DNA of 63,566 nucleotides, filler included, from Reclinomonas americana ATCC 50394 (lineage: Eukaryota): assembly GCA_048213135.1 (NCBI GenBank). It is 19 parts of 19 records of this genome, joined end to end, with 100 filler letters (N's around TTAATTAATTAA, not from the genome) between each part and the next. Parts side by side here need not be neighbours in the genome. Positions count along the whole stretch, not along the records: positions 44,294 to 46,860 come from AFZH01020038.1; 18 more parts are not named here. One strand, 5' to 3'. Position numbers and translations under genes: made by a program. Shown here piece after piece: positions 1-63,566 of this stretch (position 1 is the first letter of the stretch; every line of letters begins with the position of its first letter). The notes beneath the pieces are model-generated. The model was not told the DNA's origin. It saw only the letters and a list, made by a program, of their open reading frames with translations, and ran no database searches.

Positions 1-10
1 AGAGAGTAGT

Positions 11-13
11 GAG

Positions 14-74
<61 letters not shown>
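11..74. repeat. (GA)n microsatellite
   Basis: Directly visible; similar tracts at about 3090-3590, 5026-5560, 62411-62460 and the window end. Confidence 0.95.
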
Positions 75-75
<1 letters not shown>

Positions 76-504
76 AAGACTGGCGGAGAACGATGTCCTT
101 TGTGTTCTTGACAGATGCAGGAACTTGAAGAGTGCGTGAGTATGCATGTGTGCCCTTTGTGTCCTACTTGGCCATGCTTTACTGTAAATTGACAGAGATC
201 TGCGAGAGAATGCACGTGTCCCCTTGGTGTGCTCTTGTGAGTGATGGTGATTAGTGTATTTGCAAGCGGACGATTGATCTAAAATGTGAGCAGTGCGTCT
301 GTGTGCATGTGTGCTCTTGGTGTCCCTTCTTGTATGTCGTTGTGAGCGACGCCTCTTGCATGCGTGCGTGAAAGAAGCAAGAATATTTATTCATTGGTGC
401 CGTTCTGCGCATATCTGTCCCTTTCCCATTTCACTGCGTGCTTTGTGACGCTGACACCATTCCCCCCTCCCCCTTCCCCCCTCCCCCCCTTCCCCCCCCT
501 CAAG

Positions 505-845
505 GTTCTCGTTGATCCGCGACGAGGAGCACCGCGAGGAACTCTTCCAGCGAGTCATCGAGGAGCGCGTGCAGCGCGCCGCCAACGATCTCAAAGGACT
601 GCTGCGTGAGATCACAAACGAGGGCCAAATCACCAGCATGACGCAGACGTCGGGCCCGACACTGGACAAGGTGGTGGAGCTTCTCGCGGTGAGTTTGGCA
701 CGGGGATATGCTTTTTAGGGGACCGAAAGAGCTCATACATGTTCCACAGCGCGATTTCCGCTGGAAGGCGCTGGCCGAGGTGCCGGACTACCGCCAGCGC
801 GTTCTCACCGAGCACATTGTCGACGTGCAGAGGAGGCGCAAGTGA
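505..845 (+). CDS. 3' exons of an FF-domain protein (TCERG1/CA150-Prp40 family); exons 505-688 and 750-845
   Basis: Spliced product FSLIRDEEHREELFQRVIEERVQRAANDLKGLLRE...VVELLA/RDFRWKALAEVPDYRQRVLTEHIVDVQRRRK* resembles the last FF repeat of TCERG1 (AKADFRTLLKE...NDKRYLVLDCVPEERRKLIVAYVDDLDRR); intron 689-749 is GTGAGT...CAG; upstream micro-exons (115-285) are possible but unresolved. Confidence 0.7.
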
Positions 846-910
846 AGTGGTGGTGGAGGCGATGGAAAAAATGAATGGTACAAAAACACGGCGGGCAAAA
901 ATTTGATTTA

Positions 911-3685
911 CTACTTGTTCTCCTTGGTCTCCTGCGGCTTTGGCGGCGCCAGCGTCAACACCAGCGGCACGAACACCTTGCGTCGGAAGAGAGCCACCAA
1001 GAAATGCGCGTACACGGTGACAATGACCACATTGGAGATGCCCATGATGATGTAGGTGATGGCGGGTGACACCAGCGTGACGCCATCGTCGTTGGTGAAA
1101 TCGAAGCCTGCCAAACAAAGAAGGGATGTGAGATGCAAGCAAACAAAGCAAGGGAGAAAAAGAGGCACAATGACGCAAACCGGCGACAGAGAACACCGCC
1201 AGAGGGAAGCACCAGGAGAACCACGTGGCGTTGAAACCGTTGACGTAGGTGCGATACACGAACTTGCCGAGGCGAATGTTGAGGAGGAAGAAGAACAAGG
1301 AGCTGTAGTAGAGGATGCGACCCAAGAAGCCGCCATACTGGACCAACAGAAGGATAAGTGAGATGCACAAAGGAGAATACGTGCGCACACAAGGGAGGTC
1401 ACTCACATTGCCCAAACTGAACCACGCGGTGCAGAGGAGGGCCGGCGGGGCGATGAACACAAAGAGCGTGGGGAAGAACACCACAGGGAGCTGTCGCTTG
1501 CCGATGAAAACTGGAAGCGCGAAGGAGTGAGCAAAACAAGGAAAGGAGAGTGAGGGCGACGAGAGGCGCAACTGAACACGGCAAACGTGACGGCCATCAC
1601 AATCGGCCACAGCATGATACCGACGGAGAAGAAAAAGTGACCGAGCGTGAGTTGGCCGACCTTGGGGGCGAGGATGGCGACCGAGGCGGCGGCACCAGCT
1701 GCGTGTGAGGGGGAAGGGAAGTGAAAAGGGAGAAGGAGGTGATGGGAGCAGCAGAGCGAGAGAAGCGGAGCGCAGCAGCGAGAGAAGCGGAGCGCAGCAG
1801 CGAGAGAAGCGGAGCGCAGCAGCGAGAGAAGAGAGCAGAGAGCGAGGGAAAGGAGCACAGAGAGTGAGAGAAGTGGAGCGCAGCAGCGAGGGAAGGGAGC
1901 GCATCAGCGAGGGAAGCGGAGCGCAGCAGCGAGAGAAGCGGAGCGCAGCAGCGAGAGAAGCGGAGCGCAGCAGCGAGAGAAGCGGAGCGCAGCAGCGAGA
2001 GAAGAGAGCAGAGAGCGAGGGAAAGGAGCACAGAGAGTGAGAGAAGAGAGCGGAGAGCAAGAGAGAGGGATGGGAGCGCAGAGCGAGAGAAGGGAGCGCA
2101 GCAGTGAGAGAAGAGAGCGCAACAGCGAGAGAAGAGAGCACTGCAGCGAGAAAGAGAAAAGACGCCATCATCCTTCCCTCCTCTCTCCTCCCTCTCCTTC
2201 TCTTTCATTCTTTCCTTGCTTTCCCTCTTTCCCTCTTCCCCCTCCCTCCCGCCTTCCCCCTTTCCAACTCACATGGAATCAACATGGCCGGCGTCCACAA
2301 CTCCTTCCACGGCTTGGAGGTGTAGAGCCAGCGCCCGACCGTCAACAACAACCAAAATGCCACATTGACAAAGCCGGCCCAAAACAACACAATCGACAGC
2401 GTGTGCACATCGGCAGAGACGCCCACACCCAGCGAACAGCTCGTCATGCCCCACGTGAAGAACAAGCAGACGCGCGTGGGGTTGTGATAGTCCTCGAGGA
2501 AGAGCTTGCGGTAGGCGAGCATCTTCCACACGTAGAGGGCGGTGACAATGGCAAAGTGGGCGCCGGCGAATACGAGGAGCACGTAGGAGACGTAGCGCAT
2601 GCCGTCGATGCCGGTGAGGATGGAGACCTTGCGCCAGTTGCCGGCGAGGGAGGCCAGGCAGAGGCTCATGGCGAAGAGGAAGACGGGGGTGTAGGCCACC
2701 CAGGGGAGGCGAGGTGGAGGTGGGGAAGAGGGAGCTGGAGGCAGCGGGTTGGGGGCGGTGATGGTGGCGTTGGAGGGGGAGGAGACGAGGGAGTGCACGT
2801 CGTTGTGGGCGACGAGCGGGCCGGGGGAGAGAAGCGGGGTGTGGAGGGGGGTCTATGGAAAAGGGAAAGGAAAAGGGGAAGGGGTGAGAGTGTGGAAAAG
2901 AGGGGAGAGAGAGGGAAGGATAGAAGAGAAGTACTCCTCTCTCCTCTTTCTCTCTGCCTTGAAGTCTCGAGAAATGAAAGGGAGAGAGGGAAGAACAGTG
3001 AACAGAAAAGCTTTGTCTTCCTTCCTCTCTCTTCCTTGAGTCTCTTACAACGGGAAGTGTGAGTGGGTGAGGAAGGGAGCGAGAGCGTGAGTGAGAGACA
3101 GAGAGAGAGAGAGAAAGCAAGGAGAGGGAAGGCAAGAGAGAGAAGAGAGGAGAAACTCTCTTTTCTCTTTCTGTCTCTCCTCCTCTATCAGTATCGCGCA
3201 AGAGAAGAGTGAGAGAGACAGACAAGCAAGCAGGATGGCCAAGGAGAGAAGGAGTGAGAGAGAGAGAGAGGAAGAGTGGAAGGAGAAACGCTCTCATTGT
3301 CTCTCGTCTTTTCCTCTCTTTTCTTTCTCTCTCTCTCACACTTTCTCTCTCAGAGAGTTGCACAAAGGAGAGAGGCAGACAAGGAAGGAGAGAGTGAGAG
3401 AGTGTGAGAGTGAGAGAGAGGGAAAGAGAGACGAAGAAACTCTCTCATTGTCTCTCGTTCCACTCTTCCTTCCTCTCTCTTTCTCTCTTTCACTCTCTCT
3501 ATCTCTCTCTCTCTCTTTCTCTCTTTCTCTCTCTCTTTCTCTCTTCTCTCTCAGAGTGTTGCACAAGGAAAGAGAGTGAGAGTGAGAGTGCCAACTGCAA
3601 TAATATGAGGGATTTTTTCTAAGTAACTAACCATTTCCCTTCCTGCTGTGCCTCCGTCACGAATGGCGACATATGCAGTGCTCAT
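911..3685 (-). CDS. SLAC1/TehA/Mae1 (TDT family) anion channel, 6 exons: 3685-3632, 2852-2273, 1698-1573, 1510-1407, 1337-1181, 1107-911 (about 405 aa)
   Basis: Exons join in frame (1218 nt) with GT-AG introns; multiple TM helices; family-like motifs EDYHNPTRVCLF, PTLFVFIAPPA and FNATWFSWCFPLA; the first exon is inferred from phase compatibility. Confidence 0.8.
1749..2150. repeat. Intronic 22-bp minisatellite (CGAGAGAAGCGGAGCGCAGCAG) with a larger internal duplication
   Basis: Tandem copies with no unique spacers, inside the 1699-2272 intron; a ~50-bp block is duplicated at about 1823 and 1996. Confidence 0.9.
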
Positions 3686-4948
3686 TGTTGTCTTGTTTGT
3701 GTGTGAGAGTGTGTGTTCTCTCTCACAGAGACAACAACAATCAGTGAAGGGAGAGAGAGACTGCAAAGAAAATGCCGCGCGGAATAATTCCATTTTGTCG
3801 TGTTCGAATTATCGGAAGCTCGGAGGTGAGACTGGGAGGTGGCAGCTGGCTTTCTGTGCGGGTGGAAGGATGTAGTGTAGGTTCTATACGATGAGAGGTG
3901 CAGATGAAGTTCAGATATTTCGATATCGATTTCATGAGAAACAGGAGTAGGAATTCGAACGTTAACTGCAGGCTTGGTACTGTACACAAGGGTTTCTGGA
4001 GGTCCTGCACGTGGTAACATGTGCAGCGATTGCCTCTTCAACTGCATAACGTCGGTGAAGAGATAGATCGCAGATCTCGCGATATCGATCGAAGGAGTCG
4101 AAGTATTCGAAGCAGAGCGAACACTGAAACAAAAACCCTGCTGCTGCTGCTTCAAGACTGGTGTTTTCTGGATATGGTTGGTCTTGGTCATCAAGACAGC
4201 TGTTTGCTTGTTTGTCGGAGAATGAATTGTTGTTGTTGTTCCTGTCGAGGCAACAAAATCGAATTTGTCAAAACCGGCAGAGCTTTGGAATATCGATCCA
4301 ACTGAAGCCGAGTGCGGCAGAGCTGAGGCGATTCGGGCGAGGGTGCAACATCGTTTGTTATATTTCTTCCTTCGTCGTGGTGCTGCTTCGCAGAGGTGTC
4401 GCCGCAAAAAAAGGTCGATCGTTTCGATTTCACGAATTTGGAAAGTCGAATTCTCTGAGTGGCTGAACGCTCTTTGAGGTTCTGCACAACGACAGCTCCA
4501 TTGTCCTCTCTCTACGTAGATTACGAGACCGCGTTGAAGGCGAAATCAGCAAAGTTCCTGATAAATTCTGTGGCCGGATCTGCAACGGATTTGGATCCAG
4601 ATATCGGAGAGTACTTCGAACTCAAAGCCAGGTCCAAGTGCACGACAAGGCAGCGCCAAATTCCCCACTGCCACCTCTGCGTAAAATACAAGAGTCGAAG
4701 GCGAAAGCAGCAGACTTCCTCACAAGGCTGCGGATCGATATCCAAATATCGGAAATTCAAACTCCATGGCCCTGCCCTCAAATGCACAACAAAAAAAGCA
4801 GCTTTCATCAACGTGGATCTCCCATTGTTCACTGTTCGTCAAACAAACACAAAACGTAAAACCTTGCGCGGAAAATTGGGCGGGGAAATTCGCGCTTGTA
4901 TTTGCACAACTTTTTCTTTCTTTGTTTGTGAGAGAGTGCGCGCACGAG

Positions 4949-5071
4949 ATGAGCGACAAGGCAGCGTTGAAGGTGAAAGCAGCGGAGTTGACCGCTGTCA
5001 AGACCGGCTTCCTCACGAAGGAAGGTGTGTGTGTGTGTGAGAGGGAAAAAGAAAAAGGAGTGAGCGCATCT

Positions 5072-5107
<36 letters not shown>

Positions 5108-5511
5108 TGTGTGTGTGTGTGAGAGAGAGAGAAAGATGCGTGTGTTTGTGTGTATGTGTGTTTGTGTGAGAGTTTGAGAAAATTGTACTTTTGCGCACTT
5201 GTGGATAATGACGCACTCTCTCTCTCTCTCACGCACTCTCTCTCACACACACAGAGAGAGACACACTCACGCACAGACACGCACACAAGAGAGACACTTT
5301 GAGTGCGCGCACATTTACATTACAAATTCTCGCACTTCTCCGCTCTCTACGCGCACACACTCTTCTCTCTCTCTCTGTGCGCGCGCGTGTGTCAATGAGA
5401 GAGTGTGTGTTGAGTGTGAGAGAGAGAGAGCAAGTGAATTTGAGAATGTGGGAATCTCATGCATTGTGCTTGTTGTTTTTCAGGTGGTGTCTTCAAGACG
5501 TGGAAGAAGCG
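4949..5511 (+). CDS. 5' exons of a PH-domain protein (exons 4949-5024 and 5484-5511; partial)
   Basis: Spliced MSDKAALKVKAAELTAVKTGFLTKEG/GVFKTWKKR matches the PH beta1-beta2 signature (KxGxLxKxGGxxKxWKKR); GT...CAG intron and a GTGAGT donor after exon 2. Confidence 0.8.
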
Positions 5512-5519
5512 GTGAGTAT

Positions 5520-5551
<32 letters not shown>

Positions 5552-5568
5552 CTGTGTGTGTGGGATTT

Positions 5569-5668
5569 NNNNNNNNNNNNNNNNNNNNNNNNNNNNNNNN
5601 NNNNNNNNNNNNTTAATTAATTAANNNNNNNNNNNNNNNNNNNNNNNNNNNNNNNNNNNNNNNNNNNN
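5569..5668. other. Artificial contig spacer N44-TTAATTAATTAA-N44 (first of 18)
   Basis: The same 100-nt spacer starts at 9048, 12707, 15674, 17543, 18928, 20164, 21645, 25102, 28307, 29706, 35822, 37888, 44194, 46861, 49945, 61004 and 62311; it places stops in all six frames. Confidence 0.99.
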
Positions 5669-7171
5669 AGACCTCGGGCAGTTCGCCGGCCTTGAGGAAG
5701 CCGGTCCATTCATAGCGCCATCGCCGGGCACCGGCATCAGGCCGTCATGGTTCGGGCGCTGCGGTGCGCGCCCGCCGACGATCCAGCCGATATTGCCCTT
5801 GTTGTCGGCATAGACCTGGTTCTCGGACGGCGCGCCCCATTCAGCCATCGCCTTCTTGAAGCCGGCCCAGTCCTTCCCCGTCATGTATTCGGCCGAGTTG
5901 AAATAGGCCGAGGTTCCCGGCTCGAACCAGACCGTGCGGATGGCGAAGGCGCGCTTCTCCTCGGGCTCAGCCTTCATGACCGGGCCGTGGCGGGTGAATT
6001 TGAGCTCGATCTGGCGCGGTGCCTCGCCCTTGACCTCGATCGTCTCGCTGACGGTCTTCATCTCCTCCCAGCCGCTGCCATAGCGATACTGGTTCGGATT
6101 GGCGGGGTTGGTCTCGTAGACGTAGAGGTCCTCCTGATCGATCGCGAAGATCGTCAGGCCGAAGGCGATCTCGCCATTATGGCCGATCGAGATGCCGGGC
6201 AGGGCCGGCTCGCCGGCACCGATCACCGAGAGGCCGGGTGCGTTGAGGTGCACGACATAGCGCAACGACGGCACGCCATGAGCGCGATGCGGGTCGTTGG
6301 CTAGGATCGGCCGGCCGGTCGCGGTGCGGCTCGCGGCGATCGTCCAGTTGTTCGAGCCGATGGTCGAAACGCTGTCGCCCGCTGCGGCGAAGATTGCGTC
6401 GCGGTCGAGCGCCGCGCGCTTCTCGCCGGGAGCGGCGAAGGTCACGTCGCGCGTCGCGAGATTGTAGTCGTCGAGGATGTCCGGCTTGATCACGCAGGGG
6501 TCGAGTCCCTCTGGGACCTTGGTCGCCACGCTCGGCTCCAGCACGCGCCGGAAGCGATCGGCCTCGATGCCGGCGGCGCAGGCGACGCGGGCCCGCACCA
6601 CCTCGGACATCACGTTGCGGGTCAGGCCATGGCTGCGGATGCGTACGACATCCTCGGCGCTCCAGCGATCAGGCAGGGTGCCGGAGACGCGAAAATCGAG
6701 CGGCAATGGTTGCTTGCCAGCCCGGACCTCGTCGACACGGGCGTTGATGCCGGCGACGAAGGCGTCGGTATAGGCCTTCGCGTCGGGGCCGTAGGCGGCC
6801 CATTCCTTGTCCATCTCGCCACGATAGATGAAGAGCCGGGCGGCGCGATCCTGCGCGACATAGGACGGCCCGAAATCCTTGGCCAGCAGCCCGAGCCCGC
6901 GCTTGCGCCAGAGATCGATCTGCCAGAGCCGATCGCGCGCCGCGTTGTAGCCTTGCAGGAACAGGGCGTCGCGAGACGAGGCGGCGTAGATATGGGCGAC
7001 GCCCCATTGATCGAGGATGAGTTCCGCCGGCCCCTGCAGGCCGGCGACGGTCTGCTCGGAACGCTTCACCGCGCTGGACAGCTCGGCCTTGGCGGGCAGG
7101 CTACCGGCGATCGTGAGGGCGGCAATGGCAAACAGCGACGCTGCGCTGTATGCGCGATCTGCTCTGCTCAT
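5669..7171 (-). CDS. Penicillin acylase / AHL-acylase family Ntn-hydrolase (peptidase S45), 3' partial
   Basis: Signal peptide, DQWGVAHIYA, QGYNAARDRLWQ and the beta-chain nucleophile motif GSNNWTIAASRTATGRPILANDPH; GGAGG RBS before ATG 7171; an apparent 1-nt frameshift near 5715. Confidence 0.93.
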
Positions 7172-7318
7172 GGTGTTCCTCCGTGCGGTCCGTCTTTGGC
7201 GACGGGCCTTGCCGGAGGAGCTTAGGAGTAGACGGAAGAGCGGCCACCGCACATGACCACATGGCAGCCTTGCCGCCCTGGCATGTGGCGCGGATCGTTT
7301 CTTGCGCCGGAGGCCAAA

Positions 7319-7777
7319 CTACAGCGGCGGCAGGCCAACGCGCTTCTTGATCGTCGCCAGGGCGAAATTGGATTCGACGGACTGGACGCATTTCAATCGC
7401 GTCATCTTCTGCTTCAGGAAGCGCTCATAGCCCTCGATGCCATCCGTCAGCACGCGCAGCAGGTAGTCCTGCGAGCCGGTCATCAGATAGCATTCCGCCA
7501 CCTCCGGCCAGGTCTCGACCGCCTTCTCAAACTCGGCAATCTGCTCCGTGTTCTGCTGGCTGAGCCGGACCGAGACGAAGACGCTGAAGGGCAGGCCATA
7601 GGCCTTGGGGTCGACAATCGCCGAATAGCCCCTGATCACGCCGGTCTCCTCCAGCCGCTTCAGCCGGCGCAGGCACGGCGTCGGCGACAGGCCGACCTTC
7701 TCCGACAGCTCCTGATTGGTGATGCGGCCATCATCTTGCAGCACTGTCAGCATGCGACGGTCGATCGTATCGAGCAT
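7319..7777 (-). CDS. Lrp/AsnC family transcriptional regulator
   Basis: LDTIDRRMLTVLQDDGRITNQELSEKVGLSPTPCLRRLKRLEETGVIRGY HTH plus AsnC C-terminal domain; divergent from the PLP lyase gene. Confidence 0.96.
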   Translation of the reverse strand: MLDTIDRRMLTVLQDDGRITNQELSEKVGLSPTPCLRRLKRLEETGVIRGYSAIVDPKAYGLPFSVFVSVRLSQQNTEQIAEFEKAVETWPEVAECYLMTGSQDYLLRVLTDGIEGYERFLKQKMTRLKCVQSVESNFALATIKKRVGLPPL

Positions 7778-7914
7778 GATCTGCTTCTCCGGGCTGATCT
7801 TCGAGCAGGAAGCTGCAAAATCTTGCTCTAGAGCACGGGTGATCGTTCATGCAATCGCCTTAGGATCGGCCTAGGCTCGCGTCGCGGCCGCTCGGGCCGG
7901 CGAGGAGGGGAGTC

Positions 7915-9047
7915 ATGAGCGACGACAACTACCACAAGGACCGGATCGCCAATCGCCGGCTCCATCCCGAGACCCTGATGATGGGCTATGGCTATTCGCC
8001 GGCCATGTCGGAAGGCGCGCTCAAGCCGCCGGTCTTCCTGACCTCGACCTTCGTCTTCGAGAACGCCCAGCAGGGCAAGGACTTCTTCGACCTGACCTCC
8101 GGCCGCCGGCAGCTCAAGCCGGGCGAGAAGTCCGGCCTGGTCTATTCGCGCTTCAACCATCCCAATATGGAAATCCTCGAGGATCGCCTGGCGATCTGGG
8201 ACGAGGCCGAGGCCTGCGCCGTCTTCGCCAGCGGCATGGCGGCGATCGCGACGACCTGCTTCGCCTTCCTGCGCCCGGGCGACACGATTCTCCATAGCCG
8301 CCCGCTCTATGGCGGCACCGAGACGCTGCTGAAGAACCAGATGGGCGCCTTCGGCGTCACCCCCTTCGGCTTCACGGACGGCGTCGACGTCGCGCAGATG
8401 CGCAAGGTCGCTCAGGATGCCGCCGCCAAGGGGCGCGTCGCGATGATCCTGGTCGAAACCCCCGCCAATCCGACCAACGGCCTCGTCGACCTCGCCGCCT
8501 GCAAGGCGATCGCCGACGAGCTGGAGAAGAGCCAGGGCCATCGCCCGCCGGTCGTGGTCGACAACACCATGCTCGGGCCGATCTTCCAGAAGCCGTTGAA
8601 GCACGGCGCCGATCTCACCTTGCTGTCGCTGACCAAATATGTCGGCGGCCACAGCGATCTCGTCGGCGGCTCGATCAGCGGCTCGAAGGCGCTGGTGCGG
8701 CAGGTGAAGGGCTGGCGCGGCTCGCTCGGCACGCAGCTCGATCCGAACTCCTGCTGGATGCTGATGCGCTCGCTCGAGACCCTCGACATCCGCATGCACC
8801 GCGCCAATGAGAACGGCCGCAAGGTCGCAGACTATCTGCGCAAGCACCCGAAGATCGCCAAGGTCCATTATCTCGGCGACCTCGCCGAGGGCGACCCGCG
8901 CAAGGCCGTGTTCGACCGGCAATGCGTCGAGCCCGGCTCGACCTTCGCCTTCGACGTCAAGGGCGGCGAGAAGGAAGCCTTCGCCGTGCTCGACAACCTC
9001 CAGATCATGAAGCTCGCGGTCAGCCTCGGCGGCACCGAGACGCTGGT
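7915..9047 (+). CDS. Cys/Met metabolism PLP enzyme (methionine gamma-lyase / cystathionine gamma-synthase family), 3' partial
   Basis: YSRFNHPN, FASGMAAI, ETPANPT, VDNT, SLTKYVGGHSD (PLP lysine) and AVSLGGTETL. Confidence 0.93.
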
Positions 9048-9147
9048 NNNNNNNNNNNNNNNNNNNNNNNNNNNNNNNNNNNNNNNNNNNNTTAATTAAT
9101 TAANNNNNNNNNNNNNNNNNNNNNNNNNNNNNNNNNNNNNNNNNNNN

Positions 9148-9392
9148 AGATCTTCGAGATCTGGACCTGGAGCCAGCTCGGTATCCACGGCAAGCCGCTC
9201 GGCTTTCTCAACATCGACGGCTTCTACGATGCGCTCGCCGCCTTTCTCGACAACACGACGAAGGCCGGTTTCATGTGGCAGGCCCATCGCGACATGGCGA
9301 TGATGGAGACCGATCCGGCCGCCCTGCTCGACAAGATGGAGGCCTACAAGCCGCAGACCCAGATTAAATGGGTGGAGAAGACGGAGGTTTGA
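9148..9392 (+). CDS. LOG family nucleotide monophosphate phosphoribohydrolase, C-terminal part
   Basis: Read manually: IFEIWTWSQLGIHGKPLGFLNIDGFYDALAAFLD...IKWVEKTEV*, the typical LOG (TIGR00730-like) C-terminus. Confidence 0.88.
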
Positions 9393-9406
9393 CTCCTCTC
9401 CGCGTG

Positions 9407-9450
9407 ATAGGAATTTTATCCTTGACACCGTGACGCTGATCGGGTAGAGA
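9407..9450 (+). promoter_or_regulatory. Sigma70-like promoter (TTGACA-N17-TAGAGA) with an upstream AT-rich element
   Basis: TTGACA at 9422-9427, 17-nt spacer, TAGAGA at 9445-9450; it points into the Mu-like prophage end, so its original target gene is displaced. Confidence 0.6.
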
Positions 9451-9502
9451 TCAGGAACGCTCACGAAGTGTGCCTGAGACGAACGAAGCCGCCGCTGTGA
9501 AA

Positions 9503-9657
9503 CGAACAATCACATGGCACTAGCGGGTGTTAGGCGGGATTAAGTGGGATTAGGCGGGATCAGCTGGAAAGGCGCGGCCGCCCAAGGGCTTAGGTGCGCT
9601 GCGGGCGGCCCGAAAGCCAGAAATCCCGAAAGCCAGAGCGAACAATCAAATGGCACT
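9503..9657 (+). repeat. Putative transposase-binding repeats CGAACAATCA(C/A)ATGGCACT at 9503-9521 and 9639-9657, plus tandem ~10-bp TTAGGCGGGA-like repeats at about 9530-9560
   Basis: 19-bp direct repeat with 1 mismatch starting 7 nt inside the terminal TG, like Mu L1/L2 sites. Confidence 0.75.
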
Positions 9658-9861
9658 GGCAGGCGGCCGCAACGCCACGAAGGCGGCCAAAGGTGCCCAA
9701 AAGGCCGGATCTCGGCGCCCGAACTGTTACGTTTTGGCCCCAACCGCGCCGGCAGCGTAACAGTTCCTAAAAGTGACCCGAAATCAAGGCGATGGCGCAA
9801 AATCGGCCGCCAGCGCCCGCCGCGTTAACTGTTACGGCAATCGGCCGCCTCAAACGCCCTT

Positions 9862-10116
9862 CTAGCGCGGCCCATATAGCGGGCCACCGGGAAACTTCAC
9901 CGGCTCAGGGATGCCGACATCCTCCTGCGCCGGGCGGCTGCCGCATTTCTGGCAGACCAAGCGCTTGTGGAGCTCGTCGAGGCGGTCACCATTGAGAACG
10001 CCGCGTAGCAGCCGCCAGGGAACAAGATGCGTGACCCTGCAGGTCGAGCATCTGACCTCAAGTCGCTCGTGCCCGTCGGCCATTGCGTCGTGAACCGTCA
10101 CATAACCAGCCAACAT
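9862..10116 (-). CDS. Small zinc-ribbon protein (CxxC...CxxC)
   Basis: LEVRCSTCRVTH...RLVCQKCGSRP; start codon uncertain (10116 or 10083). Confidence 0.6.
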   Translation of the reverse strand: MLAGYVTVHDAMADGHERLEVRCSTCRVTHLVPWRLLRGVLNGDRLDELHKRLVCQKCGSRPAQEDVGIPEPVKFPGGPLYGPR

Positions 10117-10280
10117 TTCGCGAGCAGCCCGACAAGAACCCGGAAAGGCCGGAAATCGCGAGCCGGAGCGGGCAGCGGACACGGCAAAGACGTGCCTCGC
10201 CGTTTCAATCGCGCCCACCGTGCTCGAGAATGTCCAGCCGTTATCCATGAATTCCACAGCTGACAGAAACTGTCAAAAAT

Positions 10281-10295
10281 GTTCTTGTTCTGTTC
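10281..10295. promoter_or_regulatory. Alphaproteobacterial LexA (SOS) box GTTC-N7-GTTC
   Basis: GTTCTTGTTCTGTTC is an exact consensus match, located between two divergent small ORFs; an adjacent palindrome TGACAG-AAA-CTGTCA lies at 10261-10275. Confidence 0.8.
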
Positions 10296-10358
10296 TCATT
10301 TGCACGCTTTGATTGAGGGAGCCTGGGCGGCAGAGACCTGGGCGACAAGGAGAGCGTC

Positions 10359-10694
10359 ATGAGTTCCAGGAAGAAGCAGGAAACCGTCGCAAGGCTGACA
10401 TACTACGTCGTGCAGTCCTATCGCGCCGCTGGCCGGAATGGCATCTCAGCCGACGATCCGATGCCTGCCACCGATCGTGACCACGCTAACCGTCTCTTCG
10501 AACGCTACAAGCCGATCCGCGCCGGCGTCGTCGCCTTCTATCGCACTGGCAGCCCGGACACCGGCGACTGGGACGACGCAATTATCATCGCCAGGCACGG
10601 CCGGTTGCCCGCCGATGTGGACGGCCTCAGAGATGATTCCGAAGCCGATTTCGACCGCCTCGATCTAGGTGAGAGCGATTTGAAGGTGGCTTGA
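10359..10694 (+). CDS. Hypothetical protein, likely SOS-regulated
   Basis: AAGGAGAG RBS; TYYVVQSY...GVVAFYRTGSPDTGDWDDAIIIARHG; lies downstream of the SOS box. Confidence 0.75.
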   Translation: MSSRKKQETVARLTYYVVQSYRAAGRNGISADDPMPATDRDHANRLFERYKPIRAGVVAFYRTGSPDTGDWDDAIIIARHGRLPADVDGLRDDSEADFDRLDLGESDLKVA

Positions 10695-10701
10695 AACTGG
10701 A

Positions 10702-10721
10702 GGGCGGCCGAATGGCCGCCC
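10702..10721. terminator. Hairpin terminator between convergent genes
   Basis: GGGCGGCC-GAAT-GGCCGCCC. Confidence 0.6.
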
Positions 10722-10760
10722 CCTACTACGCTTGGCTAAGGAGCGGGTGATAGCTCGTCC

Positions 10761-11435
10761 CTAGATCTCGCCACCAGCCCAGACAATCCGACCGGCAACC
10801 TGCAGCGCCTCGGCGTCAGGCGGCGACAGCTGCTCCGACTGATACCGCTCATTGTCGCTGATCAGCACGATCGAGTTCTGCCAGCCGAGTGCGATACGCT
10901 TAACCCTCACATTCGGCCCATCGACCAAGACATAGATCCCGTTGGCGCGGGCATGCTTCGGCCGGGTATCCACCAGGACGATCCAGCCGTCCATAATCGT
11001 GGGCTCCATGCTGTCGCCGTCGATCCCCAGGAAACGGGCGTATTTTTCCGGCACGCCGAGGCGCTGGAGCCACGTCCGCGGGAACGGCAAGCGTCGCAGT
11101 TCATAGGGCCGTGCATTCTCATAACCAGGCCCGGCAGAGGCGATCACCTCCAACAGCGGGATCCAAACGACGTCCGGGAGCTCGCCATCGGTGGCGGTGA
11201 CGATCGCCGAACTGGGCATCTCGCGGTTGAAGACGAGCCAGTCCAGCGAAGTGGCGCTCGCTTGGCACAGATTCGCGATTGGCCGCAATGGCGCACGCGC
11301 CTTGCCATCTCGCCATTTAGCGAGCTGTTCCGCTGAATAGCCGGCGACATCCGCCGCCATTTTCATCGACGGAAAGCGGGCCAAAAGGGCCTCGAACCGC
11401 TCTTTGAAGCCTTCGTCAAGCTCTTGATCGTCCAT
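10761..11435 (-). CDS. Prophage repressor, HTH plus S24 autopeptidase (CI-like)
   Basis: N-terminal HTH (MAADVAGYSAEQLAKWRDG), ASAGPG cleavage-type site, GDSMEPTI (Ser) and VRVKRI (Lys). Confidence 0.92.
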   Translation of the reverse strand: MDDQELDEGFKERFEALLARFPSMKMAADVAGYSAEQLAKWRDGKARAPLRPIANLCQASATSLDWLVFNREMPSSAIVTATDGELPDVVWIPLLEVIASAGPGYENARPYELRRLPFPRTWLQRLGVPEKYARFLGIDGDSMEPTIMDGWIVLVDTRPKHARANGIYVLVDGPNVRVKRIALGWQNSIVLISDNERYQSEQLSPPDAEALQVAGRIVWAGGEI

Positions 11436-11550
11436 GGTCGCCAATCGTCGATTGTTGCCGCTTGCGTATCGATAAAAATCGAGCTACGGTATCGTTCGTT
11501 ACTTATAAGGTTAACAGATGGCGGCCTTGGCCGCCAATCGTCGAGGCCTC

Positions 11551-11796
11551 ATGCACGAAGCTGACATCATAGCCGCGGTTCGGAAATCGAAATTCCGCTT
11601 TTTGCCGGCCATCGGCCAGACATACGGCGTGTCCGACGTCGCCCTGCGGGCGGCGCTCCGTCGTCCCCAGCGGGCCGCCGAAAAGGCGATCGCTCAGGCT
11701 CTCCGTATTCCGCTGCACGTTCTCTGGCCCGATCGCTGGAATGCCGCGGGCCAGCGGCTCGTGCGTCGCGGCCGCTCTGCGAAGAGGGCCGCCTGA
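11551..11796 (+). CDS. ner: Ner/Nlp-like transcriptional regulator
   Basis: MHEADIIAAVRK...AEKAIAQALRIPLHVLWPDRW is the Ner signature; divergent from the repressor. Confidence 0.9.
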   Translation: MHEADIIAAVRKSKFRFLPAIGQTYGVSDVALRAALRRPQRAAEKAIAQALRIPLHVLWPDRWNAAGQRLVRRGRSAKRAA

Positions 11797-12683
11797 TGCG
11801 CACGCTTGCCGAACTCACAGCCGGGACCCCGCTGTTCATGGCCGACCTGGCTACGATCGACACCAGCGATCGCCTTCGGCCTGTGACCCCTCAGAATGCG
11901 CAGCTCACCGCCGCGTCCATGAGCGAGACCGGGCAGATCGCGCCGATCGTCGTACGCGTCCACCCCTCGGGTAACGGCCTCAAGCTAATCGCGGGAGGCC
12001 GCCGCTGCGCGGCCGCCACCATTCTCGGCTGGGAGCAGATTGCTGCCGTCCTGGTCGAGTGCTCGGATGACGAAGCGCGGATGATCGAGGTTGACGAGAA
12101 CCTTGCCCGCGAAGAGCTCTCCCCGTTGGATCGGGCGTTTTTCCTCGCCGAGCGTAAGCGCGTCTATGAGCTGCTGAACCCCGAGGCGGGGCATGGCAAG
12201 GCCAAGAAGCCGAAGACCGAAAAAGGAAAGGTCGCCAACTTGGCGACTTTTGCGCGCTTCTCCAAGGATGCGGCCCGGTCAACCGGCCTGAGCGAGCGCA
12301 CAATCCAGCGCGCATGCGAGCTGGCCGGGGCGCTAACGCCAGACGCGGTCTCTCTCATCCGTGGCACCAAGGTCGCCGATAATCAGGCGCAGCTGCAGGC
12401 TCTCGCCGCGCTCGATCCGGCTGATCAGCTGAAGGTCGCTCGCGAAATCGCCGAGGGCCGCGCTTCCAATCTCGCCAAGGCACGCGTCACGGCCGGCATG
12501 GTGCCGGAGGGCGGTGCCGTGCGGGAGGAGGATCGGCCGCTCGTCAAGCTCGAAGCACTGCTGGCGCGCCTGACGCCCAGCCAGTTGCGCGGCGCCAAGG
12601 TGATGATCGACGCCAAGATCGCGGCGCTCGACGCCGCGCAGGCGCCCAAGCCCGCCAAGGCCAAGAAGGGCGGCGCCGCATGA
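11796..12683 (+). CDS. ParB N-terminal domain protein
   Basis: GQIAPIVVR...LIAGGRRCAAA...MIEVDENLAREELSPLDRA followed by an HTH. Confidence 0.85.
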   Translation: MRTLAELTAGTPLFMADLATIDTSDRLRPVTPQNAQLTAASMSETGQIAPIVVRVHPSGNGLKLIAGGRRCAAATILGWEQIAAVLVECSDDEARMIEVDENLAREELSPLDRAFFLAERKRVYELLNPEAGHGKAKKPKTEKGKVANLATFARFSKDAARSTGLSERTIQRACELAGALTPDAVSLIRGTKVADNQAQLQALAALDPADQLKVAREIAEGRASNLAKARVTAGMVPEGGAVREEDRPLVKLEALLARLTPSQLRGAKVMIDAKIAALDAAQAPKPAKAKKGGAA

Positions 12684-12806
12684 CCCTCACCGTCTCGCAA
12701 GCCAACNNNNNNNNNNNNNNNNNNNNNNNNNNNNNNNNNNNNNNNNNNNNTTAATTAATTAANNNNNNNNNNNNNNNNNNNNNNNNNNNNNNNNNNNNNN
12801 NNNNNN

Positions 12807-12982
12807 CGGGAAGAGACGCCTGCCCAGCGCTTCGGCGCGCGCAGGCGATCGAGGCCCAGCTGGCGACCGGCGAGGTCGTAGCCAACGCCGATGCGCTCTG
12901 GCTCGGCGGCTACCAGGCCGGACCTGAGTACCGCGCGCAGAAGACGATCGCAGAGGATTTCGGCGAGGCAGCGTTGCGTTGA
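12807..12982 (+). CDS. Mu-type transposase (MuA-like), C-terminal fragment; the body lies in the gap
   Basis: EETPAQRF..RAQAIEAQLATGEVVANADALWLGGYQAGPEY...* directly before the MuB-like gene; contains an apparent frameshift error. Confidence 0.55.
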
Positions 12983-13056
12983 CGCCTACGGAAAAGAGAG
13001 CGGCCCGCCGTTGCAGCGGCGGGCCGATGGAAGAGCAAAACAGATTGAGGATTGCG

Positions 13057-13791
13057 ATGAACCAACCCGAAAAGGCCCGCTTCGCTCCGCTGAAGAACGT
13101 GACCGCGTTGATGACGCTCGTCAACCGGCTTCAGGCGCGCAGCGTGGACCTGCCCGGCTTCGGCATCTTCCACGGCCCCAGCGGCTACGGAAAGACGAAG
13201 GCGGCGATCTACGCCTGCAACAAGACCCGCGCGCCCATGGTTTCCATCGGCGACAGCTGGACGCGCCGGAAATTCCTGGAACATGTCCTGCGCGAGATCG
13301 GCATTGCCAATCCGCGCGGCACCGTCGCTGACATGACCGAGCGCGCTATCGAGATCCTCGGCGAGAAGATCGACCGCCCCTTGATCATCGACGAGGCCGA
13401 CAAGGCGGTCGACAAGGGCTTCATCGAGCTCATCCGAGAGATCCACGACTACAGCCAGGCGCCGATCATCCTGATTGGGGAGGAACAGCTTCCGAACAAG
13501 CTGATGCAGGTCGAGCGCGTACACAACCGCGTCCTCGACTGGCAGCCGGCGCAGCCCTGCGACCTCGACGACGCGGCCCATCTGGCCGCTGTCTATGCGC
13601 CGCAGCTCACGATCGACGATGCGCTGCTCGACCAGGTCCGTAAACAGTGCGGCGGTGTCGCCCGCCGCATCTCGACGACGCTGGCGGAGATGACCGAGTT
13701 CGCTCGGAACCATGGGTTCAACCAACTCGACCTCTCCAACTTCAGCGGCCGCGTCCACACGGGCCAGCCGACGAAGCGGAGGGCAGCGTAA
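13057..13791 (+). CDS. MuB-like AAA+ transposition ATPase
   Basis: Walker A HGPSGYGKT, Walker B LIIDEAD, ILIGEE. Confidence 0.92.
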   Translation: MNQPEKARFAPLKNVTALMTLVNRLQARSVDLPGFGIFHGPSGYGKTKAAIYACNKTRAPMVSIGDSWTRRKFLEHVLREIGIANPRGTVADMTERAIEILGEKIDRPLIIDEADKAVDKGFIELIREIHDYSQAPIILIGEEQLPNKLMQVERVHNRVLDWQPAQPCDLDDAAHLAAVYAPQLTIDDALLDQVRKQCGGVARRISTTLAEMTEFARNHGFNQLDLSNFSGRVHTGQPTKRRAA

Positions 13792-14339
13792 TGGTCAGCA
13801 CCGTTCGCCTCTCGGACGACGCGCACGCCACGGCTTGGCGCGCCATGACGGTCCTCACGAAAGATTACGGGCGGTTCACGGTCGCAACCGTCGCCGCCCT
13901 CACGCCTCAGGCCAGTTATCCGGCGATCGCAGAATGGCACGGTTGGCTCGCTCGCGAGATGATCGTTTCAGCGGAGGGGCCGGCTTGGCGTGTCGAGGTG
14001 GCGGGCGAGGCCCCGCCGCGCAACCGCGGGACTAACGGCCGCGGCTCTCAGCAGCAGCGACAGATTTGGACCGCGATGCGCGCCTTGCGCGCGTTCTCGG
14101 CCGCCGATTTGGTCGAGGCCGCTACCACTGATGTCTGCGAGGTGACCGCCTTGGCAGTCGCGCGGTTGGTCCGAGCACTCGAACAGGTCGGCTACTTGCA
14201 GCGTGCCGGCGACCGGTTGCGCCTGCCTCCGGGAAAGGACACCGGCCCGCGCGCGCCCATCCCGCTCTCTGGCGGGGGCATCTTTGATCTCAATTTGGGT
14301 CAAACCGTTAACCCTAACAATCTGCGGGGGCGGTCGTGA
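13791..14339 (+). CDS. Mu-like phage hypothetical protein (winged-helix-like)
   Basis: TAATG coupling to MuB; QIWTAMRALRAFSAADL...DTGPRAP. Confidence 0.7.
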   Translation: MVSTVRLSDDAHATAWRAMTVLTKDYGRFTVATVAALTPQASYPAIAEWHGWLAREMIVSAEGPAWRVEVAGEAPPRNRGTNGRGSQQQRQIWTAMRALRAFSAADLVEAATTDVCEVTALAVARLVRALEQVGYLQRAGDRLRLPPGKDTGPRAPIPLSGGGIFDLNLGQTVNPNNLRGRS

Positions 14340-14722
14340 CTACAACTCGCAACCGCACGACGGCGATGGAGCGGGCCAGCGCGGCTTGGGGGGAGGCGAT
14401 GCCTCCTGAAATACGCGCGCTCGCTGAGGCTTGCATGCGTTCGACGGCGCGCGAGGTCGCCCAGAGGCTTGGATATAGCGACGCGGTGGTCTCCCACATG
14501 TTGTCCCGCCGCTATCCCGGCGACGTCCAGGCGGTCCTGATCCGGATCCGCGGTGCACTCCTCGGCCAGCAGGTCGATTGCCCCGTCCTCGGCCCGATCG
14601 GCAAGGACCAGTGCCTCCAAGAGCAGGCCAAGCCCTTCTCGTCCTCGAACCCGGCGCGCGCGCGGCTTTTCCGCGCCTGCCGGGACTGCCCCTCAAATCG
14701 CAAGAACTCCGGAGACGCCTGA
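14336..14722 (+). CDS. Mu-like phage HTH protein with Cys motif
   Basis: AREVAQRLGYSDAVVS HTH; VDCPVLG...C...ACRDCP. Confidence 0.75.
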   Translation: MTTTRNRTTAMERASAAWGEAMPPEIRALAEACMRSTAREVAQRLGYSDAVVSHMLSRRYPGDVQAVLIRIRGALLGQQVDCPVLGPIGKDQCLQEQAKPFSSSNPARARLFRACRDCPSNRKNSGDA

Positions 14723-14958
14723 TGATCCGGTCAGCCTTCAAGCTCGTGTGCATCTGCCTTGTTCCGCTCGGCGGCTTCGTCGCCGGCGCGATGCTACATT
14801 TCGTCCGCGATCCGGAGGTCTACGCCTTCGTGTTGCTCGCGGGCACATGCGCCAGCCTGGCCGGAGCAGTCGGCTTCGCCCAGCTCGATCGCGAGGAAGC
14901 GCTCCGCCACGCGCGCCATCTCGGCCGCGTTCCCGCCATCCCGGGCCGGGAGGGCTGA
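14722..14958 (+). CDS. Small two-TM membrane protein
   Basis: MIRSAFKLVCICLVPLGGFVAGAML...; coupled to the upstream stop codon. Confidence 0.55.
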   Translation: MIRSAFKLVCICLVPLGGFVAGAMLHFVRDPEVYAFVLLAGTCASLAGAVGFAQLDREEALRHARHLGRVPAIPGREG

Positions 14959-14961
14959 GCC

Positions 14962-15375
14962 ATGCAGGCAAAGCCTCTGTCCGCCGATCTGCGCGAGCTG
15001 CGAGACCTGTTCCGCACCTATGTCGCGTCCCACCGGCGGCCGACGATCGACGCCTGCAGGGATCTCACGGTGTCTCTGTGCCTGCTCGCGGAAAAGGCCG
15101 AGCGCCTTGAGCAGCGCGCGGCCGATGCCGACGAGATGGAGGCGATTGCCCGCGATCTCGACATCGTCGCCAGCGCGGCCGTCTCGCCGTCTCTGCAGCA
15201 GGCACTGATAGGTCAGCAGGCCGAGATCCAGCGCCAGCTGGACGGTGGCGGGCCGGTTCATGTTCCGCGTCCCGGCCTCGCCGCCCTCGCCATGCCGATC
15301 GGCGACAGCAACGTCGTCAGCTTCCCGCGCGCCCCGCGGCCGGCCGGCCGCGACGACGGAGGCCACGCGGCATGA
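14962..15375 (+). CDS. Hypothetical phage protein
   Basis: ORF within the operon, with GGAGG RBS and ATGA overlap to the next gene. Confidence 0.6.
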   Translation: MQAKPLSADLRELRDLFRTYVASHRRPTIDACRDLTVSLCLLAEKAERLEQRAADADEMEAIARDLDIVASAAVSPSLQQALIGQQAEIQRQLDGGGPVHVPRPGLAALAMPIGDSNVVSFPRAPRPAGRDDGGHAA

Positions 15376-15941
15376 GCGAGCGCCATGTCACCTTCGACAT
15401 GATCGTTCAGGCGGTCGGCGCCGTCGCCGGGGTCACCCGCCATGAGATCATGGTCGCCGGCCGTGCCGGCGCCGACGAACGGGTCCATCTCCGCTACGCG
15501 TGCTGGTGGCTCGCCAGCAAGATGACGTCGCTGGGTCCGAGCACGATCGGCCGGATGTCGGGCGGCCGCGACCACACCATGGTGATCCACGGCCAGCGCC
15601 GGGCCGAGGAACTGCGCGCCTCGAGCGAGACCTTCCGACTCTCGACGGATGCGCTCCTCGGCACGCTGCAGGCNNNNNNNNNNNNNNNNNNNNNNNNNNN
15701 NNNNNNNNNNNNNNNNNTTAATTAATTAANNNNNNNNNNNNNNNNNNNNNNNNNNNNNNNNNNNNNNNNNNNNGCCGTCTCGATCGACCCGCTCGCCACC
15801 GCCCGCCGCGTGCTGGCCGCGCCCGAGCGCGAGGCGGTGCGCGTCTCGACCTATGAAATCGTCGCCATGTCCCGGCTCATCGTCGAGCAGGCCGATGGCG
15901 ACACTTCCGAACCTTCAACCGAGGAGACCGTCCATGTCTGA
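15372..15941 (+). CDS. DnaA C-terminal (domain IV) HTH-like protein; probably spans the gap at 15674-15773
   Basis: TFDMIVQAVGAVAGVTRHEI...WLASKMTSLGPSTIGRMSGGRDHTMVIHG versus the DnaA signature IGxxFGGRDHTTVxHA; the continuation after the gap is inferred. Confidence 0.8.
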
Positions 15942-16590
15942 GAATGCGCCTAGCCAGCCCGTCGTTCCGGCCGGCATCATCGACGTGGGCGGTCAGCCTC
16001 ACATGCGCGACGCGAAGGGGCGCCTCGTCCCGGTCGAGCTGGTGAAGCCGGCCGACAAGCTAGAGGACGAGATGGTGCGCAAGGTGATGGCCTTCGCGCT
16101 CGATCTCTCGGCCCAGATCGCCCGCTTCAAGGAACACACCTTCGCCGACCTCAACGGCTTCCAGCAGCTGCTGGAGCAGGAGTACGGCGCCCGCGCCGGC
16201 GGCGAGAAAGGCAACGTCACCTTCCAGACCGTCGACGGGCTGATGCAAGTCAAGGTGCAGATCGCCGACCTGATCGAGTTCGGCCCACAGCTGCAACAGG
16301 CGAAGTCGCTGATCGACGAATGCTTGGTCGAGTGGGGCGCCGACAGCCGGCCGGAGATCCGCGCGATCGTCTCCCGCGCCTTCGCGGTTGAGAAGGAAGG
16401 TCAGATCAACAAGGCCAACCTGTTCCTGCTGCTGAAGCTCGATATCGGCGACAAGCGCTGGACGCGGGCGATGACGGCGATCCGCGACGCGATCCGGGTC
16501 ACCGGCACGAAGGAGTATGTCCGCTTCTACCAGCGCCGGCGCCCGCAGGATCGCTTCGAGACGGTCACCATCGACCTCGCGGCCGCGTGA
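15934..16590 (+). CDS. DUF3164 family Mu-like phage protein
   Basis: MRDAKGRLVPVELVKPADKLEDEMV...GGEKGNVTF...KEYVRFYQR. Confidence 0.85.
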   Translation: MSENAPSQPVVPAGIIDVGGQPHMRDAKGRLVPVELVKPADKLEDEMVRKVMAFALDLSAQIARFKEHTFADLNGFQQLLEQEYGARAGGEKGNVTFQTVDGLMQVKVQIADLIEFGPQLQQAKSLIDECLVEWGADSRPEIRAIVSRAFAVEKEGQINKANLFLLLKLDIGDKRWTRAMTAIRDAIRVTGTKEYVRFYQRRRPQDRFETVTIDLAAA

Positions 16591-16597
16591 GGGCGCC

Positions 16598-16807
16598 ATG
16601 GCCGCTCCCCGCTTCACCAATGAGCAACTCGCGGCCGCCGCCGAGCGCGAGGTTAGGCTCCGCGAGCGAGTCTATGCCCGGCAAGTGCAGATCAAGCGCA
16701 TGAGCCAGGCCAAGGCCGACGAGGAAATCGCCTTGATGAAGGCCATCGCCGCCAATCTACGCGCGCAAGCGCAGCGCGATGGCCTGTTCGGAGGCGCAGT
16801 CCAGTGA
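16598..16807 (+). CDS. Small hypothetical phage protein
   Basis: EQLAAAAEREVRLRERVY...ADEEIALMKAI. Confidence 0.7.
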   Translation: MAAPRFTNEQLAAAAEREVRLRERVYARQVQIKRMSQAKADEEIALMKAIAANLRAQAQRDGLFGGAVQ

Positions 16808-17073
16808 GCATTCTCCTCTCCCGCGCCCGCGACGGGCACTGCCGCTGGATCGTCTGCGAGGGTGTCCAGCCCCGCCGAGGCGAGCCGATCGACATCTTCG
16901 GCGGCCGCCGCGTCTGCGGTGAGCCCACGATTTGGCCGACGTCCTACTGCGCCGAGCACTGCCTGCGCGTCTACGCCGCCGCTCCGGCGGTCAGAGACCC
17001 CATCGACTTCACCAGCCGCAGCGCCCCGCCGGCGTTCGACCGCCAACCCGAGCTGACGGAGATCTTCGGATGA
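16804..17073 (+). CDS. GcrA C-terminal-like domain protein
   Basis: SILL..ARDGHCRWIV...VCGEPT...SYCAEHCLRVY matches the GcrA CTD pattern (CRWPxG...FCG...YCxxH). Confidence 0.75.
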   Translation: MSILLSRARDGHCRWIVCEGVQPRRGEPIDIFGGRRVCGEPTIWPTSYCAEHCLRVYAAAPAVRDPIDFTSRSAPPAFDRQPELTEIFG

Positions 17074-17972
17074 CCCTGCGCACCGTCGAACCCTTGGCCC
17101 TTCCGGAAGGCTGGACGCCGGCCGAGCTCGAAGCGTTCGTCCCCCGTTTCGAGTGGATCGCGCCGACATCGCTGCTGGTCGATCCGACTTATCAGCGCAA
17201 CCTGACCGAGACTTCCGTGAGGCTTATTCACCGCATTGCGGCCGGCTGGTCCTGGCGGCGCTTCAAGCCGCCGATCGTCGCCGAAACCAATGCGGGCCTG
17301 CATATCCTCGACGGCCAGCACACCGCCATCGGCGCTGCCACCCATGGCGGGATCCCGACGATCCCGGTGATGATCGTCGAGGGCGCCGACCAGTTGGAGC
17401 GTGCTCGCGCCTTCCTCGGCCACAACCGCGATCGCGTCGGCCTCACGGCTCTCAGCCTGTTCCACGCCGCCGTCGCCGCCGGTGCGAGGCGCGATGACTG
17501 TCATGCAGGTGTGCGGGCGGGCCGGCGTCACCGTGCTGCGACNNNNNNNNNNNNNNNNNNNNNNNNNNNNNNNNNNNNNNNNNNNNTTAATTAATTAANN
17601 NNNNNNNNNNNNNNNNNNNNNNNNNNNNNNNNNNNNNNNNNNTTCGAGGTTGCCGAAACCGTCGCCGTCGCGGCTCTGAGCGCTCTTTGCCGGCGCCGCA
17701 CCGCCATGCAGGCCAGGGTCGTGCTTGAGACGCTCGCGCAGGCGCGGCTGGCTCCGGTGACCTCGGACGCGATCAAGGCGGCCGAGGAGCTCCTGTACGG
17801 CTCGACCTATGCCGGCGAGATCGCCGCCGACGATTTGAAGGCGACGCTCCTGGCCCGCTGGCCGGACATGCAGCGCAAGGCGGCGGATCTTGCCTTGGCC
17901 AAATCCCTGCCGAAATGGCGGGCGCTGACGATCTCGCTCTACCAGAACACGAGGAAGCGCCGTGCAGCCTGA
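17070..17972 (+). CDS. ParB/Srx-like (DUF6551-type) protein; spans the gap at 17543-17642
   Basis: LLVDPTYQRNL...WSWRRFKPPIV...ILDGQHTAIGA. Confidence 0.7.
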
Positions 17973-18339
17973 CGTCGAACTGGCGGCGCTGCGCGCCCGC
18001 AATGCCTGGCTCGAGGAGCGCGTCGCCTTCCTGGACCGCGTGTTGGTGGCAGCCTTGGCTCTGCCGCTGGAGTGGCGCCTGACGGTCAACGAGGCCCGCC
18101 TCGTCTCGGCGCTCTATGGGCGCAGCGAATGCACCAAGGATCAGCTCATGGCGGCCTTGTATCGCAACGACGGCCGCGACGAGCCGATGGAGAAGATCGT
18201 CGACGTCTTCATCTGCAAGGCCCGGGCGAAGATGCGCCCGTTCGGCGCCAACATACTGACCCGCTGGGGCCATGGGTACAGCCTGGACGGTGCCGCCCGC
18301 GCTGCGATCGACAAGCTCAACCAGAAGGTGCCGGCATGA
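17962..18339 (+). CDS. Stand-alone OmpR/PhoB winged-helix domain resembling the CtrA DNA-binding domain
   Basis: LTVNEARLV...DEPMEKIVDVFICKARAKM...ILTRWGHGYSL versus CtrA DEPELKIIDVFICKLRKKL...IETVWGRGY; a coiled coil replaces the receiver domain. Confidence 0.85.
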   Translation: MQPDVELAALRARNAWLEERVAFLDRVLVAALALPLEWRLTVNEARLVSALYGRSECTKDQLMAALYRNDGRDEPMEKIVDVFICKARAKMRPFGANILTRWGHGYSLDGAARAAIDKLNQKVPA

Positions 18340-18927
18340 CCCCGCGCGAGCGTCTGCGCAGTAAGATCGCCGCCCTGCAGGCCAAGACCGAAGCCAGCGG
18401 CTGCACCGAAGCCGAGGCGATGGCCGCGGCCGCGCTGGCAGCACGACTGATGGCCGAGCACGACTTCGACCAGGCTGAGATCGAGATGACCGAGGCAACC
18501 GCTGCCGACAACTCGACCCGGACGACGAACCGCACCACCTGGCGCGACAAGCTCTCGGGCGCCATCGCCTATTACACCAACTGTGCCATGCTGATCCGCT
18601 GCGATCGCGGCGACATCCTGTTCGTCGGCCGCGAGCCCGGGCCCGATATTGCGGCCTATCTCCGCGATGTCTGCTTCCGCGCGGTGGATCGCGCCCTGCG
18701 CGAGTTCAAGGAGACGCCGTTCTACACCCGCCGCCGCAAGCTCTCGACCCGGCGCGCGGCCGCGGCCGATTTCATCGACGGCATGGTGCTGCGCCTGACC
18801 GTCCGGCTCGGCGAGCTGTTCAAGCCCATCCGAAACGAGGCCGCCCGCCAGGAGGCGAAGCAGGCGCTGGCAAAGCGCGAGCCCGGCACTGTCCCTGTCG
18901 TGTTGAAGGAGCGGAAGGAGCGCTACG
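18336..18927 (+). CDS. DUF2786-type phage protein, 3' partial
   Basis: RLRSKIAALQAKTEASGCTEAEAMAAAALAARLM. Confidence 0.75.
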
Positions 18928-19027
18928 NNNNNNNNNNNNNNNNNNNNNNNNNNNNNNNNNNNNNNNNNNNNTTAATTAATTAANNNNNNNNNNNNNNNNN
19001 NNNNNNNNNNNNNNNNNNNNNNNNNNN

Positions 19028-19320
19028 TCCAGATCGAAGAAGTCCGCCTCGCTGAGACCCGGGCGCATAGCCTGCGCCATGGTCTGCCGGTCGTCGAGAA
19101 GCGGCCGCGGGATGTGGTGGCGCGCAGCGCCGAGGTGCTGAACTGCGCCAGGCGAAGCCTGGAAACGCTGTCGGAGCATGCCGACGAGATCCGCGCCTTC
19201 CTGAAATTGCCGGCGGATGCCCGCGAGGCCGTGCTCCGCCATGGCGAGACTATGGGCCAGATGTGCCTCGAGCTCGCAAAGCGCGAGGCGATCGCCAAGG
19301 CGGGAGGGCCGGCACGATGA
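19028..19320 (+). CDS. Hypothetical protein, 5' partial
   Basis: Open frame whose stop overlaps the ATG of the LexA-like gene. Confidence 0.45.
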
Positions 19321-19646
19321 TGGGCCTGACGCCGCGCCAGGCCGACTGCCTGGCCTTCATCCGCGGGCGCCTCGAGGCCGGCCACGTCGCGCCGTCGTAC
19401 GAGGAGATCGCGGCGCATCTGCGCATCGTCAAGAGCAACGTCCATCGCATGGTCCATGCGCTCGAGGAGCGCGGGCATATCCGTCTGATCCGCAACCGCG
19501 AGCGCTCGATCGCCCTGGTCGCCGACGGTGTGACCAAGCCCATGGAGGCCGGGCTCGCCTTGCTCTCGCGCGTTACCGGCAAGAGCCGCGACCAGCTTGT
19601 CGCCCAGGCGGTCGAGGAGTTCCTCGAGCGGCAGGTGCGGCGATGA
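19317..19646 (+). CDS. LexA DNA-binding domain fused to a ribbon-helix-helix-like tail (no S24 domain)
   Basis: LTPRQADCLAFIRGRLEAGHVAPSYEEIAAHLRIVKSNVHRMVHALEERGHIRLIRNRERSI versus alpha LexA LTxKQxELLxFI...PPSFDEM...[26 protein letters not shown]; C-terminus LSRVTGKSRDQLVAQAVEEFL. Confidence 0.85.
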   Translation: MMGLTPRQADCLAFIRGRLEAGHVAPSYEEIAAHLRIVKSNVHRMVHALEERGHIRLIRNRERSIALVADGVTKPMEAGLALLSRVTGKSRDQLVAQAVEEFLERQVRR

Positions 19647-20163
19647 CGCAGCATTCCTTCTCCTTCTCGCCGGCCGTCATGGCGCAGCGTTCCGAGCCGG
19701 CCGACTCCCTCGACTTCTTCCCGACGCCGCCCTGGGCGACCCGCGCCTTCGTGCACCATGTTGCCCGGCCGGAGCTGGGGGTGCTGATCCCCGATCAGAT
19801 CCTGGAGCCCGCCTGCGGCGAAGGGCACATGGCCGAGCCGCTGAAAGAGGTGTTTCCCTTCGTCGCCGCGAGCGACGTCCATCCCTATGGCTATGGCGAG
19901 GTCGAGGACTTCCTTCAGGCCGGCGGCAACCGTGGCGCCTGCGACTGGATGTTCACGAACCCGCCCTTCAACGCGGCCGTGGCTTTCGCTCGCCAGGGGC
20001 TGGCGCTGGCGCGCTGTGGCGTCGCGATCCTCGTGCGCACCCAGTGGCTGCACACCATCGAGCGTTACGAGCTCTTCCGCGAGTTTTCGCCCTTCGTAAT
20101 CGCCTATTACGTCGAGCGCGTGCCGATGCACCGCGGCCGCTGGGAGCCGGACGGCGACACGGC
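19643..20163 (+). CDS. DNA amino-methyltransferase (NPPF type), 3' partial
   Basis: DFFPTPPWAT, ILEPACGEGHM (SAM binding) and FTNPPF (catalytic). Confidence 0.88.
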
Positions 20164-20263
20164 NNNNNNNNNNNNNNNNNNNNNNNNNNNNNNNNNNNNN
20201 NNNNNNNTTAATTAATTAANNNNNNNNNNNNNNNNNNNNNNNNNNNNNNNNNNNNNNNNNNNN

Positions 20264-20424
20264 TCTGCTACCTCGCCATGGGGATGTCGCAGGAGGCTGC
20301 GGCGCTCAAGGCTGGCTGCAGCCGCAATTCGGTGCAGCGCGCGCTGGATAAGTTCGGCCATCCCGATGGCCGCGCCGGCCGCCCCGCCACTTCACAGCTC
20401 GACATGTTCGACAAGACTGGCTGA
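20264..20424 (+). CDS. C-terminal HTH fragment of a Mor/C-like late-gene activator
   Basis: GMSQEAAALKAGCSRNSVQRAL HTH at the position of Mu C, immediately before the lysis genes. Confidence 0.55.
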
Positions 20425-20443
20425 CGGCCCCGCGCGGGGCCGT
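20424..20443. promoter_or_regulatory. Perfect 20-bp palindrome ACGGCCCCGCGCGGGGCCGT, copy 1 (before the lysis operon)
   Basis: Identical copy at 27242-27261. Confidence 0.75.
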
Positions 20444-20502
20444 GTCTCGCGCATCACCCGGCGCGCATCTTCGGCGCACGTTCCCGCGCCGGAGACCAGT
20501 CG

Positions 20503-20856
20503 ATGCGTCACTGCCTGCTTGCTTGGCTATGCCTGCTTGTTGTCGTGCTCGCTGCCGGCTGGCACGGCGCGGCGAGCGCCCATCAGGCCATGTCCGGCTG
20601 GTCCTATCCGTACGCCTGCTGTTCCGATCGCGATTGCGCCGAGATCTCGCCTGACACCGTACGCGAAGGGGCTGGTGGCTATCAGGTGACGGTCCGGCCC
20701 GGCAGCCACCCGATGTGGCCGAAGGTCCGGGCCGATCCGCTCGTGCTCGCGATCCCCTATCGCGAGACCAAGGCCTCGCCTGACGGCCGCTTCCATCTCT
20801 GCATCGACGGCTCCGGCAAGCTGCTCTGCTTCTTCGCCGCGATCGGGGGCTCCTGA
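20503..20856 (+). CDS. Secreted Cys-rich protein
   Basis: Signal peptide, then HQAMSGWSYPYACCSDRDC...SPDGRFHLC...LLCFF. Confidence 0.75.
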   Translation: MRHCLLAWLCLLVVVLAAGWHGAASAHQAMSGWSYPYACCSDRDCAEISPDTVREGAGGYQVTVRPGSHPMWPKVRADPLVLAIPYRETKASPDGRFHLCIDGSGKLLCFFAAIGGS

Positions 20857-21092
20857 TGCGGTTCGCCCTCGTTTGGAACTGGCGCCAGATCCTGCGCTAC
20901 GCCTGGTCGATCCGGCTGCTGCTGCTCGCCGGCTTGCTCTCCGGCGCTGAGGTCGCGCTGCCGCTGCTGCAATCCGTCGTCCCGGTGCCGGCAGGCGTAT
21001 TCGCGGCACTGTCCTTCTTCGCGACCGCCGGCGCCTTCGTCGCCCGCCTGATCGCGCAGGAGACCGTCTCCGGCGCCGGAGCCCAGCAATGA
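20856..21092 (+). CDS. Putative holin (2 TM)
   Basis: LVWNWRQILRYAWSIRL...VARLIAQ; small hydrophobic ORF directly before the endolysin. Confidence 0.75.
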   Translation: MRFALVWNWRQILRYAWSIRLLLLAGLLSGAEVALPLLQSVVPVPAGVFAALSFFATAGAFVARLIAQETVSGAGAQQ

Positions 21093-21568
21093 GCGCGGTG
21101 CTATCCATGCGCCCGCGCACCCGCCTGCAGAAGGGCACGGCAGCCGCAGCGCTCACCGTCACGTTAGTGGGCGGCTTCGAGGGGCTGCGCCTCAACGCCT
21201 ATCGCGACGTCGTCGGCGTGGCGACCGTCTGCTACGGCGAAACCCGCGGCGTCAAGCTCGGCGACCGGCACAGCAAGGCCGAGTGCGACGCGATGCTCCT
21301 CAAAGGCCTGCAGGAGTTCGAGCAGGGCGTGCTGGCCTGCACGGCCGTGCCGATGCCGGAGAAGCGCCAGGTGGCGATCGTCTCCTTCGCCTACAATGTC
21401 GGCACCGGCGCCTACTGCAAATCGAGCGTCGCCCGCCTGCTCAATGCCGGCCAGCCGGCGGCGGCCTGCGATGCGCTGCTGAAATGGAACAAGGCCGGCG
21501 GCATCGTCTTCCCCGGCCTGACCCGCCGGCGCCAGGCCGAACGCGCCCTCTGCCGCGAGGGCCTCTGA
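21089..21568 (+). CDS. Endolysin, GH24 lysozyme (possible SAR type)
   Basis: FEGLRLNAYRDVVGVATVCYGET (E-x8-D-x5-T), FAYNVG and GLTRRRQAE. Confidence 0.95.
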   Translation: MSAVLSMRPRTRLQKGTAAAALTVTLVGGFEGLRLNAYRDVVGVATVCYGETRGVKLGDRHSKAECDAMLLKGLQEFEQGVLACTAVPMPEKRQVAIVSFAYNVGTGAYCKSSVARLLNAGQPAAACDALLKWNKAGGIVFPGLTRRRQAERALCREGL

Positions 21569-21644
21569 TGTTGGCGGCCTGGGCGTTGCGGAACTGGAAG
21601 GGGCTGGCCGCCGGCGGAGCCGTCCTGGTGCTGCTCGCGCTCGC
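21568..21644 (+). CDS. Probable Rz-like i-spanin, N-terminus only
   Basis: N-terminal TM segment coupled to the endolysin stop codon. Confidence 0.45.
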
Positions 21645-21782
21645 NNNNNNNNNNNNNNNNNNNNNNNNNNNNNNNNNNNNNNNNNNNNTTAATTAATTAA
21701 NNNNNNNNNNNNNNNNNNNNNNNNNNNNNNNNNNNNNNNNNNNNCGGGCGGCTGCCGTCGCGGCCGTCGATGGAGTGGTGCG

Positions 21783-22139
21783 GTGAACGACTTGCTGTCC
21801 TTTCTGCAGGCCTATGGCGGCGTGCTGTCACTGGTGGGCTCGCTCGTCATCCTGCTCCTATCGACGAAGTTCGTGACCAAGGTCGATCACGACCGGGCGA
21901 CGGAGTCGCTGGACGGCAAGTTCAACCGCGCGATCGACAAGGCCGACAAGATCGAGGATCGCGTGGCGGCGCTCGAAAACGAATTCCGGCACCTTCCGGA
22001 CCGCGGCTCTGTCCACACCATCCAGCTCGCTCTGGCCGATGTGAAAGGCGAGCTGAAGGCCATGGGCGAGCAGATGAAGCCCATCGCCGCCACCTCCGAA
22101 CGCTTACAGGAATTCTTGCTCGAGCAGGCCCGCAAATGA
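21783..22139 (+). CDS. DUF2730-type protein (Mu gp25-like)
   Basis: N-terminal TM, coiled coil, LENEFRHLPD...LQEFLLE. Confidence 0.75.
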   Translation: MNDLLSFLQAYGGVLSLVGSLVILLLSTKFVTKVDHDRATESLDGKFNRAIDKADKIEDRVAALENEFRHLPDRGSVHTIQLALADVKGELKAMGEQMKPIAATSERLQEFLLEQARK

Positions 22140-22435
22140 GCTTCGACACTCTCGTCCGTCAGGAAGCCCGCCTCATCATCCTGCGTGCGCTCGAGGAGCA
22201 GCCGGACGGCCGGCTGAATTCCGAGCTGCTGCGGGTCACGCTCGACTCCTTCGGCATCAGCAAGAGCCGCGACTGGGTCCACGACGAGCTCAACTGGCTC
22301 GTGTCGATGGCGGCGATCACCGTCGTCACCGCCGGCACGGTGCGCGTCGCCCAGCTGACGGCGAAGGGTTCCGATCATGTGCATCGGCGCCTTGTGATCG
22401 AAGGCATCAAGCGCCCGTCGCGTCCGGAGGCCTGA
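22136..22435 (+). CDS. Mu gp26-like winged-helix protein
   Basis: EARLIILRALEEQ...SRDWVHDELNWL...LTAKGSDHV...GIKRPS. Confidence 0.8.
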   Translation: MSFDTLVRQEARLIILRALEEQPDGRLNSELLRVTLDSFGISKSRDWVHDELNWLVSMAAITVVTAGTVRVAQLTAKGSDHVHRRLVIEGIKRPSRPEA

Positions 22436-22438
22436 GCC

Positions 22439-23008
22439 ATGGCCGGCAGCAAGAACCGGCTCTCCTCGCTCGATCTCGTCCCGGAGGATGCACAGGACGA
22501 TATCGTCTGGGCGATCGGCGAGCTCAATCAGCGTACCCGCACTCAGGCGGAAATCCTGCTGGACCTGAATGCTCGGCTGGCGCTCAAGGGCGTCGAACCG
22601 ATTAGCTCCTCTGCCTTCAACCGAAAGGCCGTGAAGCTGCGGGCGGTGCAGATCCGGCTCGACGAAGCCCGTTACATCTTCACCGGCATCGCCGACCAAT
22701 TCACGCCCGAGAAGGTCGACGACAACAGCATCGTACTCGGAGAGTTCATCAAGATGCTGGTTTTCGAGCTCACCCAAGCCGATGCCAGCGAGCGCACGCC
22801 GAAGATGGCCATGGAGCTGGCCCGCGCCTTCCATGACACGGTGAAGGGCCAGGCGATGTCAGCGGCCCGCCGCAGCAAGCTCGAAAGCGAGTTCAAGGAG
22901 AAGGCCGGGGCGGCCCTTGCCAGCGTCGCCAAGAAGGCCGGCCTGTCGGCCGAGCGAGTCGAGGAACTGCGCGACGAATTCCTCAACCTGGCGGACAAGC
23001 CGAGATGA
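22439..23008 (+). CDS. Small terminase subunit (Mu gp27 / DUF3486)
   Basis: RLSSLDLVPE...ISSSAFNR...KAGLSAERVEELR; precedes the large terminase. Confidence 0.85.
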   Translation: MAGSKNRLSSLDLVPEDAQDDIVWAIGELNQRTRTQAEILLDLNARLALKGVEPISSSAFNRKAVKLRAVQIRLDEARYIFTGIADQFTPEKVDDNSIVLGEFIKMLVFELTQADASERTPKMAMELARAFHDTVKGQAMSAARRSKLESEFKEKAGAALASVAKKAGLSAERVEELRDEFLNLADKPR

Positions 23009-24681
23009 GCGCGACGGTCCAGGAGGAGTTCAAGATCGGCCGGGCGATCTCGGCCGAGGAGTGGAAGGCGCTGCGCGAGCAGTCGCTCTACGGCCTGCCG
23101 CCAGAGCTGCAGGAGCTGCCGCGCTCCGAGATCCTGCTCGGCTATCAGAAGCGCTCGATCCGCGCCCGCCTCCTGCACGAAGTCACCTTCATCGAGAAGA
23201 GCCGGCGCACCGGGCTGACCTGGGCCTTCGCCGCCGACGCGGTGCTGGTCTCGGCTGCCGAGCGCGTCGCGGGTGGCATGGACACCTTCTACATCGGCTA
23301 CAATCTGGAGATGGCGCGCGAGTTCATCGACGTCTGCGCCATGTGGGCCAAGCTCTTCGCCAAGGCCGCGCTCGATACCGGCGAATATGTCTTCGAGGAT
23401 CTCGACCCGGCGACCGGCGAGACGCGCCAGATCAAGGCCTTCCGCATCCGCTTCGCCTCCGGCTTCGAGATCGTGGCGCTGCCGTCCCGGCCGCGCTCGC
23501 TGCGCGGCAAGCAGGGCTATGTCATCGTCGACGAGGCCGCGTTCCATGACGATCTCGCCGAGCTGCTGAAGGCGGCGATGGCGCTGCTGATCTGGGGCGG
23601 CATGGTCGTGGTGATCTCGACCCATAACGGCGAGGCCAACGCCTTCAACCAGTATGTCAAGGACATCCGCGCCGGCCGCTACGATTACGGCCTGGTGCGC
23701 ATCGATTTCGACGAGGCGCTGCGCGAAGGGCTTTATCAGCGCATCTGCCAGCGCAAGGGCGAAGCCTGGACGGCAGAAGGCGAAGCCGGCTGGCGCGCCA
23801 AGATCATCGCACACTACGGCGACGGCGCCGATGAGGAGCTTTTCTGCATCCCTGCGGAAGGCTCCGGCGTCTGGATCCTGCCGGCCGTCGTCGAGGCCAA
23901 TATGAAGCCCGACGCCAAGGTGCTGCGCTGGGAGATGCCGAGCGCCTTCGCTGCCCAGCCGGCGCATTTGCGCCGTTCGGCGGCAGAGGCCTGGCTGGCG
24001 GCGAATGTCGAGCCGCTGCTGCATCGCATCCTGCCGGACGCGCCGAGCTATTTCGGCATGGACTTCGCGCGCGTCGCCGACGCCACCGACATCTGGCCGA
24101 TCCAGATGGCGGCCGGCATGCATCGCTACTGCCCGTTCGTGATCGAGCTCCGCAACATCCCGTTCGACGAGCAGGAGTTCGTCCTCTGGTGGATGATCGC
24201 TCGCCTGCCGCGCTTCGGCGGCGGCGCTATCGACGCCGGCGGCAATGGCGCCGCGATCGCCGAGCGCACCGCCCAGCGCTGGGGCATGGAGCGCATCGCC
24301 CAGATCAAGTTCTCGGTCGACTGGTATCGCGACAACATGCCGAAGCTGAAGGCGACGCTGGAAGCTACCGGCATGGACGTCCCGAACGATGTCGAGGTCG
24401 GCAACGACTTCCGCGTCGTCCGGATGATCGACGGCGTCGCCCGCATCCCGAGGGTGCGGACGACCGAGAAAGGCGAAGGCGCAGCCGAGGGCAAGAAGCG
24501 CAAGCGCCATGGCGACGCCGCGATCGCGGCCGCACTGGCCCATTTCGCCTCGGTCATGCCGATCGTCGTCTACGATTACCAGCGGGTCACCGAGGCTGGC
24601 CTCGCCGGCGGCGGCCTTGGCGCCAGCCCCTTCGCTGAGTCCTTCGGCGGCTTGTTCCCCTCGCTTCGCGGAGGCCTGTGA
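23005..24681 (+). CDS. Large terminase subunit (Mu gp28-like)
   Basis: EKSRRTGLTW, VIVDEAAFH, ISTHNG, GMDFAR and HGDAAIA. Confidence 0.93.
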   Translation: MSATVQEEFKIGRAISAEEWKALREQSLYGLPPELQELPRSEILLGYQKRSIRARLLHEVTFIEKSRRTGLTWAFAADAVLVSAAERVAGGMDTFYIGYNLEMAREFIDVCAMWAKLFAKAALDTGEYVFEDLDPATGETRQIKAFRIRFASGFEIVALPSRPRSLRGKQGYVIVDEAAFHDDLAELLKAAMALLIWGGMVVVISTHNGEANAFNQYVKDIRAGRYDYGLVRIDFDEALREGLYQRICQRKGEAWTAEGEAGWRAKIIAHYGDGADEELFCIPAEGSGVWILPAVVEANMKPDAKVLRWEMPSAFAAQPAHLRRSAAEAWLAANVEPLLHRILPDAPSYFGMDFARVADATDIWPIQMAAGMHRYCPFVIELRNIPFDEQEFVLWWMIARLPRFGGGAIDAGGNGAAIAERTAQRWGMERIAQIKFSVDWYRDNMPKLKATLEATGMDVPNDVEVGNDFRVVRMIDGVARIPRVRTTEKGEGAAEGKKRKRHGDAAIAAALAHFASVMPIVVYDYQRVTEAGLAGGGLGASPFAESFGGLFPSLRGGL

Positions 24682-25085
24682 TGCCGCGCTATTCTCGCGT
24701 CCTCGGTCCTGATGGGGAGCGCGTCGACATGGACGCGCTGTTCGGGGAACCGCAGGCCGCGCCGCAGCTCTACGGCTACCGCCAGGTGCAGTCCGTCCAG
24801 CATGTCGACGGCTTGACGCCCTGGAAGATGGCGGTGATCCATCGCGCCGCCGCCCATGGCGAGCCGCAGGCCTGGCTGGAGCTCGCCGAGGACATCGAGG
24901 AGCGCGACCCGCATTACCTCTCGGTGCTCGGCACCCGCAAGCGCCAGGTCTGCCAGCTGCCGATGACGGTCGAGGCGGCGAGCGACGCGCCCGAGCACGT
25001 CAAGCACGCCGATTTCGTCCGGGAGTGGCTGAAGGAGGGCGTCCTGGATGATGCCCTGTTCGACATGCTCGATGACCATCCGACG
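24678..25085 (+). CDS. Portal protein (Mu gp29 / DUF935), 5' part
   Basis: LELAEDIEERDPHYLSVLGTRKRQV; the apparent stop falls inside adapter sequence. Confidence 0.88.
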
Positions 25086-25100
25086 TGAGACTGCCAAGGC
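25086..25100 (+). other. Untrimmed 454 adapter B remnant
   Basis: TGAGACTGCCAAGGC at the contig end matches the reverse complement of 454 adapter B (CTGAGACTGCCAAGGCACAC...). Confidence 0.85.
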
Positions 25101-25332
25101 CNNNNNNNNNNNNNNNNNNNNNNNNNNNNNNNNNNNNNNNNNNNNTTAATTAATTAANNNNNNNNNNNNNNNNNNNNNNNNNNNNNNNNNNNNNNNNNNN
25201 NAAGGTGGCCCCTCCTCGCGGATTATGCGCTGGCGGGCCACAGGCGCTTCAATTCCGGTTTGAAGGAATTCTCCGGGGCATCGGGGCCCGAAGCGGCCAC
25301 GGGCCTCAGCGGGCTTCCTACGGGCTCGCGTC

Positions 25333-26553
25333 ATGACGACGACGATGAGCGCCATCGGCCTGCCGTTCGACGAGGCGATCGACTATCTCCGGCAGAAGAC
25401 GAACGTCACCTCCACCGGCTGGACCGATGTCTGGCAGAAGGCCAACGCCAAGGCGTTCACCGTCGCCGGCGCGACCTCGATGGCGCTGGTCGAGGATTTC
25501 CGCCGCGAGGTGGCGAAGGCGCTCGAAACCGGTTCGACGATCCAGGAGTTCCGCAAGACGTTCGACGACATCGTCCGGCGTCATGGATGGGATCATGTCG
25601 GCAAGCCGGGCTGGCGCTCCCGGGTGATCTTCGAGACCAATCTCGGCATGGCGTATTCGGCTGGCCGCTACGCCCAGCAGACCGAACCGGCGACGCTCGC
25701 CGCCTTCCCGTACTGGCAGTATGTCCACTCCGGCGCGAAGCACCCGCGCAAGCAGCATCTCGCCTGGAACGGCACCGTGCTGCGTGCCGACGATCCGTTC
25801 TGGGACTGGGCCTATCCACCCAATGGTTGGGGCTGCGGCTGCCGGGTGCGCCCCGTCAGTGAAGCGGGCTTGAAGCGCCAGGGCCGCTCCGGCGTCGACC
25901 AAGCGCCGGAGCGCCTGCCTATTACTCATGTGGACCGGAAAACCGGCGAGGTGCTGAAGGGCTCGCAGGGCGTGGATATCGGCTTCGACTACAATCCGGG
26001 CCAGGTCTGGAAGAATGCGCCGGGCACAGCGGTTCCCGGCCTGACGCCGACCGCGCCAGCTTTGCCTCCCTTGACTGATCCCCACGATGTCGAGGCCTTC
26101 GCCGAGCGAGTTCTGGCTGGCCAAGTGCAGAGCCATGCCGAGAGCGTTGCAGCGGCGCGGCTTCCCGAGCACCTGGCCGAAGTTCTAGGCGGCGGGCGCC
26201 GCGATATCGAGCTCAGCGCCTTCCGGATACTGAAGGTCGCAGGCCGCGCCGACGAGGTCGGTGGCCGGGCGAGCAACCCGCATCCCGAGATCACGCCGGA
26301 TGACTGGTCCAGCCTGCATCAGATCATCCGCGACGGCACGGTTCACCTCGACGCCGCGCAGCGCGGCCGCCATCGGCAGCTCGTCTTCCACTGGTTTGAT
26401 CCAGGCACCGTTAAAAAGCGCCAGCTCATGCTGATCGTCCGCCGCGTCCCGCGGCCGGGCGGCGGGGAGCGGCTGATAATCCCGAATTTCGAGCAGACCG
26501 GCGAACGGCGGCGCAAGCGCGTCACCGCCAAGCTGCGCGAGATCCGGAAATGA
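25333..26553 (+). CDS. MuF head morphogenesis protein with a C-terminal extension (PBECR-like nuclease fold suspected)
   Basis: FDEAIDYLRQK, AFTVAGA, IFETNL, HPRKQHLAWNG, YPPNGWGCGCRV and GFDYNPG, then ~170 extra aa including HPEITPDDWSSLHQIIRDG. Confidence 0.9.
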   Translation: MTTTMSAIGLPFDEAIDYLRQKTNVTSTGWTDVWQKANAKAFTVAGATSMALVEDFRREVAKALETGSTIQEFRKTFDDIVRRHGWDHVGKPGWRSRVIFETNLGMAYSAGRYAQQTEPATLAAFPYWQYVHSGAKHPRKQHLAWNGTVLRADDPFWDWAYPPNGWGCGCRVRPVSEAGLKRQGRSGVDQAPERLPITHVDRKTGEVLKGSQGVDIGFDYNPGQVWKNAPGTAVPGLTPTAPALPPLTDPHDVEAFAERVLAGQVQSHAESVAAARLPEHLAEVLGGGRRDIELSAFRILKVAGRADEVGGRASNPHPEITPDDWSSLHQIIRDGTVHLDAAQRGRHRQLVFHWFDPGTVKKRQLMLIVRRVPRPGGGERLIIPNFEQTGERRRKRVTAKLREIRK

Positions 26554-26555
26554 AA

Positions 26556-26638
26556 GAGGCGGGGCGATCAGGGGGTCGTTACATCCCCGCGGTGCAGATG
26601 ACCGGCGCACGAAGCAGCTTGCTTGATCGCCCCGCTTC
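26556..26638 (+). ncRNA. Candidate structured RNA: 15-bp closing stem enclosing internal hairpins
   Basis: GAGGCGGGGCGATCA (26556-26570) pairs with TGATCGCCCCGCTTC (26624-26638); inner GGGG/CCCC, CGGT/ACCG and AAGCA/TGCTT stems. Confidence 0.5.
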
Positions 26639-26668
26639 AAAATGGAGCCAAACGAGGTTGAACGCAAG

Positions 26669-27202
26669 GTGAGCTTCACCGTCACCTTCTCCTTCGATTG
26701 GGCCGCCGCCAGCTCGGCCTTCCAGCGCCTTCAGCACGTCATGGCGGACACGACGCCGATCACGCGTGCGATCGGCGTCGGCCTGGTCGCCTCGACGCAG
26801 GATCGCTTTGACGACGAGGTCGCGCCGGACGGCTCGGCCTGGGCTCCGCTCAATCCGCTCTACGCTGGCGGCAAGCGAGGCGCCGGCATCCTGCGCGAGA
26901 GCGCCATGCGCGGCGGCTTGCAGGGCTCGATTACCTACCGCGCCGCCCGCACTGAGGTTCAGGTCGGCAGCAACAAGATCTATGCCGGCGTCCATCAGGG
27001 CGGCGCCGTCGTCACCGCGAAGAATGGCCCGTTCCTCGTCTTCAAGATGGGCGGCAAGCTGGTGAAGACGCCTTCCGTCGAGATCCCGGCGCGTCCCTTC
27101 GTCGGCATCAGCAGTGACGACCAGGTCCTGATCCTCGACGTGGTCGAAGGCGGTCTTGCCCGCGCCCTCGGTTCCGGGCCATCATCCGGTAGCAAGCGCT
27201 GA
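26669..27202 (+). CDS. Virion morphogenesis protein (Mu gpG-like)
   Basis: STQDRFDDEVAPDGSAWAPL...VGSNKIYAGVHQGG...IPARPFVGIS. Confidence 0.92.
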   Translation: MSFTVTFSFDWAAASSAFQRLQHVMADTTPITRAIGVGLVASTQDRFDDEVAPDGSAWAPLNPLYAGGKRGAGILRESAMRGGLQGSITYRAARTEVQVGSNKIYAGVHQGGAVVTAKNGPFLVFKMGGKLVKTPSVEIPARPFVGISSDDQVLILDVVEGGLARALGSGPSSGSKR

Positions 27203-27241
27203 TCGCTTCGCGCTGACACCCCCTTCTTGCGATCTGGATGG

Positions 27242-27261
27242 ACGGCCCCGCGCGGGGCCGT
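27242..27261. promoter_or_regulatory. Perfect 20-bp palindrome, copy 2 (before the protease/capsid operon)
   Basis: Identical to 20424-20443, with the shared flank GTC-x-CGCGC. Confidence 0.75.
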
Positions 27262-27297
27262 GTCGCGCGCCTTTGCCGCCGGCCACATTCGGGGGCG

Positions 27298-28306
27298 ATG
27301 AAGACGATTGTTTCCTCCCTTCACTTCCAGATCCCGGCGACGGGTGAGGTTCCCGAATGGGTCCACCTCACTCCCGTCGGGACCTTTTCTGGAGTGGATG
27401 GGCGCGGGCCGTTCAGGCTCGAGGATGCAGCCGCCGTCATCGCCGATAGCCTCTCGGCCGGGAAGCTCCCGATCGACGAGAACCATGCCACCGACACGGC
27501 TGCGCCAGAAGGGCGCCCGTCGCCGGCGCGCGGCTGGATCGTCGCGATGGAAGCCCGGTCGGATGGCATCTGGGGCAAGGTCGAATGGACCAATGCCGGC
27601 CGCGAGCTCCTGGCTGACAAAGCCTATCGCGGCATCTCCCCGGTGCTGCTGTCGACGAAGGTGGAAGGCCGCGTGCTCAAGATCCTGCGCGCCGCGCTGA
27701 CGAACGATCCGAACCTCAACCTGACTTCTCTTCACTCGCGGAGCGAACCCATGGAATTCGTCGCAAAGCTGCGCCAGGCACTCGGCCTGAAGGACGATGC
27801 GGCCGAGGACGCGGTGCTGGCAGCGGCGACGTCGGCCCATGCCGCCGTCGCCGGCCGGGCCGATGACCTCAAGCGCTTCGCCGAGGCCGCCGGTCTCGCT
27901 GCGGCGACGAGCGCCGACCAGGTCGTGACCCACCTCAACGCGACCCGCTCCGCCGGCGGCGATGCCGTCACTCTGCGCCAGACCGTCGTCGACCTGCAGT
28001 CGCGGCTCGACACGGTCACAGCGGAGCGCTCGAAGGACAAGGCCACCCAGGCGGTAGACGCCGCGATCGCGGCCGGCAAGCCGATCGTCGCCATGCGCGA
28101 CCACTACATCGAGCGCCACCAGAAGGACCCGGCCGGTGTCGACAAGGAACTGGCCGCGCTGCCCTCGATCAATTCGGGCGGCATCGTAACGCCGCCGAAG
28201 GACGCCCCTCTCGCCGCCGGCACGTCCGCCGCCGAGATCATCGCCAAGGCCGAGGCGCACCGGGCCGAGCAGGCCAAGAACGGCATCACGATCTCGTCGA
28301 CCGACG
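27298..28306 (+). CDS. Mu gpI-like head protease/scaffold, 3' partial
   Basis: PEWVHLTPVG...DGRGPF...LPIDENH...PARGWI...YRGISPV...ALTNDPNL. Confidence 0.92.
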
Positions 28307-28406
28307 NNNNNNNNNNNNNNNNNNNNNNNNNNNNNNNNNNNNNNNNNNNNTTAATTAATTAANNNNNNNNNNNNNNNNNNNNNNNNNNNNNNNNNNNNNN
28401 NNNNNN

Positions 28407-29365
28407 CCACTGCTCGTCCTTTCCTCGTCGATCCCGTCCTGACGGCGATCTCGATCAAGTTCGCCAACCCCGACGTCAACCTGATCGCCGACAGGGTGCT
28501 GCCGCGCGTGCCGGTCGGCGGTGAGAAGTTTTCCTGGCTGAAGTTCCCGGTCGAGGACAGCTTCACCGTCCCCAACACTTTCGTCGGCCGCAAGGGACGT
28601 CCGAACCAGATCGAGGTCGGCGCGACCGAGGAACAGGCCGCGGTCGAGGACTACGGTCTCGACGATCTCGTGCCGAATTCGGACGTCGCCGCGGCCGCCC
28701 AGCAGCGCGCCGCCGGCTTCTCGACCTATGATCCGGAGGCGCGCGCCTCCGAGGTGCTGACCGATCTCGTTCTGCTCGATCGCGAGATCCGCGTGGCGGC
28801 GAAGGTCTTCGACCTCAACACTTATCCCGCCGCCAATCGGCGGACGCTCGCCGGCACCTCGCAGTTCTCGGATTTCGCCAATTCCGACCCGATCGGCGTC
28901 GTCAACGACGCGCTGGACTCCACCTTCGTGATGCGGCCGAACAAAATGGTGATCGGCCAGGCGGCCTGGACCAAGTTCCGCTCGCACCCGCACATCGTCA
29001 ATGCGGTCAAGGGCGGCAACCTCAACAAGGGCAATGCCACCCGCGAGCAGGTCGCCGAGCTCTTCGAGCTGCAGGAGGTCATCGTCGGCTCGTCCTTCGT
29101 CAACACGGCGAAGAAGGGTCAGGCGGCGGTGATGAACCGGGTTTGGGGCAAGCACATCTCGCTGATCTACCAGAACAGCGTCGCCGGGCCCGATGCCGGC
29201 ATGACCTTCGGCTACACGGCGCAGTACGGCACGCGCCTCGCCGGCCGCATTCCCGATCCCAACATCGGCCTGCAGGGCGGCAACTCCATCCGTGTCGGCG
29301 AGCGCGTCAAGGAAATGATCGCCGCGCCGGCCGTCGCCTACTTCCTGCAGAACGTGATCGCCTGA
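28407..29365 (+). CDS. Major capsid protein, 5' partial
   Basis: FLVDPVLTAISIKFAN...IADRVLPRVPV...SDPIG...RPNKMVIG...VWGKHI; follows the protease gene. Confidence 0.85.
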
Positions 29366-29390
29366 CGGACGGTCGCGGGGCCTTCCTGCG

Positions 29391-29419
29391 AAAGCCCTCG
29401 CCTCGCTGGCGAGGGCTTT
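29391..29419 (+). terminator. Hairpin after the capsid gene
   Basis: AAAGCCCTCGCC-TCGCT-GGCGAGGGCTTT. Confidence 0.65.
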
Positions 29420-29457
29420 GAAAAGGGCCTTCAAGCCTCGTTTCAAGGAGCCAGACC

Positions 29458-29919
29458 ATGGCGAAGCTCAAGCACCTGGTCCTGTCGAAGCTGACCTTCG
29501 ACGGGAAAGACTACGGCCCAGCCGAGGACGAGAAGACGATCGTGCTCGATGAGAAAATCGCCGGCCCGCTGGTCGACGCCGGCGTCCTCAGCGAAGGCGC
29601 CGTGGTCGCTGCGCCCGAGGGCGAGGAACGGTCTGCCGCACTGGTCGAATTCTTCAAGACGCTGGCCATGGGCGACTTCACCGCCGCCGGCGGCCTGCGC
29701 GCCGANNNNNNNNNNNNNNNNNNNNNNNNNNNNNNNNNNNNNNNNNNNNTTAATTAATTAANNNNNNNNNNNNNNNNNNNNNNNNNNNNNNNNNNNNNNN
29801 NNNNNGGCCTGCGCGCCGAGGCTAAGCGCCGCGCCATCGCCGCCATCGGTTTCGAGCCGACCGACGAGGAACTGAGGGACGCCGCCAAGGCTTTCGCCGA
29901 GGCCCAGGCCAGCGCCTGA
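29458..29919 (+). CDS. Hypothetical head-region protein (the flanking contigs overlap, so this gap is spurious)
   Basis: GGCCTGCGCGCCGA ends one contig and starts the next; the merged frame reads ...AAGGLRAEAKRRAIAAIGFEP...QASA*. Confidence 0.7.
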
Positions 29920-30069
29920 CGAGATACCCCCCGAGAGCGTGGGGTCCGGTTCGCCTTCGCACGATGGGCGCGCCGGTTAGGGCGGGAGGCGCTTCGGCTC
30001 TCCTGTCCCGGACAACCCCTCATCTGACGGCCGCCGGCGTGCGGGGCGGCCGTCGCCTTGGAGTTTCCG

Positions 30070-30306
30070 ATGACCCAGCATTCCGGCCTGCCAGTTCAAG
30101 GCTATCGCCCTCAGAGCGGCGAGGCCGTGGCGCTGGTCAACCTGAACAAGCAGCTCGAGGAGCAGGTTCTCCGTGCGCTCGATCTGCTCGCGGCCAATCC
30201 CGAGATTGATGTCCGCTGGCTCGCGATCGGTCGCACCTCGATCGAGCAAGGCTTCATGGCCGTCAACCGCGCCGTCTTCAAACCCGCGCGCCTGGGTCAG
30301 GGCTGA
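30070..30306 (+). CDS. acb2: Acb2-like anti-CBASS cyclic-oligonucleotide sponge
   Basis: QHSGLPVQGYRPQSGEAVALVNLNKQLEE...RWLAIGRTSIEQGFMAVNRAVFKP versus Acb2 [24 protein letters not shown]...[24 protein letters not shown]. Confidence 0.8.
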   Translation: MTQHSGLPVQGYRPQSGEAVALVNLNKQLEEQVLRALDLLAANPEIDVRWLAIGRTSIEQGFMAVNRAVFKPARLGQG

Positions 30307-30308
30307 CC

Positions 30309-30734
30309 ATGGCCTACGCCACCGTCCATGACATGGTCGGCCGCTTCGGCGAGATTGAGATGCTGCGGCTCTCGTCCGTCGATGGCGTTCTGCCGGACGT
30401 GGTCAACCCCGTCCCGGTCGAGCAGGCGCTCGCCGACGCGGACGGCATCATCGATTCCTATCTGCGCAAGCGCTATCGCGTACCGCTCGCGCCCGTGCCG
30501 CAGGTCATCACCCGCGCCAGCTGCATCCTCGCCCGCTACGACCTCTCGGTCGGCGGCGATCGCGAGCCGGCCGACCAGGTCAAGAGCGACCGCAAGGACA
30601 TCGTCGCCTGGCTGACCCAGCTTTCGACCGGCACGGCGACGCTGGAAGGCGTCGCGCCGATCGAGCAGACGAGCTCGGCCCGCGCCAGCGATCGCCCGCG
30701 CATGTTCGGCCGCCATGGCGAGGTCGGGCTATGA
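30309..30734 (+). CDS. Head-tail connector (Mu gp36 / DUF1320)
   Basis: YATVHDMVGRFGEIEM...ALADADGIIDSYLRKRYRVPL. Confidence 0.9.
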   Translation: MAYATVHDMVGRFGEIEMLRLSSVDGVLPDVVNPVPVEQALADADGIIDSYLRKRYRVPLAPVPQVITRASCILARYDLSVGGDREPADQVKSDRKDIVAWLTQLSTGTATLEGVAPIEQTSSARASDRPRMFGRHGEVGL

Positions 30735-31312
30735 GCGTCGTCCTCGATCCCTTCACCGCCTGGACGCACGGCATCGAGGCGCGGCTACGCCTCTTCTTCA
30801 AGGCCGATCGCTGGGCCTTCCGTGTGGTGCCGGATCCGCTCTCGATCGAGGAGCTCAGGTCGCTCGTCAGCGAGCGCACGCCGTTGCTGGGGCTGGGCTG
30901 GCGCCAGCTGAACCCGAACGCCAACACGGTCGGCCGCCGCTTCCAGGGCGCCGCCGGGCTGCGCCTGACCATCGTGGTGAAGAACCCGACGCGCGCCGCT
31001 CGTTTCCTCGGCGACGGCAAGTCTCCCGGTCTCTATCCGGCGATGGCCGGCGCGATCGCTTTGTTGAACGGCTACACCCTGGTCGATGTCGGCACACTCT
31101 TCGTGACGGCCTGCTCCCAGGCGTACGCCCAGGGCTTCGGCGACATCACCGCTGTGATCGCCACGCTTGACCTCACGGCGACAATCGTCGTTGGCGACGT
31201 TACCGGTGATGGCGCCGCGGCACCCGACTTCCTGAAGCAAGTCTCCGAATTTGAGCCCTGGCCGGAAGGCAAGGATCGCGACGAACCCATCGATGTGAGG
31301 ACCGCGCCATGA
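30731..31312 (+). CDS. Tail completion/terminator protein (Mu gp37-like)
   Basis: Size and position between the gp36 and gp38 homologues. Confidence 0.65.
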   Translation: MSVVLDPFTAWTHGIEARLRLFFKADRWAFRVVPDPLSIEELRSLVSERTPLLGLGWRQLNPNANTVGRRFQGAAGLRLTIVVKNPTRAARFLGDGKSPGLYPAMAGAIALLNGYTLVDVGTLFVTACSQAYAQGFGDITAVIATLDLTATIVVGDVTGDGAAAPDFLKQVSEFEPWPEGKDRDEPIDVRTAP

Positions 31313-31503
31313 TCGACAAGCGCCTTTACCTGAAGGCGGCCGAGGGCCGGATCGTGCGCCGCCAGGAAGACGGCGAGCTCTGGCCGACCGAGGGCGACTG
31401 GGCCGAGCGCAGCCAGTTCGTGCGCCGGCGCCTGAAGGACGGCGACCTGGTCGAGGCGCAGCCCCCGAAGCCGGTGAAGCCGGCAGCCGACGAGAAGAAG
31501 TGA
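31309..31503 (+). CDS. Mu gp38-like (DUF2635) protein
   Basis: LKAAEGRIVR...FVRRRLKDGDLV. Confidence 0.85.
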   Translation: MIDKRLYLKAAEGRIVRRQEDGELWPTEGDWAERSQFVRRRLKDGDLVEAQPPKPVKPAADEKK

Positions 31504-31510
31504 GGGCGCG

Positions 31511-32971
31511 ATGATCAACTTCAACGAGATCCCGTACGACTGGCGCGTCCCGGGCACCTATGTCGAGGGCCGGCCGGTCTACGACCAGATGGGTCTGGTC
31601 TCCTTCCCGGCCGTCGCCTACCTCTTCGTCCAGAAGCTCGCGGCCGGCACAGCGGTCGTTGCGCAGCCCTATGAGATCACCCGGCCGGAGCAGGGCACGG
31701 CGCTGTTCGGTCCCGGCTCTGTCGGGCAGCAGATGGTCCGCGCCTGGAAGAAGGCCAACAAGACGAACCGGGTCTTCGCCATCGCACTGCCGGACGATGG
31801 CGCCGGCGTGAAGGAGGTCCGCACCTATACCTTCAGTGGTGCCGGCGCCGGCACAATCTCGATGTACATTCAGGGCCGCCGCGTCCGCTACAAGGCGACC
31901 TCGACGATGACGCCGACCCAGCACGCTGCCGCGGCGGTGCTGGCGATCAACGCCGATCCGGATATGCCCGTCGTCGCCACCTCGGCCGTCGCGGTGATGA
32001 CGTTGACGGCCAAGCATGCCGGCGAGGTCGGCAAGCATATCGACGTCCGCTTCCGCAAGACCGCTGAAGACATCCTGCCGGGCACGCTGGCGATCGCCGC
32101 GGCCGTGACCACACCCGGCACCGGCAACCCGGACGTCCAGGACATCCTCGACGCGGTCGCAAATACCTGGATCACCGACGTCGTCATGGCCTGGGACGAC
32201 GCCGCCAATCTCGAGCTCGTCGCCGAGGACTTCGCCGAGCGCTACAAGGCGATGGGCAAGAAGGACGGCCACATCTATGTCGGCCATCGCGGCACCTATG
32301 GCGAGCTCGGCACCAAGGGCGCGCTGACCAACTCGCCGCACCTCACGGCGATCGGAGCCAAGGCCGGCCTGCAGGCGCCCTGGGAATGGGCGGCTGCGCT
32401 TGGCGGCCTGTGCACCTTCCATCTGACCAACGATCCGGCCCGGCAGCTGCGCTCGCTCGTGCTGCCCGGCATCGATGCGCCAGAGGATGCCGACTGCTTC
32501 ATCGAGACCGAGCGCGACCTGCTGCTGCGCCAGGGTATTTCGACCTGGACGCGCCTGGTGGACGGCAATGTCGTGATCGAGCGCGTCATCACCACCTACA
32601 AGGTCTCGAACCTCGCGGTGGCCGACACCGCCTGGCTCGACATCATGGTGCCGAAGACGCTGACGCGGATCCGCTACGACTGGGCCGCCTATGTCACGCT
32701 GATGTACCCGCGCAGCAAGCTGGCGCCAGACGACAGCGTCGCCGCCAACAACAACGATGTCGTCGTGACGCCGAAACGGATGGCCGGCACCTGGGCGTCG
32801 CGCTGCAAGCTCTACGAGCGACAGGCCTGGATCGTCGAGGTGGCTCGCACGCTCGAACTCAGCCGCTTCGAGATCGACGAGAGCGACAAGAACCGCCTGA
32901 ACGGCCAGCAGCGCATCAACATTATCGGCAACCTGATGGTGCTCGCGGCCGCGCTGGAATTCGAGGCCTGA
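31511..32971 (+). CDS. Tail sheath protein (Mu gpL-like)
   Basis: INFNEIPYDWRVPGTYVE, LFGPGS, DPARQLRSLVLPG and IERVITTY. Confidence 0.95.
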   Translation: MINFNEIPYDWRVPGTYVEGRPVYDQMGLVSFPAVAYLFVQKLAAGTAVVAQPYEITRPEQGTALFGPGSVGQQMVRAWKKANKTNRVFAIALPDDGAGVKEVRTYTFSGAGAGTISMYIQGRRVRYKATSTMTPTQHAAAAVLAINADPDMPVVATSAVAVMTLTAKHAGEVGKHIDVRFRKTAEDILPGTLAIAAAVTTPGTGNPDVQDILDAVANTWITDVVMAWDDAANLELVAEDFAERYKAMGKKDGHIYVGHRGTYGELGTKGALTNSPHLTAIGAKAGLQAPWEWAAALGGLCTFHLTNDPARQLRSLVLPGIDAPEDADCFIETERDLLLRQGISTWTRLVDGNVVIERVITTYKVSNLAVADTAWLDIMVPKTLTRIRYDWAAYVTLMYPRSKLAPDDSVAANNNDVVVTPKRMAGTWASRCKLYERQAWIVEVARTLELSRFEIDESDKNRLNGQQRINIIGNLMVLAAALEFEA

Positions 32972-33006
32972 GCAGGCGCTCCAACCACCTTTGAAAGGAG
33001 GCCGTC

Positions 33007-33369
33007 GTGACGCAGGTCCTCGGCATCGTAGACATCGTCTGGCAGGGCCGGAACATCCCGGTCGAGAAGGGCGCCAAGCTCAAGCTCGGCGGGATCATGA
33101 ACAAGCCCGTTGTCTACGGCCGAAAGGTCGGCCGCGCGCAGGAGTTCGCTGGCTCGGAGATCGAGGCGACGACCGTCCTGGAGCGGGGACAGAAGTTCAA
33201 GGAGCTCTACAGCGTCGGCGAGGGCGAACTGCAGGTGCAGTGCGACACTGGCCAGGTCTTCACCTGGCCTGACGCCTTCCTGACCGACCAGCGCGAAATG
33301 ACCGGCGGCGAAGGCGGCAAGGTGCCGCTGAAGTGGTCCGGCGGTGAACCCGAGGAGATCGTCGCGTGA
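33007..33369 (+). CDS. Tail tube protein
   Basis: 120 aa directly after the sheath; LQVQCDTGQVF...GGKVPLKW. Confidence 0.88.
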   Translation: MTQVLGIVDIVWQGRNIPVEKGAKLKLGGIMNKPVVYGRKVGRAQEFAGSEIEATTVLERGQKFKELYSVGEGELQVQCDTGQVFTWPDAFLTDQREMTGGEGGKVPLKWSGGEPEEIVA

Positions 33370-33818
33370 CCAATGCACCCGCCCGTAGGATTTCCGTGAT
33401 GCCGCCTGGCCACGCGGAGCTTGAGGAGTCTGACGCCGAGATCGGCCGCTCCAGCCGGGACGAAGCGGTCATCGAGGAGGGTGGCGAGGAGGCCGCGTCG
33501 AGGGCGGCGAAGCTGCCGGCACGCGCCGTACGCAACGATGACGGCTCGTACACCCTGCCGCTGCTCAAGCCCGTCGAGCTCAAGATCAAGAAGAGCGGGG
33601 TGGTGATCCGGACGGAGAACGTCGACGAGCTGCGGTTGCGCGAGCTCACCGGCGCCGACATGCGCATCATCTTGCAGGCCTCGGCCGACATGCAGCCGGT
33701 GACCACCCTGGCGCGCGCAGCCGACATCGCGACGCAGAGGATGATGGTGATCTTCGACAACATGGGAGCGCGCGATATCGCGGCGGCGACCGCTATCGTC
33801 TCGTTTCTTTCAGAGTGA
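33366..33818 (+). CDS. Tail assembly chaperone (Mu gp41-like)
   Basis: YTLPLLKPV...LRLRELTGADM...MGARDI. Confidence 0.85.
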   Translation: MTNAPARRISVMPPGHAELEESDAEIGRSSRDEAVIEEGGEEAASRAAKLPARAVRNDDGSYTLPLLKPVELKIKKSGVVIRTENVDELRLRELTGADMRIILQASADMQPVTTLARAADIATQRMMVIFDNMGARDIAAATAIVSFLSE

Positions 33819-33969
33819 GTGGCCGGACGACTGGGCTCTGATCGTTGCAGCCGTCGCCCGCTACTACGGCGGCGGCTTCGCCCAGGCCGAGGCGCTGACG
33901 CTCGCCGAGCTCCGCTGGTGGCACAATTGCGCTGCCGAGATCGAGCGTCGCGCCCGCGAGGAAAGCTGA
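33805..33969 (+). CDS. Frameshift extension of the tail chaperone (P2 GpE'-like)
   Basis: The +1 frame reads FFQSEWPDDWALIVAAVARYYGGGFAQAEALTLAELRWW...*, with no ATG or GTG of its own. Confidence 0.65.
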   Translation, partial: FFQSEWPDDWALIVAAVARYYGGGFAQAEALTLAELRWWHNCAAEIERRAREES

Positions 33970-33970
33970 C

Positions 33971-35821
33971 ATGGCCGGACGTGATATGAAGGTCTCGGTC
34001 CTCGTCCAGCTGGTCGACCGGCTGACGGCGCCGCTGCGCGGAATGATGCGCGGCATCTCCTCGATCGGCTCGGGCATCGCCAATATCGGCCGGCAGATCG
34101 GTGTCGTCGGTGGCGCGCTCGCTGCCATTTCCTTCTCGGCGCCGATTCAGCAGGCCGCCGCCTGGGATGCTTCGCTGCGCGATATTGCCATCACCGCCGG
34201 CAAGACCGGCGGCGAGGTCGAGAAGATGATCGGCGAGATCTCGGCGCAGTATCAGAAGCTCGCGCTGGAAACCGGCCAGCGCTCGGCCGACATCGCCAGC
34301 GGCGCCCAGCTGCTCGTCGCGTCCGGTATGGATTCGGGGCTGATCGACAAGCTGATGCCGACGATCGCCAAGGTGGCAACGGCGGCCAATGCCACGCTCG
34401 AAGACACGTCGAAGACGGCCTTCGCCCTCTCTGACACGCTGAAGATCGCGCCCGACCAGATGGAGGCGGCGCTCGGCAAGCTCGTGACGGCCGGCAAGCT
34501 CGGGCGGTTCGAGTTCAAGAACATGGCGGCCGAGTTTCCTGCGCTCACCAACCAGATGGCGAAGTTCGGCATCACCGGCATGGAGGCCGTATCAAGCCTC
34601 GGCGCCTCGCTGCAGATTGCCATGCTCGGCACCGCCAACCCGTCCGAGGCGGCGAACAACCTCAAGAACTTCCTGACCAAGATCAATGCGCCCGAGGCGA
34701 TCAAGAAGTTCGAGAAGGAGTTGAAGGTCGACGTCACCGGCGTGATGACCGATGCCGCGGCCAAAGGCATCAACCCGGTCGAGGCCGTCATCCAAAAGAT
34801 GTCGGACAAGCTGAAGGTGCCGCAGGCCGAGATCGACAAGATCATGAAGAAGGCCAATGCCGGCCCCGGCACGGACAAGGACAAGCAGGAGGCGGCGAAG
34901 AAGCAGATCGCCCAGCTGCTGGCCGGCACCAAGGTCGGCCGGCTCTATGCCGACATGCAGGTGCTCGACTTCCTGATCCCGACGCTGCTTAACCTGGAGA
35001 AGCTGAAGGACTTCAAGCGCCAGGTGCACGAGGCCGGCGCAGACGTCATCAACCAGGACTTCCAGAGCCGCATGCGCGGCCTGTCGCAGCAGCTGCTCCT
35101 CTTCGGCGAACTCGGCAGCCAGGCGCTGCGCCGGATCGGCGTCGCCTTCGCCTCGAACCTGCCGCTGGCGAACCGGGCGATCAGCGAGCTGTTGCGGTGG
35201 GTGGTGGTGATCGACGGCAAATGGCCTGGCCTGATCGACGGCGCGCTATCCTGGGCGGGAGCGATCCTCGCCCTGGGAGCCGGCATCGCGATCCTGACGC
35301 CCGTCTTCTCAGCCTTGGCGGCCGCGATCGCGCTGCTCATCTCGCCGATCGGCCTGGTCGTGACCGGCATCGCCGCACTCGCCGCCGGCGCCGCCTACCT
35401 CTACCAGAACTGGGCGACGGTCGGCCCGCAGCTCTCGCAACTGTGGACCGATATCGGCGCACAGTTCTCTGCCGCCTGGGAGAGCATTCGGTCGGGCCAG
35501 GCGCTCGAGGGCCTGATCGCCTGGCTCGGGGCGAAGATCCCCGAGCTCGCCACCGCCGTGGTCAACAATCTGCCGGCGATGGTCGACGCCGGCGGCCGGC
35601 TCCTGACCTCGCTCGGCGAGGGCATGACGGCCGGCCTCGTGGCGATCGTCGCCATGATCGCCAGCGTGGTCGCACAGATCGGCGCGGCGATCGTCGCAAA
35701 CGCGGGCGTGCTCGCCCAGGCCGGCGCCAGTCTGATCTCGGCGCTCTGGGACGGCATGAAGGCGAAGTTCGACGAGCTCATTGCCTGGGTGAGCGGCAAA
35801 ATCTCCGAGTTGACCGGGATG
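33971..35821 (+). CDS. Tape measure protein, 3' partial
   Basis: VQLVDRLTAPLR N-terminus, AGKLGRFEFKNMA, EAANNLKNFL, and Ala/Gly-rich repeats with TM segments. Confidence 0.92.
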
Positions 35822-35921
35822 NNNNNNNNNNNNNNNNNNNNNNNNNNNNNNNNNNNNNNNNNNNNTTAATTAATTAANNNNNNNNNNNNNNNNNNNNNNN
35901 NNNNNNNNNNNNNNNNNNNNN

Positions 35922-36126
35922 CGAGGTGATCGGCCGTCTGCAGCCGGTGATCACGATCGATCCGCCGCGCGCCGGCGCCTGGCTGCTGGCCCAGCATTAC
36001 GCCGGCGACGATCCGCGCCAGGTCGTGCCGATGCTGCATGACATCGTCCAGCGCAACCGCCTGCGCCATCCGGCTATTCTCGGCGCCGGGCCGATCGAGG
36101 TGCTGAAGCAGGAGAGCGGCCGATGA
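35922..36126 (+). CDS. DNA circularisation protein (Mu gpN-like), C-terminus
   Basis: AWLLAQHYAGD...IVQRNRLRHPAIL. Confidence 0.75.
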
Positions 36127-37382
36127 CGCAGGTCTATCTGCCAGCGAAGATCCCGACGCGCCGGATCGCACTGAAGATCGACGGTAAGACCATCGACCGC
36201 TGGACGCGGGTCGAGCTCGTCCACGACATGGGCGAGCTCTCCGCCTCCTTCGAGCTCACCGTCCATGACGACGAGCGAGCCAAGGGCACCTGGGAATGGA
36301 CGACGCCGGCCGGCGATGGCGAGCCGATGAACTGGGGCCGCAAGGCCGAGATCACGATCGACGGCGAAACCTGGTTGATCGGCTGGATCGATGACGTCAC
36401 CTCGGAAGCCGGCGAGCAGGGCGGCGGCTATGTCACGATCTGCGGCCGCGACAAGACCGGCGACCTCGTCGACTGTCCGCCCGATCCGCGCGGCAAGCAC
36501 GAATACAAGAAGATCAAGCTCGAGGAGTTCGCCAAGAAGCTCTGCGAGCCCTTCGGCATCAACGTCAAATGCGATGTCGACACCGGCCCGGTGCTCGACA
36601 AGGCGACGGTCGAGGCCGGCGAGACCGTGATCTCGGCCCTGGCCAAATACGCCAAGCAACGCGCCGTGATCATCACCAGCGATCGTGTCGGCGGCATCCT
36701 GATCACCCGCTCCGGCAAGAAGAAGGCGATCGACGAGATCCATTTTCCCGGCAACGTCACCAGGGTGCGCGCCACCTTCTCGGCGCGCGAGCGCTTCAGC
36801 GACTATTTCGTCAAGGGCCAGAGCGAGAAGAATGGAGGCCGCCGGCCGGAAAAGGCGGCCTTGGACGCCTCGGCCGAGCCGCTCGACGAGGCGCCGGAGC
36901 AACCGGCGCCGGCAACCGATTCCCCGCTCGACAAGCCGGGGGGCGCCGGCGCCCATGTCATGGGCCATGCCCAGGACACGGAGGTCAAACGTTGGCGGCC
37001 GCACATCTCGATGTCGCGCACCCAGGCCAAGGACGTGGACGCCCAGAAGCAGGCCGACTGGGAGATGCGGACCCGCCGGTCGAAGGGCGACAAAATGGAC
37101 TACAGCTATCGCGGCATCACCGGCGGCCCGGAGCAGAAGCCCTGGCAGATGAACACGGTCGCCTTCTGCGAGGATGACTATGCCGGTCTCTCCTCCGAGC
37201 AGCTGATCGCCGGCGTCTCGATCACCTATGACGAGCGGGGCGAGATGACCCGGTTGCGCGTCACCGGGCGGGAGGCCTTCGACCTGCTGCCGGTCGGCGA
37301 TCGCCGCAGCCAGAAGAAGTCCAGCAAGAAGAAGGGCGGCAGCAAGCCCGGCGGGCTCGACGGCACCGCCAAGCCGCTCTGA
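36123..37382 (+). CDS. Baseplate hub protein (Mu gp44/gpP-like)
   Basis: LKIDGKTIDRWTRV...GRDKTGDLVDC...ERFSDYFVKGQ. Confidence 0.9.
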   Translation: MTQVYLPAKIPTRRIALKIDGKTIDRWTRVELVHDMGELSASFELTVHDDERAKGTWEWTTPAGDGEPMNWGRKAEITIDGETWLIGWIDDVTSEAGEQGGGYVTICGRDKTGDLVDCPPDPRGKHEYKKIKLEEFAKKLCEPFGINVKCDVDTGPVLDKATVEAGETVISALAKYAKQRAVIITSDRVGGILITRSGKKKAIDEIHFPGNVTRVRATFSARERFSDYFVKGQSEKNGGRRPEKAALDASAEPLDEAPEQPAPATDSPLDKPGGAGAHVMGHAQDTEVKRWRPHISMSRTQAKDVDAQKQADWEMRTRRSKGDKMDYSYRGITGGPEQKPWQMNTVAFCEDDYAGLSSEQLIAGVSITYDERGEMTRLRVTGREAFDLLPVGDRRSQKKSSKKKGGSKPGGLDGTAKPL

Positions 37383-37393
37383 CAGGAGGAACC

Positions 37394-37887
37394 ATGTCGG
37401 CCGACCCTGAAACCGCCCACGCCTATCGCGGCATCGTCGCGCGCGCCGCGGTACGGTCAACCAACGACAAGGGCGGCAGCCAGACAGCGACGGTCGAGGT
37501 GCATCGCCATGTCGAGCGTTCCGATGTCGAGGTGCTGGGCATCGCCGGCGTGTCAAGCCGGCCGGCGCCAGGCGGCGAGGCGATCGTGCTTGCGGTCGGC
37601 GCAGACCAGGGCGACCTGGTGGCGCTGCCCCTGCAGGCGCCTGGAAACCGTATGGGCGGGCTGGCAGAGGGCGAGGTCGCGATGCACAACCTCAAGGGCG
37701 ACCGTGTTCATGTGAAGGCTGACGGCTCGATAGAGGCGACCAGCCGCAAGCGGGTGAAATCGAAGGTGAAGGACGCCACCGTCGAGGTGCTCGATGACCG
37801 GATCATTGTGAAGCTCGGCTCGGCGGCGAACGCGCCGCGCATCGTCGTCAGGCCGGACTATGTGAAGCTGCGCAAAGGCGACCATTG
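37394..37887 (+). CDS. Baseplate spike (Mu gp45-like), 3' partial
   Basis: GVSSRPAPGGEAIVLAVG...GLAEGEVAMHN..GD. Confidence 0.85.
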
Positions 37888-37987
37888 NNNNNNNNNNNNN
37901 NNNNNNNNNNNNNNNNNNNNNNNNNNNNNNNTTAATTAATTAANNNNNNNNNNNNNNNNNNNNNNNNNNNNNNNNNNNNNNNNNNNN

Positions 37988-38658
37988 AGGCGGCCGAGGG
38001 CGGCGTCCTCGGCAACACCGCCGGCGGCGCCACCCTGCCGATCGTCACCGTCCAGGGAGGCCTGGACCCGCAGGCGGCCGTTCTCGATGCCGATGGCATG
38101 GCAGGTGGCTCCGAGGAGGAGACTGACGAGTCGCTGCTCGCCCGCGTCCTGGTCGAGATCCGCGAACCCGGCCATGGCGGCAACAAGAACGACTATCGGG
38201 TCTGGATCCAGAACGCCTTCGCCGTCGCCAAGGTCGCCACTGTGCCGCTCTGGGTCGGCCCCGGCTCGGTCGGCGTCGTCGTCGCCATGGGAACGGCCGT
38301 CGCGCCGGCAGTGCCGATTCCGGCCGAGCTCGACGCCATGGCGGCTCATCTCGATCCGCTCCGGCCGCTTACGGCCGAGGTCCATGTCCGGCCGGTGGTG
38401 CTGCAGTCTGTACCGCTGCAACTCGCTGTCTTTCCCGACACGGTGCCGGTGCGCGCGGCCGTCGAAGGCGCGGCCGCGGCGCATTTCGCAGCCGAGGCCG
38501 AGATCGGCCAGCTCTTCGCCCGCTCGCGTCTCTCCGAGGCGATCAGCGCCGCCAATGGCGAATATCGCCACTATCTCGTGCTGCCGCCCGGCGACGTGCT
38601 GCCGGCCCGCGACGCCTTGCCGGTGCTCGGCGGCGTCACCTGGGACGCGCCGCCATGA
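37988..38658 (+). CDS. Baseplate J / Mu gp47 protein, 5' partial
   Basis: GGSEEETDESLLARVL...PGHGGNKNDYRVW. Confidence 0.88.
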
Positions 38659-39254
38659 GCCGCAGCGAGGACCAGGTCCTGGACGAGCTGCTCTCGCATC
38701 TGCCGCCGGGCTGGATCTGGCGGCGCGATCGCGACAGCCTGATCGCTGCACTGCTCTCCCCGCTCGCCGGCGGTATCGCCGATGTCGAAGAGCTGGCGGA
38801 GGAGATGCTGCACGAGGTCGATCCGCGCCTCGCCAGCGTCTGTCTGCCCGACTTCGAGCGCGTGCTGGGGCCTGATCCCTGCGGCCGCGACACCTCGACC
38901 ATGTCGCTCGCCGATCGGCGCCAGCTCGCCCATCAGCGCTGGACGGCGCGCGGCGGCGCCTCGCGGCAATATTTCATCGACCTTGCGGCCATGCGCGGCA
39001 TCGCGATCACGATCAGCGAGAACCGCGTTTCATATGCCGGAAGGCTCGTGGCGGGCGGCAAATTGGTGGAGCCGCCGCAGCAGTTCGTCTGGACGGTGCA
39101 TCTGCCCAGCTTGACCCGGAAGCGTCTGTTTACAGCGGGCGCGAGCCAGGCGGGCGAGCGCCTCGTCACCTTCACCCTCAGCGATATCGAATGCGACATC
39201 CGGCGGCTCAAGCCGGCGCATACCGAGGTCGTTTTTCGTTACGGGAGCGCCTGA
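38655..39254 (+). CDS. Mu gp48-like (DUF2313/YmfQ) baseplate protein
   Basis: LLSHLPPGWIW...LPDFERVLG...GGASRQYFI...RLKPAHT. Confidence 0.9.
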   Translation: MSRSEDQVLDELLSHLPPGWIWRRDRDSLIAALLSPLAGGIADVEELAEEMLHEVDPRLASVCLPDFERVLGPDPCGRDTSTMSLADRRQLAHQRWTARGGASRQYFIDLAAMRGIAITISENRVSYAGRLVAGGKLVEPPQQFVWTVHLPSLTRKRLFTAGASQAGERLVTFTLSDIECDIRRLKPAHTEVVFRYGSA

Positions 39255-39255
39255 T

Positions 39256-40566
39256 ATGGATCGCATCGCCCACAGCACTGCTGTCGACATCGGCGGCGGC
39301 CGCCGCGGCTTTCGGAGCGAGGATACGGTTGCCGGCCAGGAAGGCACGGTGGTCACCGCGACGCATCTGAACGCGACGCAGGAAGAGATGATGGCGATCA
39401 TCGAGAAGGCTGGGCTCGCGCCCGATGCCGGCGATCTGGCCCAACTGCTGCGCGCGATCCGCTCGCAACGGCTCAACTTCGTCACTGCGGCCGGCGTCGG
39501 AGGCACCGCCAATGCGGTCACCCTGGCGTTCGCGCCTACCTTCGTCGACCTCGCCGATCTCGTCGGCGTGCCGCTGGTCTCGATCGCCGAGGCCGACAAC
39601 ACCGGCGCGATGACGGTAAGGGTCGACGCCCTGGCGGTGACGGCGCGGACCTGGCCGGACGGGACCGCGCTCCTCCCCGGTGATGTCAAGGCCGGCGCCC
39701 TGATCGTCGAGCGCTATGACGGCACCGCCTTCCGCATGCAGCAATGCCTGTCGCCGACGCAGGTCGCGGCGCTGTCGCCGCGCACGAACTTGCTGATCAA
39801 CGGCGATTTCCAGCTCAACCAGCGCGCCTTCGCCGGCGGCGCCCTCGCCAACAACGTCTATGGCTACGATCGCTGGAAGGCTTCGGGCGCCTCGAACATG
39901 GCGGCAGCTGGCTTCGGCCTGGCGCTGACCTCGGGCGAGGTGCACCAGCTCGTAGAGCCGGCCGCCTGGGGCTTCGGCAACCTCGCTTCGACCATGATGA
40001 CGGTGTCGGTCGAGGCGCCCTCTCATGATCTTGCGGTGACCCTGGGATCGGCAAGCGGCGTCATCACGGCCGGCGCTGGCCGGCGCAGCGTCACGCTGAC
40101 CACTGGGGCCGGAGACAACGGCAATCTCTCTCTGAAGATCGCGCGTTCGGGCGGCGGCGCCTGCAGTTTCAATCGCGTCAAGCTGGAGGTCGGCGCAGGG
40201 GCCTCGCCCTGGATGGCGCGTACGCTGCAGCAGGAGCTGCTTCTGGCATCGCGCTATTTCACGGCATGGCGGATTGCAACCGTGAATGGTCGGTTCGGTC
40301 TCGGCATGCTGATCGACAACGGCGACTTCATGGTCAATCTGCCTTTGCTCGTGCCGCTGCGGACCGGCGCCCCGGCAGTCACCTACGCCAGCTTGAATCG
40401 CAGTGTCAGCTTCGACAGCCCGATCACAGGCGTTTCTTCGAGTGCCGCCTACGGCAATGTCTTTTCCGTGAGGTTCACCTCTGCCACAACGTCTGGCGGG
40501 CCATTTATCTGCGGCCTGCAGGCCGCGACAGCCGCAGCCCATCTTTCCCTGGACGCGGAGCTCTGA
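39256..40566 (+). CDS. Tail fibre protein
   Basis: Mu-type N-terminus (GTVVTATHLNATQEEMMAIIEKAGLAPD...QLLRAI), NLLINGDFQLNQR domain and C-terminal DAEL. Confidence 0.85.
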   Translation: MDRIAHSTAVDIGGGRRGFRSEDTVAGQEGTVVTATHLNATQEEMMAIIEKAGLAPDAGDLAQLLRAIRSQRLNFVTAAGVGGTANAVTLAFAPTFVDLADLVGVPLVSIAEADNTGAMTVRVDALAVTARTWPDGTALLPGDVKAGALIVERYDGTAFRMQQCLSPTQVAALSPRTNLLINGDFQLNQRAFAGGALANNVYGYDRWKASGASNMAAAGFGLALTSGEVHQLVEPAAWGFGNLASTMMTVSVEAPSHDLAVTLGSASGVITAGAGRRSVTLTTGAGDNGNLSLKIARSGGGACSFNRVKLEVGAGASPWMARTLQQELLLASRYFTAWRIATVNGRFGLGMLIDNGDFMVNLPLLVPLRTGAPAVTYASLNRSVSFDSPITGVSSSAAYGNVFSVRFTSATTSGGPFICGLQAATAAAHLSLDAEL

Positions 40567-41964
40567 ATGCCGTTCTCACGCCCAACCAATCTTGACGTTG
40601 GCTCTGAGCCGTTGCTCGCGAGCGTCCAGTATCGAGCCGAAGTGCCATACTCCGGATTGTGGTATGGCAATCTCGGCTATTATCAGGGGCCGGCAGCTAC
40701 CTTCCCGTCGAATATGCAGCCCATGGCGCTCTATGACGCCACGAGCAACAAGACCTTCTTCGTCTGGGCGAACGGCTATTCGCCCGCCTGGGCGACGATT
40801 GGCGCCTACAATCACGCCACCGGCGAGATCGTCGACGTCAACAGGGTCATGGACCTAACGGACACCGACGGCCACCGGAATCCGACAATTCACATCGACT
40901 CGGCTGGTTACATCTACGTCTTCGCAGCGGCGAAGAATTCGCCGATCTGGATCAAGAAATCCAACGCCCCGCGCGATATTACAGCATGGAGCTGGTCGCC
41001 CAGCATCCCGGGAAACTGCACCTATTCCCAGCCCCATGCGCTCGCGGCCGGCGAGATCACGGTTTTCCATCGCACAGGGCCGGACTACAGCTGGAGCTAT
41101 CGCCGCTCTACGAACGGGGGAGCGAGTTGGGGGCCGGAGGTCCGGGTAGTGAGTCCCGCAAACCCGGTGGTTGATGGCGTCTACGCGCAGACCGCCTCCC
41201 GCAGCGGTACCGTGCATATCGTCTGGACCGTGCTCGACTCTACTACGCAGCTCCGCAAGAACTTCTGGTATGCGAAATCAGCCGGTGGCGTCGCCTGGAC
41301 CAGGGCGGACGGGACCGCGCTGACCCTGCCGATCGATGCGAGGACGGGCGGCGAGCTCGTCTTCAACAGCGGCGCAGATCAGGTGAACACGCAAGACATC
41401 CAGATCGACAGTGCCGGCAACCCGATCATCCTGATTTCGCACGGTCAGAACCCGGGAGCTTGGCATTGGAAGCTCGTCAAGCGCGTTGCCGGCACCTGGC
41501 AAGCTTATTCCGTCGGCGCCGTTGGTGACCGGCAGTTCGACAATGGCGGGCTGATCCTCGACAGCGATACCCTGTTCCGGGCGCTGCTGCCTACGGGCGC
41601 GGGGATTGCGGGGCAGGACGGCGGCAACATCGAGGAGTGGCTCTCGACGGACGCTGGATTGACCTGGGCATTGAACCGTACCCTGACGGCCGACCCTCTC
41701 AACCACAACCATGTGAAAGTGGCCCAGAATGGCCAGCCGGGGTTTAGGGCCTTCTGGTCGTATGGAAATCCGTCGATCGCGAGCCCGACGATCGTCAAGT
41801 TCCTTGACGAGGTGCGGGGAGTGGACGCTTTGCGGCCCGGTAACCCGTTCAAGCGCTACGTTCTGCCCACGCTGAACGGTGTCGCACTGCCGGAGCAAAC
41901 TCTGACAGCTGCGGAGCCTGTGACGGTCGTTCTCAGCAATTCGGGTATCGTGGGCACGCCCTGA
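40567..41964 (+). CDS. BNR/Asp-box beta-propeller protein (possible receptor-binding or glycan-active protein)
   Basis: Asp-boxes YRRSTNGGASW and WLSTDAGLTW; DGHRNPTIHIDSAGYIYVF (BNR_4-like). Confidence 0.75.
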   Translation: MPFSRPTNLDVGSEPLLASVQYRAEVPYSGLWYGNLGYYQGPAATFPSNMQPMALYDATSNKTFFVWANGYSPAWATIGAYNHATGEIVDVNRVMDLTDTDGHRNPTIHIDSAGYIYVFAAAKNSPIWIKKSNAPRDITAWSWSPSIPGNCTYSQPHALAAGEITVFHRTGPDYSWSYRRSTNGGASWGPEVRVVSPANPVVDGVYAQTASRSGTVHIVWTVLDSTTQLRKNFWYAKSAGGVAWTRADGTALTLPIDARTGGELVFNSGADQVNTQDIQIDSAGNPIILISHGQNPGAWHWKLVKRVAGTWQAYSVGAVGDRQFDNGGLILDSDTLFRALLPTGAGIAGQDGGNIEEWLSTDAGLTWALNRTLTADPLNHNHVKVAQNGQPGFRAFWSYGNPSIASPTIVKFLDEVRGVDALRPGNPFKRYVLPTLNGVALPEQTLTAAEPVTVVLSNSGIVGTP

Positions 41965-41967
41965 CCG

Positions 41968-42402
41968 TCACGCGTCGTGGATGGACTTCGACCCTTTTAG
42001 CGCGAGCGCCAAACGGCGCCCCGCGCGCATCAGCGGGTATAGGGCCCGCGCAATTCCCCTGTTGTGGAACACGCCGGCGATCACTCGGTTTCCGACATCG
42101 CCGCCGCTGGTGAGTTCGGCAATCCGATGCACGGCATCGGCCCCGTAGTGGACCTTGCCCTCGTGGGCAAAGATCATCCCCTCGTCCAGATTGAAGGAGT
42201 TTCGCAGCCTGTCCTTGTCGCTGTCAGACAAGGAGCGCGCGTCCAGCAACCGAACTTCGCCGACGTTACGCCGAAGATCGAGCAGCTCCGCATATCGCGA
42301 GCAAAACGGGCACTCGCCGTCATAGATGACCGTCGCGCGCTCATCCAGGAACGGGAAGAGCCGCGCTACGTCAGAACCACCAGGCGACATCATAGAACTC
42401 AT
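41968..42402 (-). CDS. DCC1-like thiol-disulfide oxidoreductase (DUF393)
   Basis: VIYDGECPFCSRY...YGADAV...LYPLMRAGR. Confidence 0.9.
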   Translation of the reverse strand: MSSMMSPGGSDVARLFPFLDERATVIYDGECPFCSRYAELLDLRRNVGEVRLLDARSLSDSDKDRLRNSFNLDEGMIFAHEGKVHYGADAVHRIAELTSGGDVGNRVIAGVFHNRGIARALYPLMRAGRRLALALKGSKSIHDA

Positions 42403-44131
42403 GCACCGCTCCGTCCTTTTCGCGGACTTTGACCGTCAGATAGGCCGGCTTCTCGATCGCATCCTCGTCGAGCAGGAAGGTTGTGCCTCGCCAGCGGCCG
42501 GGTGCAGCGCGCGATGGCTGATCCTGCGATGCACTCATCACCCGAGACTTGTACTCGACCGTCAACTCCGGAGAGCTAAGGCCGGCGACATCGAGTTTCA
42601 ACGCCAGCTTCTTGGTTTCGTCGTCGCGGATGATGCGGCCGGTCACGGCCTTCATCGTGCCGTCGCTCGCCAGGATGGCCTTCAGTCCCTCCTGACGGAT
42701 GATCGGATCGGGCGCCGCAGGGTAGGCTGGATACTCGATCCGCTGCTGGCGCAGCGAGATCGCTATCGGCATGGCTCGGGGCATCGGGGCTGAATAGCGC
42801 CAAGGCATTCGTCGCGTGGCGGCCTGAGGCAGGTATCCCGTCAGATCGAGCGCTTTTCCCAGTAACGTGCGGAGGGCCTCCGGAGAACCGGCGCGCCAGC
42901 AGTAGCTCACGAAATCAATGTTGAAGTGACGCAAGCGAACTTCGCCACCGCTGCAGGAGAAGTCGCCGCGGCCGAGCGGTTTCGAGGCCGCTGGAGTGCC
43001 TTCGTCCGGTAGCCCAACAGCCTCGCAAGTTGGGTATCGCAGCGCATATTCGCAGCGATAGTCATGATAGCCGCGATGCTCGTCATATGGGGTTTCCGCC
43101 CGCACGGAAGCATAAAAATCGAGTGCGGATAGAGGATACAGAGCGACGGTGCCTCGCCGAATTTGCAGCAGGAACATAACGTGTATCGCGCCAAGGAAGA
43201 GCGCGAGCCCCACGATGATCAGGCGCCGATACGCGACGAGCTTCAGATCCGACGACTCTGTCGACGGAGGGACAGCCCCAGCGAACCGGGCGCGAAAATA
43301 GTCCCAGTCGATGAAGAAGCAGCCGATGAAGAGCCAATGGTACTGCCAGAGCCCCATGATGAAGCCCAGCCCCAAGGTGCTCATCGAGTAGAAGACACCC
43401 TCGACGAGGCGGGCGTAGGGCCGACGCAGGGAGAACAGCGCGGCGATCGGGGCGGCTTGCAGAAACAGGTGGAACAGGCCGGCCGCCTTGTAAAGGAACG
43501 GGCTCGACCACATCGTTTCCACGTACCAGGGGATATTCTGGACGTCGTAGCCGAGCCAGGTGACAGCAAGCGAAAAGCGCATGTTGTCGCTGTCCCACCA
43601 GGCGATGGGGCCGCCCCAGTAGAGCTTGGCCCAGAACGCGCCGTAGAAGAATGCGCATGCCGCCACCAGGCCGGCAACGACGGGCCATGATGCTTCGCCT
43701 GGGGCTACTGGGCGCCCGTGGCTCCAGCTAGGCCGCCGTTTCCAGATCGCCCGGTCGATCGAAAGAGAGGCTCCAGCGCGACTGAACATGAACGGCAGCG
43801 CGCAATAGAAGATCAGGTTGTAGCCATGAGACCAATACGGCGCGATGCCTTCGCGGACGCAGACGAGGATGATTGTCGAGATGGTCGCGACGATCATGGC
43901 CGGCCGGGTCAGGAAGCCGATGACGGCGAGAATGCCGGCGATCGGCGCCACGACCGCACTCGCATCGATCAGCCAATTCGGAGGGCTTTTCCCAAAGAGG
44001 ATCAGTATGCCGAAGGGGTTGTACTCGACATGCGCGCGCAGCCAGTCGCTCGGCCAGCCAAACGCATTGAAAAGGGCGATCTGATTGATGGCGGAGAGCA
44101 GGACAGCGCTAAACAGGAACACCCTGCACAT
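42371..44131 (-). CDS. HTTM-like polytopic membrane protein with a periplasmic C-terminal domain
   Basis: Multiple TMs; IGFLTR, SHGYNL, AGASLSIDRAI and FFYGAFWAKL resemble the HTTM/DoxX-like domain; overlaps the DCC1 gene; the start may lie further upstream. Confidence 0.65.
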   Translation of the reverse strand: MCRVFLFSAVLLSAINQIALFNAFGWPSDWLRAHVEYNPFGILILFGKSPPNWLIDASAVVAPIAGILAVIGFLTRPAMIVATISTIILVCVREGIAPYWSHGYNLIFYCALPFMFSRAGASLSIDRAIWKRRPSWSHGRPVAPGEASWPVVAGLVAACAFFYGAFWAKLYWGGPIAWWDSDNMRFSLAVTWLGYDVQNIPWYVETMWSSPFLYKAAGLFHLFLQAAPIAALFSLRRPYARLVEGVFYSMSTLGLGFIMGLWQYHWLFIGCFFIDWDYFRARFAGAVPPSTESSDLKLVAYRRLIIVGLALFLGAIHVMFLLQIRRGTVALYPLSALDFYASVRAETPYDEHRGYHDYRCEYALRYPTCEAVGLPDEGTPAASKPLGRGDFSCSGGEVRLRHFNIDFVSYCWRAGSPEALRTLLGKALDLTGYLPQAATRRMPWRYSAPMPRAMPIAISLRQQRIEYPAYPAAPDPIIRQEGLKAILASDGTMKAVTGRIIRDDETKKLALKLDVAGLSSPELTVEYKSRVMSASQDQPSRAAPGRWRGTTFLLDEDAIEKPAYLTVKVREKDGAVHEFYDVAWWF

Positions 44132-44293
44132 GCCCAGTTGCAGCTCGAACCCTTCTCGAAAGAAGTACCTCTCGGTTCCTTCCTTCAGCGAGCNNNNNNN
44201 NNNNNNNNNNNNNNNNNNNNNNNNNNNNNNNNNNNNNTTAATTAATTAANNNNNNNNNNNNNNNNNNNNNNNNNNNNNNNNNNNNNNNNNNNN

Positions 44294-44703
44294 GCGCGAG
44301 GAGCCGCCGCTGGCGCGGATCGTCGTGGCGATCGATCCGCCGGCCTCCTCGTCGAAACGGGCCGATAGTTGCGGGCTCGTCGCGGCCGGCATCGACCGCG
44401 ACGGCATCGGCCATGTACTGGCGGATGGAACCCTCGCCGGCGCCAAGCCGCATGAATGGGCGGCGGCCGCCGTCGCGCTCTATCGCCGACTGGAGGCCGA
44501 TGCGCTGGTCGTCGAGGTCAACCAGGGCGGCGAGATGGCAAGCAGCGTCATCCGCGAGGTCGATCCGGGCGTGCCGGTGACGCCGGTGAGGGCCTCGCGC
44601 GGAAAATTCCTGCGGGCCGAGCCGGTGGCGGCTCTCTATGCGCAAGGCCGCGTGCGTCATGCCGGTGCCTTTCCGGCGCTCGAGGACGAGATGTGTGATT
44701 TCG
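44294..44703 (+). pseudogene. GTA-type (RcGTA g2-like) large terminase, C-terminal nuclease domain, interrupted by a prophage
   Basis: RIVVAIDPPA...DSCGLVAAG...ADALVVEVNQGGEM...VRASRGKFLRAEPVAALYAQGRVRHAGAFPALEDEMCDF, then an abrupt switch to AT-rich sequence; the expected SPDRxDALVWA motif is absent. Confidence 0.8.
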
Positions 44704-44758
44704 TCTCTCGTCCATATTTTATGGCCTTTTCGGGCTATGTTTTACAGCGATTTTCCAA
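44685..44758. other. Putative att junction of prophage 2
   Basis: Terminase similarity ends at GAGATGTGTGATTTCG; an AT-rich ~55-bp arm follows, then the integrase stop codon. Confidence 0.65.
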
Positions 44759-45799
44759 TCAGGTGTTCTTGGCGCGTTCTGCCAGCTTGACGACGGCGGC
44801 CTTGCCACTCTGCTTGCGGTCGGCAAATCGGCTGTAGCGCTCGATCATCGACATCGACATTCCGATCACGTCCTGGATCTGCGCGGTCGCAAGGCCGGCT
44901 TGGCGCAGACGGATGACGGCCGTGGCACGCAATCCATGCAGGGTCACATTGGCGAGCTCGGGAATAGCCTCGCGCGCTTCGTCGAAGTGGATGCTGAAAC
45001 GCTTGCGACTGTAAGGCTTGCCACTCTCCTGCAGCATGTAGGGTCCAGGCCGGCGCTCCCAGTCCGCCATCTCCTTGGCGAGCTCGGGCAGGATCGGGCA
45101 CCAGACCTGCCGACCGGTCTTGATCTGCGCGAGATCAAAGCCGCCATCGTCGACGAAGGTCGGGCCCAGCCGCACGACGTCGGATCCACGCTGACCTGTA
45201 TAGAGGGCGAGCATCACGCCGCGCCGAACCATGCCGGTCAGGTGCTGGTGAGCTGCTGCAATCTGCGCGTCAGTCCAAGGCTTGTGTCCGCCTGTCACCT
45301 TGTAGGGCTTCACGCCCTCGGTCATGGAAGCCTGCAGGTAGTCGTTGACGACGGCCCAGGACGAGAATGCGCGCATGACGCCAAGGAAGTTGTTGGCGGC
45401 GCCGGGACGATCTTCCATACCTTCGATGATCTCTCGGATGATCGGCGGCCGCAGCACACTCATCGGCTGCTCGCCGAACCCGGCGCAGACGACCTTCATC
45501 TGACGCTCGTATTGGTCTGCGGTGCCGGCCTTGCGTGGGAAAGCCTTCGACACGCGATAGAGATCGGCGACGGCCTTGACGGTCATCTCCTCCTTGACCG
45601 CGGACAAGCCCTGCGCCTCACGCAGCTTGACCCAGAACTCAGGCGTCGTTGGGTCATTCGGCAGCGCCTTGCGCTCGCCTTCGTGCGCGGTCCCGCGGCC
45701 CGGGTGCCAATAGAAGTACTCCCGGCCGCGCGAGACGACGCGATGCACGCCCTTAGGCAGCTCGACCACGCCTGCTATCTTTCGACGCTTCGATGGCAC
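44759..45799 (-). CDS. int: Tyrosine recombinase / integrase
   Basis: LALYTGQRGSD (R), TLHGLRAT (HxxR) and IERYSR (Y); AAGGAG RBS before GTG. Confidence 0.95.
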   Translation of the reverse strand: MPSKRRKIAGVVELPKGVHRVVSRGREYFYWHPGRGTAHEGERKALPNDPTTPEFWVKLREAQGLSAVKEEMTVKAVADLYRVSKAFPRKAGTADQYERQMKVVCAGFGEQPMSVLRPPIIREIIEGMEDRPGAANNFLGVMRAFSSWAVVNDYLQASMTEGVKPYKVTGGHKPWTDAQIAAAHQHLTGMVRRGVMLALYTGQRGSDVVRLGPTFVDDGGFDLAQIKTGRQVWCPILPELAKEMADWERRPGPYMLQESGKPYSRKRFSIHFDEAREAIPELANVTLHGLRATAVIRLRQAGLATAQIQDVIGMSMSMIERYSRFADRKQSGKAAVVKLAERAKNT

Positions 45800-46037
45800 G
45801 TCGCACTCCTTCCGAAATCTTGGACGAAGGATCGTCCGATGCGCCCGCCAGCGAGGCAAGCGCCATGTCGACGGTCTCCCAGCGCCAGCGCACGCAGCCT
45901 GGCGACAGCCTGACAGGCTGGGGGATCACCCCGCGCCGGACCATTTCGTCGACCGTGCTCTCGCTCACGCAGAGCTCGCCGGCCAGGGCCGACTTGGACA
46001 GGTAGGATGCGGGGCGTTCCATGGTGGCCCGAGCCAT
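45753..46037 (-). CDS. Excisionase / AlpA-like HTH protein
   Basis: YLSKSALAGELCVSESTVDEMVRRGVIPQPVRLSPGCVRWRW; overlaps the int start. Confidence 0.85.
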   Translation of the reverse strand: MARATMERPASYLSKSALAGELCVSESTVDEMVRRGVIPQPVRLSPGCVRWRWETVDMALASLAGASDDPSSKISEGVRRAIEASKDSRRGRAA

Positions 46038-46292
46038 CCTCACCTCCCTCCCATATGAGGCCAGTCGCCGGGGGCGTCTTCCATAGGGTCGGGAAGAGGG
46101 CGGGAGTTCGCGATCCAGAGGGCGGCGCGGATCAGCGCGTAGACGACCAGAGCCGCGATGATGCCGGCTGAGAAGCCTTGCCACGTGATCATCGCGAGCC
46201 TGTCCTCCCGCTGAGATAGAGAGCCACCGCAAAGGCACCCAATACCCAGCAAAACGCGATGATGAGGTAGACCTCGGTTGCAGTTAGGCCGT

Positions 46293-46610
46293 TCATGCCA
46301 CTCGCTCCCAGAGGCTCGCCGCGCCGACCATGAACGGCCCGACGACGGTGATCAGGAAGGCAGCTGCGACGTCGCCAACGCGATCGACGGTCCAGGCGTT
46401 GGTGATCCGGGCGTCATCGACCGCGCGGCGCTCGATGCACCAGAGGCGAATGCCGATCTTGCCGCTGGGCGGATAACGGTCGAAAGCCTCGGCTGCGAGC
46501 TCGGGATCCAGATACTGAGGCAGGGCAGGGATGGTGCCGGCCTCGACGGCAGCGACGACCTTGCGGGCGCCGGCTTCGCTATCGGCTGGGATGTAGTAGC
46601 GGACGGTCAT
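46293..46610 (-). CDS. Hypothetical phage protein
   Basis: GGAGG RBS; lies within the leftward operon. Confidence 0.55.
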   Translation of the reverse strand: MTVRYYIPADSEAGARKVVAAVEAGTIPALPQYLDPELAAEAFDRYPPSGKIGIRLWCIERRAVDDARITNAWTVDRVGDVAAAFLITVVGPFMVGAASLWERVA

Positions 46611-46860
46611 ACAAACCTCCGGGGCGGAAGGGGCTTGCCGAGTGCTCGGGTGGCCGAGCGCTGCGGTGCGAATTTCGGGAAGGCGGGTCCGCGCAGCCGT
46701 GACGGCGGGCGAATGCCGAGCTCTGCGCGCTTGTTGCGCTTGGCCTTGGCTGCGCGGGCATGGTCGTCGGCGTCCTTCTCCGCCTTGCAGCGGTCGAAAT
46801 GGGCCGGCCCGATGTTCTGGTCGTCGTCGGCGCCCCCGAGTTCCAAGGCCCGGAGGTGCT
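46607..46860 (-). CDS. HNH endonuclease, C-terminal part
   Basis: HLRALELGGADDDQNIGPAHFDRCKAEK. Confidence 0.7.
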
Positions 46861-46982
46861 NNNNNNNNNNNNNNNNNNNNNNNNNNNNNNNNNNNNNNNN
46901 NNNNTTAATTAATTAANNNNNNNNNNNNNNNNNNNNNNNNNNNNNNNNNNNNNNNNNNNNACATCCTCACAGACGAAGGGCA

Positions 46983-47381
46983 TCAGGCTGCCCTCGCTTC
47001 ATCGGCGAACACCACGCCGTGCCGCGCGCCAAAGGCGGCGATCACCTCCATGAGGTCGCCCATCTCGGCTTTGCTCAGATCGGAAGACGATCGACCGATG
47101 TTGACAAAGCCTGTCCCATCCAGATTTGGCACTGCCCGGACCTCTCGCTTAAGCGCGTCCAGGAAGATCAGCTTCCAGTCGTCTGGTGCCAGCACAAGGC
47201 CGTGCCACGGCACCTGCCTCGCCACGTCAGTGAGCATCGCCCACATGCGATCGTTCTGCGGTAGCGACCGCTTGCTGGCCTTGATTTCCACGCGTGTCCC
47301 ATGCGGCGCCTGTCGGACCCATGAGGCCGCGCGGTTCCGGCTTTCCTGGCTGTCGAGGATGACGAGGCGCCGGGTCATCAC
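46983..47381 (-). CDS. ninB: NinB/Orf recombination protein
   Basis: KRSLPQNDRMWAMLTDVARQV...DDWKLIF...SSDLSKAEMGDL. Confidence 0.9.
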   Translation of the reverse strand: MMTRRLVILDSQESRNRAASWVRQAPHGTRVEIKASKRSLPQNDRMWAMLTDVARQVPWHGLVLAPDDWKLIFLDALKREVRAVPNLDGTGFVNIGRSSSDLSKAEMGDLMEVIAAFGARHGVVFADEARAA

Positions 47382-48001
47382 GCGGCCGCCTGTCGGTTGT
47401 AGGCGCGGACGCGGTCGACGATCATGTCGAGCTCGGCATTGAACTGGTCGACGGCCTGCGCGAGTTCGGCGATGTACGCCTCATCGCGGTATGCGCGCTT
47501 CACGAAGAGCGGCATGCCAGGCCAATAGACCGCGATGTCGATCCACTCGCGTTCCGACACCCATAGCTGGCCCTGGCACTGCGCCTTGTGCTCTGGCGGG
47601 AATTCTCCACGCAGCAGCACCTCGACCATCAGGTGAGGGAGCTTGGTCTTGATTTCGACCAGCCCGTCGGCGCCGATCAAGCTGTCGGGCGATGCGCCCT
47701 TGCGGCCGTTCCGGATGAAACCAACGCGCTCGCAGTCGCGGTCGACCATGAACTCGTAGAGCGTGCGGGCCTCCGCCTCCATTGCGTGACCGCGCTCGGT
47801 GTGAGCGTTACCGAAGCTCTCCATCGGCTGGCCGGTGATGATCTCGCCGGCGAGCTTGTAGAGGTAGGTCTGGCGCGTCTTGCTGTCGCCGCCGCTACGG
47901 CCCTTGGCAATCACGGTGGCGAACTCGGAAGCGGTCGGGATGCCCATGCGGGCCTGGAACCACTCCGGCGAGTTCTGATCGCAGTCGATGATCTGCATCA
48001 C
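47378..48001 (-). CDS. YqaJ / lambda-exonuclease family protein
   Basis: QNSPEWFQARMGIPTASEF...GASPDSL...VEIK...QCQGQLW. Confidence 0.92.
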   Translation of the reverse strand: MMQIIDCDQNSPEWFQARMGIPTASEFATVIAKGRSGGDSKTRQTYLYKLAGEIITGQPMESFGNAHTERGHAMEAEARTLYEFMVDRDCERVGFIRNGRKGASPDSLIGADGLVEIKTKLPHLMVEVLLRGEFPPEHKAQCQGQLWVSEREWIDIAVYWPGMPLFVKRAYRDEAYIAELAQAVDQFNAELDMIVDRVRAYNRQAAA

Positions 48002-48759
48002 CGCCCCCCAGTTTTCGCGTTGAGCATGCGGACGGCTTGCTCGAACTTGGCGGCGGGGAGATCGGCGAGGCCTTCGATCTGGAAATGGCGGAGGAACCGC
48101 GGCTTGTCGGCTCCGACGCTTTCGATCAGTTCGACGATTTGGCCAAGCTGATCTTCGCTGATGGACGCAGTCTGCACCCCCGACGATTTGCCATCATCGT
48201 CAGCCGCCGCCGCAAGGCCCAAGGCGGCCTTGAGCGTATAGCGCTGCAGATAGGTGATAGCGCTTCCCATCTGCTGGATCAGATTCTTTTTGCCGCTATC
48301 GTCGCGCGGGCCCGTGAGCGTGTTCTCCTCGCTGTGACCATCGCGATGGGACACGATGCAGGTGACGCTGATCGGCTGGTTGATCTCCGACGTGGTTCGG
48401 AAGCGATAGGAGAGGCCGTGACGGGCCAGGATCGGGTCGACGGTCTTGGCGATCTCGCCGAGGTCTTCGTGCCGGTACTCCGTTTTGCTGCCGTCCTTGT
48501 TGTCGAAGCCGACGATCCGGTTCTTGCGAATAACGGGGATCTCGGCCTTGGCCGCAGCCAGCGCCTCGTCGAACGCCTTGCGGGCCCGGCCGGCTTCCCA
48601 GCGCTCCTGAAGCGCGAGGAGCTTCTCCAATGTCTCCGGATTGGCACCGCGCTCGACGGCCTGGCTGAGCATGGCCATGGGCGTGATGGCTGACACGGCA
48701 TAGCCGGAAGGCGCGGCGTCGCTCTCAGGCGACAGAATGGTGAGGGCTGCATTGGCCAT
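47998..48759 (-). CDS. ERF family single-strand annealing protein
   Basis: YRHEDLGEI...PILARHGLS...GSAITYLQRYTLKAALGLA..DDDG. Confidence 0.92.
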   Translation of the reverse strand: MANAALTILSPESDAAPSGYAVSAITPMAMLSQAVERGANPETLEKLLALQERWEAGRARKAFDEALAAAKAEIPVIRKNRIVGFDNKDGSKTEYRHEDLGEIAKTVDPILARHGLSYRFRTTSEINQPISVTCIVSHRDGHSEENTLTGPRDDSGKKNLIQQMGSAITYLQRYTLKAALGLAAAADDDGKSSGVQTASISEDQLGQIVELIESVGADKPRFLRHFQIEGLADLPAAKFEQAVRMLNAKTGGR

Positions 48760-48767
48760 GGTGAACC

Positions 48768-49820
48768 TCAGAATTTCAGGGTGACGGCAGGGACGCTCCC
48801 GGCCACGATGGCGAGCACGACCTTCTTGGCCGCGGCTTCGCTGATGCCGCCGTTCTCAATCAGCGCTTCCTTGGCGGCGCGCATGACGTTGCCGCGGTGT
48901 TCCTGGTCGGCCTGCCGTCGGGCTTCCTCCACCGCGATGGCGTCCAGCCGGCGCTGTTCGGCGGCCTGAGCCTCGCGCTGGCGAGCCTGCTCAGCGGCCA
49001 AGGCCTGTTCGGCTTCCTGAGCTTTGCGCCGCTCGGCTTCGATCGCGGCCTCCGCATCAGCCTTCAGCTTCGCCTCGGCGGCATCGGCTGCACGCTTCTC
49101 GGCGTCGGCGATGCGCTGCCGCTCCTCTTCCTCAGCGAGGCGCTTCTCTTCCGCCGCCTGGGCGGCGCGCTCGCGCTCCTGGGCTTCAGCGCGCAGCTTC
49201 TCCAGCTCGGCGCGCTCAGCATCGGCCTTGACGATCGCAGCGCGGGCTTCCGCCAGCTTGGCGAGGGCCGCGAACTTGTCCTGCTTGGCGCGCGTCTCGC
49301 TGTCGCCGAACTCGTGGCCAATCTGGATTGCGTCCACCTTGGCAACGGTCGCGTCGATGCTCTCGACAGTCGAACCGGTCGGAACGACCGCAGCCTGTGC
49401 GAAGAAGGCGAGGGCGCTGACGATGCGGTCCTTGCGCTTCTTCTCGGCGTCTTCCCATTCGGTCAACGGAGCGCGAGCGAGGTCACGCAGAGCGTCGAGC
49501 TGCTGCTCGACCTTGGACTTGAGCGCATTGACGCCGGCAGTCTTCTTGCGCCAGTCCTCGGTCAGAGCGGCGCCAGCCGCTATGATCGGCGTCTTCCGCG
49601 TAGAGATCGAATAGGCCAACGACGCGATCGCCTTGCGGCCGCTGTCCGTCGTGAGGTCGACAGGAAGAGCTGCGATCTCGGCCTTGATCTCGGCGACGAA
49701 CGCCGGGAGAACCGTGTCGTCACGATAGACGATGGCAGGCTCTGCCTTGATCATCTCGCCAACAGCAGCCGAGTTGTGGCCGATGGTTACGGGCCGTTCG
49801 AGGGTGGCGGCGTCGCTCAT
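48768..49820 (-). CDS. Coiled-coil phage protein
   Basis: DLTTDSGRKAIASLAY...LDALRDLARAPLTEWE plus a long E/A/R-rich helix. Confidence 0.75.
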   Translation of the reverse strand: MSDAATLERPVTIGHNSAAVGEMIKAEPAIVYRDDTVLPAFVAEIKAEIAALPVDLTTDSGRKAIASLAYSISTRKTPIIAAGAALTEDWRKKTAGVNALKSKVEQQLDALRDLARAPLTEWEDAEKKRKDRIVSALAFFAQAAVVPTGSTVESIDATVAKVDAIQIGHEFGDSETRAKQDKFAALAKLAEARAAIVKADAERAELEKLRAEAQERERAAQAAEEKRLAEEEERQRIADAEKRAADAAEAKLKADAEAAIEAERRKAQEAEQALAAEQARQREAQAAEQRRLDAIAVEEARRQADQEHRGNVMRAAKEALIENGGISEAAAKKVVLAIVAGSVPAVTLKF

Positions 49821-50153
49821 GAGAATCTCCGATCGGGAAGGGCTGCGGCTGCTGTAACGGCCAAGGCGGATGTACGGTACAGGCAGGGCAGCAGACGCAT
49901 CCATGACCATCTCCTTCACTGCCGTCGTCGCCGACCTTCCAGACNNNNNNNNNNNNNNNNNNNNNNNNNNNNNNNNNNNNNNNNNNNNTTAATTAATTAA
50001 NNNNNNNNNNNNNNNNNNNNNNNNNNNNNNNNNNNNNNNNNNNNTCCGCTCCGGCCTCGACAACGTCGACATCGCCTGGCGCCTCGAATGCACCCCAGCT
50101 GCAGCGGCCAACGGCATCGCCGCCGCGCGCGAGCACGAACGGGCGAGGGCGGC

Positions 50154-51551
50154 GTGAGCCTCGCGAGCTATCACGATATTGTCGCGGCTTCGCGCGGTGC
50201 CTTCGTTCCCACGGGGTTCGACGGCGACTTCGATCTGCCGCCGTCGCTGTTTCCGCACCAGCGGGCTGCGGTCGAGTTCGCTTTGCGCGCCGGCTCGTCA
50301 GCGATGTTCCTCGATACTGGCCTCGGTAAGACGCGCGCCGCGCTCGCATGGGGGCAAGAGGTCGTCGCTCGCGCGAACCGGCCCGTTCTAATGCTCGCCC
50401 CGCTTGGCGTCACACGCCAGCACAAAGCCGAGGCCGATGAGATCGGCGTCGATGCTGTCGTCTCGCGAGACGGTGGTCCCCAGGCGCCTCGGATCGTCAT
50501 CACGAATTACGAGCGGCTGCATCTGTTTGATGCGTCCGAGTTCGCGGGCGTCATCCTCGACGAGAGCTCGATCCTCAAAAGCTTCTCAGGCCAAACGACC
50601 AAGCGCCTGATCGAGACGTTCAAGCGCACGCCTTACCGTCTCGCCTGTACCGCGACGCCGGCGCCGAACGATCACGCCGAGCTCGGGACCCATGCCGACT
50701 TTCTGGGGGTCATGAGCCGCGATCAGATGCTCATGCGCTGGTTCATTCACGACAGCATGGATACCGGCACATGGCGTCTCAAGGGGCATGCTGTCCGCCC
50801 GTTCTGGGATTGGGTGGCGTCATGGGCGCGCTGCGTCTCTCGGCCTTCCGATCTGGGCTTCTCGGATGACGGCTTCGACATGCCGGAACTGCGGATGCAT
50901 CGGCATTTGGTCGCCGCCGATCGTCTCGCTGGGCGAGGCGAGGAGAAGGACGGGCAGGCTCATCTGTTCCGCATGCCCGACATGTCCGCGACCTCCGTGC
51001 ATACCGAGAAGCGGCTGACATGCCAGGCACGCGCGGAGATGGTCGCGGCCATCGTCGCGGCCGAGCCGAACGAGCCTTGGACGGTGTGGGTCGAGACGGA
51101 CTATGACGCCGACGCGATCATGGCCGCCATTCCCGACGCGGTCGAGGTGCGCGGCTCGATGACGCCCGAGCAGAAGGAAGACCGGCTCACGGCCTTCACG
51201 ACCGGCGCCATCCGCGTGCTGGTCACCAAGGCCAGCATCGCCGGGTTCGGCCTCAATTGGCAGCACTGCGCGCGGACCGTCTTCGCCGGCATGAGCTTCT
51301 CCTACGAGGCGTTCTATCAGGCCGTGCGCCGTCATTGGCGCTTCCGCCAGACACGACCAGTCGATTGCCATGTCGTGTTCGCCGACACTGAGGCCGCAAT
51401 CTGGGACGTTGTTTCCCGCAAGGCCGGCGACCACGACGCCATGAAGCGGGAAATGACCGCGGCCATGGCTCGCGCGCATCGCGCCGATATCCGCCTCCAT
51501 TCCTATCAACCACAGAAGCTGGCCTCGCTGCCGGCATGGGTGAGCGCATGA
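50154..51551 (+). CDS. SNF2-like superfamily 2 helicase
   Basis: DTGLGKT, ILDESS, TATPAPND, GFGLNWQ and QAVRRHWRF. Confidence 0.9.
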   Translation: MSLASYHDIVAASRGAFVPTGFDGDFDLPPSLFPHQRAAVEFALRAGSSAMFLDTGLGKTRAALAWGQEVVARANRPVLMLAPLGVTRQHKAEADEIGVDAVVSRDGGPQAPRIVITNYERLHLFDASEFAGVILDESSILKSFSGQTTKRLIETFKRTPYRLACTATPAPNDHAELGTHADFLGVMSRDQMLMRWFIHDSMDTGTWRLKGHAVRPFWDWVASWARCVSRPSDLGFSDDGFDMPELRMHRHLVAADRLAGRGEEKDGQAHLFRMPDMSATSVHTEKRLTCQARAEMVAAIVAAEPNEPWTVWVETDYDADAIMAAIPDAVEVRGSMTPEQKEDRLTAFTTGAIRVLVTKASIAGFGLNWQHCARTVFAGMSFSYEAFYQAVRRHWRFRQTRPVDCHVVFADTEAAIWDVVSRKAGDHDAMKREMTAAMARAHRADIRLHSYQPQKLASLPAWVSA

Positions 51552-52447
51552 CCGAGGTTCTCGACCAGACGATCGGCGATCGGTTCGCCGCCTATCACGC
51601 AGACACGGTAGAGTTCACCGCGACGATGCCCGCCGACAGCATCGGGCTGTCCGTGTATTCGCCCCCGTTCTCGCAGCTCTACGTCTACAGCGAGAGCGAG
51701 CGCGACATGGGCAACGTCGCGGACCACGACGAGTTTGCGGAGCGCTATCGCTTCCTTGTGCGAGACCTTCTGCGCGCGACCAAGCCGGGCCGCATCAGCG
51801 CGGTTCATTGCTCCGACCTGCCGCTGAGCAAGTCGCGGGACGGCGTGATCGGTCTTTTCGATCTGCCGGCTCTTATCCGTCAGGTCCACGAGCAAGAGGG
51901 CTGGATCTACCATTCCCGCGTTACGATCTGGAAATGCCCGGTCGTTGAGATGACGAGGACCAAGGCGCACGGCCTGCTCTACAAGACGCTCCGAACGGAT
52001 GGCAGCCGAGTTCGGGTTGGTATGCCCGACTATCTGCTCGTCTTTCGCAAGGAGAGCGACGGGAAGACGCCGGAGCCGGTCCAGCATGATCCGGGCGTCT
52101 ATCCCGTATCCTGGTGGCAGGAAGCGGCGTCACCGGTCTGGATGACCGTCGACCAGACCAACGTCCTGAACGTCGCTGTCGCCCGCGACGACAAGGACGA
52201 GCGGCATCTTTGCCCGCTGCAACTCGACGTGATCGAGCGGGCCGTCCACTTGTGGAGCAATCCGGACGACGTCGTCTATTCGCCCTTCATGGGGATCGGC
52301 AGCGAGGGCTTCGTCGCGGTCAAACATGGCCGCCGCTTCATCGGTACGGAGCTCAAAGAGGCTTACTTCCGCCAGGCCGTCCGCAATCTCTCGCTTGCCG
52401 AAGACACCGGCACTTCCGGCGATCTCGTCTCGATGATGGTGACCTGA
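51548..52447 (+). CDS. DNA methyltransferase (N4/N6, beta class; SPPF motif)
   Basis: VYSPPF precedes HLCPLQ and VYSPFMGIGSEG. Confidence 0.9.
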   Translation: MTEVLDQTIGDRFAAYHADTVEFTATMPADSIGLSVYSPPFSQLYVYSESERDMGNVADHDEFAERYRFLVRDLLRATKPGRISAVHCSDLPLSKSRDGVIGLFDLPALIRQVHEQEGWIYHSRVTIWKCPVVEMTRTKAHGLLYKTLRTDGSRVRVGMPDYLLVFRKESDGKTPEPVQHDPGVYPVSWWQEAASPVWMTVDQTNVLNVAVARDDKDERHLCPLQLDVIERAVHLWSNPDDVVYSPFMGIGSEGFVAVKHGRRFIGTELKEAYFRQAVRNLSLAEDTGTSGDLVSMMVT

Positions 52448-52449
52448 GC

Positions 52450-52659
52450 ATGGCCGCGGCCGTACCCATCCGTGATCCTCTCTGCCAGGGCGCCCGCGTC
52501 CGCGTCACCGATGGTGATCACGCCGGCAAGACCGGCACCATCATCCGCGCCTATCGCGGCCGCCCCTGCGGCCTAGACCGCATCTATGTCGAGCTCGACG
52601 GCGGTCCTCTCGGCTGGTCTGTCGCGCTCAAGGTCGAAGAGTTGGAGGCGCTGCGGTGA
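52450..52659 (+). CDS. Small KOW-motif protein
   Basis: GARVRVTDGDHAGKTGTI. Confidence 0.6.
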   Translation: MAAAVPIRDPLCQGARVRVTDGDHAGKTGTIIRAYRGRPCGLDRIYVELDGGPLGWSVALKVEELEALR

Positions 52660-53549
52660 GCCGTTGGTTCCGCCACTACGCTGGCCTATGCCGCGACGAG
52701 AAGCTCGTCAGCGTCGCGATCAAGTCGCGGCAGCCGGTCGAGCGCGTCGTCTGGATCTGGGCCGCCATCCTGGAGAGCGCCGCGGAGATCGACGACAATG
52801 GACGATACTGCCTGGACGCGGCCGAGGTCGCTTACTTTCTGCGGACGGATGAGAGCGACGTTCTGGCTGTGGAGAATGCGCTGGAGGCTTCCGGCCGGGT
52901 GGCTGCGAGTGCTGTGGTCAAGTGGGGCAACCGTCAGTTCTCGAGTGATCGCTCAAAAGCGCGCGTCGCTGCGCATCGTGAGCGGAAACGGGCAGAGCGA
53001 GCTGGAGTTGACGTTTCAGAACCGTCGCAAAACAGCGATGTAACGTTACAGGAACGTCACGGTAACTCACCAGAGACAGAACTAGAGACAGATACAGAAC
53101 CAACAGTCTCTAACGAGCCTGTTGGAGCACGCGCCAAGGCGCGGCGCCCGGAGCATGCCCTGATCATGGATTGCTTGACGTCGGTTCTGTCCGAGGATCG
53201 AGCCAAGGCCGTTGTCGAGCACCGCCGAAAGATGAAAAAGCCGCTCGGCCTGCACGCCGCCAAGCTCCTGGTCGAGCAGTTCCGGCAACTCTCCGAGCCC
53301 GACCGAGCTGCAGACCTGATGCTGCTCCGAGGCTGGCAGGGCTGCGAACCGGACTGGTGCGTCAAGGCCGGGCTCAAGCTTTCAACGGCATGCACCGCGA
53401 CGCCAGCCCAGCACGATCGGATCTTCGTCCAACGCGATACCGACGAATGGTTCGCTCGCGTCGCTGCTGGCCACAAGCCAGGCCTCAGCAAGTTCTATCC
53501 CGAGCACCAGGCCGAAGGCTGGTTGTTCCCCGCGCAGATGCACCACTGA
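52656..53549 (+). CDS. Phage replication initiator-like protein
   Basis: MSRWFRHYAGLCRDEKL N-terminus, WGNRQFSSDRSKARVAAHRERK linker and a C-terminal helical domain. Confidence 0.7.
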   Translation: MSRWFRHYAGLCRDEKLVSVAIKSRQPVERVVWIWAAILESAAEIDDNGRYCLDAAEVAYFLRTDESDVLAVENALEASGRVAASAVVKWGNRQFSSDRSKARVAAHRERKRAERAGVDVSEPSQNSDVTLQERHGNSPETELETDTEPTVSNEPVGARAKARRPEHALIMDCLTSVLSEDRAKAVVEHRRKMKKPLGLHAAKLLVEQFRQLSEPDRAADLMLLRGWQGCEPDWCVKAGLKLSTACTATPAQHDRIFVQRDTDEWFARVAAGHKPGLSKFYPEHQAEGWLFPAQMHH

Positions 53550-53560
53550 TCGAGCATCCG

Positions 53561-54235
53561 ATGTCCCGCAAGAAGCGCCGCGCCAGACCGATCCCAGTCG
53601 TCGAGATCATCGAGACGCTGCAGCCTGCGCCGGCCGATCTTGAGTTCGGCACGAAGGAAGCGCCGAAGCACTGGTATCTCGTCTGGACCACGCCTCGCGG
53701 CGAGGAACGGGCGGCCAAGGGCCTCAGCGAAGCGGGGTGTCAGGTCTTCTGGCCTCACTTCGTCCGCGTGACCAAGCGCAAGAACAAGCCTGAGATCACC
53801 AACAAGGTCTCGACCTATCCGCGGTACCTGTTCGCCTCCGGCCTGCCATCGCTCGCTCAGCGCCTGACCCTGGTTGGCCCAGACGGTAGGACAGGCGTCA
53901 CCATCGATGGGAGGCCGATCGAGGACATCCGCCAGATCGACGGCGTCGTTGCGGTAGTCAGCGACGAGCGCGGTTGGTGCCGCGTCCCTCATCGCGCGGT
54001 CCACGCCGTCATCGAGTATCAGGGCCCTGTCGAGCGCCCGGTCCCGCCGCCCCAGCCCAAGAAGGTCGTGAAGCTCAAGCCGGATGGTCGGGTGCGCGTC
54101 ATTGAAGGACCGTTCGCAGGCTTCCAGGCCACGGTTGTCGAGATGATAGGGATGGAGGCCGCGAAGGTGTTGATCGACATCTTCGGACGGCAGACGCCAG
54201 CCGAATTCGAGCTTGCACAAATCGAGGCCGCGTGA
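53561..54235 (+). CDS. NusG-paralogue transcription antiterminator (NGN plus KOW)
   Basis: WYLVWTTPRGEERAA...YPRYLF...VRVIEGPFAGFQATV...IDIFGRQTP; at the lambda Q position. Confidence 0.9.
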   Translation: MSRKKRRARPIPVVEIIETLQPAPADLEFGTKEAPKHWYLVWTTPRGEERAAKGLSEAGCQVFWPHFVRVTKRKNKPEITNKVSTYPRYLFASGLPSLAQRLTLVGPDGRTGVTIDGRPIEDIRQIDGVVAVVSDERGWCRVPHRAVHAVIEYQGPVERPVPPPQPKKVVKLKPDGRVRVIEGPFAGFQATVVEMIGMEAAKVLIDIFGRQTPAEFELAQIEAA

Positions 54236-54404
54236 GATACGATATTCACGGTTTGTTCGATAGTGTGATCCTCGTCCGCCGGGTTGATCTCGCGAACCCC
54301 GCGCCGCCTCGCCAGCGGCATCTTGCGAAGCTTTGCCCGGCGACTGCGGATGTACCAGCGCTAGAGCACAGGAGCCCGGCCTTAGCAGGTCGGGCTTTCG
54401 CATG

Positions 54405-54743
54405 TCAGCGAGCTCGATAGAGCAGGACGTTTCCAGCTTCTCGACAATACCGCCTGATGTGGCACGGCTTGCCGACATCGGTGATGCGAACGTCGACAGG
54501 CAAGCCAACCAAGGACGATAGTGCAGCGGACCACTCTGGGGCATCGAACATCCAGATCGTGGATCGTGTGTAATGGCTGTTCTCGCTGACGGTCATTGCC
54601 AGATCAATGTCGCTATCCGGACGGTTTGTCCCCTTGGCTCGGCTCCCGAATAAGCGGATCGCTCGCACCCGAGCCTTGGTCTTTGCCCATGACCGGATAA
54701 TCTCAACGTGCCGCTCATCAAGCGGTATCGTAGCCTTGGTCAC
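54405..54743 (-). CDS. Minimal nucleotidyltransferase (MNT) domain protein
   Basis: IRLFGSRAKGTNRPDSDIDLA (GS-x10-DxD) ...LVGLPVDV. Confidence 0.85.
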   Translation of the reverse strand: MTKATIPLDERHVEIIRSWAKTKARVRAIRLFGSRAKGTNRPDSDIDLAMTVSENSHYTRSTIWMFDAPEWSAALSSLVGLPVDVRITDVGKPCHIRRYCREAGNVLLYRAR

Positions 54744-54758
54744 ATGAGGGCCTATCGC

Positions 54759-55175
54759 ATGCCGGTGTTGCCGCCTCGCCATAGGCTGGCCCGCATCAGC
54801 CCCGTGCGTCAACGTCAAGAAGCCGACGCACGCAGAGGATCAGCACGAGAGCGCGGCTACTCGGCTCGGTGGGATAGGGCCAGCCTCGCCTTCAAGGCAC
54901 AGCATCCGCTCTGCCTGGGCTGCGAGGCCAGAGGCAGGACAGTTCCGACAGAGGTCGTCGACCACATCGTCCCGCATCGCGGTGATCAGGATCTGTTCTG
55001 GGATCAAGGCAACTGGCAGCCCTGCTGCCGCACCTGCCACGACAAGGTGAAGGCCCGGCTTGAGGTCATGTGGCAACGAGGCGAGATCGGAGCATCGGCC
55101 CTCAGGCTCGACAGTAAGCGAGCCATGGCGATCGGCCGCGAAGTCTTCGGCGAGTTTGCGCAGGCGCAAGATTAG
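54759..55175 (+). CDS. Packaging-associated HNH endonuclease
   Basis: RGSARERGYSARW...HPLCLGC...VVDHIVPHRGD..LFWDQGNWQPCCRTCH. Confidence 0.92.
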   Translation: MPVLPPRHRLARISPVRQRQEADARRGSARERGYSARWDRASLAFKAQHPLCLGCEARGRTVPTEVVDHIVPHRGDQDLFWDQGNWQPCCRTCHDKVKARLEVMWQRGEIGASALRLDSKRAMAIGREVFGEFAQAQD

Positions 55176-55290
55176 GAGGGGGGAGAGGCAAAGTTCCTTG
55201 CTTCTCCTCTTCGGACCGCGCGCCAAGTCAAGTTTCCGCGCGTGCAAAACGAAGATGATTTCCTGACCTTGCAGGAACGCAGAGTGTGTC
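55176..55290. promoter_or_regulatory. Candidate cos/packaging site
   Basis: Non-coding G-run...AAAGTT...GGACCGCG segment between HNH and terS, the usual cos position in HK97-like phages. Confidence 0.45.
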
Positions 55291-55776
55291 ATGGCGCGTC
55301 CGCGCAAACCTTCTCACCTCAAGATCGTTTCGGGCACCGCGCAGAAATGCCGGATGAACGATGCCGAGCCGGTCGCTCCCAAGGGTGCGCCTGAGGCGCC
55401 TCTCTGGCTTTCAGAGCGCGCTGCGGAAATCTTCCACGGCCTGTGCGCCACGATCGACGGCATGGGCTACCTGTCGACGGCTGACCAGCATGTCATCGCC
55501 CAAGCGGCGAGTCGGCTGGAGGAGGTCGAGATCACGACGGCCATGGTCGAGGATGGCGGGCGGACCTACGTCAGCGCCGCGAGCTATGACGACCAAGGCC
55601 GGGTGCTGTCCCAGATGATGCGGTCGAATCCGATCGTCGCGCAGCGGAGCGAGGCAATGCGTCATGCCCATGCGCTGCTCTCCGAGTTGGGGCTCACACC
55701 GGCCGCGCGGTCGAAGGTCTCGGCCGGCAAGAAGGCCGATGACAATCCGTTCCGGGCCCTGATGGGCGGTGGCTAA
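55291..55776 (+). CDS. Terminase small subunit (P27 family)
   Basis: RPRKPSHLKIVSGT...PLWLSERA...NPIV...SELGLTPAARSKV. Confidence 0.93.
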   Translation: MARPRKPSHLKIVSGTAQKCRMNDAEPVAPKGAPEAPLWLSERAAEIFHGLCATIDGMGYLSTADQHVIAQAASRLEEVEITTAMVEDGGRTYVSAASYDDQGRVLSQMMRSNPIVAQRSEAMRHAHALLSELGLTPAARSKVSAGKKADDNPFRALMGGG

Positions 55777-57478
55777 GAACTATGCGGGCATCGCCGAGCG
55801 CTACGCTCGCGATGTCGTCGCTGGAAAGATATCGGCCTGCCGCTGGGTGCGGTTGGCCTGCAAGCGCCATCTCAACGATCTCGTCGCATCGAAGGGAAAG
55901 GCCTATCCGTACCGCTTCGATGCTGCCGCCGCGACGAAGGCCTGCGCGTTCATCGAGCTCATGCCGCATACCAAAGGCAAATGGGCTGCGAAGGGCGAGC
56001 GGCTCATTCTTTCGCCGTGGCAGGTCTTCAAGACCGCGGGGCTGTTTGGGTGGCTGAGGAAATCGGACGGATACCGCCGATTCCGGAAGGCCCTGATCCT
56101 GGAGCCGAGGAAGAACGGGAAGTCGGCATGGGCAGCCGCGGTTGGCCTCTACATGCTGACGATCGACGGTGAGCACGGCGCTGAGGTTTATTCCGGCGCG
56201 ACCACCGAGAAGCAAGCCTGGGAGATCTTCCGGCCAGCTCGGCTGATGGCGCTGAAGTCTCCGCAACTGGCGAGCGCGGTCGGCCTGACGGTCAATGCCT
56301 CGAACCTGCACATGCTCGGCAATGAAAGCCGGTTCGAACCGCTGATAGGCAAGCCCGGTGATGGCGCCTCGCCTCACTGCGCGCTGATCGACGAGTACCA
56401 TGAGCACGAGACCGACGACATGGTCTCGACCATGGAAACCGGCATGGGCGCGCGCGAGCAGCCGCTCATGCTGATCATCACGACGGCCGGGTCGAATGTG
56501 GCCGGGCCCTGCTACCAGATGGTGACAGAAGCGCGCCGGATGCTGGAAGGGATCACCGACGATCCTGAACTGTTCGCGCTGATGTATGGGATCGACGGGC
56601 CGGTCGGAAAGCCGGAGGACGACGACTACCAGCCCGGCGACGACTGGACGAAGCCGGAGACGCTGCGCAAGGCAAACCCGAACTTCGACGTCTCGGTGAA
56701 GGGCGAGTTCCTCCTCAGCCAGCAGCGCGACGCAATCAACAATGCCAGGAAGGCGAGCGCCTTCCGCACCAAGCACTTGAACGAATGGGTCTTTGCAAAG
56801 GAGGCCTATTTCAACATTGCCAAATGGCAGGCCTGCGCGAACCCGGCGCTCAAGATGTCGGACTTCGCCGGCATGCCGTGCTCGGTCGGGCTCGACCTCG
56901 CCAGCAAGGTCGACATCGCCGCGGCGGTGTTCCTGTTCCGCAAGCCGACTGGAGGCTTTGCCGCGTTCGGTAAGTTCTACCTGCCGGAGAAGACGATCGA
57001 GTTGGAGCCGACGGGGAACTACGCCACCTGGCAGAGGGCAGGGCGCCTGATCCAGACCGACGGCGAGATGATCGACCACGGCCGCATCCTTGAGGATCTG
57101 GTCGATGCGTCGAAGGAATTCACGATCGAGAGCATCGGCTACGACCCCGCGCAGGCGACCATGCTTGTGACCGAGATGATGGCCGAGGGCCTGCCGGTGG
57201 TGGAGTTTCGGCACACGGTGCTGACCATGTCCGAGCCGATGAAAGAGGTCGAGGCCCTGATCCGCGCTGGCAAGATCGAGCACGACGGCGATCCCTGCTT
57301 TGCCTGGCAGATGGGGAACGTCGTCGCCCGCGAGGACGCCAAGGACAACGTCTATCCGCGCAAGGAGCGCGCGGAGAACAAGATCGACGCCGCGGTCGCC
57401 CTGATCATGGCGATAGGCCGGCAGATGGCTGGGGGCGTTGGCTTCGACGCTGCGGACTGGATTGCGAGTTACGCATGA
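55769..57478 (+). CDS. Terminase large subunit (HK97/lambda-like)
   Basis: PRKNGKS, LIDEYHEH, ITTAG, GLDLASKVD and KIDAAVALIMA. Confidence 0.96.
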   Translation: MAKNYAGIAERYARDVVAGKISACRWVRLACKRHLNDLVASKGKAYPYRFDAAAATKACAFIELMPHTKGKWAAKGERLILSPWQVFKTAGLFGWLRKSDGYRRFRKALILEPRKNGKSAWAAAVGLYMLTIDGEHGAEVYSGATTEKQAWEIFRPARLMALKSPQLASAVGLTVNASNLHMLGNESRFEPLIGKPGDGASPHCALIDEYHEHETDDMVSTMETGMGAREQPLMLIITTAGSNVAGPCYQMVTEARRMLEGITDDPELFALMYGIDGPVGKPEDDDYQPGDDWTKPETLRKANPNFDVSVKGEFLLSQQRDAINNARKASAFRTKHLNEWVFAKEAYFNIAKWQACANPALKMSDFAGMPCSVGLDLASKVDIAAAVFLFRKPTGGFAAFGKFYLPEKTIELEPTGNYATWQRAGRLIQTDGEMIDHGRILEDLVDASKEFTIESIGYDPAQATMLVTEMMAEGLPVVEFRHTVLTMSEPMKEVEALIRAGKIEHDGDPCFAWQMGNVVAREDAKDNVYPRKERAENKIDAAVALIMAIGRQMAGGVGFDAADWIASYA

Positions 57479-58764
57479 AATGGCTTCAGCGACTGCTCCG
57501 TCTCGACGGGGCCAAGGACATCGAGCCGTGGCGCGGCGGCCGGCAGGTTTCGACCGAGAACGGGGACAACTTCGTTACCAACCAGGTGACGGTCGCCGAT
57601 TACCGTGATCTTCGGCTGGCCGGCGGCGCCGGTGTCGTCGGCTTGTCAGCGACCTGGGCCTGCGTCCAGCTGATCGCTGGTACGATCGCCTCGCTGCCGC
57701 TGATGGTCTATCGGACTGACAGCAGCGGCATTCGGCGCGTCGCTAAGGATCACCCGCTTTATTTCGTGCTGCACGACAGCCCGAACTACGATCAGACGCC
57801 GGTCGACTTCTGGGAGGTCATGGCCGCCAGCATCGAGTTGCAGGGCAATGCCTATGCGCTGATGGAGCGGCGGACGAACGGCGAGCTCAACGCGCTGCAC
57901 CCGCTGCGGGCCGATCTGGTGAAGGTCCGCCGCGCCGATAGCGGCGACCTGGAATATTCGTGGACCGAAAACGGCCGTCGGATCGTCAAGCGCGGTGAGG
58001 AGATCCTGCACATCCGCGGCCCGATGGGCGATGCGGTGTCCGGTGCTTCGACGCTGTCGATCTGCCGCAGCGTGTTCGACGACGCCCTGGCTGCGGAAAC
58101 CGCCGCCGGCTCGATGTTTGAAAACGGCGTGAACCCGAGCGGAATCCTGTCAACCCCGCCTGAGATCAAGCTCAACAAGGCCCAGAGGGAGGAGCTCGAG
58201 GCGCTGCTGGTCCAGAAGTACATGGGTTCGATCCGCCAAGGCCGGCCGATGTTGCTCGACAACGGGCTGACCTGGAACCAGCTCTCGATCAACCCCGTCG
58301 ACGCGCAGATGCTGGAGAGCCGCAAGTACGGCGGCGAGCAGATATGCCGGCTGTTCGGCGTTCCGCCCCAGATGGTCGGGTTCGGCGACAAGGCCTCGAA
58401 CTGGGGCACCGGCAAGGAAGTCGATGTGCTCGGCTTCCAGAAGTTCACGCTCCGCAAGCGCATGAAGCGGATCGAGCAGGCCTGCATGAAGCAACTCGTG
58501 CCGCTGGCAGAGCGCCGAACGCAGGGCCTGACGATCGAGTTCAACTTCGAAGGCCTCCTCCAGAACGACACCGCCAGCCGGTACGACGCCTACGACAAGG
58601 GCATCCGGATGGGGCTGGTCACGCGCAACGAGTGCCGGGCCCGCGAGAACCTGCCCCCGATCGAGGGCGGCGACGTGATTACCGTGCAGATGCAGGACAT
58701 CCCGCTGGCGCAGGCGGTCAATGGAGGTCAAGATGACCAGGACCCAAACCGCGCCTCTGCTTGA
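57475..58764 (+). CDS. HK97 family portal protein
   Basis: WACVQLIAGTIASLPL, HPLYFVLHDSPN, DAQMLESRK and TRNECRARENLPPIEGGD. Confidence 0.95.
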   Translation: MKWLQRLLRLDGAKDIEPWRGGRQVSTENGDNFVTNQVTVADYRDLRLAGGAGVVGLSATWACVQLIAGTIASLPLMVYRTDSSGIRRVAKDHPLYFVLHDSPNYDQTPVDFWEVMAASIELQGNAYALMERRTNGELNALHPLRADLVKVRRADSGDLEYSWTENGRRIVKRGEEILHIRGPMGDAVSGASTLSICRSVFDDALAAETAAGSMFENGVNPSGILSTPPEIKLNKAQREELEALLVQKYMGSIRQGRPMLLDNGLTWNQLSINPVDAQMLESRKYGGEQICRLFGVPPQMVGFGDKASNWGTGKEVDVLGFQKFTLRKRMKRIEQACMKQLVPLAERRTQGLTIEFNFEGLLQNDTASRYDAYDKGIRMGLVTRNECRARENLPPIEGGDVITVQMQDIPLAQAVNGGQDDQDPNRASA

Positions 58765-59404
58765 GATCAAAGCGCTCAAGGACAGCGGCGAATTCGAGGG
58801 CTACGGCTCGACCTTCGGGGGCGAACCGGATGCCTATGGCGATGTCATCGCGGCGGGCGCATATGCCGACAGCCTCGCGGCGCACCAGGCCAAGGGCACG
58901 ATGCCCAAGCTGTTCTGGCAGCACAACGCCGACGAACCGATCGGAAAGTGGCTGGAGGCGAAGGAAGACGATCACGGCCTGCTGATGCGCGGCAAGCTGA
59001 ACATGAGCGTTCAGCGCGGCCGCGAGGCGCACGCGCTCCTCAAGGACGGCGACATCGACGGCCTGTCGATCGGATACCGGGTGAAGAAGTACAGCATCGA
59101 TGCGGAATCGGGCGTCTGGACGCTCGAAAAGCTAGACCTCATCGAGGTCAGCGTCGTGTCGGTCGGCGCCAACGAGAACGCGGTCGTGCAGAACGTCAAA
59201 GCGGCCAAGGCCGCGCACGACCTGATGGAACGCCTGAAAGCCGGGGACCGGCTGACGGAGCGCGAATTCGAGACCTGGCTCAAGGGATTGGGCCTGTCGA
59301 ATTCGCAGGCGGAGCGCGCCGCGCGCATCCACCTGAAGGGGCAGGGGGAACCTGCCGGAGCGGCTGACGACGGGCTCGCATTCCTGCAGGCCCTGACGGG
59401 CTGA
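58733..59404 (+). CDS. HK97 family prohead protease
   Basis: GEFEGYGSTF, LFWQHN..EPIGKW, GLSIGY and EVSVV. Confidence 0.94.
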   Translation: MTRTQTAPLLEIKALKDSGEFEGYGSTFGGEPDAYGDVIAAGAYADSLAAHQAKGTMPKLFWQHNADEPIGKWLEAKEDDHGLLMRGKLNMSVQRGREAHALLKDGDIDGLSIGYRVKKYSIDAESGVWTLEKLDLIEVSVVSVGANENAVVQNVKAAKAAHDLMERLKAGDRLTEREFETWLKGLGLSNSQAERAARIHLKGQGEPAGAADDGLAFLQALTG

Positions 59405-59436
59405 AGGCCCCCAACCTCAACATCTTCGGAGCTACC

Positions 59437-60831
59437 ATGAAGACCTTCCTGTCGCTGATGGCGGCCGGCCTGATGGCCCTTGCCTTCATCACCTCCGGCG
59501 CCGATGCGCATGCCGCTGTCGGTCCCGTCCTCGCATCTACCTCGCTCGTCCCGCTGGCTCTTGCCGGCGCCGGCAGCATCGCCCGTATCGCCTCCTGCGC
59601 CTTCGGCCCGCGCATCGCTTTCGACAAGCCGAACGAAGGTGGCAGCGGCGGCAAGAGCGCGGCCGAGCTGGCCGCCGAGTTCAAGCGCGACTTCGAGACC
59701 AAGCACGACAAGGTCAAGGAGATCGCCGAAAAGGCGCTCGCCGAAGCCGAGAAGGGCACTCCTCTTGCCCAGACTGCCAAGGAGCTCGCCGACCAGGCGA
59801 TCACGGCCATGACCGAGGCCAAGGCCCGCATGGACGAGATCGAGCAGAAGATGGCTCGCGGTCGTGGTGGTGACGACTCCCCCCGCACTGCCGGCGAGCG
59901 CTTCGTCGAGGACGAGGGCTTCAAGGCGTTCGCTGCTCAGACCCGCCCGCGGGGCCGCGCCATCGTCGAGGTGAAGGACATCACGTCGCTCACCACCGAC
60001 GCGGCGGGCTCGGTCGGCACGCTGATCCAGCCGCAGCGCGTCGCCGGCACCGAGTTGCCCCAGCGCCGCATGACCATCCGCGCGCTGCTCGCCCAGGGCC
60101 GTACGTCCTCGAACTCGATCGAGTACGACAAGGAGAAGGTGTTCACCAACTCCGCCGCCCCGGTCGCGGAAGGTGCCGCCAAGCCGCAGTCCGAGCTCCA
60201 GTACGAGGAGGCCACCGCTCCGGTGCGCACGATCGCTCACTGGATGCGCGCCTCGGTGCAGATCCTGGCGGACGTCCCGGCGCTTGCGTCGATCATCGAC
60301 CAGCGCCTGCGCTACGGCCTGTCCTATGTCGAGGAGACGCAGCTCCTGACCGGTTCCGGTTCCGGCCAGAACCTCTCTGGCCTGATCACCAACGCCACCG
60401 CCTATTCGGCGCCGGGCAGTCTCACGGCTTCGACGCCGGTCGATGTCGTGCGCCTGATGCTCCTGCAGGTGGCGCTGGCCGAGTATCCGGCGAACGGCAT
60501 CGTCATGAACCCGATCGACATGGCGGCGATCGAGATGCTCAAGGACACCGCCGGCGGCTATCTCATCGGTGACCCGCAGGGCACGATGCAGAAGCGCCTG
60601 TGGGGCCTCCCGGTCGTCGAGACGCAGGCGATCACCGTCGACAAGGCGCTCGTCGGCGCCTTCGACCTCGCCGCGCAGATCTTCGACCGCCAGGACGCCA
60701 CGGTCGAGGTGTCGACCGAGGACCAGGACAACTTCATCAAGAACAAGGTCACGATCCGCGCGGAAGAGCGGCTCGCCCTGGCGATCTATCGCCCGGCCGC
60801 CCTGGTCTACGGCGATCTCGGTCGCGTCTGA
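59437..60831 (+). CDS. HK97 family major capsid protein
   Basis: VAEGAAKPQS, TIAHW, LWGLPVV and FIKNKVTIRAEERLAL; hydrophobic N-terminal extension. Confidence 0.95.
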   Translation: MKTFLSLMAAGLMALAFITSGADAHAAVGPVLASTSLVPLALAGAGSIARIASCAFGPRIAFDKPNEGGSGGKSAAELAAEFKRDFETKHDKVKEIAEKALAEAEKGTPLAQTAKELADQAITAMTEAKARMDEIEQKMARGRGGDDSPRTAGERFVEDEGFKAFAAQTRPRGRAIVEVKDITSLTTDAAGSVGTLIQPQRVAGTELPQRRMTIRALLAQGRTSSNSIEYDKEKVFTNSAAPVAEGAAKPQSELQYEEATAPVRTIAHWMRASVQILADVPALASIIDQRLRYGLSYVEETQLLTGSGSGQNLSGLITNATAYSAPGSLTASTPVDVVRLMLLQVALAEYPANGIVMNPIDMAAIEMLKDTAGGYLIGDPQGTMQKRLWGLPVVETQAITVDKALVGAFDLAAQIFDRQDATVEVSTEDQDNFIKNKVTIRAEERLALAIYRPAALVYGDLGRV

Positions 60832-60846
60832 GTTCGGCTGATGAAG

Positions 60847-60869
60847 GAGGGCGGCGCGTTGCCGCCCTC
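60847..60869 (+). terminator. Hairpin after the capsid gene
   Basis: GAGGGCGGC-GCGTT-GCCGCCCTC. Confidence 0.55.
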
Positions 60870-60903
60870 TCTATGAGCCGAAGGAGGATCATCATGGAAT
60901 CGG

Positions 60904-60947
60904 CGTAATAACTTCGTATAGCATACATTAGTACCGAAGTTATACGA
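60904..60947 (+). other. Untrimmed 454 Titanium paired-end linker (loxP-containing) with two inserted bases
   Basis: CGTAATAACTTCGTATAGCATACATTAgTACcGAAGTTATACGA versus linker CGTAATAACTTCGTATAGCATACATTATACGAAGTTATACGA. Confidence 0.93.
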
Positions 60948-61103
60948 GATCCCAGTCGACGAGATCATCGAAGCGCTGCCAGCTGCGCCGGCGATCTGAG
61001 TCGNNNNNNNNNNNNNNNNNNNNNNNNNNNNNNNNNNNNNNNNNNNNTTAATTAATTAANNNNNNNNNNNNNNNNNNNNNNNNNNNNNNNNNNNNNNNNN
61101 NNN

Positions 61104-62310
61104 GCGCCGGCTATCTGCTGTCGAAGGCGACGCAGGCCAAGGCCAACAAGGAAGCCGAGAGCCGGCCGGTCTATGGCGTCTCCGGTGGTGGCAACCTGCC
61201 GCGCTCCGGCGATCGCATCCCGGTGGTCTATGGCCGCTGCTGGAACACGCCCGACCTCTCGCAGCCGGACTACACGATCTACGACGGCGACGACCAGGTG
61301 CTCTACAAGCGCCTGACCATCGGCTGCGGCAAGTATGCGATCAAGTCGATCCGCGTCGGCGGCATCACGATGTGGACGGATAGCGGCGGCCTGACGCCGC
61401 CCTTCACCGGCGCCAATTTCGAGGTGATCCAGCCGGGTGGCTATTCCAGCCTGGTGCCGGGCGCCGTCGCCACCGTGCAGGCGGTCTCCAGCAACGAGCT
61501 GCCGCGGGTCACCGATTTCCCGAACTGGGCAGGCCCGTTCGACTTCGGTGTCGATGCGCCGAACCAGAGCCGGATCCAGCTCGATTACTCGCTGCCCCAG
61601 GGCGTCTATGCCGTGCCGCAATCGGGCAAGTTCCAGGGCCAGCAGTTCCCGACCGATTGGGGCGTGACCTTCGAATATGCGCCCTGCGACGAGGACGGCA
61701 ACGTCATCGGCAGCTGGTCGACGCTCTACACCGACGGCGGCAATGCGCTGTCGACGAGGGCGATGCGCTTTACCCGTTTCGTCACGATCCCGGCCGGCCC
61801 TGGACGCTATACCTTCCGCGCCCGCAACATCGGCGCGCCGGCGACGGCCGAGCATCCCTCGGGCTTCACCGCCGACATCACCAATATCGTGATTTGGGAA
61901 GGCCTGCGCTCGCACATCCCGGAATTCATCGCGCGGCCGGGCGTCACCGAGCTTGCCATGGTGATCCGCTCCGGCAAGGCGCTGGGTGTCACCTCGTTTG
62001 GCGAGGTCGAGGTCGAGAGCAGCAAGATTCTGCCGGTCTGGTACGGCCTGCCGACTGGCTGGGTCGAGCAGGAGACCGACAAATGCGTCTGGGCGGCCGC
62101 CGATATCCTGCGCAACCAGCTGCACGGCGCCGGCATCGAGGACGGCACGGTCGATATCGCGCGGCTGAAGCATTACTTCGACACGCTGACGGACTACGAC
62201 ACCTTCTCCGGCGTGATCCGCGGGCCGATCTCGGTCTATGAGGCGCTCTCGACCGTGCTCGGCCCGATGCGCGCCTCGCCGCTGCGCCTCGGCTCGATCT
62301 GGACGATCGT
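61104..62310 (+). CDS. Tail tip / host-specificity protein (lambda J / TipJ-like), internal fragment
   Basis: GNLPRSGDRIPVVYGR...PDL...LTIGCGKY...GRYTFRARN...WAAADILRNQLHGAG. Confidence 0.8.
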
Positions 62311-62410
62311 NNNNNNNNNNNNNNNNNNNNNNNNNNNNNNNNNNNNNNNNNNNNTTAATTAATTAANNNNNNNNNNNNNNNNNNNNNNNNNNNNNNNNNN
62401 NNNNNNNNNN

Positions 62411-62452
<42 letters not shown>

Positions 62453-63530
62453 GAGAGAGACGGCGAGGTGTCATTTGCTGCAGATCGCGCTTGATGAGGC
62501 CCGTGAGCTGTCATTCGTCTGACAATGCGGCAGAGACTGTGGTCAGATTGAGGTCGGCATTCGCTGAAGAAGGAAACAGAGATGGCAGGCTATTACCCTC
62601 TGCGGACTTGTTGCTTAAAGCGAGGGCAGTGAGACAACAGAGATGTGTGGGACAGCCTGCTTCTCTCTTTTCATTCACCAAGAAGAGATAGAGAAATCCA
62701 GCGATGCATTAAGAGACAGATCGCATTCTGTGAGTCTCTGCGCGCGAGTTTGTGAGAGCGAGAATCATTAGCGAAGAAAGACCTGTGGCTGTATGGCAAG
62801 GGATTTGTGGACAGTTGTCGAATTATTGTGATATGGTGAAGTGTTTTGTTATTCTCTCTCATTCCATCTGCTCACAGACGCCGTTCTTCGCGCTCTGCTG
62901 CGTGCCGAGTTCTCTCGATTCGCCTCGACGGATCCGTTCGCCACCCTGCGCGGTGCGACGCTGACCACCAAGTTCCTCGATGCCTATGTCCGTTGCGTTG
63001 CCGAGCACAGAATGGCGGCGGCATCTCTCTTCACTATTTTGCACTCACTGGCCCCGCCCACACAGAGCGCGGCAACGTCTCCGCCTACCTGCTCCAACTG
63101 CTCCACGACGTCCTCGGTCGCATCATCCAGTCGCCCGCCAGCTTCGAGATCGACATTGAGTTGCGTTTACGTCGCGTTCAATAGGTGTCCACGTTTTCAT
63201 GCCCTCTTTTCTGATGCACGGGGTCTCATTCCCTCTCCCGCCGCTACTGCATTTCGCTCCGTTTTCTACACGCGCTTGCTCTCCTTTCCTCTCGTGGCCT
63301 CTTCTCCTGCTTGTTTCCAATCACGCTTATCTGCATTCTTGTTTTCTGCTCGTCACTTTCCTGTTGTTGTCCATTCACGCTTGCTCACTCCCCCTCTTGC
63401 TCTCATTCCTCGTCCGCATCTCACTCGCGCCAGTTGCTCTTCCTTTCTCTTTTCCTCGCCTTCTGTCCCCTCTCGTTTCGTGTCGCCGCGCGTGGTCTTT
63501 GTCTTTCCCCAAGTCTCTCTCTCTCACTCT

Positions 63531-63562
<32 letters not shown>

Positions 63563-63566
63563 CTCC
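62411..63566. other. Eukaryotic contig
   Basis: (GA)n/(CT)n tracts, polypyrimidine-rich introns and spliced exons. Confidence 0.9.
62878..63159 (+). CDS. RasGAP-domain protein, two internal exons (62878-62991 and 63066-63159)
   Basis: Spliced AVLRALLRAEF...TLRGATLTTKFLDAYVQRGNVSAYLLQLLHDVLGRIIQSPASFEIDI resembles the RasGAP pattern (LFRGNSLxTK...YL...L...I...SxEIDP); CAG acceptors and GTTGCG donors. Confidence 0.75.

Follow-up and report, generated by a model that had tools for sequence, protein, structure and literature searches.

Stand-alone relatives of DnaA, GcrA, CtrA and LexA domains in the early region of a Mu-like prophage

In its early region, a transposable prophage of the Mu type carries genes for four small proteins, each specifically related to a single domain of DnaA, GcrA, CtrA or LexA. 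DnaA, GcrA and CtrA form, together with CcrM, the core cell-cycle circuit of alphaproteobacteria. The homology, domain make-up, conserved recognition or contact residues and distribution of the four proteins can be stated plainly. Their sequences also make it about an even bet (probability roughly 0.5) that this is an accessory early region with four independent genes derived from host domains, each carrying a phage-specific add-on and each taking the partner of its parent. Such a reading suggests that the phage may interfere with the cell-cycle and DNA-damage control of its host.

The prophage and its early region

The window analyzed here (63,566 nucleotides) is a pseudo-scaffold in which draft contigs are joined by N44-TTAATTAATTAA-N44 linkers. 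The full lengths given for genes cut by contig joints were taken from the 99.6–100% identical provirus G002. The host is a soil-type alphaproteobacterium, a Bosea-like member of Hyphomicrobiales. The prophage was predicted to be Mu-like, and this is borne out by a MuA DDE transposase with rve, HTH_Tnp_Mu_1 and Mu-transpos_C domains, by MuB, GemA and a Mor/C-type activator, and by the Mu virion genes (Mu gp27, portal, F, I, gp36, gp45 and gp48).

The four regulator-like genes lie on one strand within 4.3 kb, in a single operon-like run (Table 1). All four reading frames of the original prediction, with the motifs that it quoted, were found where it had placed them. An 88-aa reading frame at 17706–17972 was rejected as a gene of its own, being the C-terminus of the ParB-like gene, which is one reading frame in G002. 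The only SOS box of the phage is at its left end, adjoining the repressor; the same type of box is also found upstream of lexA in genome G001, and both the box and a 61%-identical reading frame are kept in the prophage of a genome from the same genus (G272).

Table 1. Features of the prophage left end and early region (window positions unless marked G002)
Feature	Position	Strand	Basis or remark
SOS-type box GTTCTTGTTCTGTTC	10281..10295	+	64 bp upstream of 111-aa prophage ORF (10359-10694)
Prophage repressor with S24 peptidase domain	10764..11444	-	PF00717, 63.9 bits; phrog_4
MuA gene	G002 4124-6295		in contig joint before MuB-like gene
MuB-like AAA+ transposition protein	12979..13791	+	phrog_296, E 2.2e-53
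DnaA domain IV-like protein, 5' part	15372..15673	+	contig joint cuts at 15674; full in G002 8688-9182
DUF3164 protein	15934..16590	+	PF11363, 243.8 bits; neighbour conserved beside DnaA-like gene
69-aa protein, no assigned function	16598..16807	+	phrog_19667, E 1.4e-5
Stand-alone GcrA C-terminal domain homologue (sigma70-interacting CCCH zinc finger), 89 aa	16804..17073	+	hhalign
ParB-like protein, 274 aa in G002	17070..17972	+	phrog_1033, E 7.8e-18; joint at 17543-17642
Receiver-less CtrA-type winged helix, 125 aa, N-terminal heptad (leucine-zipper-like) segment	17962..18339	+	Trans_reg_C
DUF2786/DUF7168 protein	18336..18927	+	interrupted by contig joint
106-aa protein, 3' part	19030..19320	+	G002 12191-12508
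LexA N-terminal-domain homologue, 109 aa, short RHH-like tail	19317..19646	+	LexA_DNA_bind
DNA methyltransferase, 224 aa in G002, NPPF motif	19643..20163	+	phrog_799; cut by contig joint

Relation of each protein to its host namesake

Three of the four proteins (those with DnaA domain IV, the winged helix of CtrA type and the LexA DNA-binding domain) pass the curated Pfam cut-offs, as do 9/9 members of the DnaA-like family and 7/8 and 3/3 members of the other two, while the GcrA-like protein is recognized by profile–profile comparison only. It had been a concern that these domains might be no closer to their namesakes than to generic HTH families, but profile comparisons and genome searches place each protein nearer to DnaA, GcrA, CtrA or LexA than to generic relatives. 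The proposal that each lacks the domain which normally controls its parent also holds: a Pfam search at E ≤ 1 detects none of the AAA+, receiver and S24 domains in any of the four, and thus no AAA family in the DnaA-like protein, no Response_reg with its phospho-accepting Asp in the CtrA-like protein and no Peptidase_S24, with its cleavage site, in the LexA-like protein. Each protein has its own add-on beside the host-derived domain.

The DnaA-like protein is 165 aa long in G002 and consists of domain IV followed by a family-specific C-terminal segment of ~70 aa. It scores 41.5 bits with Bac_DnaA_C (PF08299; cut-off 31.5), the nine family members ranging from 39.9 to 83.8 bits, and is 35% identical to the G001 DnaA over 77 aa (E 2e-8). 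The full-length DnaA model TIGR00362 is matched only at positions 343–434, with 38.4 bits against a cut-off of 343.9. RDHTT(V)xH is the DnaA signature that contacts the DnaA box in the E. coli domain IV–DNA structure; the window copy reads GGRDHTMVIHG and most of the 11 homologues retain the signature, with the basic loop of the window copy among the most diverged. The family profile is closer to the C-terminus of the host DnaA (probability 99.8%, E 4e-28, hhalign) than to a GafA-N-type reading frame of the host (E 2.4e-10).

The GcrA-like protein has no match in Pfam, PHROG or NCBIfam, and the GcrA model itself (PF07750) gives no match to it at E ≤ 1 and none in G002 at E ≤ 10. BLASTP gives a weak similarity to the GcrA of a related genome (31% over 52 aa, E 0.002). 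By hhalign, the family aligned to 26 GcrA sequences with a probability of 85% (E 6e-6), which rose to 96.1% (E 3.1e-9) when 18 more diverse members were added; reversed and column-shuffled controls scored at most 18.6 against 37.5 and at most 14.7 against 55.7 (40 shuffles in the latter). The zinc ligands of GcrA are C118, C133, C143 and H146, its sigma70 contacts are W120, Y142 and Y151, and its C-terminal domain alone suffices to bind sigma70 domain 2 (Wu 2018). Both the CCCH ligands and the hydrophobic contacts have counterparts in the GcrA-like family: C13, C38, C49, H52, W15 and Y48 are invariant in 19 sequences and Y57 is nearly so, which leaves the residues matching W120, Y142 and Y151 invariant or nearly so. 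This protein shares with Caulobacter GcrA the CCCH zinc finger by which the latter binds sigma70 region 2. The alignment spans only GcrA columns 121–170, and the N-terminal methylated-DNA-binding domain, the linker and the basic patch of GcrA are absent. The first loop is also longer by 10 residues (C-X24-C versus C-X14-C in the G001 GcrA), and an acidic tail, itself conserved, has been added. The AF2 monomer is poor (pLDDT 53.8), and the family is small: a search of 1.84 billion representatives gave 21 clusters at E ≤ 1e-3. This family of GcrA domains alone is the most novel part of the set.

The CtrA-like protein passes Trans_reg_C with 30.4 bits (cut-off 26.2), and its top NCBIfam model is CtrA, matched only at 168–221 of 224. 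It is 43% identical to the host CtrA over 75 aa (E 5e-11), and a search of the whole G001 genome returned only its own copy and CtrA, despite ~15 other full-length OmpR-type regulators. By hhalign it scores 107.5 with CtrA against 53.3 and 70.8 with two other regulators. Comparison of recognition helices with the host proteins, which the original prediction had proposed, shows that 13/19 residues are identical to the host along DEPxxKI(I/V)DVFICKxRxK of the CtrA-like protein, and that the helix-3 and wing residues of the LexA-like protein are close to those of the host LexA. The LexA-like protein scores 39.1 bits with LexA_DNA_bind (cut-off 23.7) and 45.3 bits with TIGR00498, below the cut-off of 110.95. 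It is 41% identical to the G001 LexA over 75 aa (E 2e-14) and matches chromosomal LexA in 285/301 genomes with 38–51% identity. MarR_2 also passes on this protein (34.3 versus 27).

The original prediction also placed a DNA methyltransferase after the LexA-like gene. Such an enzyme is present (phrog_799, E 1.9e-41 and 3.7e-52), but the implied likeness to CcrM was not recovered, as no Pfam methylase family, including that of CcrM, N6_N4_Mtase, matches at E ≤ 1 (for the G001 copy, at E ≤ 1e-3).

Precedents and distribution

Truncated CtrA, DnaA-like, LexA and GcrA homologues are already on record in other phages, as had been anticipated for the individual genes in alphaproteobacterial phages. 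GcrA homologues borne by phages are mentioned in Mascolo 2022; the phiCbK-like phages carry one. GafA is likewise described as using an HTH of the DnaA domain IV type apart from DnaA, in an element of phage origin, and its DnaA-like domain as binding the RcGTA promoter and activating GTA genes; G001 itself carries a Bac_DnaA_C reading frame followed by a DUF6456 one. Unlike the GafA-type arrangement, the DnaA-like family has no DUF6456 or sigma-like partner. In RDJLphi1, GafA is reported beside a receiver-less CtrA, a homologue described as being without the response-regulator domain (Fogg 2019). This protein (gp37, annotated ctrA; 151 aa, Trans_reg_C 52.8 bits) and its relatives in Paracoccus and Rhodobacter capsulatus phages are also stand-alone winged helices without a receiver, and tblastn finds 39–45% identity to our CtrA-like protein in 30 phage records. 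The CtrA-like protein differs from gp37 in its N-terminal heptad zipper and in its setting, a Mu-like early operon and a cassette with the ParB-like gene, whereas gp37 lies between GafA and rcc01866 homologues. For LexA, the closest studied parallel is gp6 of GIL01 (Bacillus tectiviruses), likewise an N-terminal domain of LexA with the cleavage domain missing (37–39% identity by tblastn, residues 4–71). It is reported to activate the phage late promoter, and GIL01 to carry LexA boxes too, but it comes from another phage type and host phylum, and the RHH-like tail belongs to the protein described here.

The four genes are separate mosaic cassettes, probably mixed by phages rather than selected together as one module. 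All four together occur only in the G001 prophage among 301 genomes of the order. Among 80 DUF3164-anchored IMG/VR loci they occur at 24 (the DnaA-like gene), 5, 3 and 3, and two loci match all four HMMs: L082, which is the lineage's own record, and L086, from a phage related at 71%, in which the winged-helix protein is of another architecture. The DnaA-like gene, whose position is fixed in 12/12 genomic Mu-like loci examined and whose pairing with the DUF3164 gene recurs across such loci, is a conserved early gene. The ParB-like and CtrA-like genes form a two-gene cassette, adjoining in six loci (L029, L030, L031, L038, L091 and L132), and in Mu-like loci the LexA-like gene always has the gene of the 106-aa protein just before it (L038, L039, L071, L083 and L086). 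The claim of a coordinated set is weakened by this mosaic, in which the four are not inherited as a unit: a phage with a 98% identical DUF3164 protein lacks the ParB-like and CtrA-like cassette, and the G272 prophage lacks the CtrA-like gene.

Possible roles of the four proteins

How might four such proteins act? In the reading that we prefer, the phage would combine DnaA domain IV with a conserved C-terminal segment, the sigma70-binding zinc finger of GcrA with an acidic tail, the CtrA DNA-binding domain with a zipper that may give dimers with no need of phosphorylation, and the LexA N-terminal domain with an RHH-like tail, as a putative repressor that RecA could not cleave. Each would occupy what its parent binds (DnaA boxes, sigma70 region 2, CtrA boxes and SOS boxes) free of the parent's control. 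After induction, the phage-made proteins may compete with the host regulators or replace them, and the LexA-like protein may act also on the SOS-box promoter of the prophage itself. Counting against this reading are the fixed place of the DnaA-like gene and the diverged basic loop of its window copy, the cases of GIL01 gp6 and GafA, which act on a phage promoter and on GTA genes, the separate inheritance of the cassettes, and a GcrA link with no Pfam match and a poor AF2 model.

One other option, which we hold to be possible though somewhat doubtful, is that the proteins are purely phage-directed and would control phage promoters, transposition or the timing of replication, any effect on the host being undesigned. 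Precedents for such a role are GIL01 gp6 and the GafA/CtrA regulators of GTAs and roseophages, and the conserved SOS box upstream of a prophage reading frame agrees with it. The fixed position of the DnaA-like gene would also fit a phage-intrinsic job, as the paired movement of the ParB-like and CtrA-like genes would suggest a self-contained phage function. However, the 42-kb prophage has no match to TTAA-N7-TTAA with up to one mismatch, and an exact TGATCCACA occurs once, inside a coding region; a specificity like that of CtrA would thus direct the protein to the host. No common host-type boxes are found in the intergenic regions of the prophage, a late activator of the Mor/C type is already present (phrog_836), and the DnaA-like family of Mu-like phages has no relation to the GafA homologue of RDJLphi1 (gp38, probability 1%).

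The takeover of the whole DnaA–GcrA–CtrA–CcrM circuit and of SOS by one co-selected four-part module with a CcrM-like methylase, in favour of replicative transposition, is improbable. The compact run of genes and the specific relation of each to its namesake speak for it, and all the loci found with a GcrA-like gene (L038, L071, L082, L083 and L086) contain LexA-like and DnaA-like genes as well, but the carriers are close kin, so this co-occurrence is not independent. The restriction of the set to one lineage, the related prophages without the CtrA-like gene, the methylase without a Pfam match, the prophage's own conserved SOS box and the phage promoter as the reported target of GIL01 gp6 all argue against it. 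It is harder still to believe that these are decaying, functionless fragments of host genes. Each is indeed a single domain of a host protein, but they are no more than 31–43% identical to the host parents, diverged phages keep the families at 27–60% identity, with unbroken reading frames and added segments particular to each family, and GC3 (0.87–0.90) is at the level of the adjacent genes.

A bolder and, in our opinion, unlikely extension of the preferred reading is that the 89-aa zinc finger docks on the host sigma70 region 2 and displaces GcrA, or uses its conserved acidic tail to bring in a partner from the phage. With this protein beside a CtrA DNA-binding domain that its zipper dimerises independently of phosphorylation, a protein that binds DnaA boxes and a LexA that cannot be cleaved, Mu-like phages of Hyphomicrobiales could freeze the cell cycle and mute SOS during replicative transposition.

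If the preferred reading is true, these proteins would be natural dominant-negative or constitutive parts of the circuit, and thus ready-made tools, and they would reveal which nodes are worth a phage's attack. For the family that has only the GcrA domain, the prediction of binding to sigma70 region 2 is sharp and cheap to check, and with the zipper-CtrA one could ask whether dimerisation by itself is enough to activate a CtrA DNA-binding domain. If phage promoters alone are served, the four proteins would be further cases, like GIL01 gp6, of the re-use of host regulator domains.

Stand-alone domains of host regulators

The four small early-region proteins of the prophage are real stand-alone copies of single host-regulator domains, the weakest-looking call, GcrA, included. 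The DnaA-like, CtrA-like and LexA-like proteins pass their Pfam cut-offs (see table), and the GcrA-like protein is reached by profile-profile comparison. As had been predicted, Pfam detects no AAA+, receiver or S24 domain in any of the four. From the HMM searches proposed in the original prediction, Bac_DnaA_C, Trans_reg_C and LexA_DNA_bind were recovered, whereas GcrA gave no Pfam match.

The DnaA-like protein shares 35% identity over 77 aa (E 2e-8) with DnaA of the nearest genome (G001), which carries the same prophage, and it retains the signature GGRDHTMVIHG. Searched as a single query against 301 genomes of the order, it retrieves the chromosomal DnaA of 197. Compared as a nine-member profile, the family reaches the C-terminus of G001 DnaA with E 4e-28 and, more weakly, a stand-alone Bac_DnaA_C ORF of G001 (E 2.4e-10); with the RDJLphi1 GafA homologue it gave no match (probability 1%). 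The basic loop has diverged in the window's copy, but not in most relatives. C-terminal to domain IV lies a conserved segment of ~70 aa, which had no match in any library searched. A few phages of Rhizobium, Bradyrhizobium and Brucella carry annotated DnaA-like domain proteins. The stand-alone Bac_DnaA_C ORF of G001 (L009; contig C55, about 233.7-235.0 kb) has 140 aa, and a DUF6456 ORF (149 bits) comes directly after it, a pair that fits the split arrangement described in Rhizobiales for the GTA activator GafA (Fogg 2019).

The GcrA-like protein has no match in Pfam, PHROG or NCBIfam, and its identity to G001 GcrA is 31% over 52 aa (E 0.002). GcrA was not reached from it by single-protein searches, nor by hmmsearch of 1.84 billion representatives. 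In profile-profile comparison, aligning 19 close members with 26 GcrA sequences gave a probability of 85% (E 6e-6, score 37.5; reversed profile 8.1, 30 column shuffles at most 18.6), and 18 representatives at 50% identity gave 96.1% (E 3.1e-9, score 55.7; reversed 9.1, 40 shuffles at most 14.7). The region aligned is the sigma70-interacting domain of GcrA. It was described that this domain consists of loops around a CCCH zinc site (C118, C133, C143 and H146) and that sigma70 binding requires W120, F130, F132, Y142 and Y151 (Wu 2018). It was also reported that GcrA's C-terminal domain by itself binds sigma70 domain 2 and that the two travel together to promoters (Haakonsen 2015). In the GcrA-like family C13, C38, C49, H52, W15 and Y48 are fully conserved, Y57 almost so, with the spacing C-X24-C-X10-C-X2-H as compared to C-X14-C-X10-C-X2-H in G001 GcrA. 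The AF2 model of the family is poor (pLDDT 53.8), for which a loop-rich zinc fold would account. Searching PDB sequences with hmmsearch returned nothing relevant, and tblastn against phages gave no hit at E <= 0.1. G001 also carries a second, longer GcrA-family ORF, separate from canonical gcrA (L002; contig C7:114474-115091; PF07750 47.7 bits, open frame 317 aa).

For the CtrA-like protein the relation to CtrA itself, among winged-helix regulators, is specific in each comparison: identity to G001 CtrA is 43% over 75 aa (E 5e-11), and the best NCBIfam model is CtrA (31.6 bits vs 23.7 for PhoB). A search of the whole G001 genome, which also encodes about 15 other full-length OmpR-type regulators, returned CtrA (47% identity, E 6e-7) besides the prophage copy, and nothing else. 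With the family profile, CtrA scores 107.5 and the two next regulators 53.3 and 70.8. Within the recognition-helix stretch the protein shares 13 of 19 residues with host CtrA. Residues 7-28 follow a 3-4 heptad pattern (L7, L10, N14, L17, V21, L24 and L28), with L17 and L24 invariant in ten homologues, and we infer that this segment could be a dimerising zipper. A receiver-less CtrA adjoins GafA in RDJLphi1 (Fogg 2019); that gene product has 151 aa.

The LexA-like protein is 41% identical to G001 LexA over 75 aa (E 2e-14) and matches chromosomal LexA in 285 of the 301 genomes at 38-51% identity, with helix 3 and the wing close to those of host LexA; it also passes the MarR_2 cut-off (34.3 bits). 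Its tail is RHH-like (RHH_1 19.9 bits, cut-off 20.5, in the homologue of G272, a same-genus genome with a related prophage). A truncated LexA homologue, gp6 of GIL01, was reported to switch on a phage late promoter (Fornelos 2018). In G002, a near-identical IMG/VR provirus record, the LexA-like frame is joined to the upstream frame (about 12408-12833) by an indel that sets the record apart from the window and G001; strain variation or an error in sequencing may account for it. The methylase that follows the LexA-like gene matches phrog_799 only and no Pfam methylase family, therefore the relation to CcrM is unsupported; a PDB search found no relative.

Features of the prophage and its right flank, in window positions
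Feature	Position	Length	Remarks
Two 19-bp direct repeats (cgaacaatca[c/a]atggcact)	9503-9521 and 9641-9659	19 bp each	just inside left end
GTTC-N7-GTTC (alphaproteobacterial SOS box)	10281-10295		perfect, intergenic, the one such box in the prophage; 64 bp upstream of 111-aa ORF
111-aa ORF	10359-10694	111 aa	adjoins prophage repressor, downstream of SOS box
DnaA-like	15372-15673	165 aa in G002	cut by a joint; Bac_DnaA_C 41.5 bits, cut-off 31.5
GcrA-like	16804-17073	89 aa	
CtrA-like	17962-18339	125 aa	Trans_reg_C 30.4 bits, cut-off 26.2
LexA-like	19317-19646	109 aa	LexA_DNA_bind 39.1 bits, cut-off 23.7
Acb2/Tad1 hairpin-domain protein	30058-30303	82 aa	PF24729, 60.2 bits; among head and tail genes
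DCC1-like oxidoreductase, 606-aa unknown, tyrosine integrase	41971-45859		minus strand; at and beyond right end

The prophage and its ends

The 63.6-kb window is a discontinuous pseudo-scaffold with 18 contig joints of the form N44-TTAATTAATTAA-N44 (e.g. 15674-15773). These correspond to 22 to about 2,200 bp in G002 (45,672 bp), which aligns to the window in 13 blocks at 99.6-100% identity with the joints filled; the same prophage is present in G001 at 95-97% identity. Genes cut by joints were completed from both. The whole MuA gene is among the parts lost from the window, and in G002 it encodes 724 aa with rve, HTH_Tnp_Mu_1 and Mu-transpos_C domains. Further Mu-like genes encode an S24 repressor, a Ner-like HTH protein and MuB (phrog_296), and these are accompanied by GemA, a Mor/C-type late activator (phrog_836) and the virion genes Mu gp27, portal, F, I, gp36, gp45 and gp48. 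The element belongs to the Mu-like transposable prophages, and its left end maps near 9498. The two 19-bp repeats found there probably bind the transposase, and they are followed by three copies of a AACTGTTAC-type motif (9720-9840).

The closest named homologue of one gene comes from Bosea sp., DUF3164 is essentially the sole blastn match to cultured phages, and a related-locus search with one protein as query returned the same phage only. The annotation of the Acb2/Tad1 family is that of a sponge for defence signal nucleotides. At the right, window and G002 part ways beyond 44703, and the window's flank adjoins the opposite prophage end in G001. Positions 1-5500 have lowered G+C (0.49-0.57) and strongly positive GC skew. 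RNA-library contigs span the region but carry no weight here, since transcription cannot be read from contigs and DNA carry-over is possible. In the poly-A RNA library X4, contig word depths, which likewise cannot prove transcription, are 170 and 29 over the left end and repressor (L038:2795-4848, window about 9500-11550) and about 5-10 over the early operon.

Distribution and gene order

The original prediction saw in the four genes a coordinated cell-cycle and SOS takeover module. Four single-protein searches of the same 301 genomes found stand-alone CtrA-like forms in about 9, DnaA-like forms in about 11, LexA-like forms in 3 and convincing GcrA-like forms in 2. The complete set occurs in G001 only, and the related prophage of G272 has three of the four, with CtrA-like unmatched. 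The DnaA-like gene lies within a Mu-like early region, after homologues of MuB, p183 and p128, in all 12 genomic loci examined. We also sampled IMG/VR with DUF3164, the conserved neighbour of the DnaA-like gene, as anchor and kept the four genes themselves out of the query. Among the top 80 of 525 confirmed loci, many of them cut by contig ends and the same phage included, our own HMMs (E <= 1e-4) detected DnaA-like in 24, CtrA-like in 5, LexA-like in 3 and GcrA-like in 3.

In the phage locus L083, with DUF3164 98% identical, the order is DnaA-like, DUF3164, GcrA-like, p69 (69 aa), DUF2786, p106 (106 aa), LexA-like and methylase, and the ParB-like and CtrA-like genes are both absent. That pair was seen in six loci, of which two have no Mu genes in the vicinity, and the p106 and LexA-like pair in five. 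A further locus, L086 (DUF3164 71% identical), has the DnaA-like, GcrA-like and LexA-like genes together with a distinct protein of ~270 aa (2045-3061), which replaces the zipper-CtrA gene and combines an unknown N-terminal domain with a C-terminal OmpR-type winged helix. As the pairs recur apart and these variants exist, the four-gene set is a cassette mosaic among closely related phages. Inheritance does not support coordination, and a co-selected takeover module appears improbable.

Target sites and possible action

Another option is that regulation is purely phage-directed, which we regard as possible though somewhat doubtful. The 42-kb prophage contains no TTAA-N7-TTAA, even with one mismatch allowed, and one exact TGATCCACA, within a coding region. 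Near-matches to TGATCCACA are in mild excess (11 observed vs 5.6 +/- 2.1 expected), which may follow from GATC richness (ratio 1.41). The SOS box is of the same type as that preceding lexA of G001, and the G272 prophage retains a 61%-identical version of the 111-aa ORF with a box 77 bp upstream. Host LexA therefore has a predicted target inside the phage. The phage LexA-like protein plausibly has a target there as well, and the 111-aa ORF is a candidate SOS-controlled induction factor. Host CtrA sites were described in phage genomes elsewhere, where a phiCbK GcrA homologue is also mentioned (Mascolo 2022).

The prophage has about 8-fold fewer GANTC sites than expected (G002 683-42693; 25 observed vs about 214 expected), and the depletion is equal in the host flanks (ratios 0.14-0.27) and in four other Mu-like loci. 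This rules out phage-specific depletion; avoidance of CcrM sites is common to phage and host.

The literature searched held nothing on stand-alone DnaA domain IV or truncated LexA for this system in Mu-like or alphaproteobacterial phages, and it reported neither this Mu-like set nor a GcrA-domain-only protein, an absence that rests on these searches alone. The idea of unregulated single-domain stand-ins for host regulators is reasonable and specific. We give a probability of about one half to the reading in which these proteins would occupy the partners of their parents, either in competition with them or free of their regulation, and in which host targets would be included.

Follow-up and report, generated by a model that had tools for sequence, protein, structure and literature searches.

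A temperate phage probably integrated within the large terminase gene of a gene transfer agent-like cluster

Organization of the terminase–integrase junction

The stretch of DNA that was analysed (the window; 63,566 nucleotides) consists of 19 short contigs with N linkers between them. The contig of interest lies at positions 44294–46860 (2567 bp) and follows an artificial joiner (44194–44293; N44-TTAATTAATTAA-N44), such that position 44294 is the first base of the contig and not a biological start. The contig begins with a 3′-truncated gene transfer agent (GTA)-type large terminase gene (terL, g2-like; 44295–44702, plus strand), the 5′ end of which is cut by the contig edge. Its 136 native codons cover an RNaseH-like nuclease domain, match Terminase_6C (PF17289; 64.6 bits, profile positions 2–132 of 155, Pfam search), and end with the residues ...FPALEDEMCDF. 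This is followed by a 55-nt segment of low GC content (44704–44758; 40% GC versus 66% for the contig) that corresponds to the integrase-proximal phage arm of attL. The arm starts with TCTCTCGTCC, which repeats the terL flank GGACGAGA in inverted orientation, and contains a CTGTAAAAC motif that also adjoins the integrase gene in related elements. A tyrosine integrase gene (44759–45859, minus strand) is convergent with terL and codes for a 366-residue protein (PF00589, 30.7 bits; cut-off 27.1) of the terL-targeting clade discussed below; R224, H308, R311, and Y342 of the R...HxxR...Y signature are invariant in an alignment with three homologues. An excisionase or HTH regulator-like ORF (45753–46238, minus strand; phrog_66, E 4e-8) probably has its true start internally. 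A promoter scan of the integrase contig gave no sites. The first-pass annotation had described a terminase running into an AT-rich arm and a convergent integrase on a single contig, and the coordinates bear this out.

Two further contigs would, by gene order only, be joined to the integrase contig. The next contig carries a phage recombination module (46983–49919, minus strand) with NinB/Orf, exonuclease, Erf-like annealing protein, and phrog_1376 genes, and another (50088–60831, plus strand) encodes a helicase, a DNA methyltransferase, an O-like replication protein, an HNH protein, TerS, TerL (phrog_9), portal, protease, and major capsid protein. The TerL of the phage itself belongs to a different family from the GTA-type terL. 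Close relatives of the integrase are absent from 50,697 GenBank phage records, the best match having less than 30% identity.

The interrupted gene has intact counterparts in record G002 (100% identity to 44294–44703 over 410 nt) and in genome G001 (96% DNA identity). In both of these terL reads on as GPTGLSSGRSPDRLDALVWALTHLMLAPKGRPRVRGL*, with the portal gene next, and includes the SPDRxDALVWA-type motif that had been reported missing from the window. The alignment to the intact gene ends exactly after 44703, with GATTTCG the last shared bases and TCTCTCG the first beyond them, and the last 37 terL codons (GPTGLSSGRSPDRLDALVWA...) are absent with no substitute supplied. Instead, the fused reading frame continues with 44 residues unrelated to terminase (44703–44837, plus strand; stop at 44835–44837), in agreement with the claim that the 3′ end is not restored. 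The predicted att core TGTGTGATTTCG (44692–44703, plus strand) comprises the final bases held in common with the intact allele, and the blastn match to the free phage G413 (below) begins at 44692.

Record G002 is near-isogenic with the window, with 99.6–100% identity to contigs 3–14, and carries the empty site; the insertion is thus a strain polymorphism and not a fixed regulatory element. Two flanking segments of G002, 42478–43865 (g1 and the first two-thirds of terL) and 44276–45672 (the 3′ end of terL plus the portal gene), are matched by none of the window contigs, and a search of the window for attR or a second core copy gave no additional matches. The phage arm has no exact matches in metagenome contigs (two patterns searched) or in viral contigs, so that the basis for the junction in the window is a single 2.5-kb contig together with analogy to the relatives.

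The interrupted gene and its missing segment

Gene context in G001 supports the assignment of the interrupted gene as the large terminase of an RcGTA-like cluster, as the first-pass annotation had supposed from the terminase sequence. There, terL (PF03237 and PF17289) is followed in order by genes for a PF04860 portal, a PF04586 (S78) protease, and a TIGR01554 HK97 capsid, and further on by genes for connectors, a short RcGTA-type tape measure, an Rcc01695-family distal tail protein, a hub (g13), an NlpC/P60 protein (g14), and megatron (g15). The GTA-type tail module profiles TIGR02217, TIGR02218, and TIGR02219 score above their cut-offs, and NF058675 gives 164 bits, under its cut-off of 220. 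For megatron, profile NF048004 passes its cut-off in G001, G204, and G380; the gene is whole in the last two, both of them lysogens, and split in G001. The same cluster is present in other genera of the order. Integrase, replication, and lysogeny genes were not found between g1 and g14 in G001. Mobile DNA is inserted at three sites in the cluster: a Mu-like prophage abuts g1 on its upstream side, the phage lies in terL, and a prophage-like insert of ~40 kb splits g15 (megatron) of G001. Because of this last insert the GTA may be inactive in some strains; to our knowledge, GTA particle production has never been demonstrated for this genus.

The missing segment appears to be a conserved nuclease-fold helix bearing invariant aspartates, a description supported by an alignment and a predicted structure. 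It carries an invariant G..GL..GRSPDRLDALVWA pattern in 22 aligned homologues and is predicted to form a helix at residues 435–449 (pLDDT ~90). In a fold search, terminase nuclease domains align through it with Z scores of 15–18 (e.g. T4 gp17 residues 360–561); a PDB sequence search with TerL matched just the ATPase part of T4 gp17, and the nuclease part needed the fold search. The catalytic triad of gp17 is D401/E458/D542, according to the available text of PMC3074133, and the comparison with gp17 is one of aligned ranges, not a residue pairing of D435/D438 with D542. The proposal that the lost motif carries conserved nuclease-domain aspartates is thereby upheld at the level of conservation and predicted fold.

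The same codon is split in relatives

Integrase homologues are present in two of 401 genomes of the same family, in both cases beside a terL interrupted at this same codon. Surveyed more broadly for the same insertion site, as the first-pass annotation had recommended, homologues recur next to a terL split at that codon, in 10 of 38 loci on genome contigs and 13 of 27 on viral contigs. All ten genomes or records that were checked contain exactly one 5′ terL part, ending at about residues 470–479, and one 3′ part that starts at residues 424–465 (462–465 in seven of the ten) and runs to residues 504–506. G380 likewise keeps both parts, for a total of 11 genomes or records with both halves; in G204, G414, and G415 a full-length query found the 5′ part and no 3′ part. 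All 17 of the 3′ remnants detected by tblastn in the co-directional class of insertions still read SPDR.DA, and terL is restored in neither orientation class.

The att sites of the relatives are direct repeats: ATGTGCGATTTC (12 bp) at attL and attR in G404 and G405, TGTGCGAYTTCGGCC (15 bp) in G403, and ATGTGCGA (8 bp) in G380 and G407. Beyond the repeat, attR leads into the 3′ end of the terminase gene and on to the GTA portal gene. The core proposed in the first-pass annotation was therefore nearly right in sequence, the repeat in the relatives being ATGTGCGATTTC, and the predicted attR arrangement, with the terminase end and GTA genes beyond it, is that seen in the relatives. The 12-base core of the window, with C for the fifth T, equals both this repeat and the attP core of a free relative phage. 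That phage, G413, is a complete genome (59,163-bp record, 95-bp terminal overlap, CheckV 100% complete) with attP TGTGCGATTTCG in the context ..CTGTGCGATTTCG-TCTCCCACCC.. beside an integrase 65% identical to that of the window. The integrase/att module is the sole part shared with the phage in the window, and G413 consequently gives no prediction of the far arm of the latter. A Bosea MAG has a homologous arm, GTCTCTGGTCCATATTTCATGG, at the same-codon split, and TCTCTCGTCC also occurs in independent assemblies of other species. The shared split, direct repeats, and attP support the earlier view that the break is a site-specific insertion by an integrase-bearing temperate phage.

Because related phages and small elements use the 12-base terL site in many other alphaproteobacteria, it looks like a dedicated landing site at which insertion switches the GTA off. 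The accessible text of the literature searched (including PMC12429752, PMC8224337, PMC8601537, and PMC13626063), supplements aside, held no report of a prophage or satellite in a GTA terminase.

Integrase clades and small elements

In a quick tree the terL-site integrases form a clade of 31 rows associated with this one site, and a sister clade targets tmRNA (ssrA), with SH-aLRT values of 98 and 96; a tmRNA gene lies beside the integrase in 16 loci. The co-directional orientation class is made up mostly of elements of 10–12 kb. Two of these, in G380 (10.6 kb) and G408 (10.8 kb), encode an integrase, HNH, TerL, capsid, protease, portal, and head-tail connectors; no tail genes were found in them, and their content is cf-PICI-like (10–15 kb, own head and packaging genes, no tail). 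The elements in G409 and G407 fall outside this description and carry tape-measure-like ORFs, and those in G407, G409, and G410 differ in contents. A special closeness of the connectors of the small elements to those of the GTA was considered and rejected, the identity to GTA g6/g7 being only 27–32%.

Interpretation

The reading that we favor, with a probability of roughly 80%, is that a temperate HK97-like phage has integrated in the g2-like terL of an RcGTA-like cluster, the gene serving as a landing pad and GTA silencing being a by-product. The host is an alphaproteobacterium, probably of the genus Bosea. The integrase would have recombined the attP core TGTG(C/T)GATTTCG with the identical 12 bases in the terL codons Met-Cys-Asp-Phe-(Gly); this core is situated within the near-palindrome GA(G/A)A-TGTGYGA-TTTC. 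The lysogen would make TerL minus its last 37 residues, and GTA DNA cutting and packaging would be turned off because those residues contain the conserved C-terminal nuclease-fold helix with its invariant aspartates. The portal-to-tail genes would also be cut off from the g1–terL promoter region. Excision by Int and Xis would rebuild terL exactly, and the prophage in the window is expected to have an attR of the form phage arm-TGTGTGATTTCG-GTCCGACAGGG..., with the portal gene beyond it. Most likely the site was chosen as a conserved and expendable landing pad; silencing of the GTA would follow as a side effect, perhaps one of advantage to the phage, and none of the observations calls for a switch programmed by the host.

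Other readings dispute the junction or the identity of the gene. An assembly chimera, with 44703/44704 a misjoin in a low-coverage, fragmented assembly, would account for a contig of this size, one of 19 in the window, and for the lack of exact copies of the junction elsewhere, but is scarcely credible given that the same codon and a homologous arm (TCTCTCGTCC, or GTCTCTGGTCCATATTTCATGG in the Bosea MAG) recur in independent assemblies of other species and that the breakpoint coincides exactly with the attP core of a free relative phage. It is also very unlikely that terL belongs to an ordinary prophage and not to a GTA. IMG/VR does list G002, with terL and portal inside, as a provirus (CheckV 100% complete), and the Mu-like prophage abuts the cluster; however, that prophage brings a terminase, a portal, and a complete myovirus set of its own, which leaves terL outside its gene complement. 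Moreover, the G001 terL heads an RcGTA-type order with RcGTA_tape, the Rcc01695 family, a TIGR02218 hub, TIGR02219, and GTA_megatron, in a cluster shared across genera.

The remaining alternatives accept the insertion and differ from the landing-pad reading in what it is for. An adaptive anti-GTA strategy, in which the site was selected for disabling the GTA, which would shield the lysogen from GTA-linked lysis and spare the prophage DNA from cutting by, or competition with, a rival packaging machine, is possible although doubtful. The whole integrase clade is tied to one site, whereas its sister clade uses tmRNA, a target at which the gene is as a rule made whole again by the phage; terL is left unrepaired in both orientation classes, and the cut takes away a conserved element of the catalytic fold and not a dispensable tail. 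Mobile elements that disrupt competence genes, as the available text of PMC12637031 describes, offer a conceptual parallel. On the other side, a conserved non-essential gene suits as attB for neutral reasons, terL loss in a producer gives no protection from incoming GTA DNA, and GTA activity in these genera is putative. An active-lysogeny switch, in which the prophage is a regulatory cassette whose precise excision restores terL in cells committing to GTA production, is more improbable still. It could draw on the unrestored 3′ end of terL, the direct-repeat core, which would make excision exact, the intact integrase and excisionase, the SPDR.DA motif in 17 of 17 co-directional remnants, and the intact megatron in two lysogens. 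GTA producers lyse and are thus terminal cells, and it is in terminal cells that other excision switches operate. Weighing against a switch, the insertion is polymorphic between near-isogenic records and rare (2/401 family genomes), the element is a full phage that carries lytic genes of its own and has a free relative (G413), rather than being a degenerate cassette, and the integrase/att module is common to otherwise unrelated phages. The window also has no full CtrA box (TTAA-N7-TTAA), although this is a weak test.

A broader scheme, which we regard as speculative and rather unlikely as a whole, portrays the GTA terminase as a battleground site and GTAs as hosts of their own satellites. The integrase clade would have left tmRNA-targeting ancestors by changing the crossover sequence alone, and would now act in the near-palindromic 12-bp terL core, where inverted central attP bases would give an inverted insertion orientation. 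Full temperate phages would enter one way, silencing the GTA, and tail-less, capsid-encoding elements of 10–12 kb would enter the other way, reading into the GTA portal-to-tail genes. The small elements would take the GTA as helper for tails, and perhaps for induction and lysis signals.

The usual view of GTAs is that they are domesticated phages in the service of the host. A site in the GTA packaging enzyme that is specified by an integrase and used recurrently would be a natural off-switch, and would show directly that temperate phages and GTAs are in conflict, or at least interfere with one another. The site-specific integrase has a conserved target across GTA-bearing Hyphomicrobiales, and a lysogen and its near-isogenic empty-site strain would form a simple test system for the cost and benefit of a GTA to cell and phage. 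Such insertions account for database entries in which a GTA terminase looks ‘truncated’ or the border of a provirus is misplaced (the G002 provirus ends in GTA genes). The sister clades (tmRNA versus terL) and the two orientations at one near-palindromic core are a compact case of change in integrase target and polarity; the satellite proposal, if true, would make GTAs hosts of satellites of their own.

Comparison with known systems

The cluster headed by terL in G001 resembles RcGTA of Rhodobacter capsulatus in gene order and family content. It differs in that particle production is putative in this genus and in that mobile elements have entered or flanked it at three positions in the strains examined here. 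The integrase gene is oriented with its 3′ end towards the att site, as it is in alphaproteobacterial prophages whose tyrosine integrases target tmRNA, and both clades have the half-site ATGAA(A/G)T in the arm, adjoining the crossover region. The crossovers differ (GCAGGC.. in the tmRNA clade; GTGCGA / CGCACA in the terL clade), and the terL clade, unlike the tmRNA clade, cuts a protein gene in two without mending it. The co-directional relatives in G380 and G408, though not the phage in the window, are like the cf-PICIs of the available text of bioRxiv 10.1101/2022.09.08.507074 in having capsid genes of their own without tails. They differ from those cf-PICIs in that any helper is hypothetical and no alpA or primase-rep module was recognised, and the co-directional elements sit in a GTA gene, in Hyphomicrobiales.

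Active-lysogeny elements include Listeria phi10403S in comK and, in Bacillus, skin in sigK and SPbeta in spsM. As with these, a site-specific recombinase has inserted the element inside a protein-coding gene that is not restored, exact excision would rebuild the gene, and the target function is one used by a subpopulation or by terminal cells. The present case differs in that the target is a GTA terminase and regulated excision is hypothetical, and in that the element is polymorphic, with the look of a phage fully competent for lytic growth. It also differs in that numerous distinct phages and small elements, in different genera, share the one site.

The interrupted terminase gene

The window of 63,566 bases consists of 19 contigs (1.1–11 kb each) joined by N44-TTAATTAATTAA-N44 linkers and is not a single molecule, so position 44294 is a contig edge rather than a true start, and adjoining contigs may lie apart in the genome. 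The nearest records are a genome (G001) and a near-isogenic IMG/VR provirus record (G002). Because contigs 3–15 follow the order of G002 the chain looks reference-ordered; the remaining contigs may not be adjacent. The end contigs (3001–6000 and 62001–63566) have a much lower G+C content (47–52%) than the 60–70% elsewhere.

The 2567 bp contig at 44294–46860 carries a 3′-truncated large terminase gene (terL), read from 44295 in frame +2 for 136 residues to ...FPALEDEMCDF and continuing into a foreign tail of 44 residues unrelated to terminase, with a stop codon at 44835–44837. Positions 44294–44703 match G002 at 100% identity and G001 at 96%, and in a three-way alignment the last identical base is 44703 (the final base of ..GATTTCG). 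In both records terL runs on as GPTGLSSGRSPDRLDALVWALTHLMLAPKGRPRVRGL to its stop codon, downstream of which lies the gene for a 390-aa HK97-type portal protein; in the window 37 codons are missing and the replacement tail bears no resemblance to the lost residues. The Pfam Terminase_6C profile is matched at positions 2–132 of 155 in the window fragment versus 2–154 in the intact G001 gene. Beyond the junction are a 55 nt phage arm (40% GC versus 66% for the contig), a 366-aa tyrosine integrase (PF00589) convergent with terL, and an excisionase-like ORF (phrog_66). The terminase 3′ end and the GTA portal gene are absent from every window contig. The first-pass annotation had described a normal terminase entering an AT-rich arm with a convergent integrase, and a 3′ end that the phage does not restore; both descriptions hold.

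The SPDRxDALVWA-type motif said to be lost does fall in the missing segment, as part of a series invariant in 22 homologues (F423 G424 .. G427 L428 .. G431 R432 S433 P434 D435 R436 L437 D438 A439 L440 V441 W442 A443). An AlphaFold model of TerL is good for residues 274–452 (pLDDT 80–93) and poor in the ATPase half; helix 414–422 stops at the junction and helix 435–449 is within the lost part. Searching 48,161 PDB chains with VIA-align matched large-terminase nuclease domains (Sf6 gp2, G20c, T4 and RB49 gp17, P74-26, P22, HK97, SPP1) at Z 15–18, with alignments extending to model residues 447–459. The T4 gp17 catalytic triad is given as D401/E458/D542 in PMC3074133, and since gp17 chain residues 360–561 align with model residues 273–455, D435/D438 may correspond to D542.

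The GTA cluster and its neighbors

Gene order in G001 bears out the assignment of the terminase to a GTA. A small g1-like ORF precedes terL; downstream of terL, in the same orientation, come genes for the portal, S78 protease, HK97 capsid, gp6-type connector, head closure, tail completion, TP901-1 tail tube, GTA-gp10 chaperone, a 202-aa tape measure (RcGTA_tape, below cut-off), an Rcc01695-family protein, hub, NlpC/P60 and the megatron N-terminus. The megatron is whole in G380 (of the same genus as G001) and G204 (Methylobacterium thuringiense) and interrupted by about 40 kb in G001, where g15 is broken at ~residue 233–236 (L007; contig 19, 24720–27923 and 68152–68871). With the g15 insert this GTA cluster holds a second mobile element, which encodes GPD hub, baseplate J, tail-fibre, DNA methylase and GapR proteins. 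The closest TerL homologues, from Bosea and Chelatococcus, are named 'DNA-packaging protein' by their sources.

A transposable, Mu-like myovirus prophage lies immediately upstream of GTA g1 (window contigs 3–14, 9148–44193; G001 contig 19, 80790–123221); it contains repressor, ParB-like and MuB-like genes, a terminase gene of its own, and genes for gpF-like, sheath, tube, baseplate and fibre proteins. This 42.4-kb segment has opposite orientations in G001 and in G002 and the window, and the alignments overlap by ~35 bp at both inversion ends, at imperfect Mu-type terminal inverted repeats. The prophage is why G002 (L001, L004–L006; 'provirus, 100% complete') is filed as a provirus; that record also includes GTA g1, terL and portal, its border being drawn too far into the GTA cluster.

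Recurrent insertion at terL

Integrase homologues (E ≤ 1e-30) are present in two of 401 same-family genomes, both at a split terL. The G204 integrase is convergent with a terL ending ...ALEDELCEF/ISRPLS (slash, junction), and its arm, ATCTCTCGTCC, equals the window arm, GTCTCTCGTCC, except for the first base. In G380 the terL 5′ part ends ..EDEMCEF/NRT and a stop codon, followed by a 10.6-kb insert whose integrase runs into ..ATGTGCGATTTCGG.., the terL 3′ end and the portal gene. Scanning one genome per species gave 38 integrase loci, ten adjoining terL: five convergent (a Bosea MAG, Microbaculum marinum, M. oxalidis, M. thuringiense and Methylobacterium sp. J-076) and five with the integrase co-directional beside the terL 3′ part (Methylobacterium sp. 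W2 and MAGs of Mesorhizobium, Methylocystis, Hyphomicrobiales and Shinella). TerL is also found at 13 of 27 IMG/VR integrase loci (12 co-directional, one convergent), so the survey suggested at first pass does reveal a common insertion site. Ten further genomes or records each contain exactly one 5′ and one 3′ part; in G204, G414 and G415 the 5′ part was found without the 3′ part. The locus closest to the window's (L020, Bosea MAG, 3564–4196) has beside the same phage arm a gene that is not a plain integrase: an integrase-like N-terminus gives way to other sequence, and the gene lies ~480 nt from terL. No close integrase relative occurs among 50,697 GenBank phage records, and the texts covered by a full-text literature search yielded no report of insertion at this site.

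The attL/attR repeat is ATGTGCGATTTC (G404, G405) or TGTGCGAYTTCGGCC (G403) in convergent relatives and ATGTGCGA in the co-directional G380 and G407. G413, a 59,163-bp record (L095–L099) with a 95-bp terminal overlap and 100% complete by CheckV, lacks a GTA-type terL and is thus a free phage genome. Its attP (terL sense, ..GCCAAA-CTGTGCGATTTCG-TCTCCCACCC..) adjoins an integrase 65% identical to the window's. Likeness to the window phage starts at 44692, covers the integrase and goes no further (69% over 1282 nt), which places the window core at 44692–44703; outside this module the two are unrelated, and the integrase/att module moves between phages. Both classes share the half-site GATGAAAT on the integrase-sense strand; the next bases are GTGCGA in co-directional members and the reverse complement of this, CGCACA, in convergent ones. 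Inversion of the crossover sequence in attP would account for both orientations, given that the terL site reads as a near-palindrome, GA(G/A)A-TGTGYGA-TTTC.

A quick maximum likelihood tree of 63 of the 66 integrases (three ORFs of <300 aa left out) splits into clades of 26 and 31 rows (SH-aLRT 98 and 96). The larger contains 18 co-directional and seven convergent terL rows and six without an assigned site, including G413; two rows of this clade, L027 and L028, are inserted at sites other than terL. The orientation classes interleave, with L023 inside convergent Methylobacterium rows. In the sister clade (L031–L046, L050, L076, L082, L083) 16 loci, from Rhodobacteraceae, Devosia and Xanthobacteraceae, adjoin a two-piece tmRNA gene. 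Ten rows have no assigned site, eight with ≤233 nt of flank beyond the integrase and two (L036, L041) with ~4 kb that resembles what flanks the tmRNA loci. Both clades have the arm half-site ATGAA(A/G)T in common.

Lysogeny and the choice of site

That the insertion into the GTA terminase is genuine, recurrent and specified by the integrase is firmly supported. GTA packaging would be lost in the lysogen, and excision would restore terL exactly. The first-pass annotation raised a regulated-excision switch; the near-isogenic empty site, the rarity of the integrase in same-family genomes and the free-phage relative argue instead for ordinary lysogeny. The site may have been selected either for its silencing of the GTA or solely because it is conserved and dispensable.

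The inserted elements

The window element encodes an integrase, excisionase, NinB, exonuclease, Erf, helicase, methyltransferase, O-like protein, HNH, TerS, its own TerL (phrog_9), portal, protease and capsid and, with cross-contig order assumed, looks like a whole temperate siphovirus. Co-directional inserts are 10.1, 10.6, 10.6, 10.8, 11.3, 12.0 and 17.8 kb in length. The 10–12 kb elements (G380, L018 3523–14148; G408, L092; G410, L091; G407, L088; G409, L090) reuse the terL core, with the integrase beside the terL 3′ end and directed at the GTA portal gene. One gene order (HNH, TerL, regulators, phrog_5707, capsid, Ad1, protease, portal, Hc1, integrase) is common to G380 and G408; the G410 element is similar, and those of G407 and G409 are different, with tape-measure-like ORFs. 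Sequence comparison revealed no special likeness between the connectors of the small elements and those of the GTA. The G380 and G408 elements, which encode capsid, portal, protease, terminase, HNH and connectors but lack recognised tail genes, resemble capsid-forming satellites and, by gene content, may be such satellites.
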